The notes beneath the pieces were generated by a model. It had not been told where the DNA came from. It saw only the letters and a list, made by a program, of their open reading frames with translations, and did no database searches. The position numbers and the translations under genes were made by a program. A stretch of 64,000 bases of DNA from Candidatus Azobacteroides sp. (GTDB lineage: Bacteria > Bacteroidota > Bacteroidia > Bacteroidales > WRGA01): positions 5,177 through 69,176 of the forward strand of contig JAJQEC010000083.1 in the NCBI GenBank assembly GCA_021201815.1. The letters are read 5' to 3'. Of the stretch, positions 1 through 64,000 are shown in pieces (within the stretch, counting starts at the first letter, position 1; every line of letters begins with the position of its first letter).

Positions 1-14
1 TTTCCGTTATTCAT
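1..14 (-). CDS. 5' end of the next atp gene (probably F1 delta), cut by the window edge
   Basis: ATG at 12-14 on the minus strand, 4 nt after the atpF stop (19-21). Only 5 codons (MNNG..) are visible. Confidence 0.3.
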
Positions 15-18
15 GAGT

Positions 19-522
19 TTAATTTTTACCGGTCGAATTGATTTCCTGCAGCAGGCGGTCAATCATATTTTCCTGTTCTGCCGTCGTATTCAGATTCTCG
101 CGGATCACTTTTTCTGCTATTTCTATGGAAATAGAAGCTATTTCCGATCTTACCTGTCTTAGAATATCTTCCTTTTCTTTCTGAATGGTAATTTGTGCGG
201 ATGACAGAATATTATCTGCTTCCAGTTGGGCTTGTTTCTTTGCCTCTTCAATCAGGTCAGAACGCATCTGGTTTGTTTCGTTCAGGATACGCATTTGTTC
301 CTTACGGGCTTCTGCCAGAATGGCTTCTCCTTCTTCTTTAATACTTGTCAGCCTTTCGTTTGCCTCCTGTGCCGAACGCACAGAATCATCAATGAACCGG
401 GCACGTTTGTCCACCCCATCAATAATCATAGGCCATGCGTATTTGCCCAGGATAAAGAGCACAATCAAAAACGGAATGAGCATCCAAAATATGAGCCCGA
501 CTTCCGGAGTAAACAGTTCCAT
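19..522 (-). CDS. atpF: F-type ATP synthase Fo subunit b
   Basis: Start taken at the internal ATG 520-522 (MELFTPEVGLIFWMLIPFLIVLFIL...). One N-terminal TM helix, then a long charged coiled coil. Lies directly after atpE. Confidence 0.85.
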   Translation of the reverse strand: MELFTPEVGLIFWMLIPFLIVLFILGKYAWPMIIDGVDKRARFIDDSVRSAQEANERLTSIKEEGEAILAEARKEQMRILNETNQMRSDLIEEAKKQAQLEADNILSSAQITIQKEKEDILRQVRSEIASISIEIAEKVIRENLNTTAEQENMIDRLLQEINSTGKN

Positions 523-587
523 AATAATTAAATAATTAAGGAATAACCTGTAAAGGGAAAATACCATTTACAGGCATTCCATAGATT

Positions 588-854
<267 letters not shown>

Positions 855-901
855 TTAAGTGATTATTCTATTTATTAATTATTTTAATTTTAATCGGTTA
901 A

Positions 902-1990
902 TTAATGTGTGGCATGATGTTTCACCTGTCCCAGTCCGATGAAAATGGAGGAAAGCATGGTAAATACATACGCCTGAATAAAAGAAATCAGTACGTCCAA
1001 TGCCAGCATAAACAGAGAGAAAGCAATAGAAAACACAGACACTCCTCCAGCTACTACATTCCCTGCCAGGTTGGCGAAAATAAAAATCAGTCCCATTAAT
1101 ACCAGAATAATAAAGTGTCCGGATAGCATATTCGCAAACAGACGGACCATCAGGGCAAAAGGTTTGGTAAACATTCCCAGGATTTCTATAAACGGCATAA
1201 TGGGAATCGGAACTTTCAGCCATACCGGTACATCCGGCCAGAAAATTTCTTTCCAGTACTCTTTGTTTCCGAAAATATTGGTAATGAAAAAAGTAATCAA
1301 TGCCAGGACAAGGGTTACGGAAATATTTCCGGTAACATTTGCTGCTCCCGGAAAAATGGGGATCAATCCCAGTAAATTATTCAACAGGATAAAATAAAAT
1401 GCCGTAAGAAGGTAGGGAGCAAACTTACGGTAATTTTCTCCGACACAAGGTTTGATTACATCGTCATAAATATACATGGTCAGCATTTCCAGGCTTCCGG
1501 CAATACCTTTCCGGCCTTTCAGCGGATCCTTTTTATAACCTGCTGCAAGTGACAGGAAAATAATAATCAGCAAGGTGCAGGAAAGAACAATAGAAGCCGC
1601 GTTTTTTGTAAAAGAAATATCAAAAGGCCTGACTTCTTCTCCTGCACTATTAATTTCAACTATTTTTCCGTTATATTCATCGCTATGGGAAATTTGAAAA
1701 CCTTTATAGGAATAGCCATGTGCCAGATGGGAAGAGGAAAAAACAAACCACCCTCTTTCCGCACTTTTTACAATTACCGGCAGTGGAATAGAAATATGTT
1801 TATCTCCCGGTAAGGTAATGACATGCCACTCATATGCATCCAGTACATGCGAGAAGATCATATCTTTCAGGTTAAACTGCTCCTGTTCTTTCGCTAATTC
1901 CGTATCAGTGGCTTCGGCTTTCGCCGCAACCCCCAGAAAGAGTATCAGAAAGAGTGAAGCTATTCCTATATGTTTGAATTTAAAATACAT
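902..1990 (-). CDS. atpB: F-type ATP synthase Fo subunit a, with a long N-terminal extension
   Basis: 362 aa. The C-terminal half is polytopic and carries the Fo-a signature around the essential Arg (FALMVRLFANMLSGH). Confidence 0.9.
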   Translation of the reverse strand: MYFKFKHIGIASLFLILFLGVAAKAEATDTELAKEQEQFNLKDMIFSHVLDAYEWHVITLPGDKHISIPLPVIVKSAERGWFVFSSSHLAHGYSYKGFQISHSDEYNGKIVEINSAGEEVRPFDISFTKNAASIVLSCTLLIIIFLSLAAGYKKDPLKGRKGIAGSLEMLTMYIYDDVIKPCVGENYRKFAPYLLTAFYFILLNNLLGLIPIFPGAANVTGNISVTLVLALITFFITNIFGNKEYWKEIFWPDVPVWLKVPIPIMPFIEILGMFTKPFALMVRLFANMLSGHFIILVLMGLIFIFANLAGNVVAGGVSVFSIAFSLFMLALDVLISFIQAYVFTMLSSIFIGLGQVKHHATH

Positions 1991-2028
1991 ATTGTATATT
2001 TTTATACTGTTTTTTCCTGTCGTTTTTA

Positions 2029-2415
2029 TTATGCTTTTTTTGCGGAGAACAACAACATTAATTTTGTTTCAAATACGCTATAAGCAATATAAAATATAAC
2101 AAAAACCACTAAAAACGGGACAACCGTACTTTTATCAATGACTAATCCTGCTACAAATAAAGTTATTGCTCCTATTACCTTAACCAGCTTCAGAAGAGTT
2201 AACTTTTTTAAAGAAGGTGCTTCTGTTTTTTTCTTAGAAAAATCATTCAGTAAAAGACAGAGGGGAATACTATTCAGGACATAATACACAGGAAGGAAAG
2301 GAAAAAACTTCGGATAATGCTCCATTCCTGCTACATAGAAGAAAAGAACAATTAATCCGGATATTCCCACCATTAACATTACTCCTTTTAAAAAAATATT
2401 TTTCCCCATGTCCAT
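2029..2415 (-). CDS. Small polytopic membrane protein inside the atp operon (AtpI/AtpZ-like position)
   Basis: 128 aa, about 4 hydrophobic helices, no recognisable motif. Abuts atpC (stop/start 2415/2416). Confidence 0.6.
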   Translation of the reverse strand: MDMGKNIFLKGVMLMVGISGLIVLFFYVAGMEHYPKFFPFLPVYYVLNSIPLCLLLNDFSKKKTEAPSLKKLTLLKLVKVIGAITLFVAGLVIDKSTVVPFLVVFVIFYIAYSVFETKLMLLFSAKKA

Positions 2416-2670
2416 TTATTCCCTTGTATTTAATACCTGCTCCACACAAACCGTGATCACATTATTTTTCATCTCAATGAATCCGCCGTCAATAAGTAAC
2501 TGCGTATCCTGGCCACCGGAAACATATCTCAATTTTCCTTTTTCCAGCGTAGAAATAATCGGGGCATGTCCCGGCATAATGGTAAAGCTACCCAGTGTAC
2601 CTGGTAACGTAACTAATTCTGCATCTCCGGAAAATACATTTCCTTCAGGGGATATAATTTCTAGTTTCAT
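2416..2670 (-). CDS. atpC: F1 ATP synthase epsilon subunit, short form (beta-sandwich only)
   Basis: 84 aa. MKLEIISPEG..F.G.A..VTLPG..G.F.IMPGHAP matches the epsilon N-terminal domain. The C-terminal helical hairpin is absent. Confidence 0.85.
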   Translation of the reverse strand: MKLEIISPEGNVFSGDAELVTLPGTLGSFTIMPGHAPIISTLEKGKLRYVSGGQDTQLLIDGGFIEMKNNVITVCVEQVLNTRE

Positions 2671-2692
2671 TGAAATAAAAATAAAAGATTAA

Positions 2693-4207
<1,515 letters not shown>

Positions 4208-4402
4208 TTACATTCTGATAATGTTTCCCGAAAAACCCTATGCGATTCATTGAATTTTCCAACTAATTATTCCCTTTCTCCCTACCTCTTATTCATTGAA
4301 TTTTATAGGCAGGTAACTTCTTTCTGATCATATAGATAGTATATGAAGAAAGTACCGGTAATATGTTTTATTGAAAAAGTATAACAACCTCTAAGGGTTA
4401 TG

Positions 4403-4410
4403 CAAATTTA
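4403..4410 (-). promoter_or_regulatory. Bacteroidota -7 box (TAAATTTG) upstream of atpD
   Basis: caaattta on the plus strand reads TAnnTTTG on the minus strand, about 210 nt upstream of the atpD ATG. Confidence 0.4.
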
Positions 4411-4758
4411 GAAAACTATTCCTTTTAAAAAAAGGGTTTGGCTAATATTTTTGGAAAGTTTTTGTTATGAACAAATAATTGTTAATTTTATGTATATTTT
4501 TGAATCTTCCGTTTTTATTTATTATTATCAGCCTGCAAAGATTACGTGAAAAAAAGACCGATCTTTTATGAGCTACTTATTTATTGAACTCTATTTCCTT
4601 TTTCCTTTTGAAATATCCAACTCTCAAAGACAAATAGGAAACTTTTTGGTTAATCCCTAATGAAAGTCCCCCCTGTCCGGCTCTCTGTAGGAGTGCAAAA
4701 GACGATTATAGGGTTTCCGAAGAAGAAAACCTGTAAGGAAGGTTGGTATGCTCGATGG

Positions 4759-4806
4759 CCGTGTGATGAGGCCGCACGGATAATGACATGGCGCCACTCC
4801 GTGGCT
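4759..4806 (-). repeat. 48-nt intergenic repeat, copy 1 (inverted partner of copy 2)
   Basis: The minus strand reads agccacggagtggcgccatgtcattatccgtgcggcctcatcacacgg. 39/48 identical to the plus-strand copy at 4914-4961. Confidence 0.8.
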
Positions 4807-4913
4807 TCTTGTTGAGATACCCATCCACATAGTAGTTTGTTTCCCAATTATCTTATTCTCTCATTAGCACATTGGCATATTGATCAATGACATCAAAAAA
4901 ACATTCACCTCAA

Positions 4914-4961
4914 AGCCGCGTAGCGGCGTCATGTAACTAGCCGTGCTGCCTCAGCACACGG
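4914..4961 (+). repeat. 48-nt intergenic repeat, copy 2
   Basis: agccgcgtagcggcgtcatgtaactagccgtgctgcctcagcacacgg, followed by a T8 run. Related copies at 4759-4806(-), 20923-20970(+) and 49377-49424(-). Confidence 0.8.
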
Positions 4962-5413
4962 TTCTTTTTTTTAATAATGCAGTATATATTTGCATTTCGC
5001 TGTATTTTGTTGTATATTTGTAACTGTAAATAAATAAAACCCAAAAACAGGGAATAAGATATGGAATCTTTATTTTTCAAATACATATTTTCAACGCTTC
5101 TGCTGATTTTTACAGAAAGAAAAAGTGTGTCTGTGTATCCTATCTATCCATTAAACTTTTATTTAACTACTAAAAATACAAAAGAAAGGAAACGGAATAT
5201 TAATCCTATCTTCAATCCTTTCCCGTTCCTTTCTGTAGCCTTCCTACGCATAGGGAAAGGAAATTATTGTCGTTCTTCTTCCTCTTTCCACAGCAAGAGG
5301 AACCGTGCATTATTCCTTCTTTCTGCACCTTCTACCTATTATTTCCCGGCCTTTTCAGGGAAAACAGGGATAAAACCAGGTAAAAAACTCCTATTTTTTT
5401 ACTAAAAACGTTT

Positions 5414-5568
5414 CACTTTAGTACTAAAGTGGGTCAACTAATACGGGAAAAAAGCCGTTTTTTCGGTTAAAAATGCCCAACTATCCCGTATTAGTTGCGC
5501 ATTTATGTCATATTAGTTTCTCCACTATCCCGTATTAGTTGACAAACTATTACGGGATAGTGGAGAAA
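5414..5568. repeat. Cluster of palindromes built on a CCCGTAtTAGTT motif
   Basis: 18-bp perfect palindrome cactttagtactaaagtg (5414-5431). 14-bp inverted repeat caactaatacggga/tcccgtattagttg (5435-5448/5484-5497). About 52-bp near-perfect palindrome 5517-5568. Confidence 0.8.
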
Positions 5569-5850
5569 TTTGTAAAAGAAGGTGTTTTTTCCATAAAATC
5601 GGGAAAAAAGAATTGCTATTTCTTTCTCTTGTTAAATTAATATTTTATTATTAAATGGCGAATTAAATAAATATTTATATGTTATTGTATACAATATAAT
5701 AAAAAGGTAAGTAAAATTATTATTAGCATGCTATTTTTCCTTTATTATTCTGTATAAAGTTAACCTACTTGTTCATAATTTTATAGTATAAGATGATAGT
5801 TGAGTAATTAAAAATAAACTAAAAGTATAATTTTTCTCGTAACTTTTTCT

Positions 5851-5858
5851 TATATTTG
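5851..5858 (+). promoter_or_regulatory. -7 box TATATTTG upstream of the TonB-C gene
   Basis: Matches TAnnTTTG, 57 nt upstream of the ATG at 5915. Confidence 0.45.
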
Positions 5859-5914
5859 TAATATCCAAAGTCTTTGGGATATAAATAGTTGGATCCTATT
5901 AAAATTGTTACCCT

Positions 5915-6307
5915 ATGAAAAAATCTATTTTCTTCTTCTTTTTTAATTTTTTTTGTTTGGTAACCTTCCCGCAACAGGAAGAATCGAAAATTATATCCGG
6001 ATCTATAGAGGAGCCTCCTTCATTTCCCGGAGGAAGCGCAGCCTTAATGAAATACCTGAACGATAATATCCGTTATTCCGATTCAATGATGGAAAGCGGG
6101 ATTCAGGGCCGGGTGGTTGTCCAGTTTAAAGTACTCGGAACCGGAGAGATTGTTGACATAAAAGTTATTCAGTCATTGGGAGAAGAATTTGACAGAGAAG
6201 CTGTCCGCTTAATAGAAAATATGCCTTTGTGGAATCCGGGAAAAAATGGTGGAGTGCCGGTGAATGCACTCTTTACTGTTCCCGTACGTTTTCGCTTTTC
6301 TTATTAA
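5915..6307 (+). CDS. TonB C-terminal-domain protein (energy transducer TonB family)
   Basis: 130 aa. N-terminal hydrophobic segment, then PPSFPGG..ALMKYL...GIQGRVVVQF.V...G.I.DIKV, typical of the TonB_C fold. Confidence 0.75.
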   Translation: MKKSIFFFFFNFFCLVTFPQQEESKIISGSIEEPPSFPGGSAALMKYLNDNIRYSDSMMESGIQGRVVVQFKVLGTGEIVDIKVIQSLGEEFDREAVRLIENMPLWNPGKNGGVPVNALFTVPVRFRFSY

Positions 6308-6481
6308 GACAGGAGGAGGAATGCTATGAGGAATATTTTATAAACGTACCATAAAACGGAAAAATAACGAATAGTTGCAATAGCCGGGGCTTTTATTCTT
6401 TTGATCTATTCATTTATAGGATAATAAGTTACAAATTCGTTTTTCATATATCCCATTTTTATGTACTCTGTAAAAAAATAT

Positions 6482-6489
6482 TACCTTTG
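6482..6489 (+). promoter_or_regulatory. -7 box TACCTTTG upstream of the oxidoreductase operon
   Basis: Matches TAnnTTTG, 28 nt upstream of the ATG at 6517. Confidence 0.5.
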
Positions 6490-6516
6490 CATTTGCTTAA
6501 AATAAAGAGAAGAAGT

Positions 6517-6747
6517 ATGGCAAAAATCAAAGGAGCCGTAGTCGTTAATAACGAACGATGCAAAGGGTGTGATCTTTGTGTTGTGGCTTGTCCTACCAAC
6601 GTACTGGCACTGAATAAAGAGGTTAACAGCAGAGGTTACCATTATGCTTTTATGCAATACCCGGATGAATGTATCGGTTGTGCGAACTGCGGGTACGTCT
6701 GTCCGGATGCCTGTATTACGGTTTACAAAGTGAAAGTAGAAAATTAA
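6517..6747 (+). CDS. korD: 2-oxoacid:ferredoxin oxidoreductase, delta (2x[4Fe-4S] ferredoxin) subunit
   Basis: 76 aa from ATG 6517 (the track ORF starts at an upstream TTG). Two CxxCxxCxxxCP motifs: CKGCDLCVVACP and CIGCANCGYVCP. Confidence 0.85.
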   Translation: MAKIKGAVVVNNERCKGCDLCVVACPTNVLALNKEVNSRGYHYAFMQYPDECIGCANCGYVCPDACITVYKVKVEN

Positions 6748-6750
6748 AGA

Positions 6751-7839
6751 ATGAAGGGAATGGCTGAAGACATAAAATTAATGAAAGGCAATGAAGCTAT
6801 TGCTCATGCTGCGATCAGATATGGAGCCGACGGATATTTCGGATATCCCATTACTCCCCAGTCGGAAATAATGGAAACGCTTATGGAAGAACACCCGTGG
6901 ACTACTACGGGCATGGTGGTACTGCAGGCTGAGAGTGAAGTAGCGGCTATTAATATGGTATACGGAGGCGCCGGATGTGGAAAACGGGTGATGACTTCCT
7001 CCTCAAGCCCCGGAATGAGCTTAAAGCAGGAAGGAATTTCCTATATCGCAGCCGGGGAATTACCCTGTCTTCTGGTAAATGTTATGCGTGGGGGGCCTGG
7101 TTTAGGAACGATTCAGCCCAGTCAGGCAGATTATTTTCAGACAGTGAAGGGAGGAGGGCATGGCGACTACAAGCTAATTACTCTGGCACCGGCTTCTGTT
7201 CAGGAAATGGCCGATTTCGTAGGCCTTGGTTTTGACCTGGCTTTCAAACATTCTAATCCTGTGGTTATTCTTACCGATGGCGTAATCGGTCAGATGATGG
7301 AAAAAGTAGTCTTACCACCTTACCAGCCACGATTGACCGAAGAAGAAATCCGGGAAAAATGTCCCTGGGCTACTCTTGGTAAACCGAAAGGAAGGAAACC
7401 GAATATTATTACTACGCTGGAGCTTGATTCTGCCGTGATGGAGAAAATAAATGAAAAGCTACAGGCAAAGTATCGGCACATAGAAGAAACAGAAGTGCGG
7501 TACGAAGCAATCTTGTGTGACGACGCGGATTATATAATCGTTGCTTTCGGTTCAGCGGCACGTATCTGTCAGAAAACAGTAGAGCTGGCACGGGAACAGG
7601 GATTGAAAGTCGGGCTTTTTCGTCCGGTTACCCTATGGCCTTTCCCGTCAAAAGAACTGAATTATTACGCAGACCGTGTAAAAGGAATGCTTTCTGTGGA
7701 ATTGAATGCCGGCCAGATGGTGGAAGATATCCGCCTCGCTGTGAAAGGAAAAATACCGGTAGAACACTTCGGCCGTCTCGGTGGAATTGTTCCGGATCCG
7801 AATGAAGTATTGGAGGCGCTTAAGAAAAAATGCTTTTAA
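6751..7839 (+). CDS. korA: 2-oxoacid:ferredoxin oxidoreductase alpha subunit
   Basis: 362 aa. GYPITPQSEI and the overall KorA/VorB-like sequence, with operon context. Confidence 0.88.
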   Translation: MKGMAEDIKLMKGNEAIAHAAIRYGADGYFGYPITPQSEIMETLMEEHPWTTTGMVVLQAESEVAAINMVYGGAGCGKRVMTSSSSPGMSLKQEGISYIAAGELPCLLVNVMRGGPGLGTIQPSQADYFQTVKGGGHGDYKLITLAPASVQEMADFVGLGFDLAFKHSNPVVILTDGVIGQMMEKVVLPPYQPRLTEEEIREKCPWATLGKPKGRKPNIITTLELDSAVMEKINEKLQAKYRHIEETEVRYEAILCDDADYIIVAFGSAARICQKTVELAREQGLKVGLFRPVTLWPFPSKELNYYADRVKGMLSVELNAGQMVEDIRLAVKGKIPVEHFGRLGGIVPDPNEVLEALKKKCF

Positions 7840-7863
7840 TATCCACGTGTTAATAGGAATCTT

Positions 7864-8625
7864 ATGAATATAACCGATATAATAAAACCCGAAAACCTGG
7901 TGTATGAGAAACCGGCATTAATGAATGATAATTACATGCATTATTGTCCGGGATGCAGTCATGGAGTAGTCCATAAACTGGTTGCAGAAGTGATTGAAGA
8001 AATGGGAATGGATGAAAAAACCATCGGAGTGGCTCCGGTAGGTTGTGCCGTATTTGCATATAATTACCTGGATATTGACTGGCAGGAAGCTGCGCATGGC
8101 CGTGCTCCGGCATTGGCAACCGCTATTAAAAGATTAAATCCGGATAAAATGGTATTTACTTATCAGGGAGATGGAGACTTAGCTGCCATTGGCACTGCAG
8201 AAACTATTCATGCCTGTAACCGGGGTGAAAATATCGTCATTATTTTTATAAATAATGCCATCTATGGTATGACCGGTGGACAGATGGCGCCTACTACTTT
8301 AGAGAGTATGAAAACTTCCACCTGTCCGATGGGAAGAAATACCGAACTGAATGGGTATCCGTTGAAAATATCCAATTTACTTGCCCAACTGGAAGGTACC
8401 TGCCTGGTAACCCGCCAGAGTACGCATACGGCTCCGGCAATTAAAAAAGCGAAGAAAATGCTGAAATTGGCATTTGAAAATTCAATGGCCGGAAAAGGTA
8501 CTTCTGTGGTGGAGTTCGTATCCAGTTGTAATTCCGGTTGGAAAATGTCTCCGGATGCAGCTAATAAGTGGATGGCAGAACACATGTTTGCCATGTATCC
8601 GCTCGGGGATTTGAAGAATTTGTAA
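7864..8625 (+). CDS. korB: 2-oxoacid:ferredoxin oxidoreductase beta (TPP-binding) subunit
   Basis: 253 aa. CPGC cysteines near the N-terminus and TPP motif YQGDGDLAAIG...NN.IYGMTGGQ. Confidence 0.88.
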   Translation: MNITDIIKPENLVYEKPALMNDNYMHYCPGCSHGVVHKLVAEVIEEMGMDEKTIGVAPVGCAVFAYNYLDIDWQEAAHGRAPALATAIKRLNPDKMVFTYQGDGDLAAIGTAETIHACNRGENIVIIFINNAIYGMTGGQMAPTTLESMKTSTCPMGRNTELNGYPLKISNLLAQLEGTCLVTRQSTHTAPAIKKAKKMLKLAFENSMAGKGTSVVEFVSSCNSGWKMSPDAANKWMAEHMFAMYPLGDLKNL

Positions 8626-8730
8626 TACTTGACATTTGTTATTTTAATCCGGTAAAGGAAGAGTACGATTTCTAATCTTCGTATTAGGGAATCATTTCTT
8701 CGGAATTGAATAAAAGATAAATTTAATCAG

Positions 8731-9276
8731 ATGAAAGAAGAAATAATTATAGCCGGTTTCGGAGGACAAGGGGTTCTTTCCATGGGTAAAATTCTGGCAT
8801 ATTCAGGGTTAATGGAAGGGAAAGAAGTAAGCTGGATGCCTTCTTATGGACCCGAACAACGCGGAGGAACTGCGAATGTAACGGTTATTTTAAGCGACCG
8901 GCCAATCAGTTCTCCTATTTTGAATGAATATGATACGGCTATTATCCTGAACCAGCCTTCTCTGGCAAAATTTGAACAAACAGTAAAACCGGGTGGTACG
9001 TTGATCTTTGATGGATATGGAATACCTAATCCTCCTACACGCCAGGATATTTCGGTTTACCGGATCAATGCGATGGATGCGGCTACAGAAATGAAAAATA
9101 GCAAAGCTTTTAATATGATTGTATTGGGAGGCTTACTGAAAATACGTCCCATGGTTACGCTTGGGAATGTAATTGAAGGACTGAAAAAATCCCTGCCGGA
9201 ACGCCATCATCACTTAATACCTATGAATGAGCAGGCTATTCAGAAAGGAATGGAGTTGATTGTAAAAATAAATTAA
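8731..9276 (+). CDS. korG: 2-oxoacid:ferredoxin oxidoreductase gamma subunit
   Basis: 181 aa. IIAGFGGQGVLSMGKIL N-terminus typical of the gamma subunit family. Confidence 0.85.
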   Translation: MKEEIIIAGFGGQGVLSMGKILAYSGLMEGKEVSWMPSYGPEQRGGTANVTVILSDRPISSPILNEYDTAIILNQPSLAKFEQTVKPGGTLIFDGYGIPNPPTRQDISVYRINAMDAATEMKNSKAFNMIVLGGLLKIRPMVTLGNVIEGLKKSLPERHHHLIPMNEQAIQKGMELIVKIN

Positions 9277-9335
9277 CCTGTTAACCACGGTATCGTGAAA
9301 ATCTATAAAAGGTGCTTTTTTTTAGTAAAAAAAAG

Positions 9336-9343
9336 TATCTTTG
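9336..9343 (+). promoter_or_regulatory. -7 box TATCTTTG upstream of psd
   Basis: Matches TAnnTTTG, 50 nt upstream of the ATG at 9393. Confidence 0.5.
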
Positions 9344-9392
9344 CATCTGTAGTTAACTAAAATCTGATACATTTATTTGTTGAACTTGATAT

Positions 9393-10088
9393 ATGGCAAT
9401 AAAAAGGATTAGAAAATATAAAATTCACAGGGAAGGAGTAAATATCATTATTTATTCTTTTATCCTTTTATTAGTAATAAACCTGCTTTCACACCGTTTC
9501 TTACCTTCAGGTTTATTTATCGGTCTGGGAGTAGTTTCTTTATTATTTTTTCTCCTCATTGTCAACTTTTTCAGAAGTCCCCGGAGGCATTTCAATATGG
9601 AAGATACGACAGGGATTGTCGTGGCACCGGCAGATGGAAAGGTTGTGGTGATTGAAGAAGTCATGGAAAATGAATATTTTCATGATAAACGAATTCAGGT
9701 TTCTATCTTCATGTCTGTGGTAAATGTGCATGCAAACTGGTATCCGGTAGATGGAAAAGTGTTATACGCAAAGCATTATAATGGTCGTTTTCAGGCAGCC
9801 TGGCTACCTAAATCCAGTACTGAAAATGAACGTTCTACGGTAGTCCTGGAAACGGAAGACGGCGTGCAGATCTTAATGAGGCAGGTAGCAGGCGCGCTGG
9901 CCCGGAGAATTGTTACCTATGCAAAGCCAGGGGACGAATGTTCTATTGAGGAGCACATGGGATTTATTAAATTCGGTTCCCGGGTGGATGTGTATCTGCC
10001 ATTGGATACGGATATAAAAGTAACAATGAACCAGTTGGTAACAGGTTGCCATACTGTCATTGCCGAATTGAAGAAAAAAGAAAATTGA
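9393..10088 (+). CDS. psd: Phosphatidylserine decarboxylase proenzyme
   Basis: 231 aa. N-terminal membrane segment and a C-terminal [10 protein letters not shown] self-cleavage (G-S) region. Confidence 0.88.
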
Positions 10089-10798
10089 GAGCGGTAACAA
10101 AACATATTCCGAATTTCTTAACGTGTGTCAATCTTTTTTTTGGTTGCCTGGCTTGTATAGCGGCTTTTAAAGGAGATTTCTGGTACACATTCCTATGGGT
10201 TATAATAGGGGCACTGTTTGATTTCTCGGACGGATTTGCCGCCCGTATGTTAAAGGCATATTCTGCTATGGGAAAGGAACTGGATAGCCTGGCAGATATC
10301 ATTACATTCGGAATGGCTCCTGCTATTGCTGTTTTTTCTTTTTTACAGCTTTCTTTATTCCAGTATGAATTTCCTTATACGAAATATGTGGCCTGTATTG
10401 CATTTTTATTAGTTATATTCTCTGCATTACGCTTGGCAAAATTTAATGTCGATGAAAGGCAGACGAGTTCCTTTATCGGGTTACCTACTTCGGCCAATGC
10501 CCTTTTCTGGGTAAGTTTACTGCTTGGACTGGAAAAATACCTGTTGGAAAACATCTATGTTCCCATCGGTGTTATCTTATTAATTATTGTATTTTCTTTG
10601 TTGATGGTATCGGAAATACCCATGTTTTCATTGAAAATCAAGAGCCTCTCCTGGAAGGAAAACTACCTACAATACATATTAATAGTATGTATGGTAGTAT
10701 TGGTAGCATTATTCGGGTGGGGTGGAATATCACTTGGGATACTTATATATATCCTGTTATCAATAATTAATCGTTATAAAGTGAAAAGTATAAAGTAA
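10046..10798 (+). CDS. pssA: CDP-diacylglycerol-serine O-phosphatidyltransferase
   Basis: CDP-alcohol phosphatidyltransferase motif DGFAAR-x8-G-x3-D-x3-D ([23 protein letters not shown]). The true start may be the TTG at 10085, overlapping the psd stop. Confidence 0.85.
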
Positions 10799-10859
10799 AA
10801 GTATAAAGCAATTCATTTTTTACTTTATACCTTTTATCTTTTACTTTAAAAAAATTAGT

Positions 10860-11114
10860 ATGTCTCTTCTATTTGCTATATTTATTATATTTCTTCTTTT
10901 ACTATTTATTTTTCCTATGTTGGGAGTTTCTATCCTAAGGGCTCTTTTAAGGGCACTCTTTGGAACCTCCGGAAATAAGGATACACAGCAGGGGCCGACG
11001 TATCATTCTTCTACCCGGTCACCGGAGAAAAGGAAAAAAATCATTGACAAAAACGAAGGGGAGTATGTGGACTTTGAGGAAGTCAAGGATGATGAAGATA
11101 ATGTGCCAATGTGA
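10860..11114 (+). CDS. Small membrane protein, DUF4834-like
   Basis: 84 aa. N-terminal TM helix and acidic tail with GEYVDFEEV, as I recall for DUF4834. The last 14 nt lie inside the left inverted repeat. Confidence 0.55.
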   Translation: MSLLFAIFIIFLLLLFIFPMLGVSILRALLRALFGTSGNKDTQQGPTYHSSTRSPEKRKKIIDKNEGEYVDFEEVKDDEDNVPM

Positions 11115-11177
11115 AAATATGCCAATGTGCCAATGAAAGAATTGACAAAGTCAATTCTTGAATGTGATAAATAAACA
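11101..11177 (+). repeat. Left inverted repeat bracketing the toxin cassette
   Basis: atgtgccaatgtgaaaatatgccaatgtgccaat + hairpin aagaattgacaaagtcaattctt + gaatgtgataaa. The reverse complement recurs at 14253-14325. Confidence 0.85.
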
Positions 11178-11297
11178 TTATAAGGAAGAAAGTTTACTTG
11201 GCTGATATTGTATGTGATTATTTGTTTAAATAAATTTTGTTTTATACTTTTATAAAATATCCATTATTTATGCATTGCTGATTTAATACAGAAGACT

Positions 11298-12413
11298 ATG
11301 AAAAAATATTGTTATCTTTTTGTCCTGTTTATTTTCTCCCTTCCATCTTTTACTCAGGAAATTATAGAAGTTCCCTTTGTTTACTCTGCAGAACATGAAT
11401 TCAGAAGGATGGAGAAAACAAATCTTAGTCCTTATGCTATGTTTGGTGACAATACAATTACCATGATGACGGCTCACGAACGGAATTCTGATTATGATCT
11501 GAAAATCCCGGTAATAGATCTAAAGGGGTTTCCAGGAGAATTTTGTCTGAATATGAGAACCGGTAAAGCAACAGTTTTAGATAATGAAGGATTTGTAATT
11601 TATGAAGAAATATTTCCTATGGATGCAAGAGCACGTTTTCTTACAATAGATCCGATGGCAGAGAAATATTATTCCATTAGTCCCTATGTTTACTGCGCAA
11701 ATAATCCGCTGAAATTTGTAGACCCTGATGGTCGGGAGATTTCTTTTAGTTTTGATTATGAAAAAGATAAGGACGGTAATTATGTTTTAGATAAATATGG
11801 AAATAAGAATATAACTAGTATAACAATGAATGTAACCGGAAAAGTATTAAATATGTCAAACGGCGGTGAAATAGATGTAAATGAAGCAACCGGACGTATT
11901 ATAGCTCAACTGGAAGCATCTTTCTCTGGAGATTTGGATGGGGTCTCATTTACTACCAGGGCCAATTTAACAGTTGCCAGTAGCATGAATGATGTTGCAG
12001 AAAATGATCATTTGTTTGTATTAGCTGATATTTCTTCTCATAAGGGTAAGACTCCAAATGGAGTTGCTAACCAGCTGGGTGGAAAAGTTGCTTTTATTAG
12101 TGCAGATTATTTCAGAGGACCTTGGGATACAACTATAGGAAATCTTGGTCCAGCTGTGGCAGCTCATGAGTTCGGACATCTGGCTAATTTAAAGCATTCG
12201 CCCAAAGGTCTTATGCGTGCAGCGTTTAAAAATTCTTTTTATACATCTTCTACGGACGTTCAGCCTAGTCAGTTACAGCAAATAGTAAATAGTGAATCAT
12301 CCCTTAATCAAGGAAATAATTATGAGTTAGTGCCTAGCAGAACAAAGTGGGGAACTGGAATGATAAAAAAAACACATAGAGGAAGAGAAGGCATAAGATA
12401 TATTAATTATTAA
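11298..12413 (+). CDS. Secreted polymorphic-toxin-like protein: Rhs-core tip motif plus C-terminal HExxH metallopeptidase domain
   Basis: 371 aa. Signal peptide, then RFLTIDPMAEKYYSISPYVYCANNPLKFVDPDGRE (Rhs/YD core end motif), then AAHEFGHLANLKH (HExxHxxxxxH spacing). Confidence 0.7.
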   Translation: MKKYCYLFVLFIFSLPSFTQEIIEVPFVYSAEHEFRRMEKTNLSPYAMFGDNTITMMTAHERNSDYDLKIPVIDLKGFPGEFCLNMRTGKATVLDNEGFVIYEEIFPMDARARFLTIDPMAEKYYSISPYVYCANNPLKFVDPDGREISFSFDYEKDKDGNYVLDKYGNKNITSITMNVTGKVLNMSNGGEIDVNEATGRIIAQLEASFSGDLDGVSFTTRANLTVASSMNDVAENDHLFVLADISSHKGKTPNGVANQLGGKVAFISADYFRGPWDTTIGNLGPAVAAHEFGHLANLKHSPKGLMRAAFKNSFYTSSTDVQPSQLQQIVNSESSLNQGNNYELVPSRTKWGTGMIKKTHRGREGIRYINY

Positions 12414-12415
12414 AA

Positions 12416-12883
12416 ATGATTAGAAAGTTAATAAAAAAAATAACAAAGGTCTTATTTATTCTATTTTTTGCCTTTTTTCTTTTTCAAGTATATTTTATTA
12501 TTAAGAATAAGGGTAATCTGGTTCTGGAAATAAGTAATGATTCGCTGAATATTGAGCAGATAGAAGTATATATCGATAATAAGAAAGTATTGGACCAGTT
12601 TGTTTTAAATGAAGGAATGCATATTTACAATAGTTATTCTTTATTTATAAGTCCCACAAATCATACTCTTTTTGTGAAAGTTGGTGATAATATTAGTGAA
12701 AAATATGAATTTAATGGATTTTTAGCTACTTGGGTGATTATAAATTATTATGGAAGTCGTTTTATTCATATAGATCGTGAAATTTTTTATATCGATTCAA
12801 ATAAATTGCCTCTTTGGTGGTATGCGAATTTGAATCCCGGAAAAAATATAGAACTGGCAACAACTATCAAAGAGATGAATTAA
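12416..12883 (+). CDS. Candidate cognate immunity protein (membrane-anchored)
   Basis: 155 aa. Starts 3 nt after the toxin stop, has an N-terminal TM helix, is very AT-rich and has no recognisable motif. The call rests on position only. Confidence 0.4.
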   Translation: MIRKLIKKITKVLFILFFAFFLFQVYFIIKNKGNLVLEISNDSLNIEQIEVYIDNKKVLDQFVLNEGMHIYNSYSLFISPTNHTLFVKVGDNISEKYEFNGFLATWVIINYYGSRFIHIDREIFYIDSNKLPLWWYANLNPGKNIELATTIKEMN

Positions 12884-13097
12884 TATAAATATGAGTTATA
12901 TTAATTTTTTTCTATTTTGATGATGATTTTTAATGGAATTATTGTCGCAATTCAACTTTTAGAAATATGTATTAAATACAAGAATAATGAATAATATTAT
13001 TCTTAAAAAGTTGGTAGTTTTAATAGATAGATTTATTTGGATTTTAAAAATAAAGTAAATAATATCTTAATTTTACCAGCTCTTATTAAAATAATAT

Positions 13098-14180
13098 ATG
13101 AAAAAAATAAAATCACTTTTTCTCTTATTCATTTATTGGGGATTATATGTAGTAAATGCGCAAAATATTAATCCGAATGACACACTCCTTGTGGATTTTA
13201 ACTGTTTATCTCAGGATACATATTTTAATGTAGCTTATCAGGAAATAACAGATATGCTGGAAGGAAAAGACTCATTGAATTTAAAACGAGCCTCTTTTTT
13301 AGTAGATTGGGCTTATATGGAAGGACAGCCGGATTATAAGGAATATTGCCATCATATCGATTCGGTTGTTTCTATGCTGCGTAATTTTATTAATATAAAT
13401 AATCTACAACAATACAGGACGGCAGGAAACTTTGCCTTGTTTGAATATTTTACCAAATCTAATCTCCTGAATGGAAATAATAAATTTACGTATGATTTTG
13501 AAGACCCTTTCGGCAAAAAAGATTTTATGTCTTTATCCCTTTGTAAAGTAATGAAAACCCATAAGGGGCAATGTCGTTCTTTACCTCTTTATTATAAAAT
13601 CCTATCTGACCATTTAGGTGCTGAATCTTTTTTAGCATTAGCACCTCATCATATGTATATAAAGCATCTTGATAAAAATAACAGGTGGGTCAACATTGAA
13701 TTAACCAATGGTACTTTTTCTACGGATGCATGGATGATCTCCTCTATGGCCATTTCTTCCGAAGCGATCAGAAATAAACTATTTCTGGATGCGCTAAGCA
13801 GTAGAGAAAACATAGCAATGATGTTAGGTGATTTATCCATATCTTATACTAGCAAATATGATGTATATGATAATTTTACTATGAAATGTGCTTGCAGAAT
13901 ATTAGACTATTTTCCTCACTATATAAGTGGATTAATTATTAAATATAACACATTGCTTGAATTTGGAAAAAACTACATGGCTCAATATGGAGAAACTTAC
14001 TCTCCTTTTATTTATGCAGGTTGGAAGGAAATGACTGCTACAAGAAAATTAATTGAATCTTATGGCTATCTGGAAACTACAAGAGAGAATTATGAAGATT
14101 GGATTAAAGAAATGGAAAGAGAAAAAGAAAATATTCTAAATCCTTCTTATGGAAATACATCTCAAAATGAAATAGAATAA
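13098..14180 (+). CDS. Secreted transglutaminase-like (Cys-His-Asp/Glu papain-fold) protein
   Basis: 360 aa. Signal peptide, then HKGQCRSLPLYYKILSDHLG...LAPHHMYIKH...RWVNIELTNG, which resembles the TGase-core C..H..D/E arrangement. Confidence 0.5.
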   Translation: MKKIKSLFLLFIYWGLYVVNAQNINPNDTLLVDFNCLSQDTYFNVAYQEITDMLEGKDSLNLKRASFLVDWAYMEGQPDYKEYCHHIDSVVSMLRNFININNLQQYRTAGNFALFEYFTKSNLLNGNNKFTYDFEDPFGKKDFMSLSLCKVMKTHKGQCRSLPLYYKILSDHLGAESFLALAPHHMYIKHLDKNNRWVNIELTNGTFSTDAWMISSMAISSEAIRNKLFLDALSSRENIAMMLGDLSISYTSKYDVYDNFTMKCACRILDYFPHYISGLIIKYNTLLEFGKNYMAQYGETYSPFIYAGWKEMTATRKLIESYGYLETTRENYEDWIKEMEREKENILNPSYGNTSQNEIE

Positions 14181-14252
14181 ACAAGCTTTATTTCTATTCT
14201 GATAAAAGAAGTTCTATATACGACAGGTATTTTTCAATTGCTGGGAAATAGG

Positions 14253-14325
14253 TGTTTATCACATTCAAGAATTGACAAAGTCAATTTCCTTATTGGCACA
14301 TTGGCATATTTTCACATTGGCACAT
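14253..14325 (-). repeat. Right inverted repeat bracketing the toxin cassette
   Basis: The reverse complement is identical to the first 34 nt of 11101-11177 and to the gtcaattcttgaatgtgataaa part. The hairpin loop aaa is not inverted. Confidence 0.85.
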
Positions 14326-14332
14326 TAATTAG

Positions 14333-14340
14333 TATATTTG
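14333..14340 (+). promoter_or_regulatory. -7 box TATATTTG upstream of gcvH
   Basis: Matches TAnnTTTG, 44 nt upstream of the ATG at 14384. Confidence 0.5.
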
Positions 14341-14383
14341 TAGAGATTTAATTAACCACATTTCTAATTTTAAACCTAAGATC

Positions 14384-14764
14384 ATGAACTTCCCGACCGA
14401 TTTATTGTATACGACAGACCATGAATGGATTCGTATAGAAGAAAACACTGCCTACATAGGTATTACCGATTATGCCCAGAGTGAATTGGGCGAAATTGTG
14501 TTTGTGGATGTAGATTCATTAGATAATACGGTTCAGAAAGGAGAAGTCTTTGGGACTATCGAGGCGGTTAAAGCCGTAAGTGATTTGTACATGCCTGTAT
14601 CGGGAACCGTGTTGGAGGTAAACCCGGACCTGGATGATCATCCGGAGTTAATCAATGAAGACCCCTATGGTGATGGCTGGATTATTAAAATAGAAATTAC
14701 CGGGAAAGGGGAGGAGCAGGTCCTGCTTTCTCAAAATGAATATACTACTTTAATTAATGAATAA
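14384..14764 (+). CDS. gcvH: Glycine cleavage system H protein
   Basis: 126 aa with lipoyl-lysine motif IEAVKAVSDLY. Confidence 0.93.
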   Translation: MNFPTDLLYTTDHEWIRIEENTAYIGITDYAQSELGEIVFVDVDSLDNTVQKGEVFGTIEAVKAVSDLYMPVSGTVLEVNPDLDDHPELINEDPYGDGWIIKIEITGKGEEQVLLSQNEYTTLINE

Positions 14765-14774
14765 CGATTAATAG

Positions 14775-15281
14775 ATGAATCCGATTGTAAGTATTATCAT
14801 GGGCAGTACTTCCGACCTGCCTGTTATGGAAAAAGCGGCTCAGTTACTGAATGAACTGGAAATCCCGTTTGAGATAAATGCATTGTCCGCTCACCGCACT
14901 CCTGCCGAAGTGGAGGAGTTTGCCAAAAATGCTTCCGGACGAGGAATAAAGGTTATCATTGCAGCAGCCGGAATGGCGGCCCATCTGCCGGGAGTAATTG
15001 CTTCCATGACTACTGTTCCTGTTATCGGTGTACCGATCAATGCTTCTCTTGCAGGAATGGATGCCTTGCTGGCAATTGTTCAGATGCCTCCGGGAATACC
15101 TGTTGCCACAGTAGGAATAAATGGTGCCTTAAACGCTGGTATTTTAGCTGTACAGATGCTTGCAACCGGAGATAATACCTTACAGCAAAAGCTGGCCGTT
15201 TATAAAGAAAACCTGAAAAAGAAAATCGTACAGGCCAACGAAGAACTGGCTAAGGTATCTTATCCATTTAAGACAAACTGA
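14775..15281 (+). CDS. purE: N5-carboxyaminoimidazole ribonucleotide mutase
   Basis: 168 aa. IIMGSTSD...SAHRTP...AAGMAAHLPG is a typical PurE sequence. Confidence 0.93.
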   Translation: MNPIVSIIMGSTSDLPVMEKAAQLLNELEIPFEINALSAHRTPAEVEEFAKNASGRGIKVIIAAAGMAAHLPGVIASMTTVPVIGVPINASLAGMDALLAIVQMPPGIPVATVGINGALNAGILAVQMLATGDNTLQQKLAVYKENLKKKIVQANEELAKVSYPFKTN

Positions 15282-15302
15282 TTCTATAGGGTATAAGAAA
15301 AG

Positions 15303-15352
15303 AAAAAACGGAGAACGGAAAGTCTAATGATTATTTCCGTTCCCCGTTTTTT
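15303..15352. terminator. Bidirectional hairpin terminator between purE and the convergent small gene
   Basis: aaaaaacggagaacggaaa / tttccgttccccgtttttt stem (one mismatch), flanked by A and T runs. Confidence 0.7.
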
Positions 15353-15403
15353 CTTTTCGTCGGTTAGCTATGCCAAATGCAGTTTCTTCAAATTCACATA
15401 GGG

Positions 15404-15736
15404 TTACGAAGAAATTTTCTTTCGTTTTTTCTTTACATATGCAATAAATAAGCCGGAAAAAATAAGTAACACCAGCTCCGGCGTCTCTTCAAAAGAAAGA
15501 GTATTATCCCCGCCAATCGGATCAAACCAGCTACTTGCCTGTGCTTGTTCATCCTGTGTGATTTCCTCTCCTGTTTCCTTTTCGGAAAAAAATTCCGTCT
15601 CTTTTTTTTCGGATTTTCTATGGGATAAGAACTCTTTCTTCTGGAAAGTATTATTATCCGGAAATATATTTTCTTCAGCTTGTATGGAAAAAGAAAAAAG
15701 CATACATACTATAAAGCATAAAAAATATGTTTTCAT
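15404..15736 (-). CDS. Small-protein family member S1 (signal peptide, acidic linker, SWFDPIGGD motif, PEP-CTERM-like tail)
   Basis: 110 aa. The tail is TPELVLLIFSGLFIAYVKKKRKK. Lies 47 nt downstream of the 1153-aa gene on the same strand. Confidence 0.65.
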   Translation of the reverse strand: MKTYFLCFIVCMLFSFSIQAEENIFPDNNTFQKKEFLSHRKSEKKETEFFSEKETGEEITQDEQAQASSWFDPIGGDNTLSFEETPELVLLIFSGLFIAYVKKKRKKISS

Positions 15737-15783
15737 CGTTGCGGATAGTTATTATATAAAGTTGTTGTTTCTGTTTACTTTTG

Positions 15784-18700
15784 TCAGAATATGGTTACCA
15801 TAAACTTATGGCGTTCGGAAGCATTTCCGGAGAATGACACTTCACAAATATATATCCCTGCTGCGGATAAGGGAAGCATAGTCTCAACCTCTAGCCGGGA
15901 ATGTGCCGGTTCCGATACTATCTTTTTTCCCTGTATATCATATACCATAATCTTTTCAACCGGTTGTCCTGCTGTTACAGAAAGGATTCCGTTTCTATAA
16001 AATACCCTTACCAGCTTATTTTTCCCGGCATCCGGATTCTCTTTTATAGAAGACAAAGAGCCTATATTTTTTATCCGGATCTCAAACCGTTCTTCCATTC
16101 CCGGATCATGTGTAAAAGAATAGGTGTTTTCCTGGTAGAAGTCTATTTCCTTGTTTAGTTTTTTATCATACAATACCAGGTCGGAAGTCGAAAGTTTTTC
16201 CGTATTGATAACCCGTAGTTTCATTTCTTCCTCCGTAATACATTTTATTCCCATCTGTAGAGTTGCTTCTTCCCCGAATATATACTGGATATCGTTTTTT
16301 GTGGGCCTGTTGTTGTCCATAATATACAACTGGGGAACCAACAAGTTTTCCTCGTGGGAGATAAACATTTTTTTTGAATTTTCCCCATTCTCTTTATTCA
16401 GAGCCAGCGTCACCATCGACTGGTTTGTGCCGTTTTCCGCCAGAAAGAAAAGAATATCCGGTTGATACTTGCTTCCCGTAGTTTTTAGCTGTAGGGGTTC
16501 ATTTTCCGGTCTGGTTACAGATGCCTCGGAAGGAAAAGAAATATCTACCGTATTTCCCGGCTGTATAGTCGATAGAAAGAATGCCTGTAGCGGTGCGATA
16601 TAGTTATCAAATAAAGGATTCGGGCCTATATGGTAATCGTAACTCTGAAACTGGTGATTTTCATACAGTTTAAAACTACTTTCTATTTTTCCTGTGTTTG
16701 CTTCATATAGTTTATCAAAATCCAGGGAAGAAACAAACGGATTCCCAATCATTACCTCTTTCCCTGCCGGCACGGTAATTGGAAACGGGTCCAGTGGATT
16801 ATTAGCATCATCCTCAAATACAAACCGGTATGCTTCGTCTGCACGGTAAAGTGTATCGGGTGTACGGGTGGAAAAAGGAAATCCGTCTTTCCCGTGGTAA
16901 AAGTAGCGGAAGGTACTGTATCCTTCCGTTGCGTTATAGGAATGAATGCGGTGCCGGTCACTTACAGACTGATTTTCAAAATAAGGAATTTCAATAATTC
17001 CTTTCAGTGCGTTGAGATTAGAATGGTCCTCTTTTCCCAATATCCCATATTCATGATGATCCACCAGTAGGGTAATGGCATAATTGGACGTAGTTCCCAG
17101 TTCATATCCGTTGGTCATGTCATTCATGGTCCAGCTACCCTCCAGTTCATCGCTATCACCGGAATTTCCGTCGGAAGAAGAAAATAACATCTGGTAGGTA
17201 AACGGATATCCCCCCAAGGAAAAGTCTCCTGAAGCAATTTTCTTTAGTGGCGCAGCCAGTGCATACCATCGGTTTCTTACCAATGGGGTAGCAGAATAAG
17301 CATCTCCGTCTGTTTTATATGTGTTGCCGTCGTAGTAACCAACATTATATTGAATAAATGCCTGCTTGTAAGTCAACAGCTGGGGTTTTGCTACTTCTCC
17401 TCCAAAATGGAAGTAAATCCTGTTGCATAGAGGATCGCCATACTTATCCCTTGGAGTATTCGTAGTGTCCAAGGATGGATAATTAGACGCGTTCCCCGGA
17501 ATATATACATCCGTACAATATTCAGGTACAAACACGGAAATACCCCCCGAGACAGTCAGCCAGTTTGAAGGATTGTTCCAGTTATTGTCCTCGGCAGCCG
17601 GATTCCAGGTCAATATATTGTCGGTTATCTCTATTTCACATGATAAGTTAGCCCGTTGTCCGGTAATAAAAACTACTTCCATTTCAATTTTATGCGTCCC
17701 TTTTGTAAGAGAGGTACTCCAGGTATGTATATTTCTTTTTGTGGTGTCTTCTATATCATCAATATACCAGTAAAGATAATCCCAGGACGTATCTACATCT
17801 CCTTCAATCACTGCTTCCAGAAGAATATCGTCACACACGGGAACTTGTTTTCCATCTATATGGTCGTAGGCAACTTCATTGACAAAAAATTCGGAGGCAC
17901 GGTTGATTTCTTTAAATGTACATCCTACCTGGTAATAATAGCTTTCTGCTTCTCCATACCCGTATCCCCATACCAGCATTCCTTCCGGATTGTAAAAAGT
18001 ATAATTCAGGGTTTCATCAAGTTTTACACGGATATAAGAATAACCGGAATGATGATCTGTCCATACCCCTGTAAGAGTAGCCCATGTCTCGTTGATATTG
18101 GTTTTCCATTGAGTAGAATTTTTATCACTTGTTTTTACTACTAAAATGGCATAATGCAATTCAACACTTGTTTGCCCCTGAGATACATATGCAGCCAGGT
18201 TCATACTTTCATTCAGCATCTGTTCTATCGGAGAAATCCATGCCAGCGCGGGATCTCCGATGCTGTTCCTTCCATTCAGAATTAACTCCTGTTCCGGGTA
18301 AGACCAGCCAACCATATACGAACATACGGCCACAGGCAGGTCCGAGGTGATATAAGCGCCAGCTTCCGAATGCCTTACAAACTCCTCTACAAATTCTCCT
18401 ACATTTATCGTATGTGTATTGTCACCGGTAAGTGTTTTCAGTGTAACCGTTGTATTATCTTCCGATGCTATGATTCGTATGATTTCAATTCCGGCATCTG
18501 TTACCGGAACAAAGAATTCTTTCCCCCATTTATCTACAGACACCATCTGCTCGAAAAGGTTATCCACGGCATTATATCCTACCGGAATATTTGTGCCATG
18601 GTTTACAACAAAACAAGCTACGGGCCTGGAAGCTCTGAGAAAAGTTCCGGTTAAATCTTCATTTAAATCACTTAAATGGCAATATACTTCTCCCTTAGAT

Positions 18701-19245
18701 AGGGTCGTTACAGGTTGTGGGGAATTATTCAGGAAAATATTTGTCCCGTCTTCTTCTGCAATCAATAAGAAAGAATCATAACTAAAATAAACCTCATTAT
18801 AATAATAAGGAGAATAAGACATAATATAATATCTTACTCCATAACTTTCTATAGGAAATACAGAAGCAGCTTCCGCAATCGAACGGGCCTGATTAAAAGC
18901 GTACACAAAAACATCCTCCGTAGAAGTTATTTTCAGGGACTTGTTTGAAGTTCCTGAGGCATCATTGGTTACCAGTTCTTTTTGATAATCATCCAGGGCA
19001 TACGTAATGATTTCATTTTCTGCCATGTGTATCTCATGGGAGCTATTGTCTTCTGTAAAAAGCAGGGTAACCGTACAGGCTTTAAGCGCTACAATACGAA
19101 CCTCCATGGAAGCCTCCTGACCGTTGTTCGGACCGAATGCGATCCAAAAATCCTTACCTCTTGTATCCTGTTGTGCATGAATATTGGTACAAAAACATAC
19201 AAACAAGCACAAAGCTGTCAGGTAAAAAGCTATATTTTTTCTCAT
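15784..19245 (-). CDS. Giant T9SS cargo protein (IgGFc-binding-like N-domain, shared central module, T9SS C-terminal domain)
   Basis: 1153 aa. Signal peptide, GKDFWIAFGPN start of the domain, C-terminal ...IMVYDIQGKKI...GIYICEVSF...KFMVTIF. Paralog of 54607-58038. Confidence 0.85.
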   Translation of the reverse strand: MRKNIAFYLTALCLFVCFCTNIHAQQDTRGKDFWIAFGPNNGQEASMEVRIVALKACTVTLLFTEDNSSHEIHMAENEIITYALDDYQKELVTNDASGTSNKSLKITSTEDVFVYAFNQARSIAEAASVFPIESYGVRYYIMSYSPYYYNEVYFSYDSFLLIAEEDGTNIFLNNSPQPVTTLSKGEVYCHLSDLNEDLTGTFLRASRPVACFVVNHGTNIPVGYNAVDNLFEQMVSVDKWGKEFFVPVTDAGIEIIRIIASEDNTTVTLKTLTGDNTHTINVGEFVEEFVRHSEAGAYITSDLPVAVCSYMVGWSYPEQELILNGRNSIGDPALAWISPIEQMLNESMNLAAYVSQGQTSVELHYAILVVKTSDKNSTQWKTNINETWATLTGVWTDHHSGYSYIRVKLDETLNYTFYNPEGMLVWGYGYGEAESYYYQVGCTFKEINRASEFFVNEVAYDHIDGKQVPVCDDILLEAVIEGDVDTSWDYLYWYIDDIEDTTKRNIHTWSTSLTKGTHKIEMEVVFITGQRANLSCEIEITDNILTWNPAAEDNNWNNPSNWLTVSGGISVFVPEYCTDVYIPGNASNYPSLDTTNTPRDKYGDPLCNRIYFHFGGEVAKPQLLTYKQAFIQYNVGYYDGNTYKTDGDAYSATPLVRNRWYALAAPLKKIASGDFSLGGYPFTYQMLFSSSDGNSGDSDELEGSWTMNDMTNGYELGTTSNYAITLLVDHHEYGILGKEDHSNLNALKGIIEIPYFENQSVSDRHRIHSYNATEGYSTFRYFYHGKDGFPFSTRTPDTLYRADEAYRFVFEDDANNPLDPFPITVPAGKEVMIGNPFVSSLDFDKLYEANTGKIESSFKLYENHQFQSYDYHIGPNPLFDNYIAPLQAFFLSTIQPGNTVDISFPSEASVTRPENEPLQLKTTGSKYQPDILFFLAENGTNQSMVTLALNKENGENSKKMFISHEENLLVPQLYIMDNNRPTKNDIQYIFGEEATLQMGIKCITEEEMKLRVINTEKLSTSDLVLYDKKLNKEIDFYQENTYSFTHDPGMEERFEIRIKNIGSLSSIKENPDAGKNKLVRVFYRNGILSVTAGQPVEKIMVYDIQGKKIVSEPAHSRLEVETMLPLSAAGIYICEVSFSGNASERHKFMVTIF

Positions 19246-20922
19246 GTTATATTTACTTAGGATTTATTTTAATAATATTTAATATATATTTTATGGATAA
19301 AATTCGGCAAAAATATAAAAAGATGTTTTTGAAAAATAGTGGTAGGAATTTTTCCTGTAAAAAATAAGGAGTCAATAGGTTATACCCTGATACGGATTGG
19401 TTTTAATCACTAAAAGGGTAACCTTCCATAGTTCCTTTAACCCGTTAGGGTATATAGGGCTTTGGTAAATAAAGGGTTGAAATTAAATGAAATAGAATGA
19501 AAAGGCCTTCCTGTGAAAATAAAAGGCCGAAATATAAAAACGGTTAAAGCTGAATATGTGGTTTTGAATAAAGAAAAAAATAACCGGAAGAACTGCCTAA
19601 GCAGAGACGTTCTGTTACCATATAAGTAATTCCTAACATTATATATACAGTCTATTTTTAATAAAATAGAGATAACTTCCAAATTATCAGAAGAAAAAGA
19701 GTTGTAATACCTCTTTCTCAGAGAATAAAATTTCATATATTTCCGCTCCGTTAACCTTACCTTAACTTACCTTACAATGCCTTACCTTATCTCAGGATAC
19801 TCTCTGTTCTGCAATTGTCGTTAATTGCTGGAACAAAATTAAATAAATATTTTAGTATACCAAATCTTTATGAAAATCAAAAATTATAATCGGTTAAAAA
19901 TTATTATTATTTATTTCAGAATCTAAAAAATGGATCAGGTTGATGCATTAAAATGTCCTGGTTCTTCTGCGGCCTATGCATTGAAGAGTTAACCAATGCC
20001 GGATGTTTCACCGGAAAAGGGTGAAATATGCTGATAAAAGATGAGTCGCATGCCAGGGAAGGTGTATCAAAAGTCTAATCCTCCTTTCATAAAATGATAA
20101 ATCCTAAGGACTGACCCCGGATGGAGTCAACTATGAATAAAGGCGGGTGAAACCCGTGGATGGAAAAATCCTTCACCTATACCCAACCCGAAAGGGTTCA
20201 ACCCCTTCGGTGTCCCCCATCAGGAGATTTTTAATGCGTAACCCAGAATTATTATTATATGGGATTTCAAATTCTGATAATCAACAAAGGCCGGATTAAA
20301 ATTGAAAATCAGCGGAGCTACATCCGGCCCGACGGGGGACCAGTACGGAAGGGAAGGGATATTGAAAAATCAACTACCATAAATAAATGCGTAATACAAA
20401 AAGATAGGTTAAAGAAAAAATCAAACACCCAAAAGATATTGAACAACATATTATACCCACTGTTTTTAAGTTTCCGGAGGTATTTTTGATTTATCTCCTT
20501 CATGGTGTGCAAATGGCACGTTCAGGTTATGAAACCGACGCCTTGAAGTTATGGAATTAAAGCCTTAATAGCATTGCCCGGTTATTATCAGGCGCACGTT
20601 TCATTACTATCAGACGCACGCCCGACTGCTGTCGGACGATAACTTGGAAGCTTAAAATATAAGACTTTATCACATCGTTTGTATAACCTTATGCTGGTGT
20701 TTTCAGGATGAATGAATCAAAATCAGTATCCTGGAAATTATCCAGTAAAAATGTGCTAGTATATTCATGTTCCGGAGAAGGAGTAGAAACTGGCCAACGT
20801 CTCCTATCCTTTCAAGACAAATTAATTAATTAGCGTCAACAACGAAGAGCCAGAAATGTGAAATAATAGACATTATTTCGTATTTCTGGCCCTTTATTTC
20901 TTAATCCTTCCGCATACCGGCA

Positions 20923-20970
20923 AGCTACGTTAGTGGCGACATGCACCAGCCGTTCGGCCTCAGCCCACAG
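20923..20970 (+). repeat. 48-nt intergenic repeat, copy 3 (solo)
   Basis: agctacgttagtggcgacatgcaccagccgttcggcctcagcccacag, about 75% identical to 4914-4961 with one indel. Confidence 0.65.
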
Positions 20971-21051
20971 ACTAATATAAATTATATAAAAACAAACAAT
21001 CGGGGAAAAATAAATTTCGAAAATATTAAATCATAGTTTAAAAAATATAAA

Positions 21052-21135
21052 AAAGGCCGGAAGTGGATAAGATAAAACAAGAGAAAAGAATGGTAAGGAT
21101 TCCTTTTTATTTTTATCTTACTTTTTCCGGCCTTT
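21052..21135 (-). terminator. Long hairpin terminator after the S2 gene
   Basis: aaaggccggaa..taagataaaa / ttttatctta..ttccggccttt (11 + 10 bp stems). On the minus strand it is followed by a T-rich run. Begins 7 nt after the stop at 21142. Confidence 0.55.
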
Positions 21136-21141
21136 CACTAG

Positions 21142-21537
21142 TTATGCAAGTGTATATTTTCTTTTTCTGCTTCTTAAAAGAATATAAGAAGCAGCAAGCA
21201 GGAAAATATATATCATAGCCTTTTTTGATGTCTCTAAAGAAAGCATTTTCTGAGGGGTACTTCCGTCGTCAATATTGGGAGGGGGTGCAGTTGCAGTTCC
21301 TTCTTCATCTTTCCAGATATCCGTGATGCTGCCGTTCTGCTGGAAAAATCCCTGCTGTTGCAAGGCTTTTGTTTTTCCCCCGGTGCTGTTTTCCTCTTTC
21401 TCATAGAGAATGGAAGTATATTGTTTTTTATCTCCGAAGGACACATTCTCTTCCCACCAGCCATAGATAGGACTGCTGAATGATAAGAGTATCGCCAGAG
21501 GCAAAAAAATAATTCTGTATTTATTCTTCTTTTTCAT
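21142..21537 (-). CDS. Small-protein family member S2 (signal peptide, polar linker, TM helix + RSRKRK tail)
   Basis: 131 aa. PPNIDDGSTPQKMLSLETSKKAMIYIFLLAASYILLRSRKRK aligns with the C-terminal region of S1 and S3. Lies 18 nt after the 297-aa gene. Confidence 0.6.
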   Translation of the reverse strand: MKKKNKYRIIFLPLAILLSFSSPIYGWWEENVSFGDKKQYTSILYEKEENSTGGKTKALQQQGFFQQNGSITDIWKDEEGTATAPPPNIDDGSTPQKMLSLETSKKAMIYIFLLAASYILLRSRKRKYTLA

Positions 21538-21555
21538 TTTTCATTTTCTTTTAGA

Positions 21556-22449
21556 TTACCGGTAAATTTTTTCCGTCAGCCTTTCCCCGTTAGCTGTCAT
21601 GGACTTTATCAGATAAATGCCTTTTGGCAGGTGATGCAAAGAAATAGTTTTTATCTGACTATGCTTTTCAATTATTCTTCCTGAGAGGTCTGATATTTCT
21701 ACGGCTGCTTCCTGGGAAAGAGATATATAGCTGTTCTCATAGGTCATGGTCAGTTTGTCTTTTTCAGTAAGTGGGAAAGTAGAAGGAATCCCCTGGTCAT
21801 CGGTCCAGATATAAATTCCGTATATGGCCACGTTTGTATTTGCACCGGAGAACGCATTTACCGGAAGGGAAGGAAACATCGGATCGGAAGAAAGCCTGAT
21901 AAACTTCGCATTTGTTACTTCCAAGATATCCGTTTCACTTATTCCTTCTCCCACAGAGCATGCTCCCTGAAAATAAAGGGGAGTATCGGGTATCATCCCC
22001 ATAAAGAGAGGCACGGTAAACCGATCTTCTTCATCTGTTGTGGTACTGTAGCCATAAGTCAGCATCCTGTTAGCATATCCGGTATTGTACCATCCACGGA
22101 AAGCAACATGGGTAATATTGGATGTGCCCGTGTTTTCGATCTGTATCCATGCATAATCTTTGCTATTTGTCTGGTTGTATGCCAGTACGGCAATATGGCT
22201 TCCGGTGTTTCCATCACAGGTATATGTATTCGCCTGCGTAATGGAAAAAGTATTGGAATCACCTGCTTTATCAAAAGTGAGTTTCACTTTACTCTGTGTT
22301 CCTCCTGTAAACTCATTGCTCCCTTCTGTAAAAGCTTCCTGAGAAAGGTTGATAATTGCAATGGTTGCCTCTGTAATATCTGTCTGGGCTGACACCCTGA
22401 TAAGGAAAATACTTCCCATAAGAAAAAAGGAAAAAATATACTTTTTCAT
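21556..22449 (-). CDS. Secreted protein with T9SS C-terminal sorting domain
   Basis: 297 aa. Signal peptide and C-terminus VEISDLSGRIIEKH...LPKGIYLIKSMTANGERLTEKIYR. Confidence 0.75.
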   Translation of the reverse strand: MKKYIFSFFLMGSIFLIRVSAQTDITEATIAIINLSQEAFTEGSNEFTGGTQSKVKLTFDKAGDSNTFSITQANTYTCDGNTGSHIAVLAYNQTNSKDYAWIQIENTGTSNITHVAFRGWYNTGYANRMLTYGYSTTTDEEDRFTVPLFMGMIPDTPLYFQGACSVGEGISETDILEVTNAKFIRLSSDPMFPSLPVNAFSGANTNVAIYGIYIWTDDQGIPSTFPLTEKDKLTMTYENSYISLSQEAAVEISDLSGRIIEKHSQIKTISLHHLPKGIYLIKSMTANGERLTEKIYR

Positions 22450-22487
22450 TGGTTATATGTCTTTGAAGTGAATATTCTTGTATTTCT

Positions 22488-25400
22488 TTATTTTGTATAA
22501 ATCTTTATTGTTCTGGCCGACTGTTCTGTCCTGGCCCTGACGATATACAGTTTATCGTTCCCTGTTACAACTTCCGTATGGAAATCATTTACAGCTAGCT
22601 GCCTGTAAACCGGTTTTCCCTGCAGATCATATACCTGCACTTCTTTCAGGGGAGTTCCGTCCACACTGGTAATCATTATTTTTCCGTTTACAGCCGTAAT
22701 ATCCACAGCAGTATGTACTACCGGATCCCTGGGTATTCCTGTGGGCATGCGTTTTTCAAACGAAAGGAAGAATCTATCCGTAAGGAATAAGTCCGCTGAT
22801 GTTTTTTCAAATTCATAGGATGGATAAATACGGATGTTGACCTGGGTCGGTGTTGCAGCATACATATCATTGAGATACATATCGTAATCCGGTGCAAACC
22901 GATTTGTCCCATCAAAATCCAGGCGGATAGTTCCGGTTTGGGAAGTACGTATTCCTATGGGTATTTGTTTTCTGTCAAGCTCCGTATCATGGAGTATGTC
23001 GAGAAAATTATTTTCTTTGTCCATCAGAAAGACAGAAACCGGCTCTGTTACTTCTTCCATAAATACTTTCTTAACAGATTGTGCCATCTCCTCATCCGAA
23101 CCGTTTTCATGGTATACCAGTATGGTCTTATTCTGCTGTCCGTTTTTAGAGGCAATAATGGAAAGGACATCCGGATTTATATGAATTCCGGTCGAGCGAA
23201 GTTTTGCTCCCGGTTGTGTCGTGGTCATGTAACCAAAGGTATATAACTCAGGGAACGGATTCTGTGACTCTACCAATACAGACTGCATGGGGGGTATATA
23301 TTGGGTGAGATTTCCGGTTGGGGGCACCCCAAGCTGGAACGTGATAAAGTTTCCGTCATCGGCATCCAGTACTTGGTAATAGTTCTTAATGGATGTGGAG
23401 TTATGATTATAGAACTGCTCAAAATCCCATGAAGCCATAAAAGGGTTTCCGACGATAGAGAGCTGGTTGGCCGCTGTCGCTGTGGAAGAAAGTGTAATTT
23501 GTCCGGTTGTATTATTTCTTGCCTGTTCAAATACAAACCGATGTTCGTTTTGCCTGTTGAGAGGAACGTGATAGTTCGGTCTGCAGTTTGTTCCATATAC
23601 GATATAATAAGGATCATTCTTAGGAAAAGAAAAGGCAATGGAATCATGGATGGTTTCATCCGGTTGCTTGTCGTCGATCCACAGGGAAAAACCTATTCCA
23701 CATTCCATGGCTACATCCGGCGTATGAAACGTCCCGGTCCAGTCAGCCGCCACATATTGTCCCGAATGGGGGTTCGCAGTTCCGAAAAGCCTTGTATATA
23801 CAAATACATCGTCATCGCATGGGTTCGGATCATGGACGTAATAATCCCCAGGATAAAAGTCCTGTAAAGGATTTGAAAGCATATACCAGCGGTTACTCAG
23901 TAAGGAAAGCTGCACATAGGCCTTTTCGTATATCAGGCTATCAGGATGTGCCACTTCGCCACCATGCTCAAAAGTAATGTTTGCACATTCGCTGTGTGGA
24001 TAATCATCATATTTCGTTTTGGAAGGAGACAGGTCGGGATAATTTTCTACTACATCGGGAATTAATACATTCGTACAGGCTCTTGGAATATTCCCCCGGG
24101 GATAAAGGGAGCTGGAAGGATTGTACCAGTTTTCATAATTATGCCAGTCCTGGTCCGCAGCTAGCCCTGTCCATATAAGAGAGTCCGGGAAGAGGTACAC
24201 ATGCACCGGTTCCAGTTTATTGGTCAGTAGCTGATTAGTCCCCTGGTCCCAGATCTGTATGTAATAGGTTTGCACCGGAGAAGAATCTTTGCATACTATC
24301 AGGGAATCGCCCATATGGATGGCCTCACTCAGGCTAGAAGGAGAATCGGTGGTATACCAGTAATAGTCATAGGTATCTTTCGGGGAGAGTTTTACCCATT
24401 CGCATGTGGTGGAGTCTCCGGGGATACTTTCACACATTACATATTCCCCGGTTACCAGGGAGATTCTGCTGGTCACATTATTGTAATACCGGCACTCTTC
24501 CATATCGTTCGGGTATTCTTTGTTTGCTTCATTCCAGTTCAGCCGGATTTCCCATTTCGTATAGGGAAATGATTGAAGCAGGGACGAAATATTGTTCAGT
24601 TCGTAAGAAATAGTCTGCTGCTGGTTCTGGGTAATGGACACGGATGGTTTGGTAAAATCTCCCAGCCACGTTTCAACAGCCGGTATCTGGTCCTCATCGA
24701 TCAGGAAAGTAGAGATCTGCAGGTTTCCGGTGTATGAACTATCCCCGCGGTTATTGATTCCGATAGTAATATTGAGCTTATCGGCTGCCGGGTCCCACAC
24801 CATCTGGTGCTGGAAATTTTTATCAAAGTACAGGTCAGGGCCATGGTGAAGGGTTTCACCTTCCGAATTCAGATCTGTCACCTGTTGCAGGAAATGGTTA
24901 AAAGGCCGGTTTCTTGTGGTACCGTCTTTGCTTACGAATTCCGTAGCCGGATTGACCGGGTATTGCGGAACGGTCAGGTCATCGTTGATATAGACCGGAT
25001 TATATCCATGCTGGTGGTTGATTGTCTTGCATTTGGCCCACTCATCGTCCGGATGACGGTAATGGAACAGGCGTACCTGTGCCCCTCTCCCGGCTACATC
25101 CAGTGCTCCGGAGACAATAATGTCAGCATGGTTATTCCTGTCAATATCTACAATTAACGGATACTCGGTATGAGTTGCAGAAAAACAGGGAAAGGTGATT
25201 CTGTTATTTCCGTTTTTATCCAGAATTCTCAGGTCTGTTTCATCGCGGTATACGAGTTCCACTTCCCCGTCCAGGTCAAAGTCAAACATAGACATGGTGG
25301 TAGCTCCGGAGGTATCGGAAGTTGTTCCTACAAATACCCGTTCAAATTTTCCGGTTGTTTTGTTATAACTGATTGCTGTCATTCCTCCTCCGTTACCACC

Positions 25401-26828
25401 TGCTGTCAAAGTAGTGCCATAGGTAAAACAAATCTCCGGTTCCCCGTTTCCTGTAATATCTCCGATAAAAGCCCGGGAGCCCATACGGGTTGTTGCTGCA
25501 TTAGCAGGTAGCGGGGCATCTGTCTGGTCAAGTAACAATCCTTTTTTAGGGCTCCATGCATACATTCTGCAGGAGGAGTTGTATGCCATCGTGTTCATTG
25601 CAGATCCGTTTACTACCACCACATCCGGGAATCCATCTCCATCGATATCAGCTACAGAAGTAAATCCGTCTATACGTATTGCGTCCAGTTGAGAGCTTAC
25701 ATAGGAAAGGACGCTCACACTATTATTTCCACTGATATATGCCGAAGCGCTCCGGTCTGTAATGATGGGTTTGTATACTGCGCTTCCACAGGCAATTTCC
25801 AGTTGCCCGTCGTTGTCAAAGTCAGCCATTACCGGCATATATCCATATCCGTTGGAAGACCACATACCACCTCTGGGGGCAGTCTGGTTGTTGGGTAACT
25901 TGTCCGGAAGGTCTGCCAGCAGATGACCTGTTACAGCATCAAATATCCGATCTCCTGCTACCACCTGCGGATAACCACTGTTATTTATATCTCCAATGAC
26001 TGGCGCAACAGAATTTCCATAATTTGGAGCCGGAGGAGTATTCTTAAAATAAGGATAAGAAGAGGTCCATCGGTTGCTCCATGTATCAGTGCCCTTATTG
26101 TATGCATAACAGCGTAACTTGTATCCATCGTCTTTTCCTGTGGCGATAATAATTTCACCAAATCCATCCCTGTCTACATCAGCAATCAGCATGGGGCATA
26201 TTGTCCATGGCTCTACGTTCGGGATTGAGATGGTTTTTTTCAGTGTCAGGTCCGGGTTAAAAATATAAATGGCATTACTATAACCGGCTAAATAATGGTT
26301 AAATGCGATGATTTCCTGCTTTCCATCCCCATCAATATCGCCTACAAGAGGCTTGGCATATCTGTACACAAACTCCTGAGTGTAGGCAATTTCCGATATT
26401 TTCCATGATGTAGGCGGTGGCGTAATGGCACATACATCCATTTCCATATTATCGGGCTTATCATTTACATGGATATACACCCAGGCTGAACTGGTATTTC
26501 CATTGCATTCCAGTTCGTATTTCAGGCTGTCTTTCCCGGTAAAGCCGCTTTGAGGAACATAGAGGATAGTTTTACTGCTCGTGTTCAGTTGGGGAGTGCC
26601 ATGAACCGGATTTGTCCCGATAGAAAGCCTGACCGTGCTTTCCTCGCATTCCCCCAATTCATCGTTGTTTAATACATTGATCAGTGCGTACGTACCCGGA
26701 GTGACAAATACATTGTCGGTATTTGCCCTGAAGGTGGATGACTGGCTTTTTACATAGGTTCCTATGGTTAGAAAAAATACAAGGAAGCCTGCATAAAGTA
26801 CGTTGTTGAGTAGTTCTTTATTCATCAT
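22488..26828 (-). CDS. Giant T9SS cargo protein with Ig/VCBS-like N-domain, FG-GAP/VCBS beta-propeller, shared central module and T9SS CTD
   Basis: 1446 aa. Eight DxDxDG-type loops (GDIDGDGKQEII, ADVDRDGFGEII, ADFDNDGQLEI, ADIDGDGFPDVV...). C-terminus VQVYDLQGKPVY...LYIVRARTEQSARTIKIYTK. Confidence 0.85.
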   Translation of the reverse strand: MMNKELLNNVLYAGFLVFFLTIGTYVKSQSSTFRANTDNVFVTPGTYALINVLNNDELGECEESTVRLSIGTNPVHGTPQLNTSSKTILYVPQSGFTGKDSLKYELECNGNTSSAWVYIHVNDKPDNMEMDVCAITPPPTSWKISEIAYTQEFVYRYAKPLVGDIDGDGKQEIIAFNHYLAGYSNAIYIFNPDLTLKKTISIPNVEPWTICPMLIADVDRDGFGEIIIATGKDDGYKLRCYAYNKGTDTWSNRWTSSYPYFKNTPPAPNYGNSVAPVIGDINNSGYPQVVAGDRIFDAVTGHLLADLPDKLPNNQTAPRGGMWSSNGYGYMPVMADFDNDGQLEIACGSAVYKPIITDRSASAYISGNNSVSVLSYVSSQLDAIRIDGFTSVADIDGDGFPDVVVVNGSAMNTMAYNSSCRMYAWSPKKGLLLDQTDAPLPANAATTRMGSRAFIGDITGNGEPEICFTYGTTLTAGGNGGGMTAISYNKTTGKFERVFVGTTSDTSGATTMSMFDFDLDGEVELVYRDETDLRILDKNGNNRITFPCFSATHTEYPLIVDIDRNNHADIIVSGALDVAGRGAQVRLFHYRHPDDEWAKCKTINHQHGYNPVYINDDLTVPQYPVNPATEFVSKDGTTRNRPFNHFLQQVTDLNSEGETLHHGPDLYFDKNFQHQMVWDPAADKLNITIGINNRGDSSYTGNLQISTFLIDEDQIPAVETWLGDFTKPSVSITQNQQQTISYELNNISSLLQSFPYTKWEIRLNWNEANKEYPNDMEECRYYNNVTSRISLVTGEYVMCESIPGDSTTCEWVKLSPKDTYDYYWYTTDSPSSLSEAIHMGDSLIVCKDSSPVQTYYIQIWDQGTNQLLTNKLEPVHVYLFPDSLIWTGLAADQDWHNYENWYNPSSSLYPRGNIPRACTNVLIPDVVENYPDLSPSKTKYDDYPHSECANITFEHGGEVAHPDSLIYEKAYVQLSLLSNRWYMLSNPLQDFYPGDYYVHDPNPCDDDVFVYTRLFGTANPHSGQYVAADWTGTFHTPDVAMECGIGFSLWIDDKQPDETIHDSIAFSFPKNDPYYIVYGTNCRPNYHVPLNRQNEHRFVFEQARNNTTGQITLSSTATAANQLSIVGNPFMASWDFEQFYNHNSTSIKNYYQVLDADDGNFITFQLGVPPTGNLTQYIPPMQSVLVESQNPFPELYTFGYMTTTQPGAKLRSTGIHINPDVLSIIASKNGQQNKTILVYHENGSDEEMAQSVKKVFMEEVTEPVSVFLMDKENNFLDILHDTELDRKQIPIGIRTSQTGTIRLDFDGTNRFAPDYDMYLNDMYAATPTQVNIRIYPSYEFEKTSADLFLTDRFFLSFEKRMPTGIPRDPVVHTAVDITAVNGKIMITSVDGTPLKEVQVYDLQGKPVYRQLAVNDFHTEVVTGNDKLYIVRARTEQSARTIKIYTK

Positions 26829-26956
26829 TATTTTTATTTTGAATACTGAAAATAATCGTAGGAAGGAAGTTTGAATAAAAAAGAAAAGGAGCCCGGAAGG
26901 CAGGTAGAAACCTTCAGGGAAGTTTTTAACTTTACGTTTGAATATCCAAAGGCTTT

Positions 26957-26987
26957 TTCGAAAAGAAAGATCTTCTTTCTTTTCGAA
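26957..26987. promoter_or_regulatory. Perfect 14-bp-stem hairpin/palindrome in the leader of the 1446-aa gene
   Basis: ttcgaaaagaaaga tct tctttcttttcgaa, 130-160 nt upstream of the ATG at 26828. Confidence 0.5.
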
Positions 26988-27101
26988 ATATATCAGGATA
27001 ACTGAAGTGAAAAAGAAAAAATAAATAAGGAATTGTTGGAAAAAAAGAAGAAATTTTCTATATGCGTATGCGCAGGTTAGTAATATTTTACTTAGTGAGC
27101 G

Positions 27102-27122
27102 TCTCTCTCTCTCTCTCTCTCT
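27102..27122. repeat. (TC)10 dinucleotide microsatellite
   Basis: tctctctctctctctctctct, 274-294 nt upstream of the 1446-aa gene start. Confidence 0.95.
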
Positions 27123-27714
27123 AACATAATTCGGCTAACTGCCAAATTATCAGCAGGAAAATTAAAAGAAAAAGTGTATGTCAGAGAATGAATAGTCATA
27201 TTATACAACCCGATTAATCCGAATACAATAGTAAATTTTAACTGATAGTTAATTTGAAGGGCAAAATTAAGTAAATATTTTAAAATACCAAAAATTATAG
27301 AAATTAAGAGGAAGAATTAAAAGATGGATGTTATGAAGGAAATTACTTATAACAGGTAATTAATCTTTTCAGAAAGGAAGATAGAAAGCTATTTTTATTA
27401 ATCGTTTTTTTCCATCCGAAATTTATAGTTGTTGATAAATATTTCTTAATTTTTTCCAATTATAACTGCTATATAAGGTTAGGTTAGTTTTTATATCAAA
27501 TAGAAATAGCTAATTTGTAATTCTTTTTGCATTCTTTTTGTTCTTTTTTTAATTCTTTTTTGATAAAAAAAATCAATCGTTAAGTAAAGCTAATTTCTAG
27601 GATTTTTTTTGTTTCAGGTTCCGGATTCTGCATTTTTTTCCTCAACTTTGCGTAACCCTTAAGCTTACCGTGAAAAAGATTCTAATATAATAATAATCAA
27701 TAAATTGTTAAAAA

Positions 27715-29310
27715 ATGGCGAACTTAGATTTATCCAAGTATGGTATTTCAGGGGAGTATGAAATTGTTCATAACCCTACCTACGAACAGTTGTTTCAGGC
27801 TGAAATAGATCCGAAAAATAAAGGATTTGAACGGGGAGTGGTTACTACAACAGGTGCCGTATCGGTGGATACGGGAATCTTTACCGGTCGCTCTCCTAAA
27901 GATAAGTACTTTGTAAAAGACGAAATTACAGAAAAAAATATGTGGTGGGATGGTACAATCAACCGTCCGATCAATACGGAGGTATGGGATTATTGCAAAG
28001 GCCTTGTAACGGAAAGGCTGGGTTCGACCAAAAAGTTATATGTCGTGGACTGTTTTTGTGGTACCAATGTGGATACCCGGATGAAAGTTCGCTTTGTGAT
28101 GGAAGTAGCATGGCAGGCACATTTTGTAACCAATATGTTTATCCGCCCTTCTTTATATGAATTAGCTAATTTCGGAGAACCGGATTTCGTAGTGATGAAC
28201 GGTTCGAAAGTAACCAATCCGAAATGGAAGGAGCACGGATTGAATTCTGAAGTATTCGTATTATTCAACTTGTCCCAGAAAATGGCAGTAATAGGTGGTA
28301 CCTGGTATGGTGGTGAAATGAAAAAAGGTATTTTCTCTTTAATGAATTTTTACCTGCCGCTAAAAGGAATTGCTTCTATGCACTGTTCTGCCAATGTAGG
28401 CGAAGAAGGAGATGTGGCAGTATTCTTCGGATTGTCCGGAACGGGAAAAACCACTCTTTCGGCTGACCCGAAACGTTACCTGATCGGTGATGATGAACAT
28501 GGTTGGGACGATAAAGGGGTATTTAACTACGAAGGCGGATGTTATGCCAAAGTAGTGGATCTGAGCCAAGAGAACGAACCGGATATCTGGAGAGCGATCA
28601 GAAGGGATGCATTGCTGGAAAATGTAACGGTAAAAGAAGATGGTACGCCGGATTATTCTAAAGAAGGTTCTAAAACCGAGAATACTCGTGTTTCTTATCC
28701 GATCTATTATATTAATAAGATTGTATTGCCATCAAAAGCCGGACATGCTTCCAAAATTATTTACCTGAGCGCGGATGCTTTCGGAGTATTGCCTCCTGTT
28801 TCTATCCTGGATGAAAATTCTGCTCAGTATCATTTCCTGTGCGGATATACTTCCAAGCTGGCTGGTACCGAAAGGGGTATTACCGAACCTGTTCCTTCTT
28901 TCTCTCCTGCATTCGGAGAAGCGTTCCTTACATTGCACCCTACTATTTACGCACAAGTATTGGCAGACAAAATGAAAAAGCATAATGCAACTGCTTACCT
29001 GGTAAATACAGGATGGAACGGTACCGGAAAACGAATCTCCTTGAAAGACACTCGTGCAATTATCGATGCGATTATCGACGGCTCTATTGAGAAAGCGGAA
29101 ACAGTCCATATTCCTATCCTGAATCTGGTAGCTCCGAAATCATTGCCGAATGTTTCGGAAGGTATTCTGGATCCACGCGAAACTTACGGAAATGTTTCCG
29201 AGTGGGAAGAAAAAGCAAAATCACTGGCTGCGAAATACATCAAAAATTTCGAACAATACACAGATACCGAAGCCGGCAAAGCATTAATTGCTTCCGGACC
29301 TCAATTGTAA
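27715..29310 (+). CDS. pckA: Phosphoenolpyruvate carboxykinase (ATP)
   Basis: 531 aa with kinase-1a [13 protein letters not shown] and the overall ATP-PEPCK sequence. Confidence 0.96.
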
Positions 29311-29340
29311 TATTCCTTGCAGTTTCACTACATGGTTTGA

Positions 29341-29372
29341 AGGGTTGCCTGAAAGGGCAGCCCTTTTTATTT
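29341..29372 (+). terminator. Intrinsic terminator after pckA
   Basis: agggttgcc / ggcagccct 9-bp stem followed by a T run. Confidence 0.75.
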
Positions 29373-29608
29373 TGTAATCCGGGAGTATAAAAAGTAGGTT
29401 GCTGAATTGATCTTGTTTATTTATTTTTCGCTGTGTAATTCTACATGTGTTTTTATAAAAATAAATTTTAAGGGTGAATTCTTTTTTGTTTGTAATCGAA
29501 GTGAAAAAAAATAATAAATAAATAAACGAATCGGGGGGTGATTGTCCGGTAAAAAGGAGGGAAATAAAAAGATATTGAAATAAATAATTGTTTCCCTAAT
29601 AGGGGAGT

Positions 29609-29875
29609 TTATTCTTCTGCTGATTCTTTTCCTTCAGGAAAATTAATTTCTTGTGTATCGTTCTGCTGTTTTTTAGTTAATGAAGGAGAATATTCTTTTA
29701 AGAGAAGGTTTTTCTTAAATAAATCACATTCTACCTGCTTTTCATTAAGCGTTGTATCAGTAGTAGCGGTCAGTTGTTCAGAATAATCTGTTAAGTAACT
29801 GGCAGAAAAGTATAGAATACCTGCAAATATAAATAGTGAAATGCTAACTAAACCTATAACTGACCATCTTTTCAT
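29609..29875 (-). CDS. Hypothetical N-terminally anchored small protein
   Basis: 88 aa with one N-terminal TM helix. No motif recognised, and it sits isolated in an AT-rich region. Confidence 0.35.
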   Translation of the reverse strand: MKRWSVIGLVSISLFIFAGILYFSASYLTDYSEQLTATTDTTLNEKQVECDLFKKNLLLKEYSPSLTKKQQNDTQEINFPEGKESAEE

Positions 29876-30649
29876 AAGGTTATATTTAGAAATGTTGCCT
29901 CGTTTTCCAAATTTATTTTATTGGCCGGGGATTATAAGCCCGGTTTTCAAAGTAATAGATTAATCGGGACTTTCGTTTTTTCTTACGGATACAAGAAAGA
30001 AAAAGGTAAACTCCGGATAAAATAATTTGTATTTTTAATTGAAATGGCTTTCTCTTTTTATGTATACCTAATTTTAAAATCCTTTTTTAAGGGAAAGAAA
30101 ATGATATTTTTTATAACTTTCCGCCAAAGGATTAACTAATTTTTAAATAAACTAACTCACAAAATTATGATATTTATTTATAAAAGCAACAATATGGAGA
30201 TTTGATTTTAAATTTAATTTTGCTTAAAATGTTAAATTTAATAAAGATAACTCATAAAAAAGGAGAAATATAGTTTCTTATTCTTATAAATTAAAATATT
30301 AAAAAACGATGCAATAAGTCTTTCCTTTTTGTATTTTATTCCTGTTTTAGAGATTTTTTGTTTTAGTTTTCAAACTTTTTTTTTCTCATCTTGTTTACCC
30401 TTTTGTGAACCTAAAAGATGAAAGTTATGAACGAGAACAGAGAAAATGCACCGGATGTAATATCCGTATTGATGAGTGAATATGAAGACCTGGTATGTGA
30501 AATGAATAAATGTTTTGAAGAGGATGAAAGAAAAAAGTAAGCATTTTTTCTTTCTGATTTTAAAGAAAGTTTTCTATTTGCCGGATAGTTTAATTTTTAA
30601 CTATTTATATTTATAAGGAGTTTAGTATTCAATATCTAAACTCCTTGTT

Positions 30650-32098
30650 TTATTTTTTCTTTTTTCTCCGGATTTTTTTCCATATTAAGAAATAAATAAG
30701 ACAACTTCCTGTAATAATTCCTCCCAGCACATAAGAAAGAAGTGGAGTCATTCCGAATCCTTCCTTCGGAGCAATAAAAATAAAAGTAGAAGAAACCATG
30801 GTCATAAATAAAGCCGGTATAAGTGTAATGATATAAGGTTTCTTTTTTAGTGTGAGGTAAATTGTAATCGCCCAGAGAGTAAATACAGCCAATGTCTGGT
30901 TTGCCCATGCAAAATAGCGCCAGATAATTTCAAATCCATCCGCATCGTATATACTGTACATAAGAATACCAAAAGCGACAAGAAAAAGAGGAATAGCAAT
31001 TATAAGCCTTTTTAAAATAGGTCTCTGGCTAAAATTCAGAAAGTCGGCAATAATAAGACGGGCAGATCTGAAAGCAGTATCTCCGGATGTGATAGGGGCA
31101 ACTATTACTCCCAGTACCACAAGTATGGCTCCCAGTGAGCCCATCCATTCTTTTGTGATTTTATCTACTATGATGGCTGCATTACTCCCTGTTTCGAATA
31201 TACTTTTACCTTCAGCAGTATCAAAAAAGAAATAAGATGCGGCAGCAGCCCATATCAATGCAACAATCCCTTCGGCAATCATCGTTCCGAAGAAAATCGG
31301 TTTTCCCTGCTTTTCGTTTGTCATACAACGCGCCATTAAAGGAGATTGGGTTGCATGAAACCCGGAAATAGCTCCACAGGCAATAGAAATAAACATCATC
31401 GGGAAGATGGGGTTTGTAGCAGCCTGAGGATGTTTGTTCTGCAAACCTTCCCATATCTCCGGCAAAGCCGGTTGGTAAACAAGGAGAGATGCGAGTATTC
31501 CGAATGCCATAAACAATAAACAGAAACCGAATAGCGGGTATATTCTTCCGATTACTTTATCGATAGGAAGTAGAGTGGCTGCCAGGTAATAAAACAGAAT
31601 GATACTTATCCAGAAAGTTGTATTCAGGTATTCCGCCGTAAGATTTGCCAGTAGTCCGGCAGGCCCGACGGTAAATACAACTCCTACCAGCATCATCAGA
31701 ACAATCATAAATACACGCATAAACTGTTTTACGAAATTTCCCAGGTACTTCCCGTGTATTTCCGGTAAGCTAATACCGCCCTGTCTCAGGGAGATCATGC
31801 CGGAAAAATAATCATGTACAGCTCCTGCGAAAATAGATCCGAATACAATCCATAAAAAAGAAGCTGTTCCGAATTTTGCTCCCATAATTGCTCCGAAAAT
31901 AGGCCCTAATCCGGCTATATTCAGAAATTGAATCATAAAAATCCTCCAGGGTTTTAAAGGAACATAATCGATTCCGTCATGTTTTGTGTAGGCGGGAGTT
32001 GTAAGATGCGGATCAGCACCGAAAATTCTCTCTGTTACTTTGCCATACGTAAAATAACCTATCACCAGAATTGCTAACGATAAAAGGAAGGTAATCAT
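30650..32098 (-). CDS. cstA: Carbon starvation protein A (peptide/pyruvate transporter family)
   Basis: 482 aa, polytopic. N-terminus ...GKVTERIFG...DGIDYVP...FMIQFLNIAGLGPIFGAIMGA is typical of CstA. Confidence 0.9.
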   Translation of the reverse strand: MITFLLSLAILVIGYFTYGKVTERIFGADPHLTTPAYTKHDGIDYVPLKPWRIFMIQFLNIAGLGPIFGAIMGAKFGTASFLWIVFGSIFAGAVHDYFSGMISLRQGGISLPEIHGKYLGNFVKQFMRVFMIVLMMLVGVVFTVGPAGLLANLTAEYLNTTFWISIILFYYLAATLLPIDKVIGRIYPLFGFCLLFMAFGILASLLVYQPALPEIWEGLQNKHPQAATNPIFPMMFISIACGAISGFHATQSPLMARCMTNEKQGKPIFFGTMIAEGIVALIWAAAASYFFFDTAEGKSIFETGSNAAIIVDKITKEWMGSLGAILVVLGVIVAPITSGDTAFRSARLIIADFLNFSQRPILKRLIIAIPLFLVAFGILMYSIYDADGFEIIWRYFAWANQTLAVFTLWAITIYLTLKKKPYIITLIPALFMTMVSSTFIFIAPKEGFGMTPLLSYVLGGIITGSCLIYFLIWKKIRRKKKK

Positions 32099-32142
32099 AA
32101 AAAATAAACGGTTAATAAAAATTTAGCTTATGGCGTATGGTT

Positions 32143-32185
32143 GCTTTTACCGGTTCGGCAGGCTGGTTGTCGAACCGGTAAAAGC
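32143..32185 (-). terminator. 15-bp-stem hairpin between hisS and cstA
   Basis: gcttttaccggttcg ... cgaaccggtaaaagc, starting 5 nt after the hisS stop. There is no clear U-tract. Confidence 0.5.
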
Positions 32186-32189
32186 ATAC

Positions 32190-33548
32190 TTATCTCAGGA
32201 TTTTCAGTAATTCTTCCCTGCTCAGTAATTGCTGTTTTCCTGAACCCATGTGTTTAAGAGTAACTTTATTTTCTTTTATTTCATTCTCTCCGGCGATAAT
32301 TACATAAGGAATCTTTTTATTATCCGCATATCCCATTTGTTTCTTCATTTTTGCATTTTCCGGATATAATTCTGACGAGATTCCTTCCTTGCGGAGTTGT
32401 TGGATAATAGGAAGACAGTAATCTGTTTCATTTTCTCCGAAATTCACGAATAAAACTTTGGTGGATTCTGTCAGTTCTTTAGGATACAGGTCTAATTGAT
32501 TCAGGACATCAAAAATACGGTCCGCTCCAAAAGAAATTCCGACACCGGAAATATCCGGAAGTCCGAAAATACCTGTCAGGTTATCATATCTTCCTCCACC
32601 GGAAATACTTCCTATTTCTACATCCAGCGCTTTCACTTCAAAAATGGCTCCGGTATAATAGTTTAATCCGCGTGCCAGTGTAAGATCTACTTCCAGTTCC
32701 GAACATAGGGAGAGGGCGTCGGCTTTTTTCAGAATGAACTCAACTTCCTCAATTCCCTTCAGACCGGTTGGTGAATCTGCCAGTAAATTCCGTAACACAC
32801 TTATTTTCTCAAAGTTGCTCCCCTTCATTTGTAAAACAGGTTGCAATAAGGAAATTGCATTTTCAGAGATGCCTTTGGAAGAAAGTTCTTCATTTACTTT
32901 TTCAATCCCTATTTTATCCAGTTTATCAATGGCTACGGTAATATCCGTAATTTTTCCTGCTTCTCCGATCATTTCTGCAATACCGGATAGGATTTTCCGG
33001 TTATTCATTTTGATGCATACTCTTATTCCGAAACGGCTGTACACTTCATTAATGATTTGAATCAGCTCCACCTCATTCAGCAGAGAATCACTTCCTACCA
33101 TATCCGCATCACATTGGAAAAATTCCCTGTATCTTCCTTTCTGTGGTCGGTCGGCACGCCATACCGGTTGAATCTGGTATCGCTTGAAAGGAAAAGAAAT
33201 TTCATTCCGGTGTTGTACCACAAACCGGGCAAAAGGAACTGTCAGATCATAACGCAGTCCTTTTTCGGAAATTTTATTAGTTAGTTTTATTGAGGTATCC
33301 GATAGAAGTTCTTCCCGGGTTACTTTTGATAGAAAGTCTCCGGAATTCAGGATTTTAAATAATAACTTATCTCCTTCTTCCCCGTATTTACCAAGCAAGG
33401 TAGATAAGTTTTCCATTGCCGGTGTTTCAATTTGTTCGAATCCGTATAATTTAAATACATCGGATATGGTTCTAAAAATATAATTTCTTTTAGCCATTTC
33501 CAAGGGCAGGAAGTCCCGGGTACCTTTAGGAATTGTTGGTTTCTGCAT
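32190..33548 (-). CDS. hisS: Histidine-tRNA ligase
   Basis: 452 aa class II aa[28 protein letters not shown] and GGGRYD motifs. Confidence 0.95.
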
Positions 33549-33885
33549 ATTCTTTTATTTTTCCCTGCAAATATACATGATTCATTTGTTTTATGAATGA
33601 AGCCTTCCTGACTTTTTAAATTTCAGGATTTTCTGCTCTCTTTTCCCGGAAAACACCTGCTCATAGAAACTTCTGTAACTTCGGTTTTGCAGGAAAAATA
33701 TTTTTGGCATCCTTTCATTCGAGTGTCAGGAGGATTTCATGTATTTATTATGAAAACAGAAAGCAACTAAAAAGATATAAAATAGAGTCAGTGTAATTTA
33801 AAATAGAAAACTTTTTTTTGAAAAATAAATATGTATGTTTGTTCTCACTTTATATAAGGTCATAACAATTAAAAACATTAGAAAT

Positions 33886-34179
33886 ATGAAAGCTGTATTT
33901 ATTGCGTATAATCAGGCGCATGTAGACGATGTGCAAACAGCGCTGAAACGTAGCGGGATAAGAGGATTTACACGCTGGGAGGAAGTCCAGGGTGAAGAAA
34001 GCAGAGGAGGAGAGCCTCATCTGGGTACACATGCCTGGCCCGGGAAGAATATGTCCACGATGGTCATCATTGATGACATGAAAGTCGAAGAATTGCTATC
34101 CCGGTTAAAAGAGCTGGATAAAAGTGCGGAAATGATGGGTTTGCGTGCTTTTGTATGGAATATTGAGGAATGCATTTAA
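33886..34179 (+). CDS. Small P-II-like-fold protein (PG0541-family-like)
   Basis: 97 aa from the internal ATG (MKAVFIAYNQAHVDDVQTALKRSGIRGFTRWEEVQG...). The family assignment is from memory. Confidence 0.5.
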   Translation: MKAVFIAYNQAHVDDVQTALKRSGIRGFTRWEEVQGEESRGGEPHLGTHAWPGKNMSTMVIIDDMKVEELLSRLKELDKSAEMMGLRAFVWNIEECI

Positions 34180-34215
34180 ATCCTTTGTAAAATAAATATA
34201 CCATATATTAATATA

Positions 34216-34258
34216 ATGCCTGACAATAAATAATTTTATTATTGTCAGGCATTTTTTA
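34216..34258 (+). terminator. Intrinsic terminator
   Basis: atgcctgacaat ... attgtcaggcat stem followed by T6. Confidence 0.75.
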
Positions 34259-34364
34259 TTTTCAAATACAATATCAGAAAAGAAAAAATACTCATATTCA
34301 GCGTTTTTGTTCAACTTTTTTGATATCTTATTCTATAAAAAGAGTATTCAAACGAAAAATGATT

Positions 34365-34372
34365 TACTTTTG
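34365..34372 (+). promoter_or_regulatory. -7 box TACTTTTG upstream of gltX
   Basis: Matches TAnnTTTG, 28 nt upstream of the ATG at 34400. Confidence 0.5.
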
Positions 34373-34399
34373 CACAAATTTTAAACAAGTTGCTTGAAA

Positions 34400-35911
34400 A
34401 TGACAACAAATAAAATCAGGGTACGTTTTGCCCCCAGTCCTACAGGTCCCTTGCATATAGGAGGAGTAAGAACGGCTCTTTTTAATTACTTATTTGCTAA
34501 AAAACATAACGGAGATTTTATATTAAGAATCGAGGATACCGATTCCCAGCGTTTTGTACCGGGTGCGGAAGATTATATCGTAGAAACATTTAAATGGTTG
34601 AATATTCCTTTTGACGAAGGAGTTACCAATGGAGGAGAATATGGCCCTTACCGGCAATCCGAAAGAAAAGCTATTTATAAAGAATATATCGATATTCTGA
34701 TTAATAACGGAACGGCATATTATGCATTTGACAAACCGGAGGAACTGGAACAAAAGAGAAAAGAAATTCCTAACTTTCAATATGATGCTTCTACCAGAGG
34801 AAAGATGAAGAATTCCCTGACTCTTTCTCCGGAGGAAACAAAATCCCTGATCGAAGAAGGAAAATATGTGATACGTTTCAAGATCGAGCCGAACCAGGAA
34901 GTAAAAGTGCATGATCTGATAAGAGATGAAATCACCGTTAACTCTTCCGTACTGGATGATAAAGTGCTTTACAAATCTGCGGATAATCTTCCTACGTATC
35001 ACCTTGCTAATATTGTGGATGATCATTTAATGAAAATTACCCATGTCATCCGTGGGGAGGAATGGCTGCCTTCAGCTCCTTTGCATGTCCTTTTATACAA
35101 AGCTTTCGGTTGGGAAGACTCCATGCCTTATTTTGCCCATTTGCCTTTATTACTCAAACCGGAAGGAAACGGAAAATTAAGTAAAAGAGACGGAGACCGG
35201 TTGGGTTTTCCTGTATTTCCTCTTAACTGGAAGAATTCGGAAGGAGAAACATACACCGGATACCGGGAAGCCGGATATTTGCCTGAAGCTGTCGTTAATT
35301 TTCTGGCATTACTTGGATGGAATCCCGGCATTGAACAGGAACTTTTTACGATGGATGAACTGATTTCTCTCTTTTCTCTGGAACATTGCAGCAAAAGCGG
35401 GTCCAAATTCAATTATGAGAAAGGAAAATGGTTCAATCATCAATATATCCAGCAAAAAGATAATACAGAACTTTCCTTATTGTTTGCCCCGGTATTGAAA
35501 GAAAAAGGCATTGAGGTGTCTGAAAAAGTAGTGGAACGGGTAGTCGGATTAGTAAAAGAGCGGGTAAACCTGCTTCCTGAATTCTGGGAACAGAGTTCTT
35601 TTTTCTTTGTTGCTCCTGCTTCTTACGATGAAAAAACCGTGAAAAAACGCTGGAAAGAAGATTCCGGTAAACAATTAACAGAATTGGCAGAAGTTTTGTC
35701 CTCAATTGAAGATTTCTCTTCTTCCAATATTGAATCTATTGTAAAAGAATGGATCGATGAAAAAAAATACCATTTGGGGAATCTTATGAACGCTTTTCGG
35801 CTGGCGCTTGTAGGAGCTCCGAAAGGACCACATTTATTTGATATTGCTGATATTCTTGGAAAAGCCGAAACAATTAACCGTATTTATAATGCTGTGGAAA
35901 TTTTGTCCTAA
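34400..35911 (+). CDS. gltX: Glutamate-tRNA ligase
   Basis: HIGH-type [10 protein letters not shown] and KMSKS-type GKLSKRDG motifs. The ATG at 34400 is preferred over the TTG at 34394 used by the track. Confidence 0.95.
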
Positions 35912-37155
35912 TGTTTTTTTCTTTCATGTATAATTTAGCGATGTATGTTTTTGCGGCAGTCATCCGGCTTGCTGCATTCTTTAATTCAAAAGCACGAAAA
36001 ATGATCGAAGGCCAGAAGCATACCTTCGATTTACTAAAAAAGAATATTGAGGCTGACAAGAAATATATATGGATACATGCTGCGTCTTTGGGAGAATTCG
36101 AACAAGGACGTCCTTTAATGGAAGAAATAAAAGCCCTGCATCCGGAATATAAAATCCTGCTTACTTTCTTTTCTCCTTCGGGGTATGAAGTCCGGAAAGA
36201 TTATCAGGGAGTAGATCTGGTCTGTTACCTTCCTTTCGATATCAATAAAAATGTCAGTAAGTTTTTATCTGCTGCAAATCCTGACATTGCTGTTTTTATA
36301 AAATATGAATTTTGGGTTAATTACCTCACCCAACTTCATAAAAAGAATATTCCTACCTATATCGTGTCAGCTATTTTCCGTCCGAAGCAGGTTTTCTTTA
36401 AATGGTACGGAGGTATTTTCCGGAAAGTACTTTCTTATTTCTCCGGTATTTTCGTACAGGATAAAACATCCTGTGAGCTTCTTTCTTCAATAGGCATTAA
36501 AGAAAATGTAGTTTTAAGTGGTGATACACGGTTTGACCGGGTTTGGTCTATCAGAGAGCAGGCAAAAGAATTACCGGTAGTTGAAGCTTTTGCAAATGAA
36601 AATTCCGGATATTGCATGCTGGTTGCAGGAAGTACGTGGCCGGAAGATGAGGAAATTCTTCTCCGCTATTTTAATTTCCATTCGAACATTAAACTGGTGA
36701 TTGCTCCTCATGTGGTGAATCAGGATCATCTTGAACATATTACTCAACAACTAAAACGCCCCTTTTTGTATTATTCTCAGGCAAATGAAAAGAATATAAA
36801 GGATGTCGATTGTATTATTGTCGATAGCTTTGGTATCCTTTCTTCTCTTTACCGGTATGGAAATATTGCTTACATCGGAGGTGGGTTCGGTTCCGGAATT
36901 CATAATGTGCTGGAAGCTGCCGTATATGGTATTCCAGTTATCTTCGGACCCAACTATAGAAAATTTAAAGAGGCAAAAGATATCTTACAAACAGGTGCAG
37001 GATTTTCTATTAAAGACGAAAATGGCTTTATCGGTTGCATGGAAAAATTATCGCAGGAGGAAACTTTCAGAATGGAGTCAGGAAGAAAAGCAGATAAATA
37101 TGTTTCCGGACATGTCGGGGCTACCCGGATTGTAATTGATCATATCCGTTTTTAA
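35911..37155 (+). CDS. waaA: 3-deoxy-D-manno-octulosonic acid (Kdo) transferase
   Basis: 414 aa. IWIHAASLGEFEQGRPL... is typical of WaaA/KdtA. The ATG overlaps the gltX stop by 1 nt. Confidence 0.88.
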   Translation: MFFSFMYNLAMYVFAAVIRLAAFFNSKARKMIEGQKHTFDLLKKNIEADKKYIWIHAASLGEFEQGRPLMEEIKALHPEYKILLTFFSPSGYEVRKDYQGVDLVCYLPFDINKNVSKFLSAANPDIAVFIKYEFWVNYLTQLHKKNIPTYIVSAIFRPKQVFFKWYGGIFRKVLSYFSGIFVQDKTSCELLSSIGIKENVVLSGDTRFDRVWSIREQAKELPVVEAFANENSGYCMLVAGSTWPEDEEILLRYFNFHSNIKLVIAPHVVNQDHLEHITQQLKRPFLYYSQANEKNIKDVDCIIVDSFGILSSLYRYGNIAYIGGGFGSGIHNVLEAAVYGIPVIFGPNYRKFKEAKDILQTGAGFSIKDENGFIGCMEKLSQEETFRMESGRKADKYVSGHVGATRIVIDHIRF

Positions 37156-37158
37156 CTC

Positions 37159-37716
37159 CTATTCCGGAAGCTGCAGCCTGTAAATTATTTTATTATTTTC
37201 CGTATCATAAATATGGGTAATCGGCTGGAAAGTACGAATCCCCTTTTCATCAAGATAATCTTCCAGATGGGGATATATTTTAATAATTCCTACGAGATTG
37301 GAAATAAAACCTTTAAGAGGAAATTCTGCAGTAAGATAACTACACTTTGGCAGGGCTTTTACTTTATATTTTTGTTGAAGAGCTACGAGTTGTATACTGT
37401 CGACATGATCCAGAAGGCATCCTCCTTCAAAGCGAAGATGGTTATGCCGGGAAACCCGTTGCGGATCGCCATAATATACGCCCACCTTTTTGGAAGGCTT
37501 TATTTGTTCATTTTCTACCAGTTGCTGATAAATCCTGTCCGTAACCTGTCCGGCCATTATATATTCACCATGCAACTCTTCATAAACCATTGTTTCTCCA
37601 CCTACCCGTAAAGTAGTAAACTCTATATTATGAAGTCCTCCATAATATATATACAGGGCCATGAAGGTTAATGTTAATATTAATATTAAAATTAACACTT
37701 TGTTTATGGCATTCAT
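37159..37716 (-). CDS. Membrane-anchored GyrI-like/SOUL-like small-molecule-binding domain protein
   Basis: 185 aa. N-terminal TM helix, and the remainder resembles the GyrI-like effector-binding fold. Weak call. Confidence 0.4.
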   Translation of the reverse strand: MNAINKVLILILILTLTFMALYIYYGGLHNIEFTTLRVGGETMVYEELHGEYIMAGQVTDRIYQQLVENEQIKPSKKVGVYYGDPQRVSRHNHLRFEGGCLLDHVDSIQLVALQQKYKVKALPKCSYLTAEFPLKGFISNLVGIIKIYPHLEDYLDEKGIRTFQPITHIYDTENNKIIYRLQLPE

Positions 37717-38068
37717 ACTTTAATATTTTATTTGAAATTGTCCTCAAAAATAATATTTTTATTCGTAATGAAATATTTTTTTTGAATTAATTGTGTTTTA
37801 TGAAAGAAAAATAATAATGATTTTATTAAATCTTTGAAATTATTTTAAAATTTAACAGCGTCTTTAAAGGGATTTCAAAAGGAGTGTTAATATTTGCAAA
37901 ATGCGTATAAATATTTTTTGAATTGTTTAAATAATTATGTTTTTACAACACTATTTCCTTAATTTTGTCCCTATATATACTCATTTTTTATATTTCCGGT
38001 TGCCAGAATTTGATAAATATCGGGAAAAATAAAGAGAAGAATTATAAAATCTACAAACGAAAATTGGA

Positions 38069-38806
38069 ATGAATAATACAAACACCCCGGGATATTTTTT
38101 GAAAAAAAAATATCTTTTTCTGGATCTTGATGGTACGGTAATTGATCCTGTGGTCGGAATTACAACATGTGTGGCTTATGCATTGAATTATTTCGGAATA
38201 CAGGTAAATGATTTGAATGAGCTGTCTCCTTTTATCGGGCCGCCCCTAGCAGATTCTTTTATGGATTATTACAACTTTTCAAAAGAAGAAGCGGAGATAG
38301 CAGTCAGGAAATACCATGAGCGGTTTTCGGAAAAAGGGGTATATGAAAATAAACTTTATGAAGGAATCTCTGCTTTTCTCAAGGCAGCCAACAATAAAGG
38401 ATATAAACTTTTTCTTGCTACTTCCAAACCGACTGTATTTGCAGAACAGATAATTAATTATTACCAGCTTTCGGGTGAGTTTGTTTTCATCGGAGGAAGC
38501 GGTATGGATGGCAGTCGTAAAACCAAAGCAGATGTAATCCGGCATGTATTGGAAAAGAATGCCATCTCGGATCTTTCGGAAGTAGTGATGATCGGAGATA
38601 GGAAACATGATATACTGGGAGCAAAAGAAACCGGTATCGATTCTATCGGAGTACTATATGGGTATGGGGACCTGGAAGAGCTGGAAAAAGCAGGCGCTGA
38701 CTATATTGTTGATTCCATCGGAGAATTAGCCCGGTTATTTTACCTCGAAGACTTTGGGTTATATAATTCCATGGAAAGAACAGAGATTTGTTCCAAAGAA
38801 ACATAA
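38069..38806 (+). CDS. HAD-superfamily hydrolase (phosphoglycolate phosphatase-like)
   Basis: 245 aa. Motif I LFLDLDGTVIDP, motif II LATSK, motif IV IGDRKHD. Confidence 0.8.
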   Translation: MNNTNTPGYFLKKKYLFLDLDGTVIDPVVGITTCVAYALNYFGIQVNDLNELSPFIGPPLADSFMDYYNFSKEEAEIAVRKYHERFSEKGVYENKLYEGISAFLKAANNKGYKLFLATSKPTVFAEQIINYYQLSGEFVFIGGSGMDGSRKTKADVIRHVLEKNAISDLSEVVMIGDRKHDILGAKETGIDSIGVLYGYGDLEELEKAGADYIVDSIGELARLFYLEDFGLYNSMERTEICSKET

Positions 38807-38883
38807 TTAAATCGCATGTAATAGTAGAAGTGTCTCATAAGATGAGCAATTCTCACTTTTATTTTTGTTCTTTTATAAACTAC

Positions 38884-38930
38884 AAGGACGCCATGTACAT
38901 AATTAATTTTTTTGTGTACATGGCGTCCTT
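38884..38930. terminator. Bidirectional hairpin between convergent genes
   Basis: aaggacgccatgtaca ... tgtacatggcgtcctt with a T-rich loop. Confidence 0.65.
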
Positions 38931-38980
38931 ATAATTTTTAAAGAATTAAATAGTGCATTTTCGCGTTCTCACAGTTTGCA

Positions 38981-41407
38981 TTATAACAGGTTTCCGATTT
39001 TAAAACCAAAGAATACCGTTCTCGGAGAGCTTGGTCCATATATATAAGAAGGGTCCCGGTCTATTCCTTTATCGAAATCTTTCTGGTAACTGTTAAAGAT
39101 ATTTTTTATTCCGGTAAACCACTGGACGGTAACCCCACCGCTAAGTTTCATATTATAATGGATTCTGGCACCTGCATCAAAGAACGTATCCGAACGCCTG
39201 AGTTCCCCATCTGAATCCGGCGCAAGCTCTGTTCCGAAATAAGGAACAAGCATCCTTCCTGTGTAGTTTCCGGTAGCTGTCAGGCAGAAATCCGGAAGAA
39301 AATCCCAGTCCAGGGTGAAAAAACCATACGTATTAGGCGTACGGAAAAACTTTTTCTCATCGAAGTTCTCATCTCCCTGCTTGTATCTGCTGGACTGAAT
39401 AGTCAGTCCTCCGTTAAATGCTAATGTGGGAAGAGGCATTACCTTAAGCTCTATATTTACTCCTTGTACACTAGCTCCTTCTTCTGCATTTACACGGGTA
39501 TAAATTACGGTTCCGTTTTCATCCGGTTCACCGATTTCATTTCGGAAAGGATTATGGAGTTTAGTATAAAAACCTTCTACCAATAAGCCGGCAAGTACAT
39601 TTCCGATGTTTCTGTTGATATCAAAAGATAACGTAAAACTGGAACTATTCTCCTGTTTAAGATCCGGTGCGTTTTTATGAATTACCTGACGGGAACCCGA
39701 TGTTTCAATATGCAGGTCTTCATCAAATATCTGAGGAGCCCTGTAACTCCTGGAGAAACCAAGCCGGGTTTGTGCCCACGGAGTAATGTCATACATAAAA
39801 CTGGCTCTCGGTACAAATACATTTCCGGATTTATTGCTTCCTTCTGTTTGCTTATCCTTAATGGAATAATGTTCCATCCGGGCACCGGCAAGTAATTTTA
39901 TTTTCCCTAATCTGATTTCATATTGAGCAAAAGCACCCGTTGTAAGTAAAGATTGATCGGAAACAATGGTGTTGTCAATATGAGGAACAGAATAGATAGA
40001 ATCCTGCGAACCGTTATAATTAGGTCCGATTTCTGCATGCTCATAATCCGGGTATCCTAATTTGAGATCTTTTAAATAGGAGCCGGTGTGCTCAACTCCT
40101 CCTACTAGGAATGAACGCTCAAAAACAAGTTTATACTGAGCCCCGATATTATATGTTTTATCTTTAGTGTTTCCGTAATCGCTTAACGATTTATTCGCTC
40201 CATAATAAGAATCCCTGTTTAAGTATTGTCCGGATGCAAAAACAGAGAGCAGGTCACTTTTACGCAGATACTGTTCGAAAGTCAGTGCTCCTGCTTTCAT
40301 ATCATGCTTTACTGCTTCCGCCACATCTCTTTCGTGTAACGGATAATCCTGCATGTTGCCTCCATCCCTTTGCTCCCTGATATTGAAAAAATCCAGGGCT
40401 ATCTTGTTCCGATAGGAGGGACGGTGAAAGATACGGGTACCGATTACGGTATTTTTCATCGGGGCAATTTCAGAAAAACCATCTCCATTGGCATCAAATA
40501 GTTGTCTTTCCCTTAAGTTCCCATAAACAGCAATCCCGGTGTTATAATCATCCGAGACCAGAGAGGCATTAAAGCTGGCTGTATAGTCATTTGCCGGTCC
40601 ATTGGAATTACTTACTCCCGTACCTACAAGAGAGTTGCTGATTCCAGCCTCGAAGGAATTACTACGAGGTTCTTTCAAAATAAGATTCACCGTTCCGGCA
40701 ATAGCATTGGAGCCATATAACACAGAACCCCCTCCTCTCACAACTTCAATACGTTCCAGCATATTGGCCGGAATGAACTCCAGCCCATAAACGCCCGCCA
40801 GTCCACTGAAAATAGGTCGGCTATTGATCAGTATTTGTGAGTAAGGTCCTTCCAGTCCGTTCATCCGGATCTGGGAAAAACCACAATTCTGGCAATCGTT
40901 TTCATACCGTAATCCGGTACAGAAATTCAACCCTTCCCCAAGTACCGTTGATTGGGTGCTTTGAAGCAACCGCATATTTAATGTATTAACAATGACAGAA
41001 GCTTCCGATCTTTTTTGTGAAGTCCGGCCTGCGGTAACGATAATTTCATCCAGTTTAAGAGCATCTTCTTCCAGTAAAAAGTTTATTTCCCGGGATTCTC
41101 CTTTTCTGAAAGTTACTTCCTGTTCTTACGGTTTATATCCTATCCCTTCCGCAACCAGAATAAAAGTTCCTTCCGGTAAATTTTTCAATACAAAATGCCC
41201 GGTAGCATCTGAGAGAACACCAATGGTAGAGTTTTTAACAGCTATATTAATAAACGGAAGATGCTCTTCTGTTTTTGCATCTAATACATGTCCGAAAATA
41301 TTTGCATCTGTCGGCTTGCCAAAAGGTTCGGAAGTTTCCGATTCTTCCCCCTTGATGAAGCCGCAAAAAGAAAAGATACAAAAAAGTGTACAGATGAGTT
41401 TATTCAT
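38981..41407 (-). pseudogene. TonB-dependent receptor interrupted by a single in-frame TAA
   Basis: ORFs 41126-41407 (signal peptide plus CarboxypepD_reg-like domain) and 38981-40975 (plug plus barrel) share one frame (2427 nt = 809 codons). The only break is TAA at 41126-41128 (...GIGYKP*EQEVTFRKG...). Confidence 0.8.
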
Positions 41408-41560
41408 TATGATAATGGTTTGTTAGTGAGAATAGATAATGGAAATAAAGACGATCATTGTCTTAGGATATACCGGATTTACCAAGCCATGGCTATGCTT
41501 GTGTTTTTCCGGGTTTTAGTGGGTATGGCAGGTTTATTCACCTGACTTCGGAAGAATATA

Positions 41561-41914
41561 TTATAAAGTCGGAGGAGGACGAAGAAATAAAATATATATT
41601 TTTGTGTCTGAAGGAATTCTTTTATAAACAGGAATAAGCAATGTGCTTATCTGCTTCCGAAAGAATGAAAAAGAATAAACAAACACTATTTGTGCCGTTA
41701 CCGGAACAGAAGAAAGAATATAAAGGAGTTCGATTTCTTTTTGGGTATGCGAATGTGTCGCTCCTTCTTCCGATGAGTGGTACGGATGAGAATGAATAAT
41801 TATTTTTCCTTCATGGAAATGAGTATGCGAAAAGAAAAGAATGGAATATAAATGAATAATAAAAATAGCCGCTAAAGCTATTTCTATCATTCTCATATAT
41901 TTTGTCTTCTCCAT
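41561..41914 (-). CDS. His-rich small membrane protein upstream of the TonB-dependent receptor
   Basis: 117 aa. TM helix, then HTHFHEGKIIIHSHPYHSSEEGATHSHTQ, then two more hydrophobic segments. Confidence 0.5.
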   Translation of the reverse strand: MEKTKYMRMIEIALAAIFIIHLYSILFFSHTHFHEGKIIIHSHPYHSSEEGATHSHTQKEIELLYILSSVPVTAQIVFVYSFSFFRKQISTLLIPVYKRIPSDTKIYILFLRPPPTL

Positions 41915-42074
41915 CCCCGTAATTTATTAGGGCTGCAAAAATACAAAATAATCCGCTATGGCACAGAGAGAATATGTTAATTTATAGTTACATATAAAGT
42001 CTCATTTTATGATAAAAGAGACTTTATAAGAGTAATAGCCGTAATTATGGCAGTATTTTATTAAGAATGGTATT

Positions 42075-44774
42075 TTAATATAATTTTGCCAGGCCCAGTT
42101 TATTCATAATCCATTTTTCAATCTCTACAATGATAAATATAATTAAACTCAGGATAATAGTAGGATACCATTCCGAAAGTTCCATCGGTTGTGTTCCGAA
42201 TACATTGTTCATAAACGGAAGATAAGTGATTGCCAGTTGTAATAAAATAAGAATCCCGCATACTATAAAAACTGCTTTGTTTGAAAAGAAGTCCTTATTC
42301 AGGGCAAATCTGCTGATACTTCTGTTATTGAACAGGTGGAACATTTGGGTAAATACAATAGTATTTAGCGTAACTGTTTTAATTAATTCCGGATCCAGCC
42401 CTCTTTTCTGCATGCTCAGGTTTAACCAGAGTGTGCCCCCTCCGATTAGGACGGAAACAAATAATATCCTCCAGATAAAGTATCCGCTTAATAAAGGCCT
42501 TTTCGGAGAACGGGGAGGCCTGTGCATTACGTCGGATTCGATTTTCTCAAAAGCAAGGGCGAAGGATATGGTGATAGAAGTCACCATATTTACCCATAGG
42601 ATCTGAACAGGGGTAAGAGGAATCGCAGTGCCGAAAAGAATACTTGCTATAATCAGGAAACTTTCCGCCCCATTAGTCGGTAAAATAAAAAGAATTGTTT
42701 TTTTCAGGTTATCATATACCCTTCTTCCTTCTTCTACCGCAGCAGCAATTGTGCTGAAATTATCATCTGCCAACACCATCTCGGAAGCGTCTTTTGTTAC
42801 TTCGGTTCCTTTTATTCCCATGGCAATCCCTACATCTGCTTTTTTCAGTGCCGGGGCATCATTTACCCCGTCTCCGGTCATGGCACATATAATATTATTA
42901 GCCTGCAGGGCTTCTACCAGGCGAAGTTTATGTTCCGGACTTGTCCGGGCAAAAATATCACATTCCAGTGCTGCTTTCTGCAGCTCCTTGTCATCCATCT
43001 TTTCCAGGTCTTTTCCCTGAAGCGCTATTTTCCCGTTCCCTATTCCCATTTCGTTTCCTATTGCTTTCGCTGTGGCAATATGGTCACCGGTAATCATCTT
43101 TACTGTTATCCCTGCTTCCTGGCATACCTTAATTGCTTTGATTGCCTCTTCCCGGGGCGGATCTATAATGCCGGCAAGACCCAGAAAAACAATATCATTT
43201 TGAATATCCCTATACTCAAGAGTTGTCTTATTGTCTTCAGCGAGTTTATAAGCACCTCCGATAAGGCGTTGGCCGGAAGCTGCGATTTCCTGTATTTTCT
43301 CATTCCAGAATCCCACATCAAAATTTTGTTCTCCGTTGCTGTTACATTCCTTGCTTACCATTTCCATTAACCGGTCCGGAGCTCCCTTTATAAAGATGAT
43401 CTTTCTTCCGTTGATATCAACCAGCGTAGCCATGTATTTATATTCCGAATCGAAAGGAATGGTTGCAATACGTCTGGAATTAAGCTCTTTCAGGTTGGCT
43501 TTCTCATACAATGTCAGTAGCGCTCCTTCTGTCGGATCTCCTTTGACATACCAATTCCCGTGTTTATCTTCTCCTAATTCCGCATCATTACAATAATAAA
43601 AGCAGTTGATAAGTCTTTTTAGTATTAGCTCTTCCTGAGAATTTACTTCTTTTCCTTCCTGTATTATCTTCCCTTCCGGTTCATATCCTATCCCGGAAAC
43701 CTTAAAGGTATCATCTTTTGTAACAACTGTTTTTACCGTCATTTCGTTTCGGGTGAGTGTTCCGGTTTTGTCACTACAGATCACGGATACTGCTCCCAAT
43801 GTTTCCACGGAAGGTAAATTGCGGATGATGGCTTTCCGTTTCGCCATATTTTGTACTCCGATAGAAAGGATAATGGAAAGGATGGCCGGTAATCCTTCCG
43901 GTATAGCAGCTACCGCCAGACCGATAACGGAAAGTAAGAGTTCTTTTGTTTCATAATGCCTGTAAAAGTGACCGAACAGATAAATAATAACAGCCAGTCC
44001 GACAATGGCTATGGAAATGGTTTTCCCGAACTGTGCGGTTTGCTTTAAAAGAGGAGTAGTAAGAGGTTTTACCTCGGATATCATCCGGTTGATTTTTCCG
44101 ATCTCTGTTTTTTCCCCTACCGATATAACAATTCCCGTACCCGTTCCTGCACTTACCGTGGTTCCTGAGAATGCCAGATTATTCCGGTCTCCCAACGGAG
44201 TATCTTCATCCAGGGCTTGTATAAACTTATCGGAAGGAACAGATTCTCCCGTTAGAGCGGATTCCTCGATTTTCAGATTATTGACAGAAAGCAACCGGAG
44301 GTCCGCAGGTACCTTATCTCCGGGATTCAGCAATACAATATCCCCTGGTGTCAACTGACTGGCATCTATTTCTCTTCGCTCTCCGTTCCGGATAACATCT
44401 GCTTTCAGGGAAAGCAGGTTTTTTATCTGCTCCAGGGCTCTTTGTGCCTTTCCTTCTTGAAAAAAACCGATTAAAGTATTAATAAAGGCCACCAGCACAA
44501 TGACAATCGCATCTACATAATGTCCTAAAACAAGAGATATAATCGCAGCTATAAAAAGTATATAGATTAATATATCGTTAAAGTGTGACAGGAAGCGTAA
44601 AATTGCTGATTTTTTCTTTCTTTGGGGAAGTTCATTCTCTCCGTATTCTTCTATCCTTTTTTTTGCTTCCTCTTTTGTAAGTCCGGTTTCCGGATTTGAA
44701 TGTAATTTCTTTATTACTTCTTCCGGTGACAGGGAATACATTTTTTCCTTTTTGTTGGTATGCTTTTGTTCCAT
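42075..44774 (-). CDS. Cation-transporting P-type ATPase (P2, Ca2+/PMCA-SERCA-like)
   Basis: 899 aa. TGES, PEGLPA, DKTGTLT and TGDGVNDAPALKKADVGIAMG motifs. Confidence 0.9.
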   Translation of the reverse strand: MEQKHTNKKEKMYSLSPEEVIKKLHSNPETGLTKEEAKKRIEEYGENELPQRKKKSAILRFLSHFNDILIYILFIAAIISLVLGHYVDAIVIVLVAFINTLIGFFQEGKAQRALEQIKNLLSLKADVIRNGERREIDASQLTPGDIVLLNPGDKVPADLRLLSVNNLKIEESALTGESVPSDKFIQALDEDTPLGDRNNLAFSGTTVSAGTGTGIVISVGEKTEIGKINRMISEVKPLTTPLLKQTAQFGKTISIAIVGLAVIIYLFGHFYRHYETKELLLSVIGLAVAAIPEGLPAILSIILSIGVQNMAKRKAIIRNLPSVETLGAVSVICSDKTGTLTRNEMTVKTVVTKDDTFKVSGIGYEPEGKIIQEGKEVNSQEELILKRLINCFYYCNDAELGEDKHGNWYVKGDPTEGALLTLYEKANLKELNSRRIATIPFDSEYKYMATLVDINGRKIIFIKGAPDRLMEMVSKECNSNGEQNFDVGFWNEKIQEIAASGQRLIGGAYKLAEDNKTTLEYRDIQNDIVFLGLAGIIDPPREEAIKAIKVCQEAGITVKMITGDHIATAKAIGNEMGIGNGKIALQGKDLEKMDDKELQKAALECDIFARTSPEHKLRLVEALQANNIICAMTGDGVNDAPALKKADVGIAMGIKGTEVTKDASEMVLADDNFSTIAAAVEEGRRVYDNLKKTILFILPTNGAESFLIIASILFGTAIPLTPVQILWVNMVTSITISFALAFEKIESDVMHRPPRSPKRPLLSGYFIWRILFVSVLIGGGTLWLNLSMQKRGLDPELIKTVTLNTIVFTQMFHLFNNRSISRFALNKDFFSNKAVFIVCGILILLQLAITYLPFMNNVFGTQPMELSEWYPTIILSLIIFIIVEIEKWIMNKLGLAKLY

Positions 44775-45479
44775 TCGTTCGGAGTAAAATTATTTTACTA
44801 AAAACAATGTAGAAAGAAAGATTGTTCTTACTGCCTGATTGCTTCCTATTCTTTTTCTTATTCTCTTTCTTTTTATTAAACCTTTTTTTAAATGGAAATA
44901 GTTAATTTTTTCTCCTGGAATAAAATTTTCTGAGTTTTTTTCTATATTATAAGAAAAAATCGTAAATTTAAGTCGTATTTGTTGGTAAGGTAAAATCCTG
45001 ATGAAAACAATAAGAAATAAAATTTTTGGGAAAAAAGGTTTTTCCTGCTGAATTTATTCAGTGTTTGATGTTTCTGACGCGTTTTTCGCAAATCACTCCG
45101 TTTATTTTCTTTTTTTATAAACTGAATGTAAAAAAAGAAAAAAATTACGTTAATTTACGGTTTTATTGATTTTCTTTGTTGTCATAATATTACAAAAAAA
45201 CGGCAATGAAATAAATATAAATACCGAATTTAGAAAATGTGTATTTCTTTATTGGAACTAGTAAAAACTTATCTGTTGTTATATAAGAAAACTGCGAGAA
45301 TTTTTTGGAACTTATCCAATTGACTATTTTTAATTAAAAACCTTAAGATAATTATTTTTTTTAATGTAATATTTTTTCCTGATTTTTGTCTTTTTATAAA
45401 ATCTATTCCCTATTAAGAAATAAGGGCTAAGGAATAAGCTTAACTTTTATATTTAATTATCTCTTTATTTATATATTAT

Positions 45480-46445
45480 ATGATAAAAAAATCATTAAAC
45501 GAGATTTTCATTGATACTATCCGTGAAAAAATACCTGAAAAAGGGAAACTTACAAATAAATTAATAGAAATCTTATCAATAGAAAAAGAGGCTATATACA
45601 GAAGGCTTCGCAATGACGTTCCTTTTACATTTGCTGAAATAGTAACTATTTCCCGTTCGTTATCCATCTCTCTGGATAATATTGTCGGACTTATGCACAT
45701 GAATGCTCCTTACCAGTTCCAGATGATAGATTATATTTATCCGACGAAACTGGATTATGCGAAGCTGGATAATTACATTGCCGTTCTTAAATATATGCAG
45801 AAAGAGTCCTTTTCCGAAGTGGCAGAGGCTTCCTGTACTCTTCCCGAACCGATTTTCCTGAATTATAAACATCTTACCCGTTATCATTTGTTTAAATGGA
45901 ATTATCATCATCATTTTGGTTCAAAACCGTTAATTTCTTTTCATGATATCCAAATTCCGGAAAGATTAGCAGCCCTTCAACAAGCACATTTTGCGGAAAT
46001 AGGACATATAAAACATACCTTTTATATATGGGATTTTTTAATTATTCAGTATTTAATAAATGATATCCAGTCCTTTGCTTCCCTGAACATGATTACACCC
46101 GAAGATGTAAAAATATTAAAAGAGGAATTATTCCGGATGCTGGATTATATGGAAGAACTCGCATTGAATGGTCAGTATAAAGAAACCGGAAATAGGGTAT
46201 TTATTTATATTTCTGATTTTAACTTTGAATTCAGTTGCAGTTATATGGAATCTCCCAATCATAGAATAAGTGTTATGAAAGCATTTACCCTCAATGGGAT
46301 TTCTTCTATCGACGAAGAAGCTTTTATAAACATGAAGAACTGGGTAAATTCCTACAAAAGACTTTCCAATATGATTTCTGTCAGTGGAGAAAAGACAAGG
46401 ATTCAGTTTTTTAACAGGCAAAGGGAAATTGTAAATACTTTATAA
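45480..46445 (+). CDS. HTH (XRE-like) domain protein with about 250-aa helical C-terminal domain, paralog A
   Basis: 321 aa. The N-terminus LSIEKEAIYRRLRNDVPFTFAEIVTISRSLSISLDNIVG aligns with 59690-60655. Confidence 0.65.
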   Translation: MIKKSLNEIFIDTIREKIPEKGKLTNKLIEILSIEKEAIYRRLRNDVPFTFAEIVTISRSLSISLDNIVGLMHMNAPYQFQMIDYIYPTKLDYAKLDNYIAVLKYMQKESFSEVAEASCTLPEPIFLNYKHLTRYHLFKWNYHHHFGSKPLISFHDIQIPERLAALQQAHFAEIGHIKHTFYIWDFLIIQYLINDIQSFASLNMITPEDVKILKEELFRMLDYMEELALNGQYKETGNRVFIYISDFNFEFSCSYMESPNHRISVMKAFTLNGISSIDEEAFINMKNWVNSYKRLSNMISVSGEKTRIQFFNRQREIVNTL

Positions 46446-46486
46446 GGTATATTTCTTCGGATAGTTATTTTTTAGAACATATAAAT

Positions 46487-47749
46487 CTATTCCTGAATCT
46501 TTTTTGCTACTTTACCTACGGTTAATCCTTGTACGACAATAGAAAATACGGCTACAAAATAAGTAATAGCCACAATGGGATTTCTATGCGCCGTATCACC
46601 GATGGATAGCGCAAGTGCGATGGAAACACCTCCTCTTAACCCGCCCCAGACGAGCATAAAGAATGTACTGCGGGTAAATTTTTCATGAAAAGGAATAGCG
46701 AGGGTCGGTATTTTAATAGCAAGGTAACGGGCAAGTAGTACGATCAGGATCGTTAAGATTCCAAGAATCCAGTAATCTTCCAGATCCGGGATTAATAAGA
46801 CTTCAAATCCGATTAAAAGGAATAACAGCGCATTTAATATATTATCCGTCAGCTCCCAGAAAGTATTTACAAAATTATTTTCCAGGTGTTTTTTTTCGGA
46901 ATAGGAACGTCCGAGGTTTCCTATCAGGATGCCTGCAAAGACCATCGTCAAAGGTCCGGAGATATGCAGTACCTGCGAAGCCATAAATCCTCCTAAGACC
47001 ACAGAAAGGGTAATAAGCACATTTATTTTGTCATCGCCGGAAGTTTTCATGGCATAAAGTCCGATATAACCCAGCACAACCCCCACAATAAGAGCACCGA
47101 CAATTTCTCTTACTAACAACAGGGAAATAGAAGTGAAAGTAATATCCATCGGCTCTTCTTTTCCTAAAGCGATATTGTAGATTAAAGTGAAGAGGACAAC
47201 AGCCATCCCGTCATTAAATAATGCTTCTCCTGTAATTTTGGTTTCCAGGGATTTGGGAACTTTTGCCTGTTTTAATATTCCCAGCACAGCCACTGCATCC
47301 GTAGGAGAAATCAAGGCGCCGAAAAGTAAACAATAAATAAGCGAGATATCCGGAATAGCAGGAATATATGTTCTCAGGAACTGTAATAAATAAAATAAAC
47401 TGAAGCCCACTATAAACGTAGATATAATGACACTTAACGTGGAAAAAACAATAATGGATGTCTTTTCCTCTTTCAGGTCATTGATATTGATCTGGATGGC
47501 TCCTGCAAACAACAGGAAATACAGCATGCCCCCCATCACAAGTTGTGTAAAATCAATATGGTTGATGAGGCTGTAAATATCCTGTAAAGGTTCCGGCTCA
47601 AAGTACCCGATAATAACAAGAATCGCAGAAAAGATCATGGTGATGATCATAATGCCGATCGTAGAAGGTAACTTTAAAAAACGGGCATTTATATAAGAAA
47701 AAATAGTAGTAATAATAATTAAAACAGCAAAAGAATAATATAAACTCAT
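46487..47749 (-). CDS. Na+/H+ (cation:proton) antiporter, CPA1/NhaP type
   Basis: 420 aa, polytopic. ...ISPTDAVAV..I... and ...EALFNDG.AVVLF motifs. Confidence 0.85.
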   Translation of the reverse strand: MSLYYSFAVLIIITTIFSYINARFLKLPSTIGIMIITMIFSAILVIIGYFEPEPLQDIYSLINHIDFTQLVMGGMLYFLLFAGAIQININDLKEEKTSIIVFSTLSVIISTFIVGFSLFYLLQFLRTYIPAIPDISLIYCLLFGALISPTDAVAVLGILKQAKVPKSLETKITGEALFNDGMAVVLFTLIYNIALGKEEPMDITFTSISLLLVREIVGALIVGVVLGYIGLYAMKTSGDDKINVLITLSVVLGGFMASQVLHISGPLTMVFAGILIGNLGRSYSEKKHLENNFVNTFWELTDNILNALLFLLIGFEVLLIPDLEDYWILGILTILIVLLARYLAIKIPTLAIPFHEKFTRSTFFMLVWGGLRGGVSIALALSIGDTAHRNPIVAITYFVAVFSIVVQGLTVGKVAKKIQE

Positions 47750-48041
47750 AATTGTTCTTTAAAAATTAAACTCTTCTTGATTTCGAAAAAAGTAAATAAT
47801 AAAATAACAAAACAGGGGGAATATTTGTTGGATAATAAAATAGTTTGTTTCTCCGGTAAATAAGAGAAAAGAAAGAAAAATAGCCTTTTCCGGTAAAAGG
47901 CACATCCGTTCTTAAAATTGCTTTATTCCTAAAGTAGATCGGACCACGGAATATAAAAATCTGTTCTTTCTGTTACAAGGGTAGCATATCGGATGGGATG
48001 TCTTATACAAAACCGGTTTACAAAAAATAAAAATACGATAT

Positions 48042-48812
48042 ATGAAAACACTTTTATTTATTATCGATATGCAAAATGATTTTTGCAGTCCTTCCGGAAG
48101 CTTATACGTTCCGGGTGCACAGGAAGATGTACAGCGCCTTAGCCGTTTCATTCATAAAAAAACAGATGAAATCAATCACATTGTCCTGACACAGGATAGC
48201 CATCAGGTAACAGATATTGCCCACCCGGCTTTCTGGATAAATAAAGAAAATCAGCGTCCCGCTCCTTTCTCTGCTATCACGTATGAAGATTTGGAAGAAG
48301 AGAAATGGATGCCGGTAATCTATCCCGAAGAAGCAAAAAAGTATCTGTCGGAATTGAAAAAAGCGGGTCTGCGTTCCCATACTATCTGGCCGGAGCATTG
48401 TATCTGGGGAAGTAAAGGAGCTGCCATCCATCCTGTGGTTATGGAAGAAGTAATAAGATGGGCACGGAAAGGCCGTCTCTTTGATATTGTAATAAAAGGT
48501 ACCCATCCTTTGTCCGAACATTATGGCGCTTTTCAGGCCGAAGTACCGGTAACAGATGCAAAGGAAACCCAATTCAATCATTCCCTGCTGGAAAAATTAA
48601 GAGCTTTTGATAAAATCTGGATTGCCGGTGAAGCTAAAAGCCATTGTGTAGCAAACACGATCCGGCAGCTTTTTGACTATCCGGATATTATGAGAAAACT
48701 GATTATTCTTGAAAATTGCATGAGCGATATTCCCGGATCCGAAACTCTTTCTGCTTCCGTATGCGAACGGGCACGGGAAATGGGTGCAGCTTTTGACCGG
48801 TATGAAGGATAG
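48042..48812 (+). CDS. Isochorismatase-family hydrolase (nicotinamidase-like)
   Basis: 256 aa. LLFIIDMQNDFCSPSGSLYVPGA and a catalytic-Cys region GEAKSHCVANT. Confidence 0.75.
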   Translation: MKTLLFIIDMQNDFCSPSGSLYVPGAQEDVQRLSRFIHKKTDEINHIVLTQDSHQVTDIAHPAFWINKENQRPAPFSAITYEDLEEEKWMPVIYPEEAKKYLSELKKAGLRSHTIWPEHCIWGSKGAAIHPVVMEEVIRWARKGRLFDIVIKGTHPLSEHYGAFQAEVPVTDAKETQFNHSLLEKLRAFDKIWIAGEAKSHCVANTIRQLFDYPDIMRKLIILENCMSDIPGSETLSASVCERAREMGAAFDRYEG

Positions 48813-48962
48813 GGCAGGGGGGATCCAAAAGGATAATAACCTCATACATAAAAAAAGAATAAAATTTATCCACGGTAAAATAACCGGAAGAATAGGATTT
48901 TCCGGAAATAAGAAACATAAAAATAAAACAGCCAAAAACTTGACTTCCCGTTAGAAAAGTAG

Positions 48963-48970
48963 TATCTTTG
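48963..48970 (+). promoter_or_regulatory. -7 box TATCTTTG at the head of the 0.9-kb intergenic region
   Basis: Matches TAnnTTTG, with TTGAC about 25 nt upstream. The next plus-strand CDS is 750 nt away. Confidence 0.4.
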
Positions 48971-49105
48971 GTATCATGTAGGAGGAAGAATGCTTAACAG
49001 GTAAGTCAGGACATAACAACGCTCCGACGGTATCTGTAAGCCCTTCCCGAGTGGCTGTTCTCTTCTTATACCGGGCAACATCCCAGTTCTTATTCAAAGT
49101 CATCG

Positions 49106-49193
49106 TTCCACATACGTCAGGCGAACGTCCCACATATGTGAGACGTTCGCCCCACATATGTCAAACGAACGTCTCACATATGTGGAACGATAA
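49106..49193 (+). repeat. Four phased 22-bp units containing CACATATGTG palindromes
   Basis: Units start at 49106, 49128, 49150 and 49172: ttccacatacgt.., tcccacatatgt.., ccccacatatgt.., tctcacatatgt... They are flanked alternately by cgaacgtc / gacgttcg. Confidence 0.9.
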
Positions 49194-49259
49194 CATTCTG
49201 CTCTGCTTTGTACGACATCCTGCTCTGCTTTACATGACATTCTGCTCTGCTTTATATAA
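49194..49259 (+). repeat. Three phased 22-bp direct repeats (CAT[TC]CTGCTCTGCTTT)
   Basis: Units start at 49194, 49216 and 49238, continuing the 22-bp register of the preceding array. Confidence 0.9.
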
Positions 49260-49376
49260 CTTTCACCTAATGTTTTTATACCTTTACCATGATAAAAAAC
49301 GTATCCTTTGGTTAGGTGCAGCGTATATTTACGGGTCTACCCCGCAGGTTGCAGCCCAATGCCGTCAACTTAAGTA

Positions 49377-49424
49377 CCGTGTGCTGAGGCAGCACGGCTA
49401 ATGATATATCGCCATTCCGTGGCT
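49377..49424 (-). repeat. 48-nt intergenic repeat, copy 4 (solo)
   Basis: The minus strand reads agccacggaatggcgatatatcattagccgtgctgcctcagcacacgg. Its last 23 nt are identical to 4939-4961. Confidence 0.8.
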
Positions 49425-49721
49425 GTGACCACTCTGTGGTCAGAGGTTGGATTATTCCTTCTATACAGGGGCTCTCCACCAGAAATGTTTTCCTTAAGTT
49501 AATGATATTGGGTTGCAGCCCTTTTCGCAGAAAGAATAAGCATTCGTCCGAACAAACCGTAATCTGTTTCGGATGGAAATCAGCTTTATAAAACTTGTCT
49601 GTTTTCACATTTATATTACTTTCGTCTCGTTTTATTTGCCGTTATGGGTATTTTACCGGAAATAACATGAGACTTCTCTTTCTTCCGGTAAATTGAGACA
49701 ATAAAAACAGAGGAAATTTAT

Positions 49722-50927
49722 ATGAGAAAACTGTTACTGGCTTGTAGTTTTATCTTTATCGGACTGGCCTTTTCATGGGCACAAACTTCTGATGTCCAAT
49801 CTTCCCTGGATTCAATTTCTCAGGTTTTGCTGCCTGATACAGAGGAGGAAGTCCGAAAGTCCCGGGAGTTTCGTGGTAACATTCTCGGAGGACCGGGATA
49901 TACGCCGGATTACGGTGTCCTGGTGGGAGGAAGCGCTTTAATGACTTTCGTCATGAATCCGCAGGATACCGTGCGAATGCGTTCGGTGGTTCCGTTATCC
50001 TTTGCTTTTATGTTTAAAAGCGGTTTCAATGTAGGTTTCCGTCCCCAGCTCTTTTTTAAAAATGACCGGTTACGTGTATTCGGACAGTTCCGGTACAAAA
50101 ATACCCTGGATAATTATTATGGGATCGGGTATGCTACCAATAAAGACTATGAACGAGGAGAAGAAACCAGTGAGTTCCGGTACAACCAGCTTCAGTTTAA
50201 TCCGTGGGTCATGTTCCGTGTCCGGCAGACAGACTTTTTTGTTGGTCCCCAACTCGATCTGAATTACGATAAGTTTAAAGAACCGGCAGAAGGAGTAATT
50301 CGTGACCCGTCTTATATAAAAGACGGAGGAACGGCAGACGGATACAGCAATTTCAGTTCCGGGGTAGGATTTCTGGCTTCTTATGATACACGGGATATTC
50401 CTGCGAATGCCTACCGGGGAGTCTTCCTGGATGCAAAAGGGATGTGGTATAATAAGATCCTGGGCAGCGATAATAACTTTTACAAACTGGAACTGGAATA
50501 CCGGCAGTATAAATTAGTGGGAGACCGGAAAGTAATTGCCTGGACCATACAGAGTGAAAATGTATTCGGGAGGAACATACCCATAAATAAATATGTCCTT
50601 ACCGGCACCCCGTTTGACTTGCGGGGATATTACATGGGGCAGTACCGTGACAAAACGTCCCATGTGCTTCTGGCGGAATACCGGCAGATGGTCAATACGG
50701 ATGGGCAGACAAGATTCAAACGGTTACTGAACCGGGTCGGGTTTGCTACGTGGGCAGGTTCCGGTTTTATGGGGCCGAATCCGGTAAAAATAGAAGGAGT
50801 GCTCCCGAATGTAGGTGCCGGATTACGGGTTGAAATACAACCCCGTATGAATGTACGGCTTGATGTCGGACGCAATTTCATAAATAATTCCACGTTGTTT
50901 TATATGAATATGACAGAAGCATTTTAA
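49722..50927 (+). CDS. Omp85/BamA-TamA-family (bacterial surface antigen) outer-membrane beta-barrel protein
   Basis: 401 aa. Signal peptide, alternating beta-strand pattern, aromatic C-terminus (...TLFYMNMTEAF). Confidence 0.65.
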   Translation: MRKLLLACSFIFIGLAFSWAQTSDVQSSLDSISQVLLPDTEEEVRKSREFRGNILGGPGYTPDYGVLVGGSALMTFVMNPQDTVRMRSVVPLSFAFMFKSGFNVGFRPQLFFKNDRLRVFGQFRYKNTLDNYYGIGYATNKDYERGEETSEFRYNQLQFNPWVMFRVRQTDFFVGPQLDLNYDKFKEPAEGVIRDPSYIKDGGTADGYSNFSSGVGFLASYDTRDIPANAYRGVFLDAKGMWYNKILGSDNNFYKLELEYRQYKLVGDRKVIAWTIQSENVFGRNIPINKYVLTGTPFDLRGYYMGQYRDKTSHVLLAEYRQMVNTDGQTRFKRLLNRVGFATWAGSGFMGPNPVKIEGVLPNVGAGLRVEIQPRMNVRLDVGRNFINNSTLFYMNMTEAF

Positions 50928-51056
50928 CTATTGATTCGGGAAAATATCTCCGACTTCCTGAAATTTTCACTATCGATGGAATAATTGTATTTATAAAATA
51001 AGTTGATTATTTGTATATGGCAACTAAGCACATGGCTTTTTTATGTCTTCTCTTTT

Positions 51057-51152
51057 TTATTTATTCATGTGGAAAAGAAAGCTATTATTTTCTTTCTGGC
51101 TGTTGCAGCCGGCAATCAATAGCATTAAAATGACAATCCGATAATTTTTCAT
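51057..51152 (-). CDS. 31-codon ORF with a lipoprotein signal peptide (possible 5' remnant of an efflux adaptor gene)
   Basis: MKNYRIVILMLLIAGCNSQKENNSFLFHMNK*. The lipobox is LIAGC. The ATG lies 5 nt after the TolC-like stop. Confidence 0.3.
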   Translation of the reverse strand: MKNYRIVILMLLIAGCNSQKENNSFLFHMNK

Positions 51153-51157
51153 ATCCG

Positions 51158-52348
51158 TTATTTATTATTCTGGTTGCTATATAACTCTAGTTCCAGTGCT
51201 GAAATATTGTAAGAATACACAGCCTCGATATAATTACTCTTTATCTCACGGGCAGAATTCATGCTCTGGATAAACTGAACGACATCGGTTTCACTTTCCC
51301 GGAATTGTTTCCATGCAGTTTGTTCCAATGCGTCAGCTTCCGCCAGTGCTGCGGATTGATAGTAATGGATATTTTCCAGACGTTGGTTTAATACTATCTC
51401 CAGTTCCATGATTTTATTATCTAACTGGTAAAGCAAGTCATCAGCTTCTGTCCGGGAAATTTCATAATCAATCTTTGCCTGCCTGATCCGGCTTTTATTT
51501 GAAAAAAAGAAAACAGGAACGGAAACTCCGATTGCCCAGGAATCCAGCCTGCTGTCTGGAGTGATCTTTTGTCTTGTATATCCCACTGACAATTCCGGAA
51601 AGAGCTTGCTGCGTTCGACATTTACAAGTGCTTTCTTCGTTTCTGTCTGGTTCTCATAATATTCCTGATGAGTCACAGAGGGGAGATTATTTACATTCAA
51701 TACCGGATACAAATTCAGGATCGTATCTCCGGGAATTAATGTTACATCCGAATAACAACTCCATGCTAATCGATGCAGTGCAAGCTGTAGTTCTTCATCT
51801 GCCTGTATATTTTTTGTGTAAAGGTCTGCTGCCAGTGCTGTGATCATATTCTTATCCAGCAGGGAAATATTCCCTTGTTCATACCGGAGCGAACCGGTCC
51901 GGATTACATGATCGATCCATTCCTGATAATTACTTAGCAATACCTTCTGATGATACGCATACTGGTAGTAAGCCCATGCCCTTTTTACTTCCGCTGTTAC
52001 TTCTTTCTCCACCAATGCATAATACAACATACCTGTCCGGATTTCCTTTTTAATCAATGTATTTTTATAAAAAGGCAGCAACACATTTCCCAGAGACTGA
52101 TTGATCTCAAGCTGATGATCTTTTTTAGTGGGGCCATTGATTTGTCCCCATGAATAATTCAGGGAGGTAGCAGGAATATCCCATACTTCCCCCCGTGAAG
52201 CTTTTGTTTGTTCAATAGAAGCCGTTGTGGTTTTCAGCCGGGGATTGTTCCGGAGAGCAATATCTATCGCTTCATTCAGCGTAATCGTTTGCTGGGCAGG
52301 TACAGGAAACACAACTGCTGTCAGCACAAGAGGAAAAATGAATTTCAT
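51158..52348 (-). CDS. TolC-family outer-membrane efflux protein
   Basis: Start taken at the internal ATG (MKFIFPLVLTAVVFPVPAQQTITLNEAIDIALRNNPRL...). Two repeats of the TolC-like helical/barrel pattern. Confidence 0.8.
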   Translation of the reverse strand: MKFIFPLVLTAVVFPVPAQQTITLNEAIDIALRNNPRLKTTTASIEQTKASRGEVWDIPATSLNYSWGQINGPTKKDHQLEINQSLGNVLLPFYKNTLIKKEIRTGMLYYALVEKEVTAEVKRAWAYYQYAYHQKVLLSNYQEWIDHVIRTGSLRYEQGNISLLDKNMITALAADLYTKNIQADEELQLALHRLAWSCYSDVTLIPGDTILNLYPVLNVNNLPSVTHQEYYENQTETKKALVNVERSKLFPELSVGYTRQKITPDSRLDSWAIGVSVPVFFFSNKSRIRQAKIDYEISRTEADDLLYQLDNKIMELEIVLNQRLENIHYYQSAALAEADALEQTAWKQFRESETDVVQFIQSMNSAREIKSNYIEAVYSYNISALELELYSNQNNK

Positions 52349-52640
52349 CCAGCTTTTCCGTTTCCCTATACCGGTACTATTGACAAGTTTATAAAAAACA
52401 GGAATAATCAGCAGGGTAAGCACGGTTGACAGAAGCAATCCGCCTATTACCACCGTTGCCAGAGGCCGTTGCACTTCCGCACCAGCTGAAGTAGCGATAG
52501 CCATCGGAACAAATCCCAACGAAGCTACCAGATCGGTCAGGAAAACAGGCCGTAATAAGTGTGGACATCCTTTTGCAATTATGCGGTTTGTACTCATACC
52601 GTAGAGGTTTTGTTTTTTCAGATCATTGCTACCTTTTCCC
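52349..52640 (-). pseudogene. 3'-terminal remnant of a CzcA/HAE-type RND efflux permease
   Basis: ..LLRPVFLTDLVASLGFVPMAIATSAGAEVQRPLATVVIGGLLLSTVLTLLIIPVFY matches the last TM helices of RND pumps. About 90% of the gene is missing. It reads in frame into the TolC-like gene. Confidence 0.7.
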
Positions 52641-62795: not shown

Positions 62796-62837
62796 GAGAA
62801 GACGTCTGAAACATTCTTTCAGATGTCTTCTCTTTTT
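62796..62837 (+). terminator. Intrinsic terminator
   Basis: gagaagacgtctgaaa / tttcagatgtcttctc stem (one G-U pair) followed by T5. Confidence 0.7.
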
Positions 62838-63071
62838 AATGCTGTCTCCGGAAAGTAAATTACTAATTAAGCCATGATCATTTTAAATACTATTTTTCCA
62901 AAAGAAGTTATCCTCTCACACAACTTTTCTTACTTAAAAGATCGGTTATTTTTTCTTCCTTCCTTTCTATGGATAATCATATGACAGGTAAATATTTATT
63001 TTCACGATTGATGTATAACCGGATATAAATTTTACCTATATCGTTTTACTTTTTACTTTTAACTTCTATAT

Positions 63072-63512
63072 TTATTCAACACGATTCCCCTCCATATCTA
63101 TATAGAAAGTTTCACCGTTTAGCTTTACTTTTGCTTTGCTGTCTTTAGTAAAATAGCGGGCGTCTTCATAGATAAGTGGGATAACAACTTTTCCTGTCTG
63201 GTCTATAAATCCATATTTACCTTCTACACATACGGCAGCCAATCCGGTTTTAGTAAATGAGTACGCAGGATTGTATATACAGGGAATGACTTCTTTCCCT
63301 GCTTTATCTACATACCCCCACCAGTCATTTAACCGAACTAATGCCAGCCCTACGGAAAAAATATGTGCATAGTCGTATTTAAACGGTACCACCTCTTCGC
63401 CTGTTCCTGCGTCAATAAATCCCCACTTGCCGTTATGTTCCGTCGGCACTAATTTTCGTGATTCGGAGGCTGAAATAGCAGGGGTTTTCTTTTTAGTTTG
63501 TTGTTTTGCCAT
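63072..63512 (-). CDS. WG-repeat (KWG) protein
   Basis: 146 aa. Three repeats: GKWGFIDAGTGEEVVPFKYD, WWGYVDKAGKEVIPCIY, GKYGFIDQTGKVVIPLIYE. Confidence 0.8.
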   Translation of the reverse strand: MAKQQTKKKTPAISASESRKLVPTEHNGKWGFIDAGTGEEVVPFKYDYAHIFSVGLALVRLNDWWGYVDKAGKEVIPCIYNPAYSFTKTGLAAVCVEGKYGFIDQTGKVVIPLIYEDARYFTKDSKAKVKLNGETFYIDMEGNRVE

Positions 63513-63518
63513 TTTTTA

Positions 63519-63962
63519 TTACTCGTATTTTTTACTTTCCTCTATTAGTTCATCACTGCATTGTTTTGGAGCCAATGGCGAAAAAAGCTCTATTAAATTG
63601 TTTTCTGGGTCACGCAGATGTACTGTACGCATTCCCCAATCAGCCATATTGGTAGGTTCATTTATAAACATCACACCTTTTGCCTTCAAGACAGCGTAAG
63701 TCTTGTCAACATCATCCACACTGAATGACACGAGTGATTTCTCCCGGAATCCCATCGGCAATTCTTTATCTGCATTGCCTACAACCGGAGCCATCCAGTC
63801 AGATACAAAAAGGGCAAACCCTTCTATACCGTCTGCTACTTTGAAACTGGCGTATCCACTATTCTCGTCTCCCCAGGCAGGTTCCAAACCGAGTTGTTCC
63901 GTATAAAACTTAAAACATTTGGTGAAATCTTTAACTAATAATCTTACATTACTGAATTTCAT
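63519..63962 (-). CDS. VOC-family (glyoxalase/bleomycin-resistance fold) protein
   Basis: 147 aa. N-terminal ...RLLVKDFTKCFKFYTEQLGL and C-terminal ...RTVHLRDPENNLIELF are typical of the VOC fold. Confidence 0.75.
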   Translation of the reverse strand: MKFSNVRLLVKDFTKCFKFYTEQLGLEPAWGDENSGYASFKVADGIEGFALFVSDWMAPVVGNADKELPMGFREKSLVSFSVDDVDKTYAVLKAKGVMFINEPTNMADWGMRTVHLRDPENNLIELFSPLAPKQCSDELIEESKKYE

Positions 63963-64000
63963 CCTTCTATAATTTATGATGGTTGTTCTTTTTATGTAAA

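Follow-up and report, generated by a model that had tools for sequence, protein, structure and literature searches.

A small putative inner-membrane protein linked, and in relatives fused, to type IX-secreted C-module proteins in Candidatus Azobacteroides and other Bacteroidales

In the 64-kb stretch of Candidatus Azobacteroides DNA analyzed here (the window), a gene for a giant protein of 1153 amino acids (G1; 15784..19245, minus strand) is followed after a 47-nt spacer (15737..15783) by a gene for a small protein of 110 amino acids (S1; 15404..15736, minus strand). What the giant protein is, and whether the small one is its partner, are the questions raised by this locus. When we checked the sequence and the coordinates, the size of S1, its distance from G1 and its SWFDPIGGD segment were all as the original prediction had given them.

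The structural plan of G1 comprises a signal peptide, an IgGFc_binding-type passenger, a conserved module of ~535 residues (C-module) and a type A C-terminal sorting domain (CTD). The N-terminus, MRKNIAFYLTALCLFVCFCTNIHAQQ, contains the hydrophobic core and A|Q site of a Sec signal peptide, as read by eye from the sequence. The IgGFc_binding domain (PF17517; aa 127-427, 17965..18867) scored 161 bits (cut-off 25.6), and it is followed by the C-module (aa 544-1078, 16012..17616), which has the motif LTWNPAAEDNNWNNPSNW at its start, and by the CTD (aa 1079-1153, 15787..16011), all on the minus strand. The CTD passed TIGR04183 (26.1 bits, cut-off 23), stayed below the cut-off of PF18962 (15.1 bits, cut-off 27), and scored as type A, not type B, with NCBIfam/TIGR04183. 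[quoted passage not shown] Judged from its sequence and predicted structure, G1 is a T9SS cargo with a type A CTD of the β-sandwich fold. Our literature search found no paper that treats IgGFc-binding and T9SS together. The C-module of G1 matched no Pfam family and no PDB relative; it is common to G1, to two other giants of the window (G2 and G3) and to about 30 proteins of other Bacteroidales, with relatives in MAGs named Bacteroidales, Dysgonamonadaceae, Tannerella, Azobacteroides and Lentimicrobiaceae.

The original prediction regarded G1 and its small neighbor as one copy of a duplicated two-gene unit, the giants being collinear in their N-terminal domain, central module and CTD. Full-length BLASTP of G1 against the 1143-residue G2 (54607..58038, minus strand) bears this out, with 549/1170 identities (47%), 1052 bits and E = 0 from end to end. 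Both proteins contain GKDFW(I/V)(A/T)FGPN after the signal peptide, and G2 also matched PF17517 (123.6 bits, gathering threshold 25.6). The CTD of G2 scored 14.2 bits, under both CTD cut-offs, and is homologous to G1 through the CTD region. Among 20 C-modules, those of G1 and G2 were reciprocal best hits (691/676 bits, any other <=406). On the partner side, the 151-residue protein carrying GWVDPIGGD that had been called S3 (here S3b; 53461..53916, minus strand) exists as predicted and is the nearest relative of S1, but it is not the gene adjoining G2. A further S-like gene of 136 codons (S3a; 54139..54549, minus strand), with the degenerate motif NWFVPVSKNN, sits between them, so that locus 2 reads G2, 57 nt, S3a, 222 nt, S3b, with two tandem partner genes. 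Among 12 S proteins, S1 and S3b were reciprocal best hits (42 bits, others <=30). The similarity clusters of S proteins and cargos agree, and the clustering of S2-type partners mirrors that of their G3-type cargos, the S trees being built on similarities of just 20-40 bits. S-like genes standing apart from giants, the pattern that had been named as speaking against the pairing, were not found; the sole S homologue recovered without any cargo query (P0069) again lies in a cassette of a giant, a 297-aa protein and S. Based on these observations, the reading of a paralogous cargo/partner pair is supported, and the G1-S1 pair and the G2-S3a/S3b locus would derive from duplication of a cargo-plus-partner unit within this lineage. 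The duplication is old, because no DNA similarity was found outside the coding region: the flanks show no duplication, and the similarity covers only 1358 nt of C-module coding sequence at 65%.

The locus also has the signals of a separate transcription unit. A bidirectional terminator (15303..15352) had been proposed to close the unit. It is of the intrinsic type and lies between S1 and the convergent purE-like gene (14775-15281); 15295-15360 folds as a 25-bp hairpin with an A-run on the 5' side and a U-run on the 3' side (dG -37 kcal/mol, z = -9.5 vs shuffles), whose loop exceeds 8 nt, so that a simple terminator scan passed over it. The pair had been credited as well with its own 1.9-kb upstream region. 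A gap of 1896 nt does extend to the stop of the next gene, S2 (21142), and a second, independently made assembly of this sequence has no gene call within it, but not all of it is G1's: inside lies a hairpin with 23-nt arms (20845..20894), which probably ends transcription of the operon before it, G3-M-S2, and bounds G1's own upstream region. About 590 nt upstream of the G1 ATG there is a promoter-like element of the Bacteroidetes type (TTTG ... TAnnTTTG), TTTGGTATACTAAAATATTTATTTAATTTTG (19834..19864, minus strand), with a near-copy (29/31 identical) upstream of G3 at 27262-27292; the pattern had 2 matches vs 0 expected. A leader element, CTGATAATTTGGAAGTTA (19673..19690, minus strand), recurs upstream of G3 (27136-27153) and of the G3 orthologue in locus L041. 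Locus 1a is probably a two-gene transcription unit that starts at a promoter close to 19834-19864, takes in G1 and S1 and ends at the 15303-15352 terminator, and the two genes would be co-transcribed. Rfam searches of the whole window at gathering thresholds, and of 19200-21200 at permissive ones, returned nothing credible, only a hairpin scored as plant miRNA, and no tRNAs were found in the window. An invertible promoter was considered and rejected, as the upstream regions contain only weak AT-rich inverted repeats.

The preceding operon, locus 1b (21142..26828, minus strand), is a three-gene cassette that offers a second view of the association. It encodes G3 (1446 aa; 22488-26828), which has an FG-GAP N-terminus and the same C-module and CTD as G1, a 297-residue T9SS CTD protein (M; 21556-22449) and S2 (131 aa, with a APPPNIDDGSTPQK motif; 21142-21537), all on the minus strand. 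The cassette is kept in L041, L013, L017 and L023 and partly in L016, and the residues APPP...PQK are invariant among the orthologous S2-type genes.

S1 itself consists of a signal peptide (aa 1-20, 15677-15736), an acidic low-complexity region (aa 21-85, pI 4.3) that includes the WFDPIGGD motif (aa 70-77, 15506-15529), a hydrophobic helix (aa 88-101, 15434-15475) and a KKKRKKISS tail (15407-15433), all on the minus strand. Its AF2 model contains helices at 2-21 and 86-109, with pLDDT <50 at 25-30, 32-34, 39-60 and 76-82. S1 matched no family in Pfam or NCBIfam. When we filtered the ORFs of the window by features alone (a signal peptide, no internal hydrophobic stretch, a C-terminal TM and a K/R tail), exactly four were selected, and all four lie a short way downstream of a C-module gene, of which the window has three. 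An HMM built from the S units of other genomes ranked S2 (E = 6e-13), S1 (6e-6) and S3b (3e-5) as the top three of 224 window ORFs, the next best reaching 0.11, and an HMM built only from the fused or upstream units of clade-A relatives placed S1 first and S3b second, aligned on dPiGG. The link of S1 to the wider S family amounts to 12-20 bits, with an hhalign probability of 63% between S1-type and S2-type, so that the membership of S1 is assigned weakly, leaning on one short motif and on architecture. A profile of the four S proteins in a word-indexed search of 5.8e9 proteins returned only the four window proteins, and HMMER, run exhaustively over 1.8e9 representatives, contributed no more than two further proteins, both S2-like. 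Metagenome scans gave no relative of S1/S3b and, with the L013-type, no contig beyond one already known. Three other identities for S1 were ruled out: a lipoprotein, as no Cys is preceded by a lipobox; an anti-sigma or regulatory protein, as the cytoplasmic part would be only 9 basic residues; and an immunity protein, as S tracks the C-module whatever the passenger domain.

We then turned to the neighborhoods of C-module genes in other genomes. Of 29 informative loci in MAGs of Bacteroidales and Lentimicrobiaceae, 17 have an S-like unit beside the C-module cargo; no S unit was seen in about 12 of the 29, a count obtained with a detection so insensitive that the HMM missed a remnant in L043. 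Because about 12 loci show none, the S unit does not seem to be obligatory. The S architecture and motif recur beside C-module genes in at least 14 loci of other genomes and several families, in three arrangements. The unit can be a downstream gene, either after the cargo, as in L018 and L019 (gaps of 3 and 24 nt) and L037 (64 nt), or after a CTD protein of ~300 residues, as in L013, L017, L023 and L041; it can be an upstream gene overlapping the cargo ATG by 4 nt (L046, L050); or it can be an in-frame N-terminal fusion before the cargo's own signal peptide (L004, L012, L005, L002, L043). The fused order is signal peptide, disordered region, motif, TM, basic loop, cargo signal peptide and cargo, in ORFs that come from MAG assemblies and in which internal starts may also be used. 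Across 20 C-modules compared, the association follows the C-module and not protein size or the N-terminal domain. The "pair" of the window represents one layout of a wider unit, which often precedes the cargo as an upstream gene or forms a fusion with it. Gene callers start many fused cargos at the second signal peptide, so that the fused S unit is missed.

Based on these observations, we suggest that S1 is a cargo-dedicated bitopic inner-membrane accessory. This is the best explanation of the whole, and we hold it with a confidence a little above even, the role being deduced from sequence and model. S1 would be exported by Sec, have its signal peptide cleaved (the S signal peptides show A|Q or G|Q sites) and remain bitopic in the inner membrane: some 65 acidic, disordered residues would face the periplasm, together with the Pro/Gly motif WFDPIGGD close to the membrane, the short helix would cross the membrane, and the Lys-rich tail would lie in the cytoplasm. 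We read the tail as cytoplasmic because a K/R tail after the TM agrees with the positive-inside rule, and because in the fused proteins the basic loop runs straight into the cargo's signal peptide, where it must be cytoplasmic. From the N-terminal fusions in relatives we infer that S is needed at about 1:1, where and when the cargo crosses the inner membrane. Facing the periplasm, S might then be an escort or holdase for the cargo, or it might pass the cargo on from Sec export to delivery by the T9SS.

Here, we need to consider other readings of the same features. S1 could be a "mini-protein" substrate of PID-CTERM/PEP-CTERM-type sorting, in which a dedicated sorting enzyme would remove the TM and tail and attach the acidic peptide to an envelope component, as a surface docking site or matrix partner for the giant. 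S1 has the tripartite signature of motif, hydrophobic helix and basic cluster, and its helix measures only ~14-15 residues (~14 as counted for the signature), less than one would expect of a helix that spans the inner membrane stably and a usual length for sorting signals that are cleaved off. Moreover, L037S (78 aa, beside a Lentimicrobiaceae C-module cargo) passed NF046080 PID_CTERM (28.7 bits, cut-off 26), and S1 and relatives gave sub-threshold scores to Loki-CTERM (12.5-15.1 bits, cut-off 19.9) and Heimdall-CTERM (15.2, cut-off 24). However, PID_CTERM had no match at E <= 10 in S1, S2, S3a and S3b, each searched as the whole protein and as C-terminal fragments, nor in L013S, L018S, L019S, L046S, L050S or the fused units, and no sorting enzyme is seen at the locus or known. 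Motif, TM and basic cluster are C-terminal in S1, but in the five fused loci the homologous unit is internal with the cargo signal peptide directly after it, a position that a sorting signal confined to the C-terminus would hardly take. We judge this reading unlikely. A literature search for PID-CTERM found no paper.

The same fusions could instead suggest that S1 acts in cis or early in export, helping to target very large cargos to the membrane for Sec translocation, much as extended signal-peptide regions do, with no role after periplasmic release, since fused S units stand immediately before the cargo signal peptide and only giant proteins show the association. However, both in the window and in clade B, S is encoded downstream and translated after the cargo, and so cannot act in cis on its targeting; the dependence on the C-module rather than on size or the N-terminal domain is a further argument against this proposal, which we find quite improbable. 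Finally, the very low conservation between S types (20-40 bits), the missing family annotation and the many C-module loci with no S unit might suggest fortuitous ORFs or fast-decaying hitch-hikers that have no functional tie to the giants. Recurrence in at least 14 loci of other genomes in three arrangements including in-frame fusion, the adjacency of all four feature-defined window ORFs to the three giants, and the invariant APPP...PQK of the S2-type genes already disfavor that idea, and we give it hardly any weight.

The accessory reading thus makes S look like a previously undescribed dedicated helper for C-module secreted proteins. A broader proposal, which we put forward as speculation with a modest chance of being right, is that S units make up a class of type IX secretion factors that has gone unrecognised, located in the inner membrane and dedicated to their cargos, coupling Sec export of C-module cargos to T9SS delivery, possibly on the PorLM/GldLM motor side. 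Such a factor could come from a small gene of its own or form a pre-domain at the N-terminus of the cargo, in which case the precursor has a "double signal peptide". If this is true, the coupling would reveal an inner-membrane step of cargo selection or hand-over that is absent from current T9SS models, and it bears on how T9SS cargos stay competent, are selected in the periplasm and receive inner-membrane energy. If S is functional, one gene of ~110 codons would be a simple genetic handle on early giant-adhesin biogenesis in Bacteroidota. For curators, the ~535-residue C-module and the S unit are two unannotated families.

Compared with known systems, G1 resembles T9SS type A cargos such as P. 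gingivalis RgpB and F. johnsoniae RemA in its Sec signal peptide, its large multi-domain passenger and its β-sandwich CTD of ~75 residues, and differs from them in the ~535-residue module before the CTD, which has no Pfam or PDB relative. To our knowledge, type A cargos have not been described with a dedicated small partner gene, and the cargo-specific T9SS partners on record until now are PorP/SprF barrels of the outer membrane, which serve type B CTDs. Type B CTD cargos with an adjacent PorP/SprF-like partner include SprB-SprF and PG1035-PorP (PMC9143113). As in those pairs, the partner gene adjoins its cargo, S1 lying close to G1 on the same strand with the linkage conserved in other genomes, and cargo/partner pairs are multiplied as paralogues in one genome. 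In contrast, PorP/SprF partners are outer-membrane β-barrels that anchor the cargo, while S1 has 110 residues, two predicted helices with disorder and a basic tail, and matched no PorP/SprF model in Pfam or NCBIfam; the CTD of G1, moreover, scores as type A. The kind of partner is different: a small, putatively bitopic protein tied to a type A-like cargo family by adjacency, overlap and gene fusion, and duplicated together with its cargo.

With PID-CTERM (NF046080), PEP-CTERM, GlyGly-CTERM and LPXTG proteins, S1 shares Sec export, as predicted, and a C-terminal motif, short helix and basic cluster. It departs from tripartite sorting domains in that its motif stands ~10 residues before the helix and does not abut it, and from PID-CTERM in that S1, S2 and S3 fail the model, which only the L037 unit passes, and in that the unit is internal in five relatives, fused upstream of the cargo signal peptide. 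Accessory-Sec Asp4/Asp5 and the extended signal-peptide regions of large autotransporters are inner-membrane-level helpers of giant adhesin export. S has no sequence relationship to them, and they belong to other secretion systems and phyla; by analogy only, S would be like them a small, membrane-associated element encoded with or fused to a giant protein and acting at the cytoplasmic-membrane step.

The 1153-aa product of the giant secreted cargo gene G1 (15784-19245, minus strand) had been predicted to be collinear with that of G2, a paralogous 1143-aa ORF (54607-58038), and BLASTP bore this out, aligning the two proteins end to end with 549 identities in 1170 positions (47%; 1052 bits, E = 0). 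G1 is followed on the same strand, after a spacer of 47 nt, by the small partner gene S1 (15404-15736, minus; 110 aa), whose product carries SWFDPIGGD, both as claimed. The related motif GWVDPIGGD was found in S3b, a 151-aa ORF at 53461-53916, but its placement next to G2 has to be corrected, since an S-like ORF of 136 aa (S3a, 54139-54549) directly follows G2 and S3b lies 222 nt beyond it. S3a, the proximal of the two tandem S genes, lacks DPIGGD and reads VPVSKNN, which points to a tandem duplicate in the course of divergence or decay. The neighbour of G1 is a third giant, G3 (22488-26828, 1446 aa), which is followed by the gene M for a 297-aa type IX secretion (T9SS) CTD protein and by S2 (21142-21537), an ORF with the S architecture. 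The bidirectional terminator proposed after S1 was also recovered: a 25-bp hairpin within 15295-15360, with A- and U-runs alongside (-37 kcal/mol, z = -9.5 on folding), separates S1 from the purE-like gene convergent with it, which justifies the designation; a simple terminator scan missed this hairpin because its loop is long.

G1 has the architecture of a T9SS cargo. Its C-terminus scored 26.1 bits (cut-off 23) with TIGR04183, the model of the T9SS type A sorting domain, and the C-terminal 610 residues were modelled confidently from a 34-sequence alignment (pLDDT 87, pTM 0.79). When superposed on known structures, the last ~75 residues of the model matched the T9SS CTD of RemA as seen in the translocon complex (8gl6_D; TM 0.83, rmsd 1.8 Å), and the CTD model also superposed on 8gl8_D and gave a local match to the RgpB CTD. 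IgGFc_binding (PF17517) was detected in both G1 (161 bits) and G2 (124 bits). The ~535 residues ahead of the CTD (aa 544-1078 of G1) form a conserved region, the C-module, which opens with the motif W-x-G...NWNNPxNW and has no model in Pfam, no sequence relative in the PDB and no structural match across the whole chain. With this unannotated conserved module, the giant joins the T9SS type A-like cargo class as a new member. G3 has an FG-GAP/Big_9 N-terminus ahead of a C-module and CTD as in G1 (23% identity, E = 2e-33); since G1 and G3 differ in passenger while sharing the C-module, this module is a cassette combined with various passenger domains. IgGFc_binding-like N-termini, with the motif G(T/K)DF(Y/W)I..., also occur on C-modules of other clades, in the giants L015G (L015 4438-7692) and L021G (L021 3829-7719) of two loci fetched from other genomes, and therefore domain shuffling has joined passengers to the cassette of C-module and CTD.

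With a profile of the window's three C-modules, 33 proteins were retrieved at E <= 0.001 from 5.8e9 proteins searched, and 39 loci from GTDB representative genomes. The carriers are almost all uncultured (Bacteroidales, Dysgonamonadaceae, Tannerella, Azobacteroides and Lentimicrobiaceae MAGs), and none is a close relative of the organism of the window: the top C-module match is 40% identical, and the housekeeping proteins are singletons at 90% identity. All-against-all scores divided the C-modules into four groups, namely clade A (G1, G2, L002, L004, L012, L008 and L007), clade B (G3, L041, L013, L017, L023 and L016, plus L010 and L015), an intermediate pair (L018 and L019) and clade C (L021, L022 and L024). 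Each of the G1 and G2 C-modules has the other as its best hit (691/676 bits, versus at most 406 to any other).

S1 consists of a signal peptide (aa 1-20, ...SIQA|EEN), an acidic low-complexity stretch of 65 residues (pI 4.3), the motif WFDPIGGD, a hydrophobic helix of 14 residues and the tail KKKRKKISS. AF2 predicted two hydrophobic helices only, with a low-confidence middle, and S1 had no matching model in Pfam or NCBIfam. When both strands of the 64-kb window were filtered for this architecture, exactly four ORFs were selected, S1, S2, S3a and S3b, all of them just downstream of the three C-module genes. A profile of these four retrieved almost nothing new from public protein sets except two S2-like proteins (E ~1e-4), and therefore the S family evolves fast. 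Similarity between S1-type and S2-type units is marginal (hhalign probability 63%), and the units L046S (YAPPDGGDPLGVPIG) and L018S (YARPPEGGHALGVPV) bridge the APPP-type and DPIGG-type motifs. With a profile built only from S units outside the window, the three best-ranked of the 224 window ORFs were S2 (E = 6e-13), S1 (6e-6) and S3b (3e-5; next best 0.11), and one built from the clade-A fused and upstream units alone placed S1 first (E = 0.0024) and S3b second (0.022), aligned on dPiGG. Both leave-out tests support membership in the S family.

S units and C-module cargos are coupled at the genetic level, in some loci by gene fusion. When the fetched loci were searched by architecture and HMM, S-like units were found to adjoin C-module genes in three arrangements. 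Downstream units follow the cargo directly in L018 and L019, after 3 and 24 nt, and in L037, a locus of a Lentimicrobiaceae MAG, after 64 nt, and lie beyond a ~300-aa T9SS CTD protein in L013, L017, L023 and L041, as in the G3-M-S2 cassette of the window. Upstream units overlap the cargo ATG by 4 nt in L046 (133 aa, before protein P0043) and L050 (103 aa, before P0046). In-frame N-terminal fusions to clade-A cargos are present in L004 (3940-4320), L012 (4003-4380), L005 (~1124-1450), L002 (4399-4730) and L043/P0036 (60-330), and an independent ORF listing confirmed that of L004 as one continuous ORF. The fusions run in the order signal peptide, low-complexity region, (V/A)LYGPGG(N/D)PIGGLP, hydrophobic helix and basic stretch (e.g. 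RMIRTRMRYKK), directly followed by the cargo's own signal peptide (e.g. TQILPIVLLCCSFLSLQAQ|E), which in L004 has no Met; GG(D/N)PIGG of the fused units is the motif seen as DPIGGD in S1 and S3b. A recognisable S unit was present in 17 of the 29 informative C-module loci, including the three of the window, and none was recognised in the other 12, by a detection that is insensitive (the HMM missed the L043 remnant). Because gene callers often begin the cargo at its second signal peptide or, as in P0036, within the S helix, the fused S unit goes unnoticed in databases. The three-gene cassette at 21142-26828 of the window, in which a C-module giant of the FG-GAP kind is joined by a T9SS CTD protein of ~300 aa and an S unit with invariant APPP...PQK residues, is shared by at least five further genomes of Bacteroidales (L041, L013, L017, L023 and L016).

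Co-duplication of cargo and partner, as the original prediction had it, agrees with the clustering of both at coarse resolution. S1 and S3b are mutual best matches among 12 S proteins (42 bits, or 33 bits without signal peptide and TM), as G1 and G2 are among the cargos, and the next match of S1 is S3a (30 bits). S2 clusters with L041S, and L013S, L017S and L023S fall together, so that by pairwise scores the S groups mirror the cargo groups and the two histories are congruent at this coarse resolution. The duplication is old, because at the DNA level the G1 and G2 loci resemble each other over only 1358 nt (65%), all within the C-module coding sequence, with nothing in common between their flanks.

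The 1.9-kb upstream region attributed to G1 exists as a gap of 1896 nt without a called gene, but not as a single G1 regulatory region, since it contains a hairpin with 23-bp arms (20845-20894) that probably terminates the G3-M-S2 operon. A promoter-like element of 31 nt with Bacteroidetes-type boxes (TTTG ... TAnnTTTG) lies at 19834-19864, and a near-copy is found upstream of G3 (27262-27292; 29/31 identical, 0 expected by chance). An 18-nt leader element (19673-19690) likewise recurs upstream of G3 (27136-27153) and of the G3 orthologue (L041 2413-2424); G2 has neither element. The elements common to G1 and G3 make it probable that the two genes are co-regulated, with long 5' leaders of ~590 and ~435 nt. 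The G3 leader also contains a (GA)10 microsatellite (27102-27121, minus), kept in position in the leader of the L041 orthologue, which could be a slipped-strand or regulatory element. The ~1 kb that separates the putative G1 promoter from the upstream hairpin (19865-20844) contains neither a called gene nor an Rfam match, but its GC content is coding-like (up to 0.43); a decayed gene or an RNA of unrecognised kind may lie there.

Two further regions of the window were noted. A 479-aa ORF (51158-52597, minus) matches the extreme C-terminus of RND efflux permeases in its first ~75 residues and, weakly, TolC-type outer-membrane factors in the remainder, and looks like either a fusion across a gene boundary or a wrongly called start at the junction in an efflux operon. 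At 11298-12883, an RHS repeat-associated core domain scores at its cut-off in a 371-aa ORF; the 155-aa ORF that follows has no family, and the two may be a toxin/immunity pair.

As to function, we propose that S1 would be exported by Sec and then cut by signal peptidase I, and the Bacteroidetes A|Q or G|Q cleavage pattern fits many S units. The mature protein would stay in the inner membrane as an N-out/C-in bitopic protein, a topology supported by the fusions because the cargo signal peptide needs a cytoplasmic basic stretch for a second translocation; fusion would also give equimolar production at one translocon. We lean, by a little, towards a role for S1 at the periplasmic face of the inner membrane, where it would escort or hand over the cargo to which it is dedicated. 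The chief competing reading takes S for a sorting-signal mini-protein of PID-CTERM-like type, with which the short hydrophobic helix agrees and to which the L037 unit lends weight by passing the PID-CTERM model NF046080 (28.7 bits, cut-off 26); however, the other S units fail this model, and the fused units are internal.

The genetics of S units and cargos are clear and reproducible across genomes, and the function of S is a proposal. Neither for S-like units nor for a double-signal-peptide precursor architecture was a description found in Pfam, NCBIfam or the searchable literature. The closest known case of a cargo with a dedicated adjacent partner is the type B CTD with PorP-SprF, whose partners are outer-membrane barrels (PMC9143113), a class to which S1 does not belong.

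Follow-up and report, generated by a model that had tools for sequence, protein, structure and literature searches.

Judged by its sequence, locus 1b is a single instance of a three-gene adhesin cassette that is conserved and multi-copy in termite-gut-type Bacteroidales. The cassette comprises a giant T9SS surface protein, a 297-aa secreted partner and the small protein S2, and a role of S2 as a cargo-specific bitopic accessory is, with about even confidence on our part, the best explanation of the cassette as a whole. The elements of the locus lie as follows on the window, by which we mean the entire stretch of 64,000 nucleotides that was analyzed.

27262..27269, minus strand: candidate Bacteroidetes -7 promoter motif TAATTTTG, ~435 nt 5' of the ATG of the giant; weak consensus match
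22488..26828, minus strand: 1446-aa giant T9SS surface protein, with signal peptide, Big_9, FG-GAP propeller, RemA/RemZ-like C-terminal module and putative type A CTD
26472..26726, minus strand: Big_9 bacterial Ig domain, aa 35-119 of the giant (Pfam PF17963, E 1e-5, 26.8 bits vs cutoff 23.6)
25029..26381, minus strand: FG-GAP (integrin-alpha-like) propeller, aa ~150-600 of the giant (Pfam and Ca-loop motifs)
22491..24272, minus strand: shared C-terminal module, aa 853-1446 of the giant (BLASTP; module HMM 656 bits)
21556..22449, minus strand: 297-aa secreted protein, with signal peptide, a ~220-aa beta-rich domain of no known family and T9SS type A CTD
21565-21759, minus strand: type A CTD of the 297-aa protein, aa 231-295 (PF18962, TIGR04183)
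21142..21537, minus strand: S2, 131 aa, with signal peptide, acidic variable stretch, motif, TM helix and basic tail
aa 1-26 of S2, minus strand: signal peptide
21247-21288, minus strand: conserved family motif APPPNIDDGSTPQK, aa 84-97 of S2
21175-21219, minus strand: TM helix, aa 107-121 of S2
3' of the TM helix of S2, minus strand: basic tail RSRKRKYTLA
21040..21136, minus strand: intrinsic-terminator-like long hairpin with U tract, beginning 6 nt past the S2 stop codon

The gaps between the genes measure 38 nt (1446-aa to 297-aa gene) and 18 nt (297-aa gene to S2). The hairpin at 21051-21136, followed by the U tract, has a dG of -32 kcal/mol (z -5.98), and none of 200 shuffles was equally stable. 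ORF positions, gaps and hairpin terminator are all exactly as the first-pass annotation had given them. Neither gap holds a Bacteroidetes-type -7 motif; the minus strand between 26829 and 27714 carries a single copy of TAnnTTTG, the one listed above, and the window as a whole has no excess of the motif (60 found vs 75 expected). Because the gaps are this short and free of a -7 motif, and one strong terminator follows S2, the three genes would be co-transcribed as a single transcription unit. The recurrence of the triad in other genomes adds to this, and the earlier proposal that the three genes act as one unit is supported at the level of sequence. No RNA genes were found in the window by Rfam at gathering thresholds or by ARAGORN, and at permissive settings Rfam matched nothing in the 1.9-kb spacer beyond miRNA-like hairpins attributable to chance. 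Comparison of the ORF-poor spacers flanking the loci with all fetched ORFs by blastx found no remnants of cassettes. Phase variation through an (AG)n tract 5' of the giant was considered and rejected, as a second sample has the identical repeat length.

The Ig domain and the FG-GAP propeller of the giant are likely its binding head. The Ig-type N-domain and the propeller that had been claimed are both borne out by Pfam, with Big_9, FG-GAP_3 (PF13517; E 8e-25, 87.6 bits vs cutoff 26.9, in four stretches) and FG-GAP (PF01839; E 4e-14, 52.5 bits vs cutoff 22.1) all above cutoff. Eight evenly spaced Ca-loop motifs are found at aa 164, 217, 280, 336, 394, 457, 516 and 561, so the count of eight loops was right, but only five are strict DxDxDG and three are degenerate. 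As in propellers of the integrin-alpha type, repeated FG-GAP units with DxDxDG Ca-binding loops, here at ~50-64 aa spacing, make up the region; the giant differs in its eight loop motifs, against seven blades in integrin alpha, and in the fusion of the propeller to a T9SS adhesin tail.

That tail is a module of ~590 aa, CTD included, which the giant has in common with two other proteins of the window, of 1153 and 1143 aa (BLASTP of the giant's module against the 1153-aa protein, 9e-20 and 1e-15). Described at first as central, the module is in fact the entire C-terminal part of the giant. Small proteins lie next to the genes of these two proteins as well.

15784..19245, minus strand: 1153-aa paralogous-module protein, with IgGFc_binding N-domain, the same C-terminal module and CTD
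15404..15736, minus strand: S1, 110-aa small bitopic protein, 47 nt 3' of the 1153-aa gene
54607..58038, minus strand: 1143-aa protein, paralogous to the 1153-aa one (47% identical along its entire length)
54139..54549, minus strand: S3, 136-aa small bitopic protein, 3' of the 1143-aa gene
53461..53916, minus strand: S4, 151-aa small bitopic protein, in tandem after S3; closest relative of S1

Over its last ~330 aa the module shares homology with the C-terminal region of RemA and RemZ, and its last ~80 aa are a putative type A CTD. A profile of 31 module sequences matches RemZ (8gl8_D, residues 765-1113) at E 4e-33 and RemA (8gl6_D, residues 1089-1435) at E 8e-31, the homology running from a GNP[FY] motif through the CTD; the W motif at the start of the module (W-x-G..D-W-N..N-W) is also present in RemA, where the profile matches residues 889-936. 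Gingipain CTD structures are matched at 1e-6. The T9SS CTD ascribed to the giant scores only 14.9 bits against TIGR04183 when taken by itself (E 0.019; cutoff 23), but the 31-member profile aligns end to end with the CTDs of RemZ and RemA and with the gingipain CTD structures, so that the assignment comes from the family profile. PF18962 matches 15 of the 31 module homologues. An AlphaFold2 model of the module from a three-sequence alignment (pLDDT 38) was too poor for fold search. Like the giant as predicted, RemA and RemZ of F. johnsoniae are large proteins of the cell surface that combine a Sec signal peptide with a CTD of type A, and both have been trapped as type A substrates in the SprA-PorV translocon (PMC10994853). 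RemA (PDB 8gl6; RemZ 8gl8) acts as a mobile lectin on the surface and as an adhesin in gliding, whereas the giant carries the Big_9 and FG-GAP head instead, with no lectin domain by Pfam. The N-domains borne by module proteins include FG-GAP, IgGFc_binding, Big_9-type and others.

The 297-aa protein carries its CTD above both cutoffs (PF18962, 29.1 bits vs 27; TIGR04183, 28.7 vs 23), in agreement with its original description as a T9SS-CTD protein. The CTD is present in all members of its family (n=12), and outside the CTD the family has no other Pfam or PDB match. Its single-sequence AlphaFold2 model (pLDDT 41) was too poor for fold search.

A single-sequence search of 5.8 billion proteins with S2 returned only S2 itself. 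A profile of S2 and three syntenic homologues defines an unannotated family of 34 clusters, with the signature ..DDDxKLYAPPPGExGNPQKIxxPLG followed by the TM helix and the basic tail; PPP and QK never vary, and D, L, A, G, G, N, P, I, P and L almost never do. An HMM that leaves S2 out scores it at 27.8 bits (E 1.6e-7) over the full length, with the APPP..DG.PQK motif aligned. The other members score 86-162 bits, which makes S2 the most divergent of the family and could reflect relaxed constraint. Conservation is strongest directly before the TM helix, in a motif ~25 aa long, and the remaining ectodomain varies in length and sequence. S2 belongs to a small-protein family of its own, defined by YAPPPG..NPQK, and because the motif is invariant across 34 clusters this family is under purifying selection. 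S2 has no match to PorP/SprF models, nor to the type B CTD (TIGR04131).

The first-pass annotation had suggested a check for S2-like genes after propeller-type cargo in other genomes. There the triad does repeat, with a giant, a CTD protein of ~280-320 aa and a small protein, in L003, L004, L005, L041, L045 and L048 (our designations). L048 holds three tandem cassettes on one contig, the third of which ends at the contig edge before the small gene. The giant is fragmented in L049, and in L043 the gene order is permuted, with the small gene first and the linkage kept. Every giant of the cassettes in L003, L004, L005, L041, L043, L045, L048 and L049 has the module. Across the linked cassettes the giants are 41-47% identical over their N-terminal part and the small proteins 21-26%. 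Wherever the full context was read, the S2-family member adjoins a giant of the FG-GAP/RemA-like kind and a CTD protein of ~300 aa, and there the family is tied to this one adhesin type. This conserved linkage could also reflect en-bloc duplication of a young cassette and not functional dependence. Our literature search on PID-CTERM or FG-GAP in termite Bacteroidales found no description of the cassette.

Small ORFs that encode a signal peptide, a TM helix and a basic tail also occur 3-80 nt after module genes in L010, L016, L033, L034 and L094. A scan of 480 kb for this architecture gave 22 ORFs: 15 are small proteins directly beside or near a module gene, and the remaining seven resemble, by eye, fragments of multi-pass membrane proteins or short ORFs that arose by chance. 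The idea that such proteins go with the module and not with one adhesin type is supported for the protein class, in that small proteins of one build adjoin module proteins whatever the N-terminal domain; it is not supported for the family of S2, which keeps to FG-GAP giants in all full contexts read. By our own tally, a small neighbour is present at ~7 of 28 other-genome module genes with readable downstream sequence, and the Flavobacterium remA/remZ loci (~650 kb) have no comparable small ORF and no ~300-aa CTD partner in the cassette arrangement, so that a small partner is not a general requirement of the module. As a general feature of RemA-like tails it is rejected by the same Flavobacterium loci. 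The suggested association with the secretion route at large is likewise not supported, with a neighbour at only about a quarter of module genes and none at remA/remZ.

A mechanism for the cassette can be proposed. The giant would be exported by Sec and subsequently by the T9SS translocon with PorV, directed by its putative type A CTD; the Ig domain and the propeller would serve as the head, and the C-terminal ~590 aa as a RemA/RemZ-like stalk. The ~300-aa protein would be co-secreted, since it has a type A CTD of its own. S2 has the predicted topology of a small type I bitopic membrane protein. After cleavage of the signal peptide it would present a short acidic, probably disordered stretch and the Pro-rich membrane-proximal motif to the periplasm, while a single TM helix, together with the basic tail in the cytoplasm, would keep it anchored in the inner membrane. 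S2-type proteins may then assist adhesins with RemA-like tails as accessory factors, each specific to its cargo. In the periplasm they would bind to the giant or its partner, or to both, and either retain them or pass them on for export by T9SS or for anchoring at the surface. Because a protein anchored in the inner membrane cannot reach a surface adhesin, unless the small protein were processed and moved, the interaction would have to be transient and periplasmic.

This accessory logic would be analogous to that of the cognate gene after type B T9SS cargo. Cargo with a type B CTD has a cognate PorP/SprF-like shuttle gene directly downstream, as in SprB-SprF and Fjoh_3952-Fjoh_3951, and there too the gene next to that of the T9SS adhesin encodes a cargo-specific accessory and is conserved along with it (PMC12618676). 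In those pairs the accessory is a shuttle that receives the type B CTD, whereas the CTDs of the cassette are assigned to type A, which PorV handles, and its accessory is a protein of 100-150 aa with one TM helix, a basic tail and no PorP/SprF model match. The surface retention and hand-over of T9SS type A adhesins are only partly understood, and the cassette points to an undescribed helper for their export or anchoring. To our knowledge, dedicated partner genes have been described for T9SS type B cargo only.

S2 had been presented as the third member of one small family with the S1-type proteins. In its widest form, S1-S4 would be a single homologous family that accompanies the module irrespective of adhesin head and has diverged past easy recognition, and we regard this as rather unlikely. 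The four do have a common architecture (signal peptide, acidic stretch, TM helix, basic tail) and a common position right after module genes. Comparison of the S2 family with S1/S3/S4 by hhalign gave a probability of 88% (E 2.8e-6) and a score of 39.2, against 25.3 +/- 4.0 for block-shuffled controls (pre-TM, TM and tail shuffled separately), which it exceeded in 60 of 60 cases; it also stands above the matches to PID-CTERM minis of the same build (20% and 1%). Among 1578 ORFs, phmmer with each small protein ranks the small proteins of the other group next (E 0.03-0.3). But this alignment spans 29 columns, all in the TM helix and tail, shuffling of the pre-TM block leaves the score undiminished, and the YAPPPGExGNPQK and W[FV]DPIGGD signatures do not align; another profile-profile comparison of S2 with S1/S3/S4 gave a probability of 41%. 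The 22 bits that S1 scores with the S2-family HMM stem from its signal peptide and an acidic low-complexity stretch; S4 reaches E 0.38 and S3 E 37. S1, S3 and S4 carry their own signature, W[FV]DPIGGD..F.F, with S1 matching S4 at ~1e-7 by phmmer among the same 1578 ORFs. Their profile found the window's own three only, both in 5.8 billion proteins and in an exhaustive search of 1.84 billion representatives, and the other-genome relatives of the 1153-type module are all without a small neighbour. Homology of S2 to S1, S3 and S4 is not demonstrable from these comparisons, and the three appear to be a separate, genome-restricted family with the same positional role at IgGFc_binding-type giants. 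Membership of S2 in their family does not stand as claimed, beyond the likeness of architecture. The resemblance comes close to the purely compositional one that the annotation had itself named as fatal to its grouping: the score beats the shuffles, but only the TM helix and tail align.

If the small proteins were instead sorting-signal mini-proteins, the motif, TM helix and basic tail would form a signal of the PID-CTERM/PEP-CTERM class, which has the same tripartite C-terminus (short Pro-containing signature, TM helix, basic cluster). An exosortase-like enzyme (e.g. XrtF) or another would cleave it, and the peptide, perhaps lipid- or glycan-linked, would move outward as an anchor or acceptor for the adhesin. 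We hold this reading to be unlikely. In three distant lineages (Cytophaga, Mesohalobacter and a Bacteroidales MAG), minis encoded after genes for RemA-like tails match the PID-CTERM model NF046080 (cutoff 26), at 26.7 bits in L033, 25.3 in L094 and 18.3 in L034. Layout and spacing are the same in the S2 family, with P-L-[GDN]-x-x-[DE], a ~15-residue TM helix and a basic cluster; hhalign puts PLG and PID in register, and a peak of conservation just before the TM helix beside a variable ectodomain is what sorting signals display. C-terminal fragments of S1 and S3 weakly match Loki-CTERM and Heimdall-CTERM, below cutoff. Mutants of xrtF in F. johnsoniae have the same colonisation and biofilm defects as porU and porZ mutants, and the substrates of XrtF are unidentified (PMC10936215). 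Against this, none of S1-S4, the S2-family members and the P0005, P0012, L010 and L016 proteins matches PID-CTERM at E <= 10, whole or as C-terminal fragments, and hhalign of the S2 family with the PID-CTERM minis reaches a probability of only 20%. The length of the S2-family motif far exceeds that of usual sorting signatures, no sorting enzyme was seen in the searched part of the window or found linked to the small proteins, and F. johnsoniae has XrtF, yet its remA/remZ are without such mini-genes. The literature search found no PID-CTERM paper, and a two-sequence alignment search for further PID-CTERM mini-genes returned only itself. A bolder version, which we put forward as a long shot, is that the minis are the missing substrates of a PID-CTERM-class sorting of Bacteroidota, possibly XrtF-type, and that the cleaved and modified peptide becomes an outer-membrane anchor or acceptor for RemA-like-tail adhesins. 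Such a pathway would physically join an exosortase-like route to T9SS, and would explain how some type A cargo remains on the cell surface.

That the small ORFs are functionally unrelated to the adhesins, as generic membrane proteins or non-genes copied with the cassettes, is very improbable: S2 alone is an orphan, S1, S3 and S4 are confined to one genome and most module genes elsewhere have no small neighbour, but the S2 family is under purifying selection, its linkage outlasts both the changed gene order of L043 and the deep divergence of giants and small proteins, and in 480 kb such small proteins occur only beside or near module genes.

With the cargo-specific accessory as the preferred reading, three aspects of the locus are new. 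A large unannotated RemA-like C-terminal module bears many adhesin heads in Bacteroidales; a small-protein family and a ~300-aa CTD family are both strictly linked to one giant type; and tiny proteins with sorting-signal-like tails, PID-CTERM included, are repeatedly paired with RemA-like-tail proteins across distant Bacteroidota. The pairing offers a testable handle on cargo-specific accessory factors and may bear on the role of PID-CTERM/XrtF-type sorting. Among termite-gut Bacteroidales, the flagellate ectosymbiont Synergitannerella mixotrichae has many large Ig-like surface proteins with Sec signal and T9SS CTD, predicted to be adhesins and proposed to act in attachment; that report does not appear to describe a RemA-like module, the three-gene cassette or small bitopic partners (PMC12483993). 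The cassettes, which are multi-copy and diverge fast, are found in relatives that come from termite-gut metagenomes, and they plausibly determine how the cells attach to the surface of a host or protist.

The three genes of the locus lie one behind the other on the minus strand:

22488-26828, minus strand: ORF of the giant, the 1446-aa gene product
21556-22449, minus strand: ORF of the 297-aa protein
21142-21537, minus strand: ORF of the small protein S2, 131 aa

The intergenic gaps (38 nt between the giant and the 297-aa gene, 18 nt between the latter and S2) and the gene order agree with the first-pass annotation, as does its strong terminator past S2. Six nt past the S2 stop codon begins a long hairpin (21051-21136) with a U tract behind it; its folding energy of -32 kcal/mol is 6 sd more favorable than for dinucleotide-shuffled sequences. 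A Bacteroidetes -7-like motif (TAnnTTTG) is present upstream of the giant in a single minus-strand copy (27262-27269) and was found in neither intergenic gap on that strand; since TAnnTTTG is not enriched across the window, this copy is weak promoter evidence. The arrangement fits a single transcription unit, and we infer co-transcription of the three genes. The 5' region of the giant gene contains an (AG)10 microsatellite (27101-27121) that lies downstream of the candidate -7 motif and ahead of the start codon; its repeat number is unchanged in a contig of a second sample (L001). Beyond the S2 terminator, an ORF-poor spacer of 1.9 kb (19246-21141) separates it from the 1153-aa gene. This spacer contains a strong plus-strand hairpin (20849-20890), matched no Rfam family at the gathering threshold, and gave no protein remnants by blastx against the ORFs of the fetched loci.

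The giant presents a Big_9 domain at aa 35-119 and an FG-GAP region recognized by two Pfam models (FG-GAP_3, E 8e-25 in four stretches; FG-GAP, E 4e-14). Eight loop motifs recur at aa 164, 217, 280, 336, 394, 457, 516 and 561 with a spacing of 50-64 residues; the eight DxDxDG loops claimed earlier hold in the loose sense, as five are strict and three degenerate. The giant indeed has a module in common with the 1153- and 1143-aa proteins (BLASTP 9e-20 and 1e-15), but it makes up the whole C-terminal part (aa 853-1446, ~590 aa) and is not central as had been described. Pfam models cover only the T9SS C-terminal domain (CTD) of the module. In the giant this CTD scores 14.9 bits against TIGR04183, under the cutoff of 23. 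With one genome scanned per species, the module appeared at 38 loci, most of them in termite-gut Bacteroidales MAGs (EPI_MAG bins, Candidatus Azobacteroides, Dysgonamonadaceae, Tannerella and Parabacteroides), and the N-terminal parts of module proteins from other loci vary widely. A 31-sequence profile of the module, compared with PDB sequences, matches the Flavobacterium johnsoniae adhesins RemZ (8gl8_D, E 4e-33) and RemA (8gl6_D, E 8e-31) over ~330 residues reaching the final residue. It also aligns with a Trp-rich motif of RemA (residues 889-936) and with CTD structures of gingipains. Both adhesins have been caught as type A substrates in the SprA-PorV translocon (PMC10994853); RemA is a mobile, surface-anchored adhesin, part of which is released (PMC12618676). 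Together with the Pfam domains of the head, these matches identify the giant as a predicted T9SS surface protein, in which an Ig domain and a propeller are carried on a RemA-like tail. It adds a new member to two known kinds, the FG-GAP propellers and the RemA-like T9SS adhesins.

The 297-aa protein has a signal peptide and, as claimed, a T9SS CTD, which scores above the cutoff. Eleven positional homologues, taken from other cassettes, align with it over the full length, and all have the CTD. The ~220-aa N-terminal part of this family was not recognized in Pfam or among PDB sequences, and a single-sequence AlphaFold2 model of the protein was unusable.

S2 alone, searched against 5.8 billion proteins, found only itself. 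At L003, L004 and L005, which encode the giant's nearest relatives, a ~300-aa CTD gene comes next and then a gene of 124-127 aa built like S2. A profile of S2 with these three small proteins found 34 clusters, of which those with names are all called 'hypothetical protein'. Their common layout runs from a signal peptide through a variable acidic stretch, an FWEK-like motif and the strongly conserved DDDxKLYAPPPGExGNPQKIxxPLG (PPP and QK invariant) to a TM helix and a basic tail. An HMM from which S2 was left out still gives it 27.8 bits (E 1.6e-7 among 1578 ORFs) in a full-length alignment that includes APPP..DG.PQK, which marks S2, at the level of sequence, as a real but divergent member of the 34-cluster family.

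Every S2-family member with readable surroundings lies beside an FG-GAP giant and a CTD protein of 278-320 aa. The loci, from other genomes and metagenome contigs, are:

L003, L004, L005: cassette (giant, ~300-aa CTD gene, small gene)
L041 (duplicate L042): cassette
L045 (with L046): cassette
L048, 1-16777, one metagenome contig: three cassettes in tandem, the third ending at the contig edge ahead of its small gene
L049, 4632-10297, EPI_MAG_00028: cassette with the giant split into three ORFs and both partner genes intact
L043, 9001-14796 (with L044): cassette with the small gene in front, 21 nt before the giant

The family member in L047 lies at a contig end with its upstream side unreadable, and was kept outside this tally. 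Each giant of these cassettes has the module. Across cassettes the giants are 41-47% identical in their N-terminal part, the ~300-aa proteins 18-27% and the small proteins 21-26%. The linkage survives a change of gene order (L043), which argues that the three genes form a functional unit; it also outlasts deep sequence divergence of all three proteins.

The S2-type protein is predicted to be a type I bitopic membrane protein, since it combines a cleavable signal peptide with a single C-terminal TM helix and a positively charged tail and lacks a CTD. It would expose 70-100 acidic residues and the conserved Pro-rich membrane-proximal motif to the periplasm. The most economical reading is that of a cargo-specific accessory, which would act on the giant, on the ~300-aa protein or on the two together while they cross the periplasm toward the T9SS. 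Type B T9SS cargo genes have cognate PorP/SprF genes behind them (PMC12618676); the logic of a cognate gene beside its cargo is the same, but S2 is a different kind of protein. A literature search found no description of the three-gene cassette, and no Pfam or NCBIfam model exists for the non-CTD part of the module, the N-domain of the ~300-aa protein or the S2 family. As a whole, small partner included, the cassette adds a new variation to the theme of a T9SS adhesin plus cognate accessory gene.

Small proteins also neighbor module genes elsewhere. A filter for architecture (signal-peptide-like start, C-terminal TM helix, at least three Lys/Arg right behind it) over 480 kb, comprising the window and a subset of the loci, yielded 22 ORFs. 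Fifteen of them are small proteins adjacent or close to module genes, and the remaining seven resemble, on visual inspection, fragments of multi-pass membrane proteins or short ORFs arising by chance. Examples outside the S2 family, with scores against the PID-CTERM protein-sorting domain model NF046080 (cutoff 26 bits), are:

L010: small protein, 109 aa, 24-nt gap to the module gene, from the architecture filter
L016: small protein, 108 aa, 3-nt gap to the module gene, weak YARPPEGG echo of the S2 motif
L034, 3230-3433: mini-protein, 67 aa, 3-nt gap, 18.3 bits
L033, 8100-8318: mini-protein, 72 aa, 71-nt gap, recognized by eye, 26.7 bits
L094, 8441-8704: mini-protein, 73 aa, behind a RemA-like gene of a Cytophaga MAG, 25.3 bits

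The last three are hardly more than a signal peptide joined to a sorting domain of PID-CTERM type, and stand directly behind genes with RemA-like tails in a Mesohalobacter, a Bacteroidales and a Cytophaga MAG. In L034 a second module-bearing gene follows immediately past the mini-gene. A small neighbor accompanies roughly 7 of 28 module genes whose downstream DNA could be read, and about 650 kb of Flavobacterium remA/remZ loci contain none; the pairing is not universal.

These mini-proteins bring in the main rival to the accessory reading, in which the S2-type C-terminus would serve as a PID-CTERM/PEP-CTERM-class sorting signal that a dedicated enzyme cuts off. The C-terminal layout of the small proteins and the position of the minis beside RemA-like genes speak for it, and it deserves testing because XrtF of F. 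johnsoniae, an enzyme with no known substrate, is required to colonise surfaces, as are PorU and PorZ (PMC10936215). However, neither the small proteins of the window nor the S2 family reach NF046080, the conserved motif of the S2 family is long, and F. johnsoniae has no such mini-genes at remA/remZ.

S2 had been proposed as a third member of the family of S1 (downstream of the 1153-aa gene) and S3 and S4 (downstream of the 1143-aa gene). S1, S3 and S4 are mutually related: by phmmer among the 1578 ORFs, S1 and S4 match at ~1e-7 and S3 matches both at ~1e-3. No other relatives of the three appeared in 5.8 billion or 1.84 billion proteins. S3 and S4 are small bitopic genes in tandem at 53461-54549 (minus strand), and S4 is closer to S1 than to the adjoining S3. 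The hhalign probability between the S2 family and S1/S3/S4 rises from 41% with four S2-type sequences to 88% (E 2.8e-6) with 32, over 29 columns of TM helix and tail. Against the S2-family HMM, S1 scores 22 bits, from its signal peptide and acidic low-complexity stretch, while S4 and S3 give E 0.38 and 37. In a control, the columns of S1/S3/S4 were permuted separately within the pre-TM, TM and tail blocks, which lowers the hhalign score from 39.2 to 25.3 +/- 4.0, with 39.2 reached in 0 of 60 shuffles; shuffling the pre-TM block alone leaves it at 37.1. PID-CTERM mini-proteins of the same build reach only 20% and 1%. By these controls the likeness goes beyond composition. It is limited to the membrane anchor, and the two groups' signature motifs fail to align. 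The alignments are compatible with common ancestry of the two groups but do not demonstrate it.

The rest of the window is housekeeping (ATP synthase, tRNA synthetases, PEP carboxykinase). PEP carboxykinase (27715-29310, plus strand) shares at most 82% identity with that of any species representative searched, its best match coming from a Dysgonamonadaceae MAG of termite-gut origin, so the collection includes no genome close to this organism's. Contigs of the organism turned up in only a few sequencing runs, SRR15221322 and SRR15221317 among them. In a 479-aa ORF (51158-52597, minus strand), close downstream of the 1143-aa/S3/S4 locus, the C-terminal ~70 residues of an AcrB-type pump are fused to a TolC-like OEP domain; this looks like a truncated efflux operon. 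A TonB-dependent receptor ORF (38981-40975, minus strand) begins within its Plug domain, with no space for a signal peptide. The fusion and the clipped receptor suggest gene decay or rearrangement near the adhesin loci. An 899-aa protein looks, from sequence motifs, like a P-type cation ATPase, and just downstream of it a 117-aa His-rich membrane ORF (41561-41914, minus strand; ..HSHPYHSSEEGATHSHTQ..) may be its small metal-binding partner.
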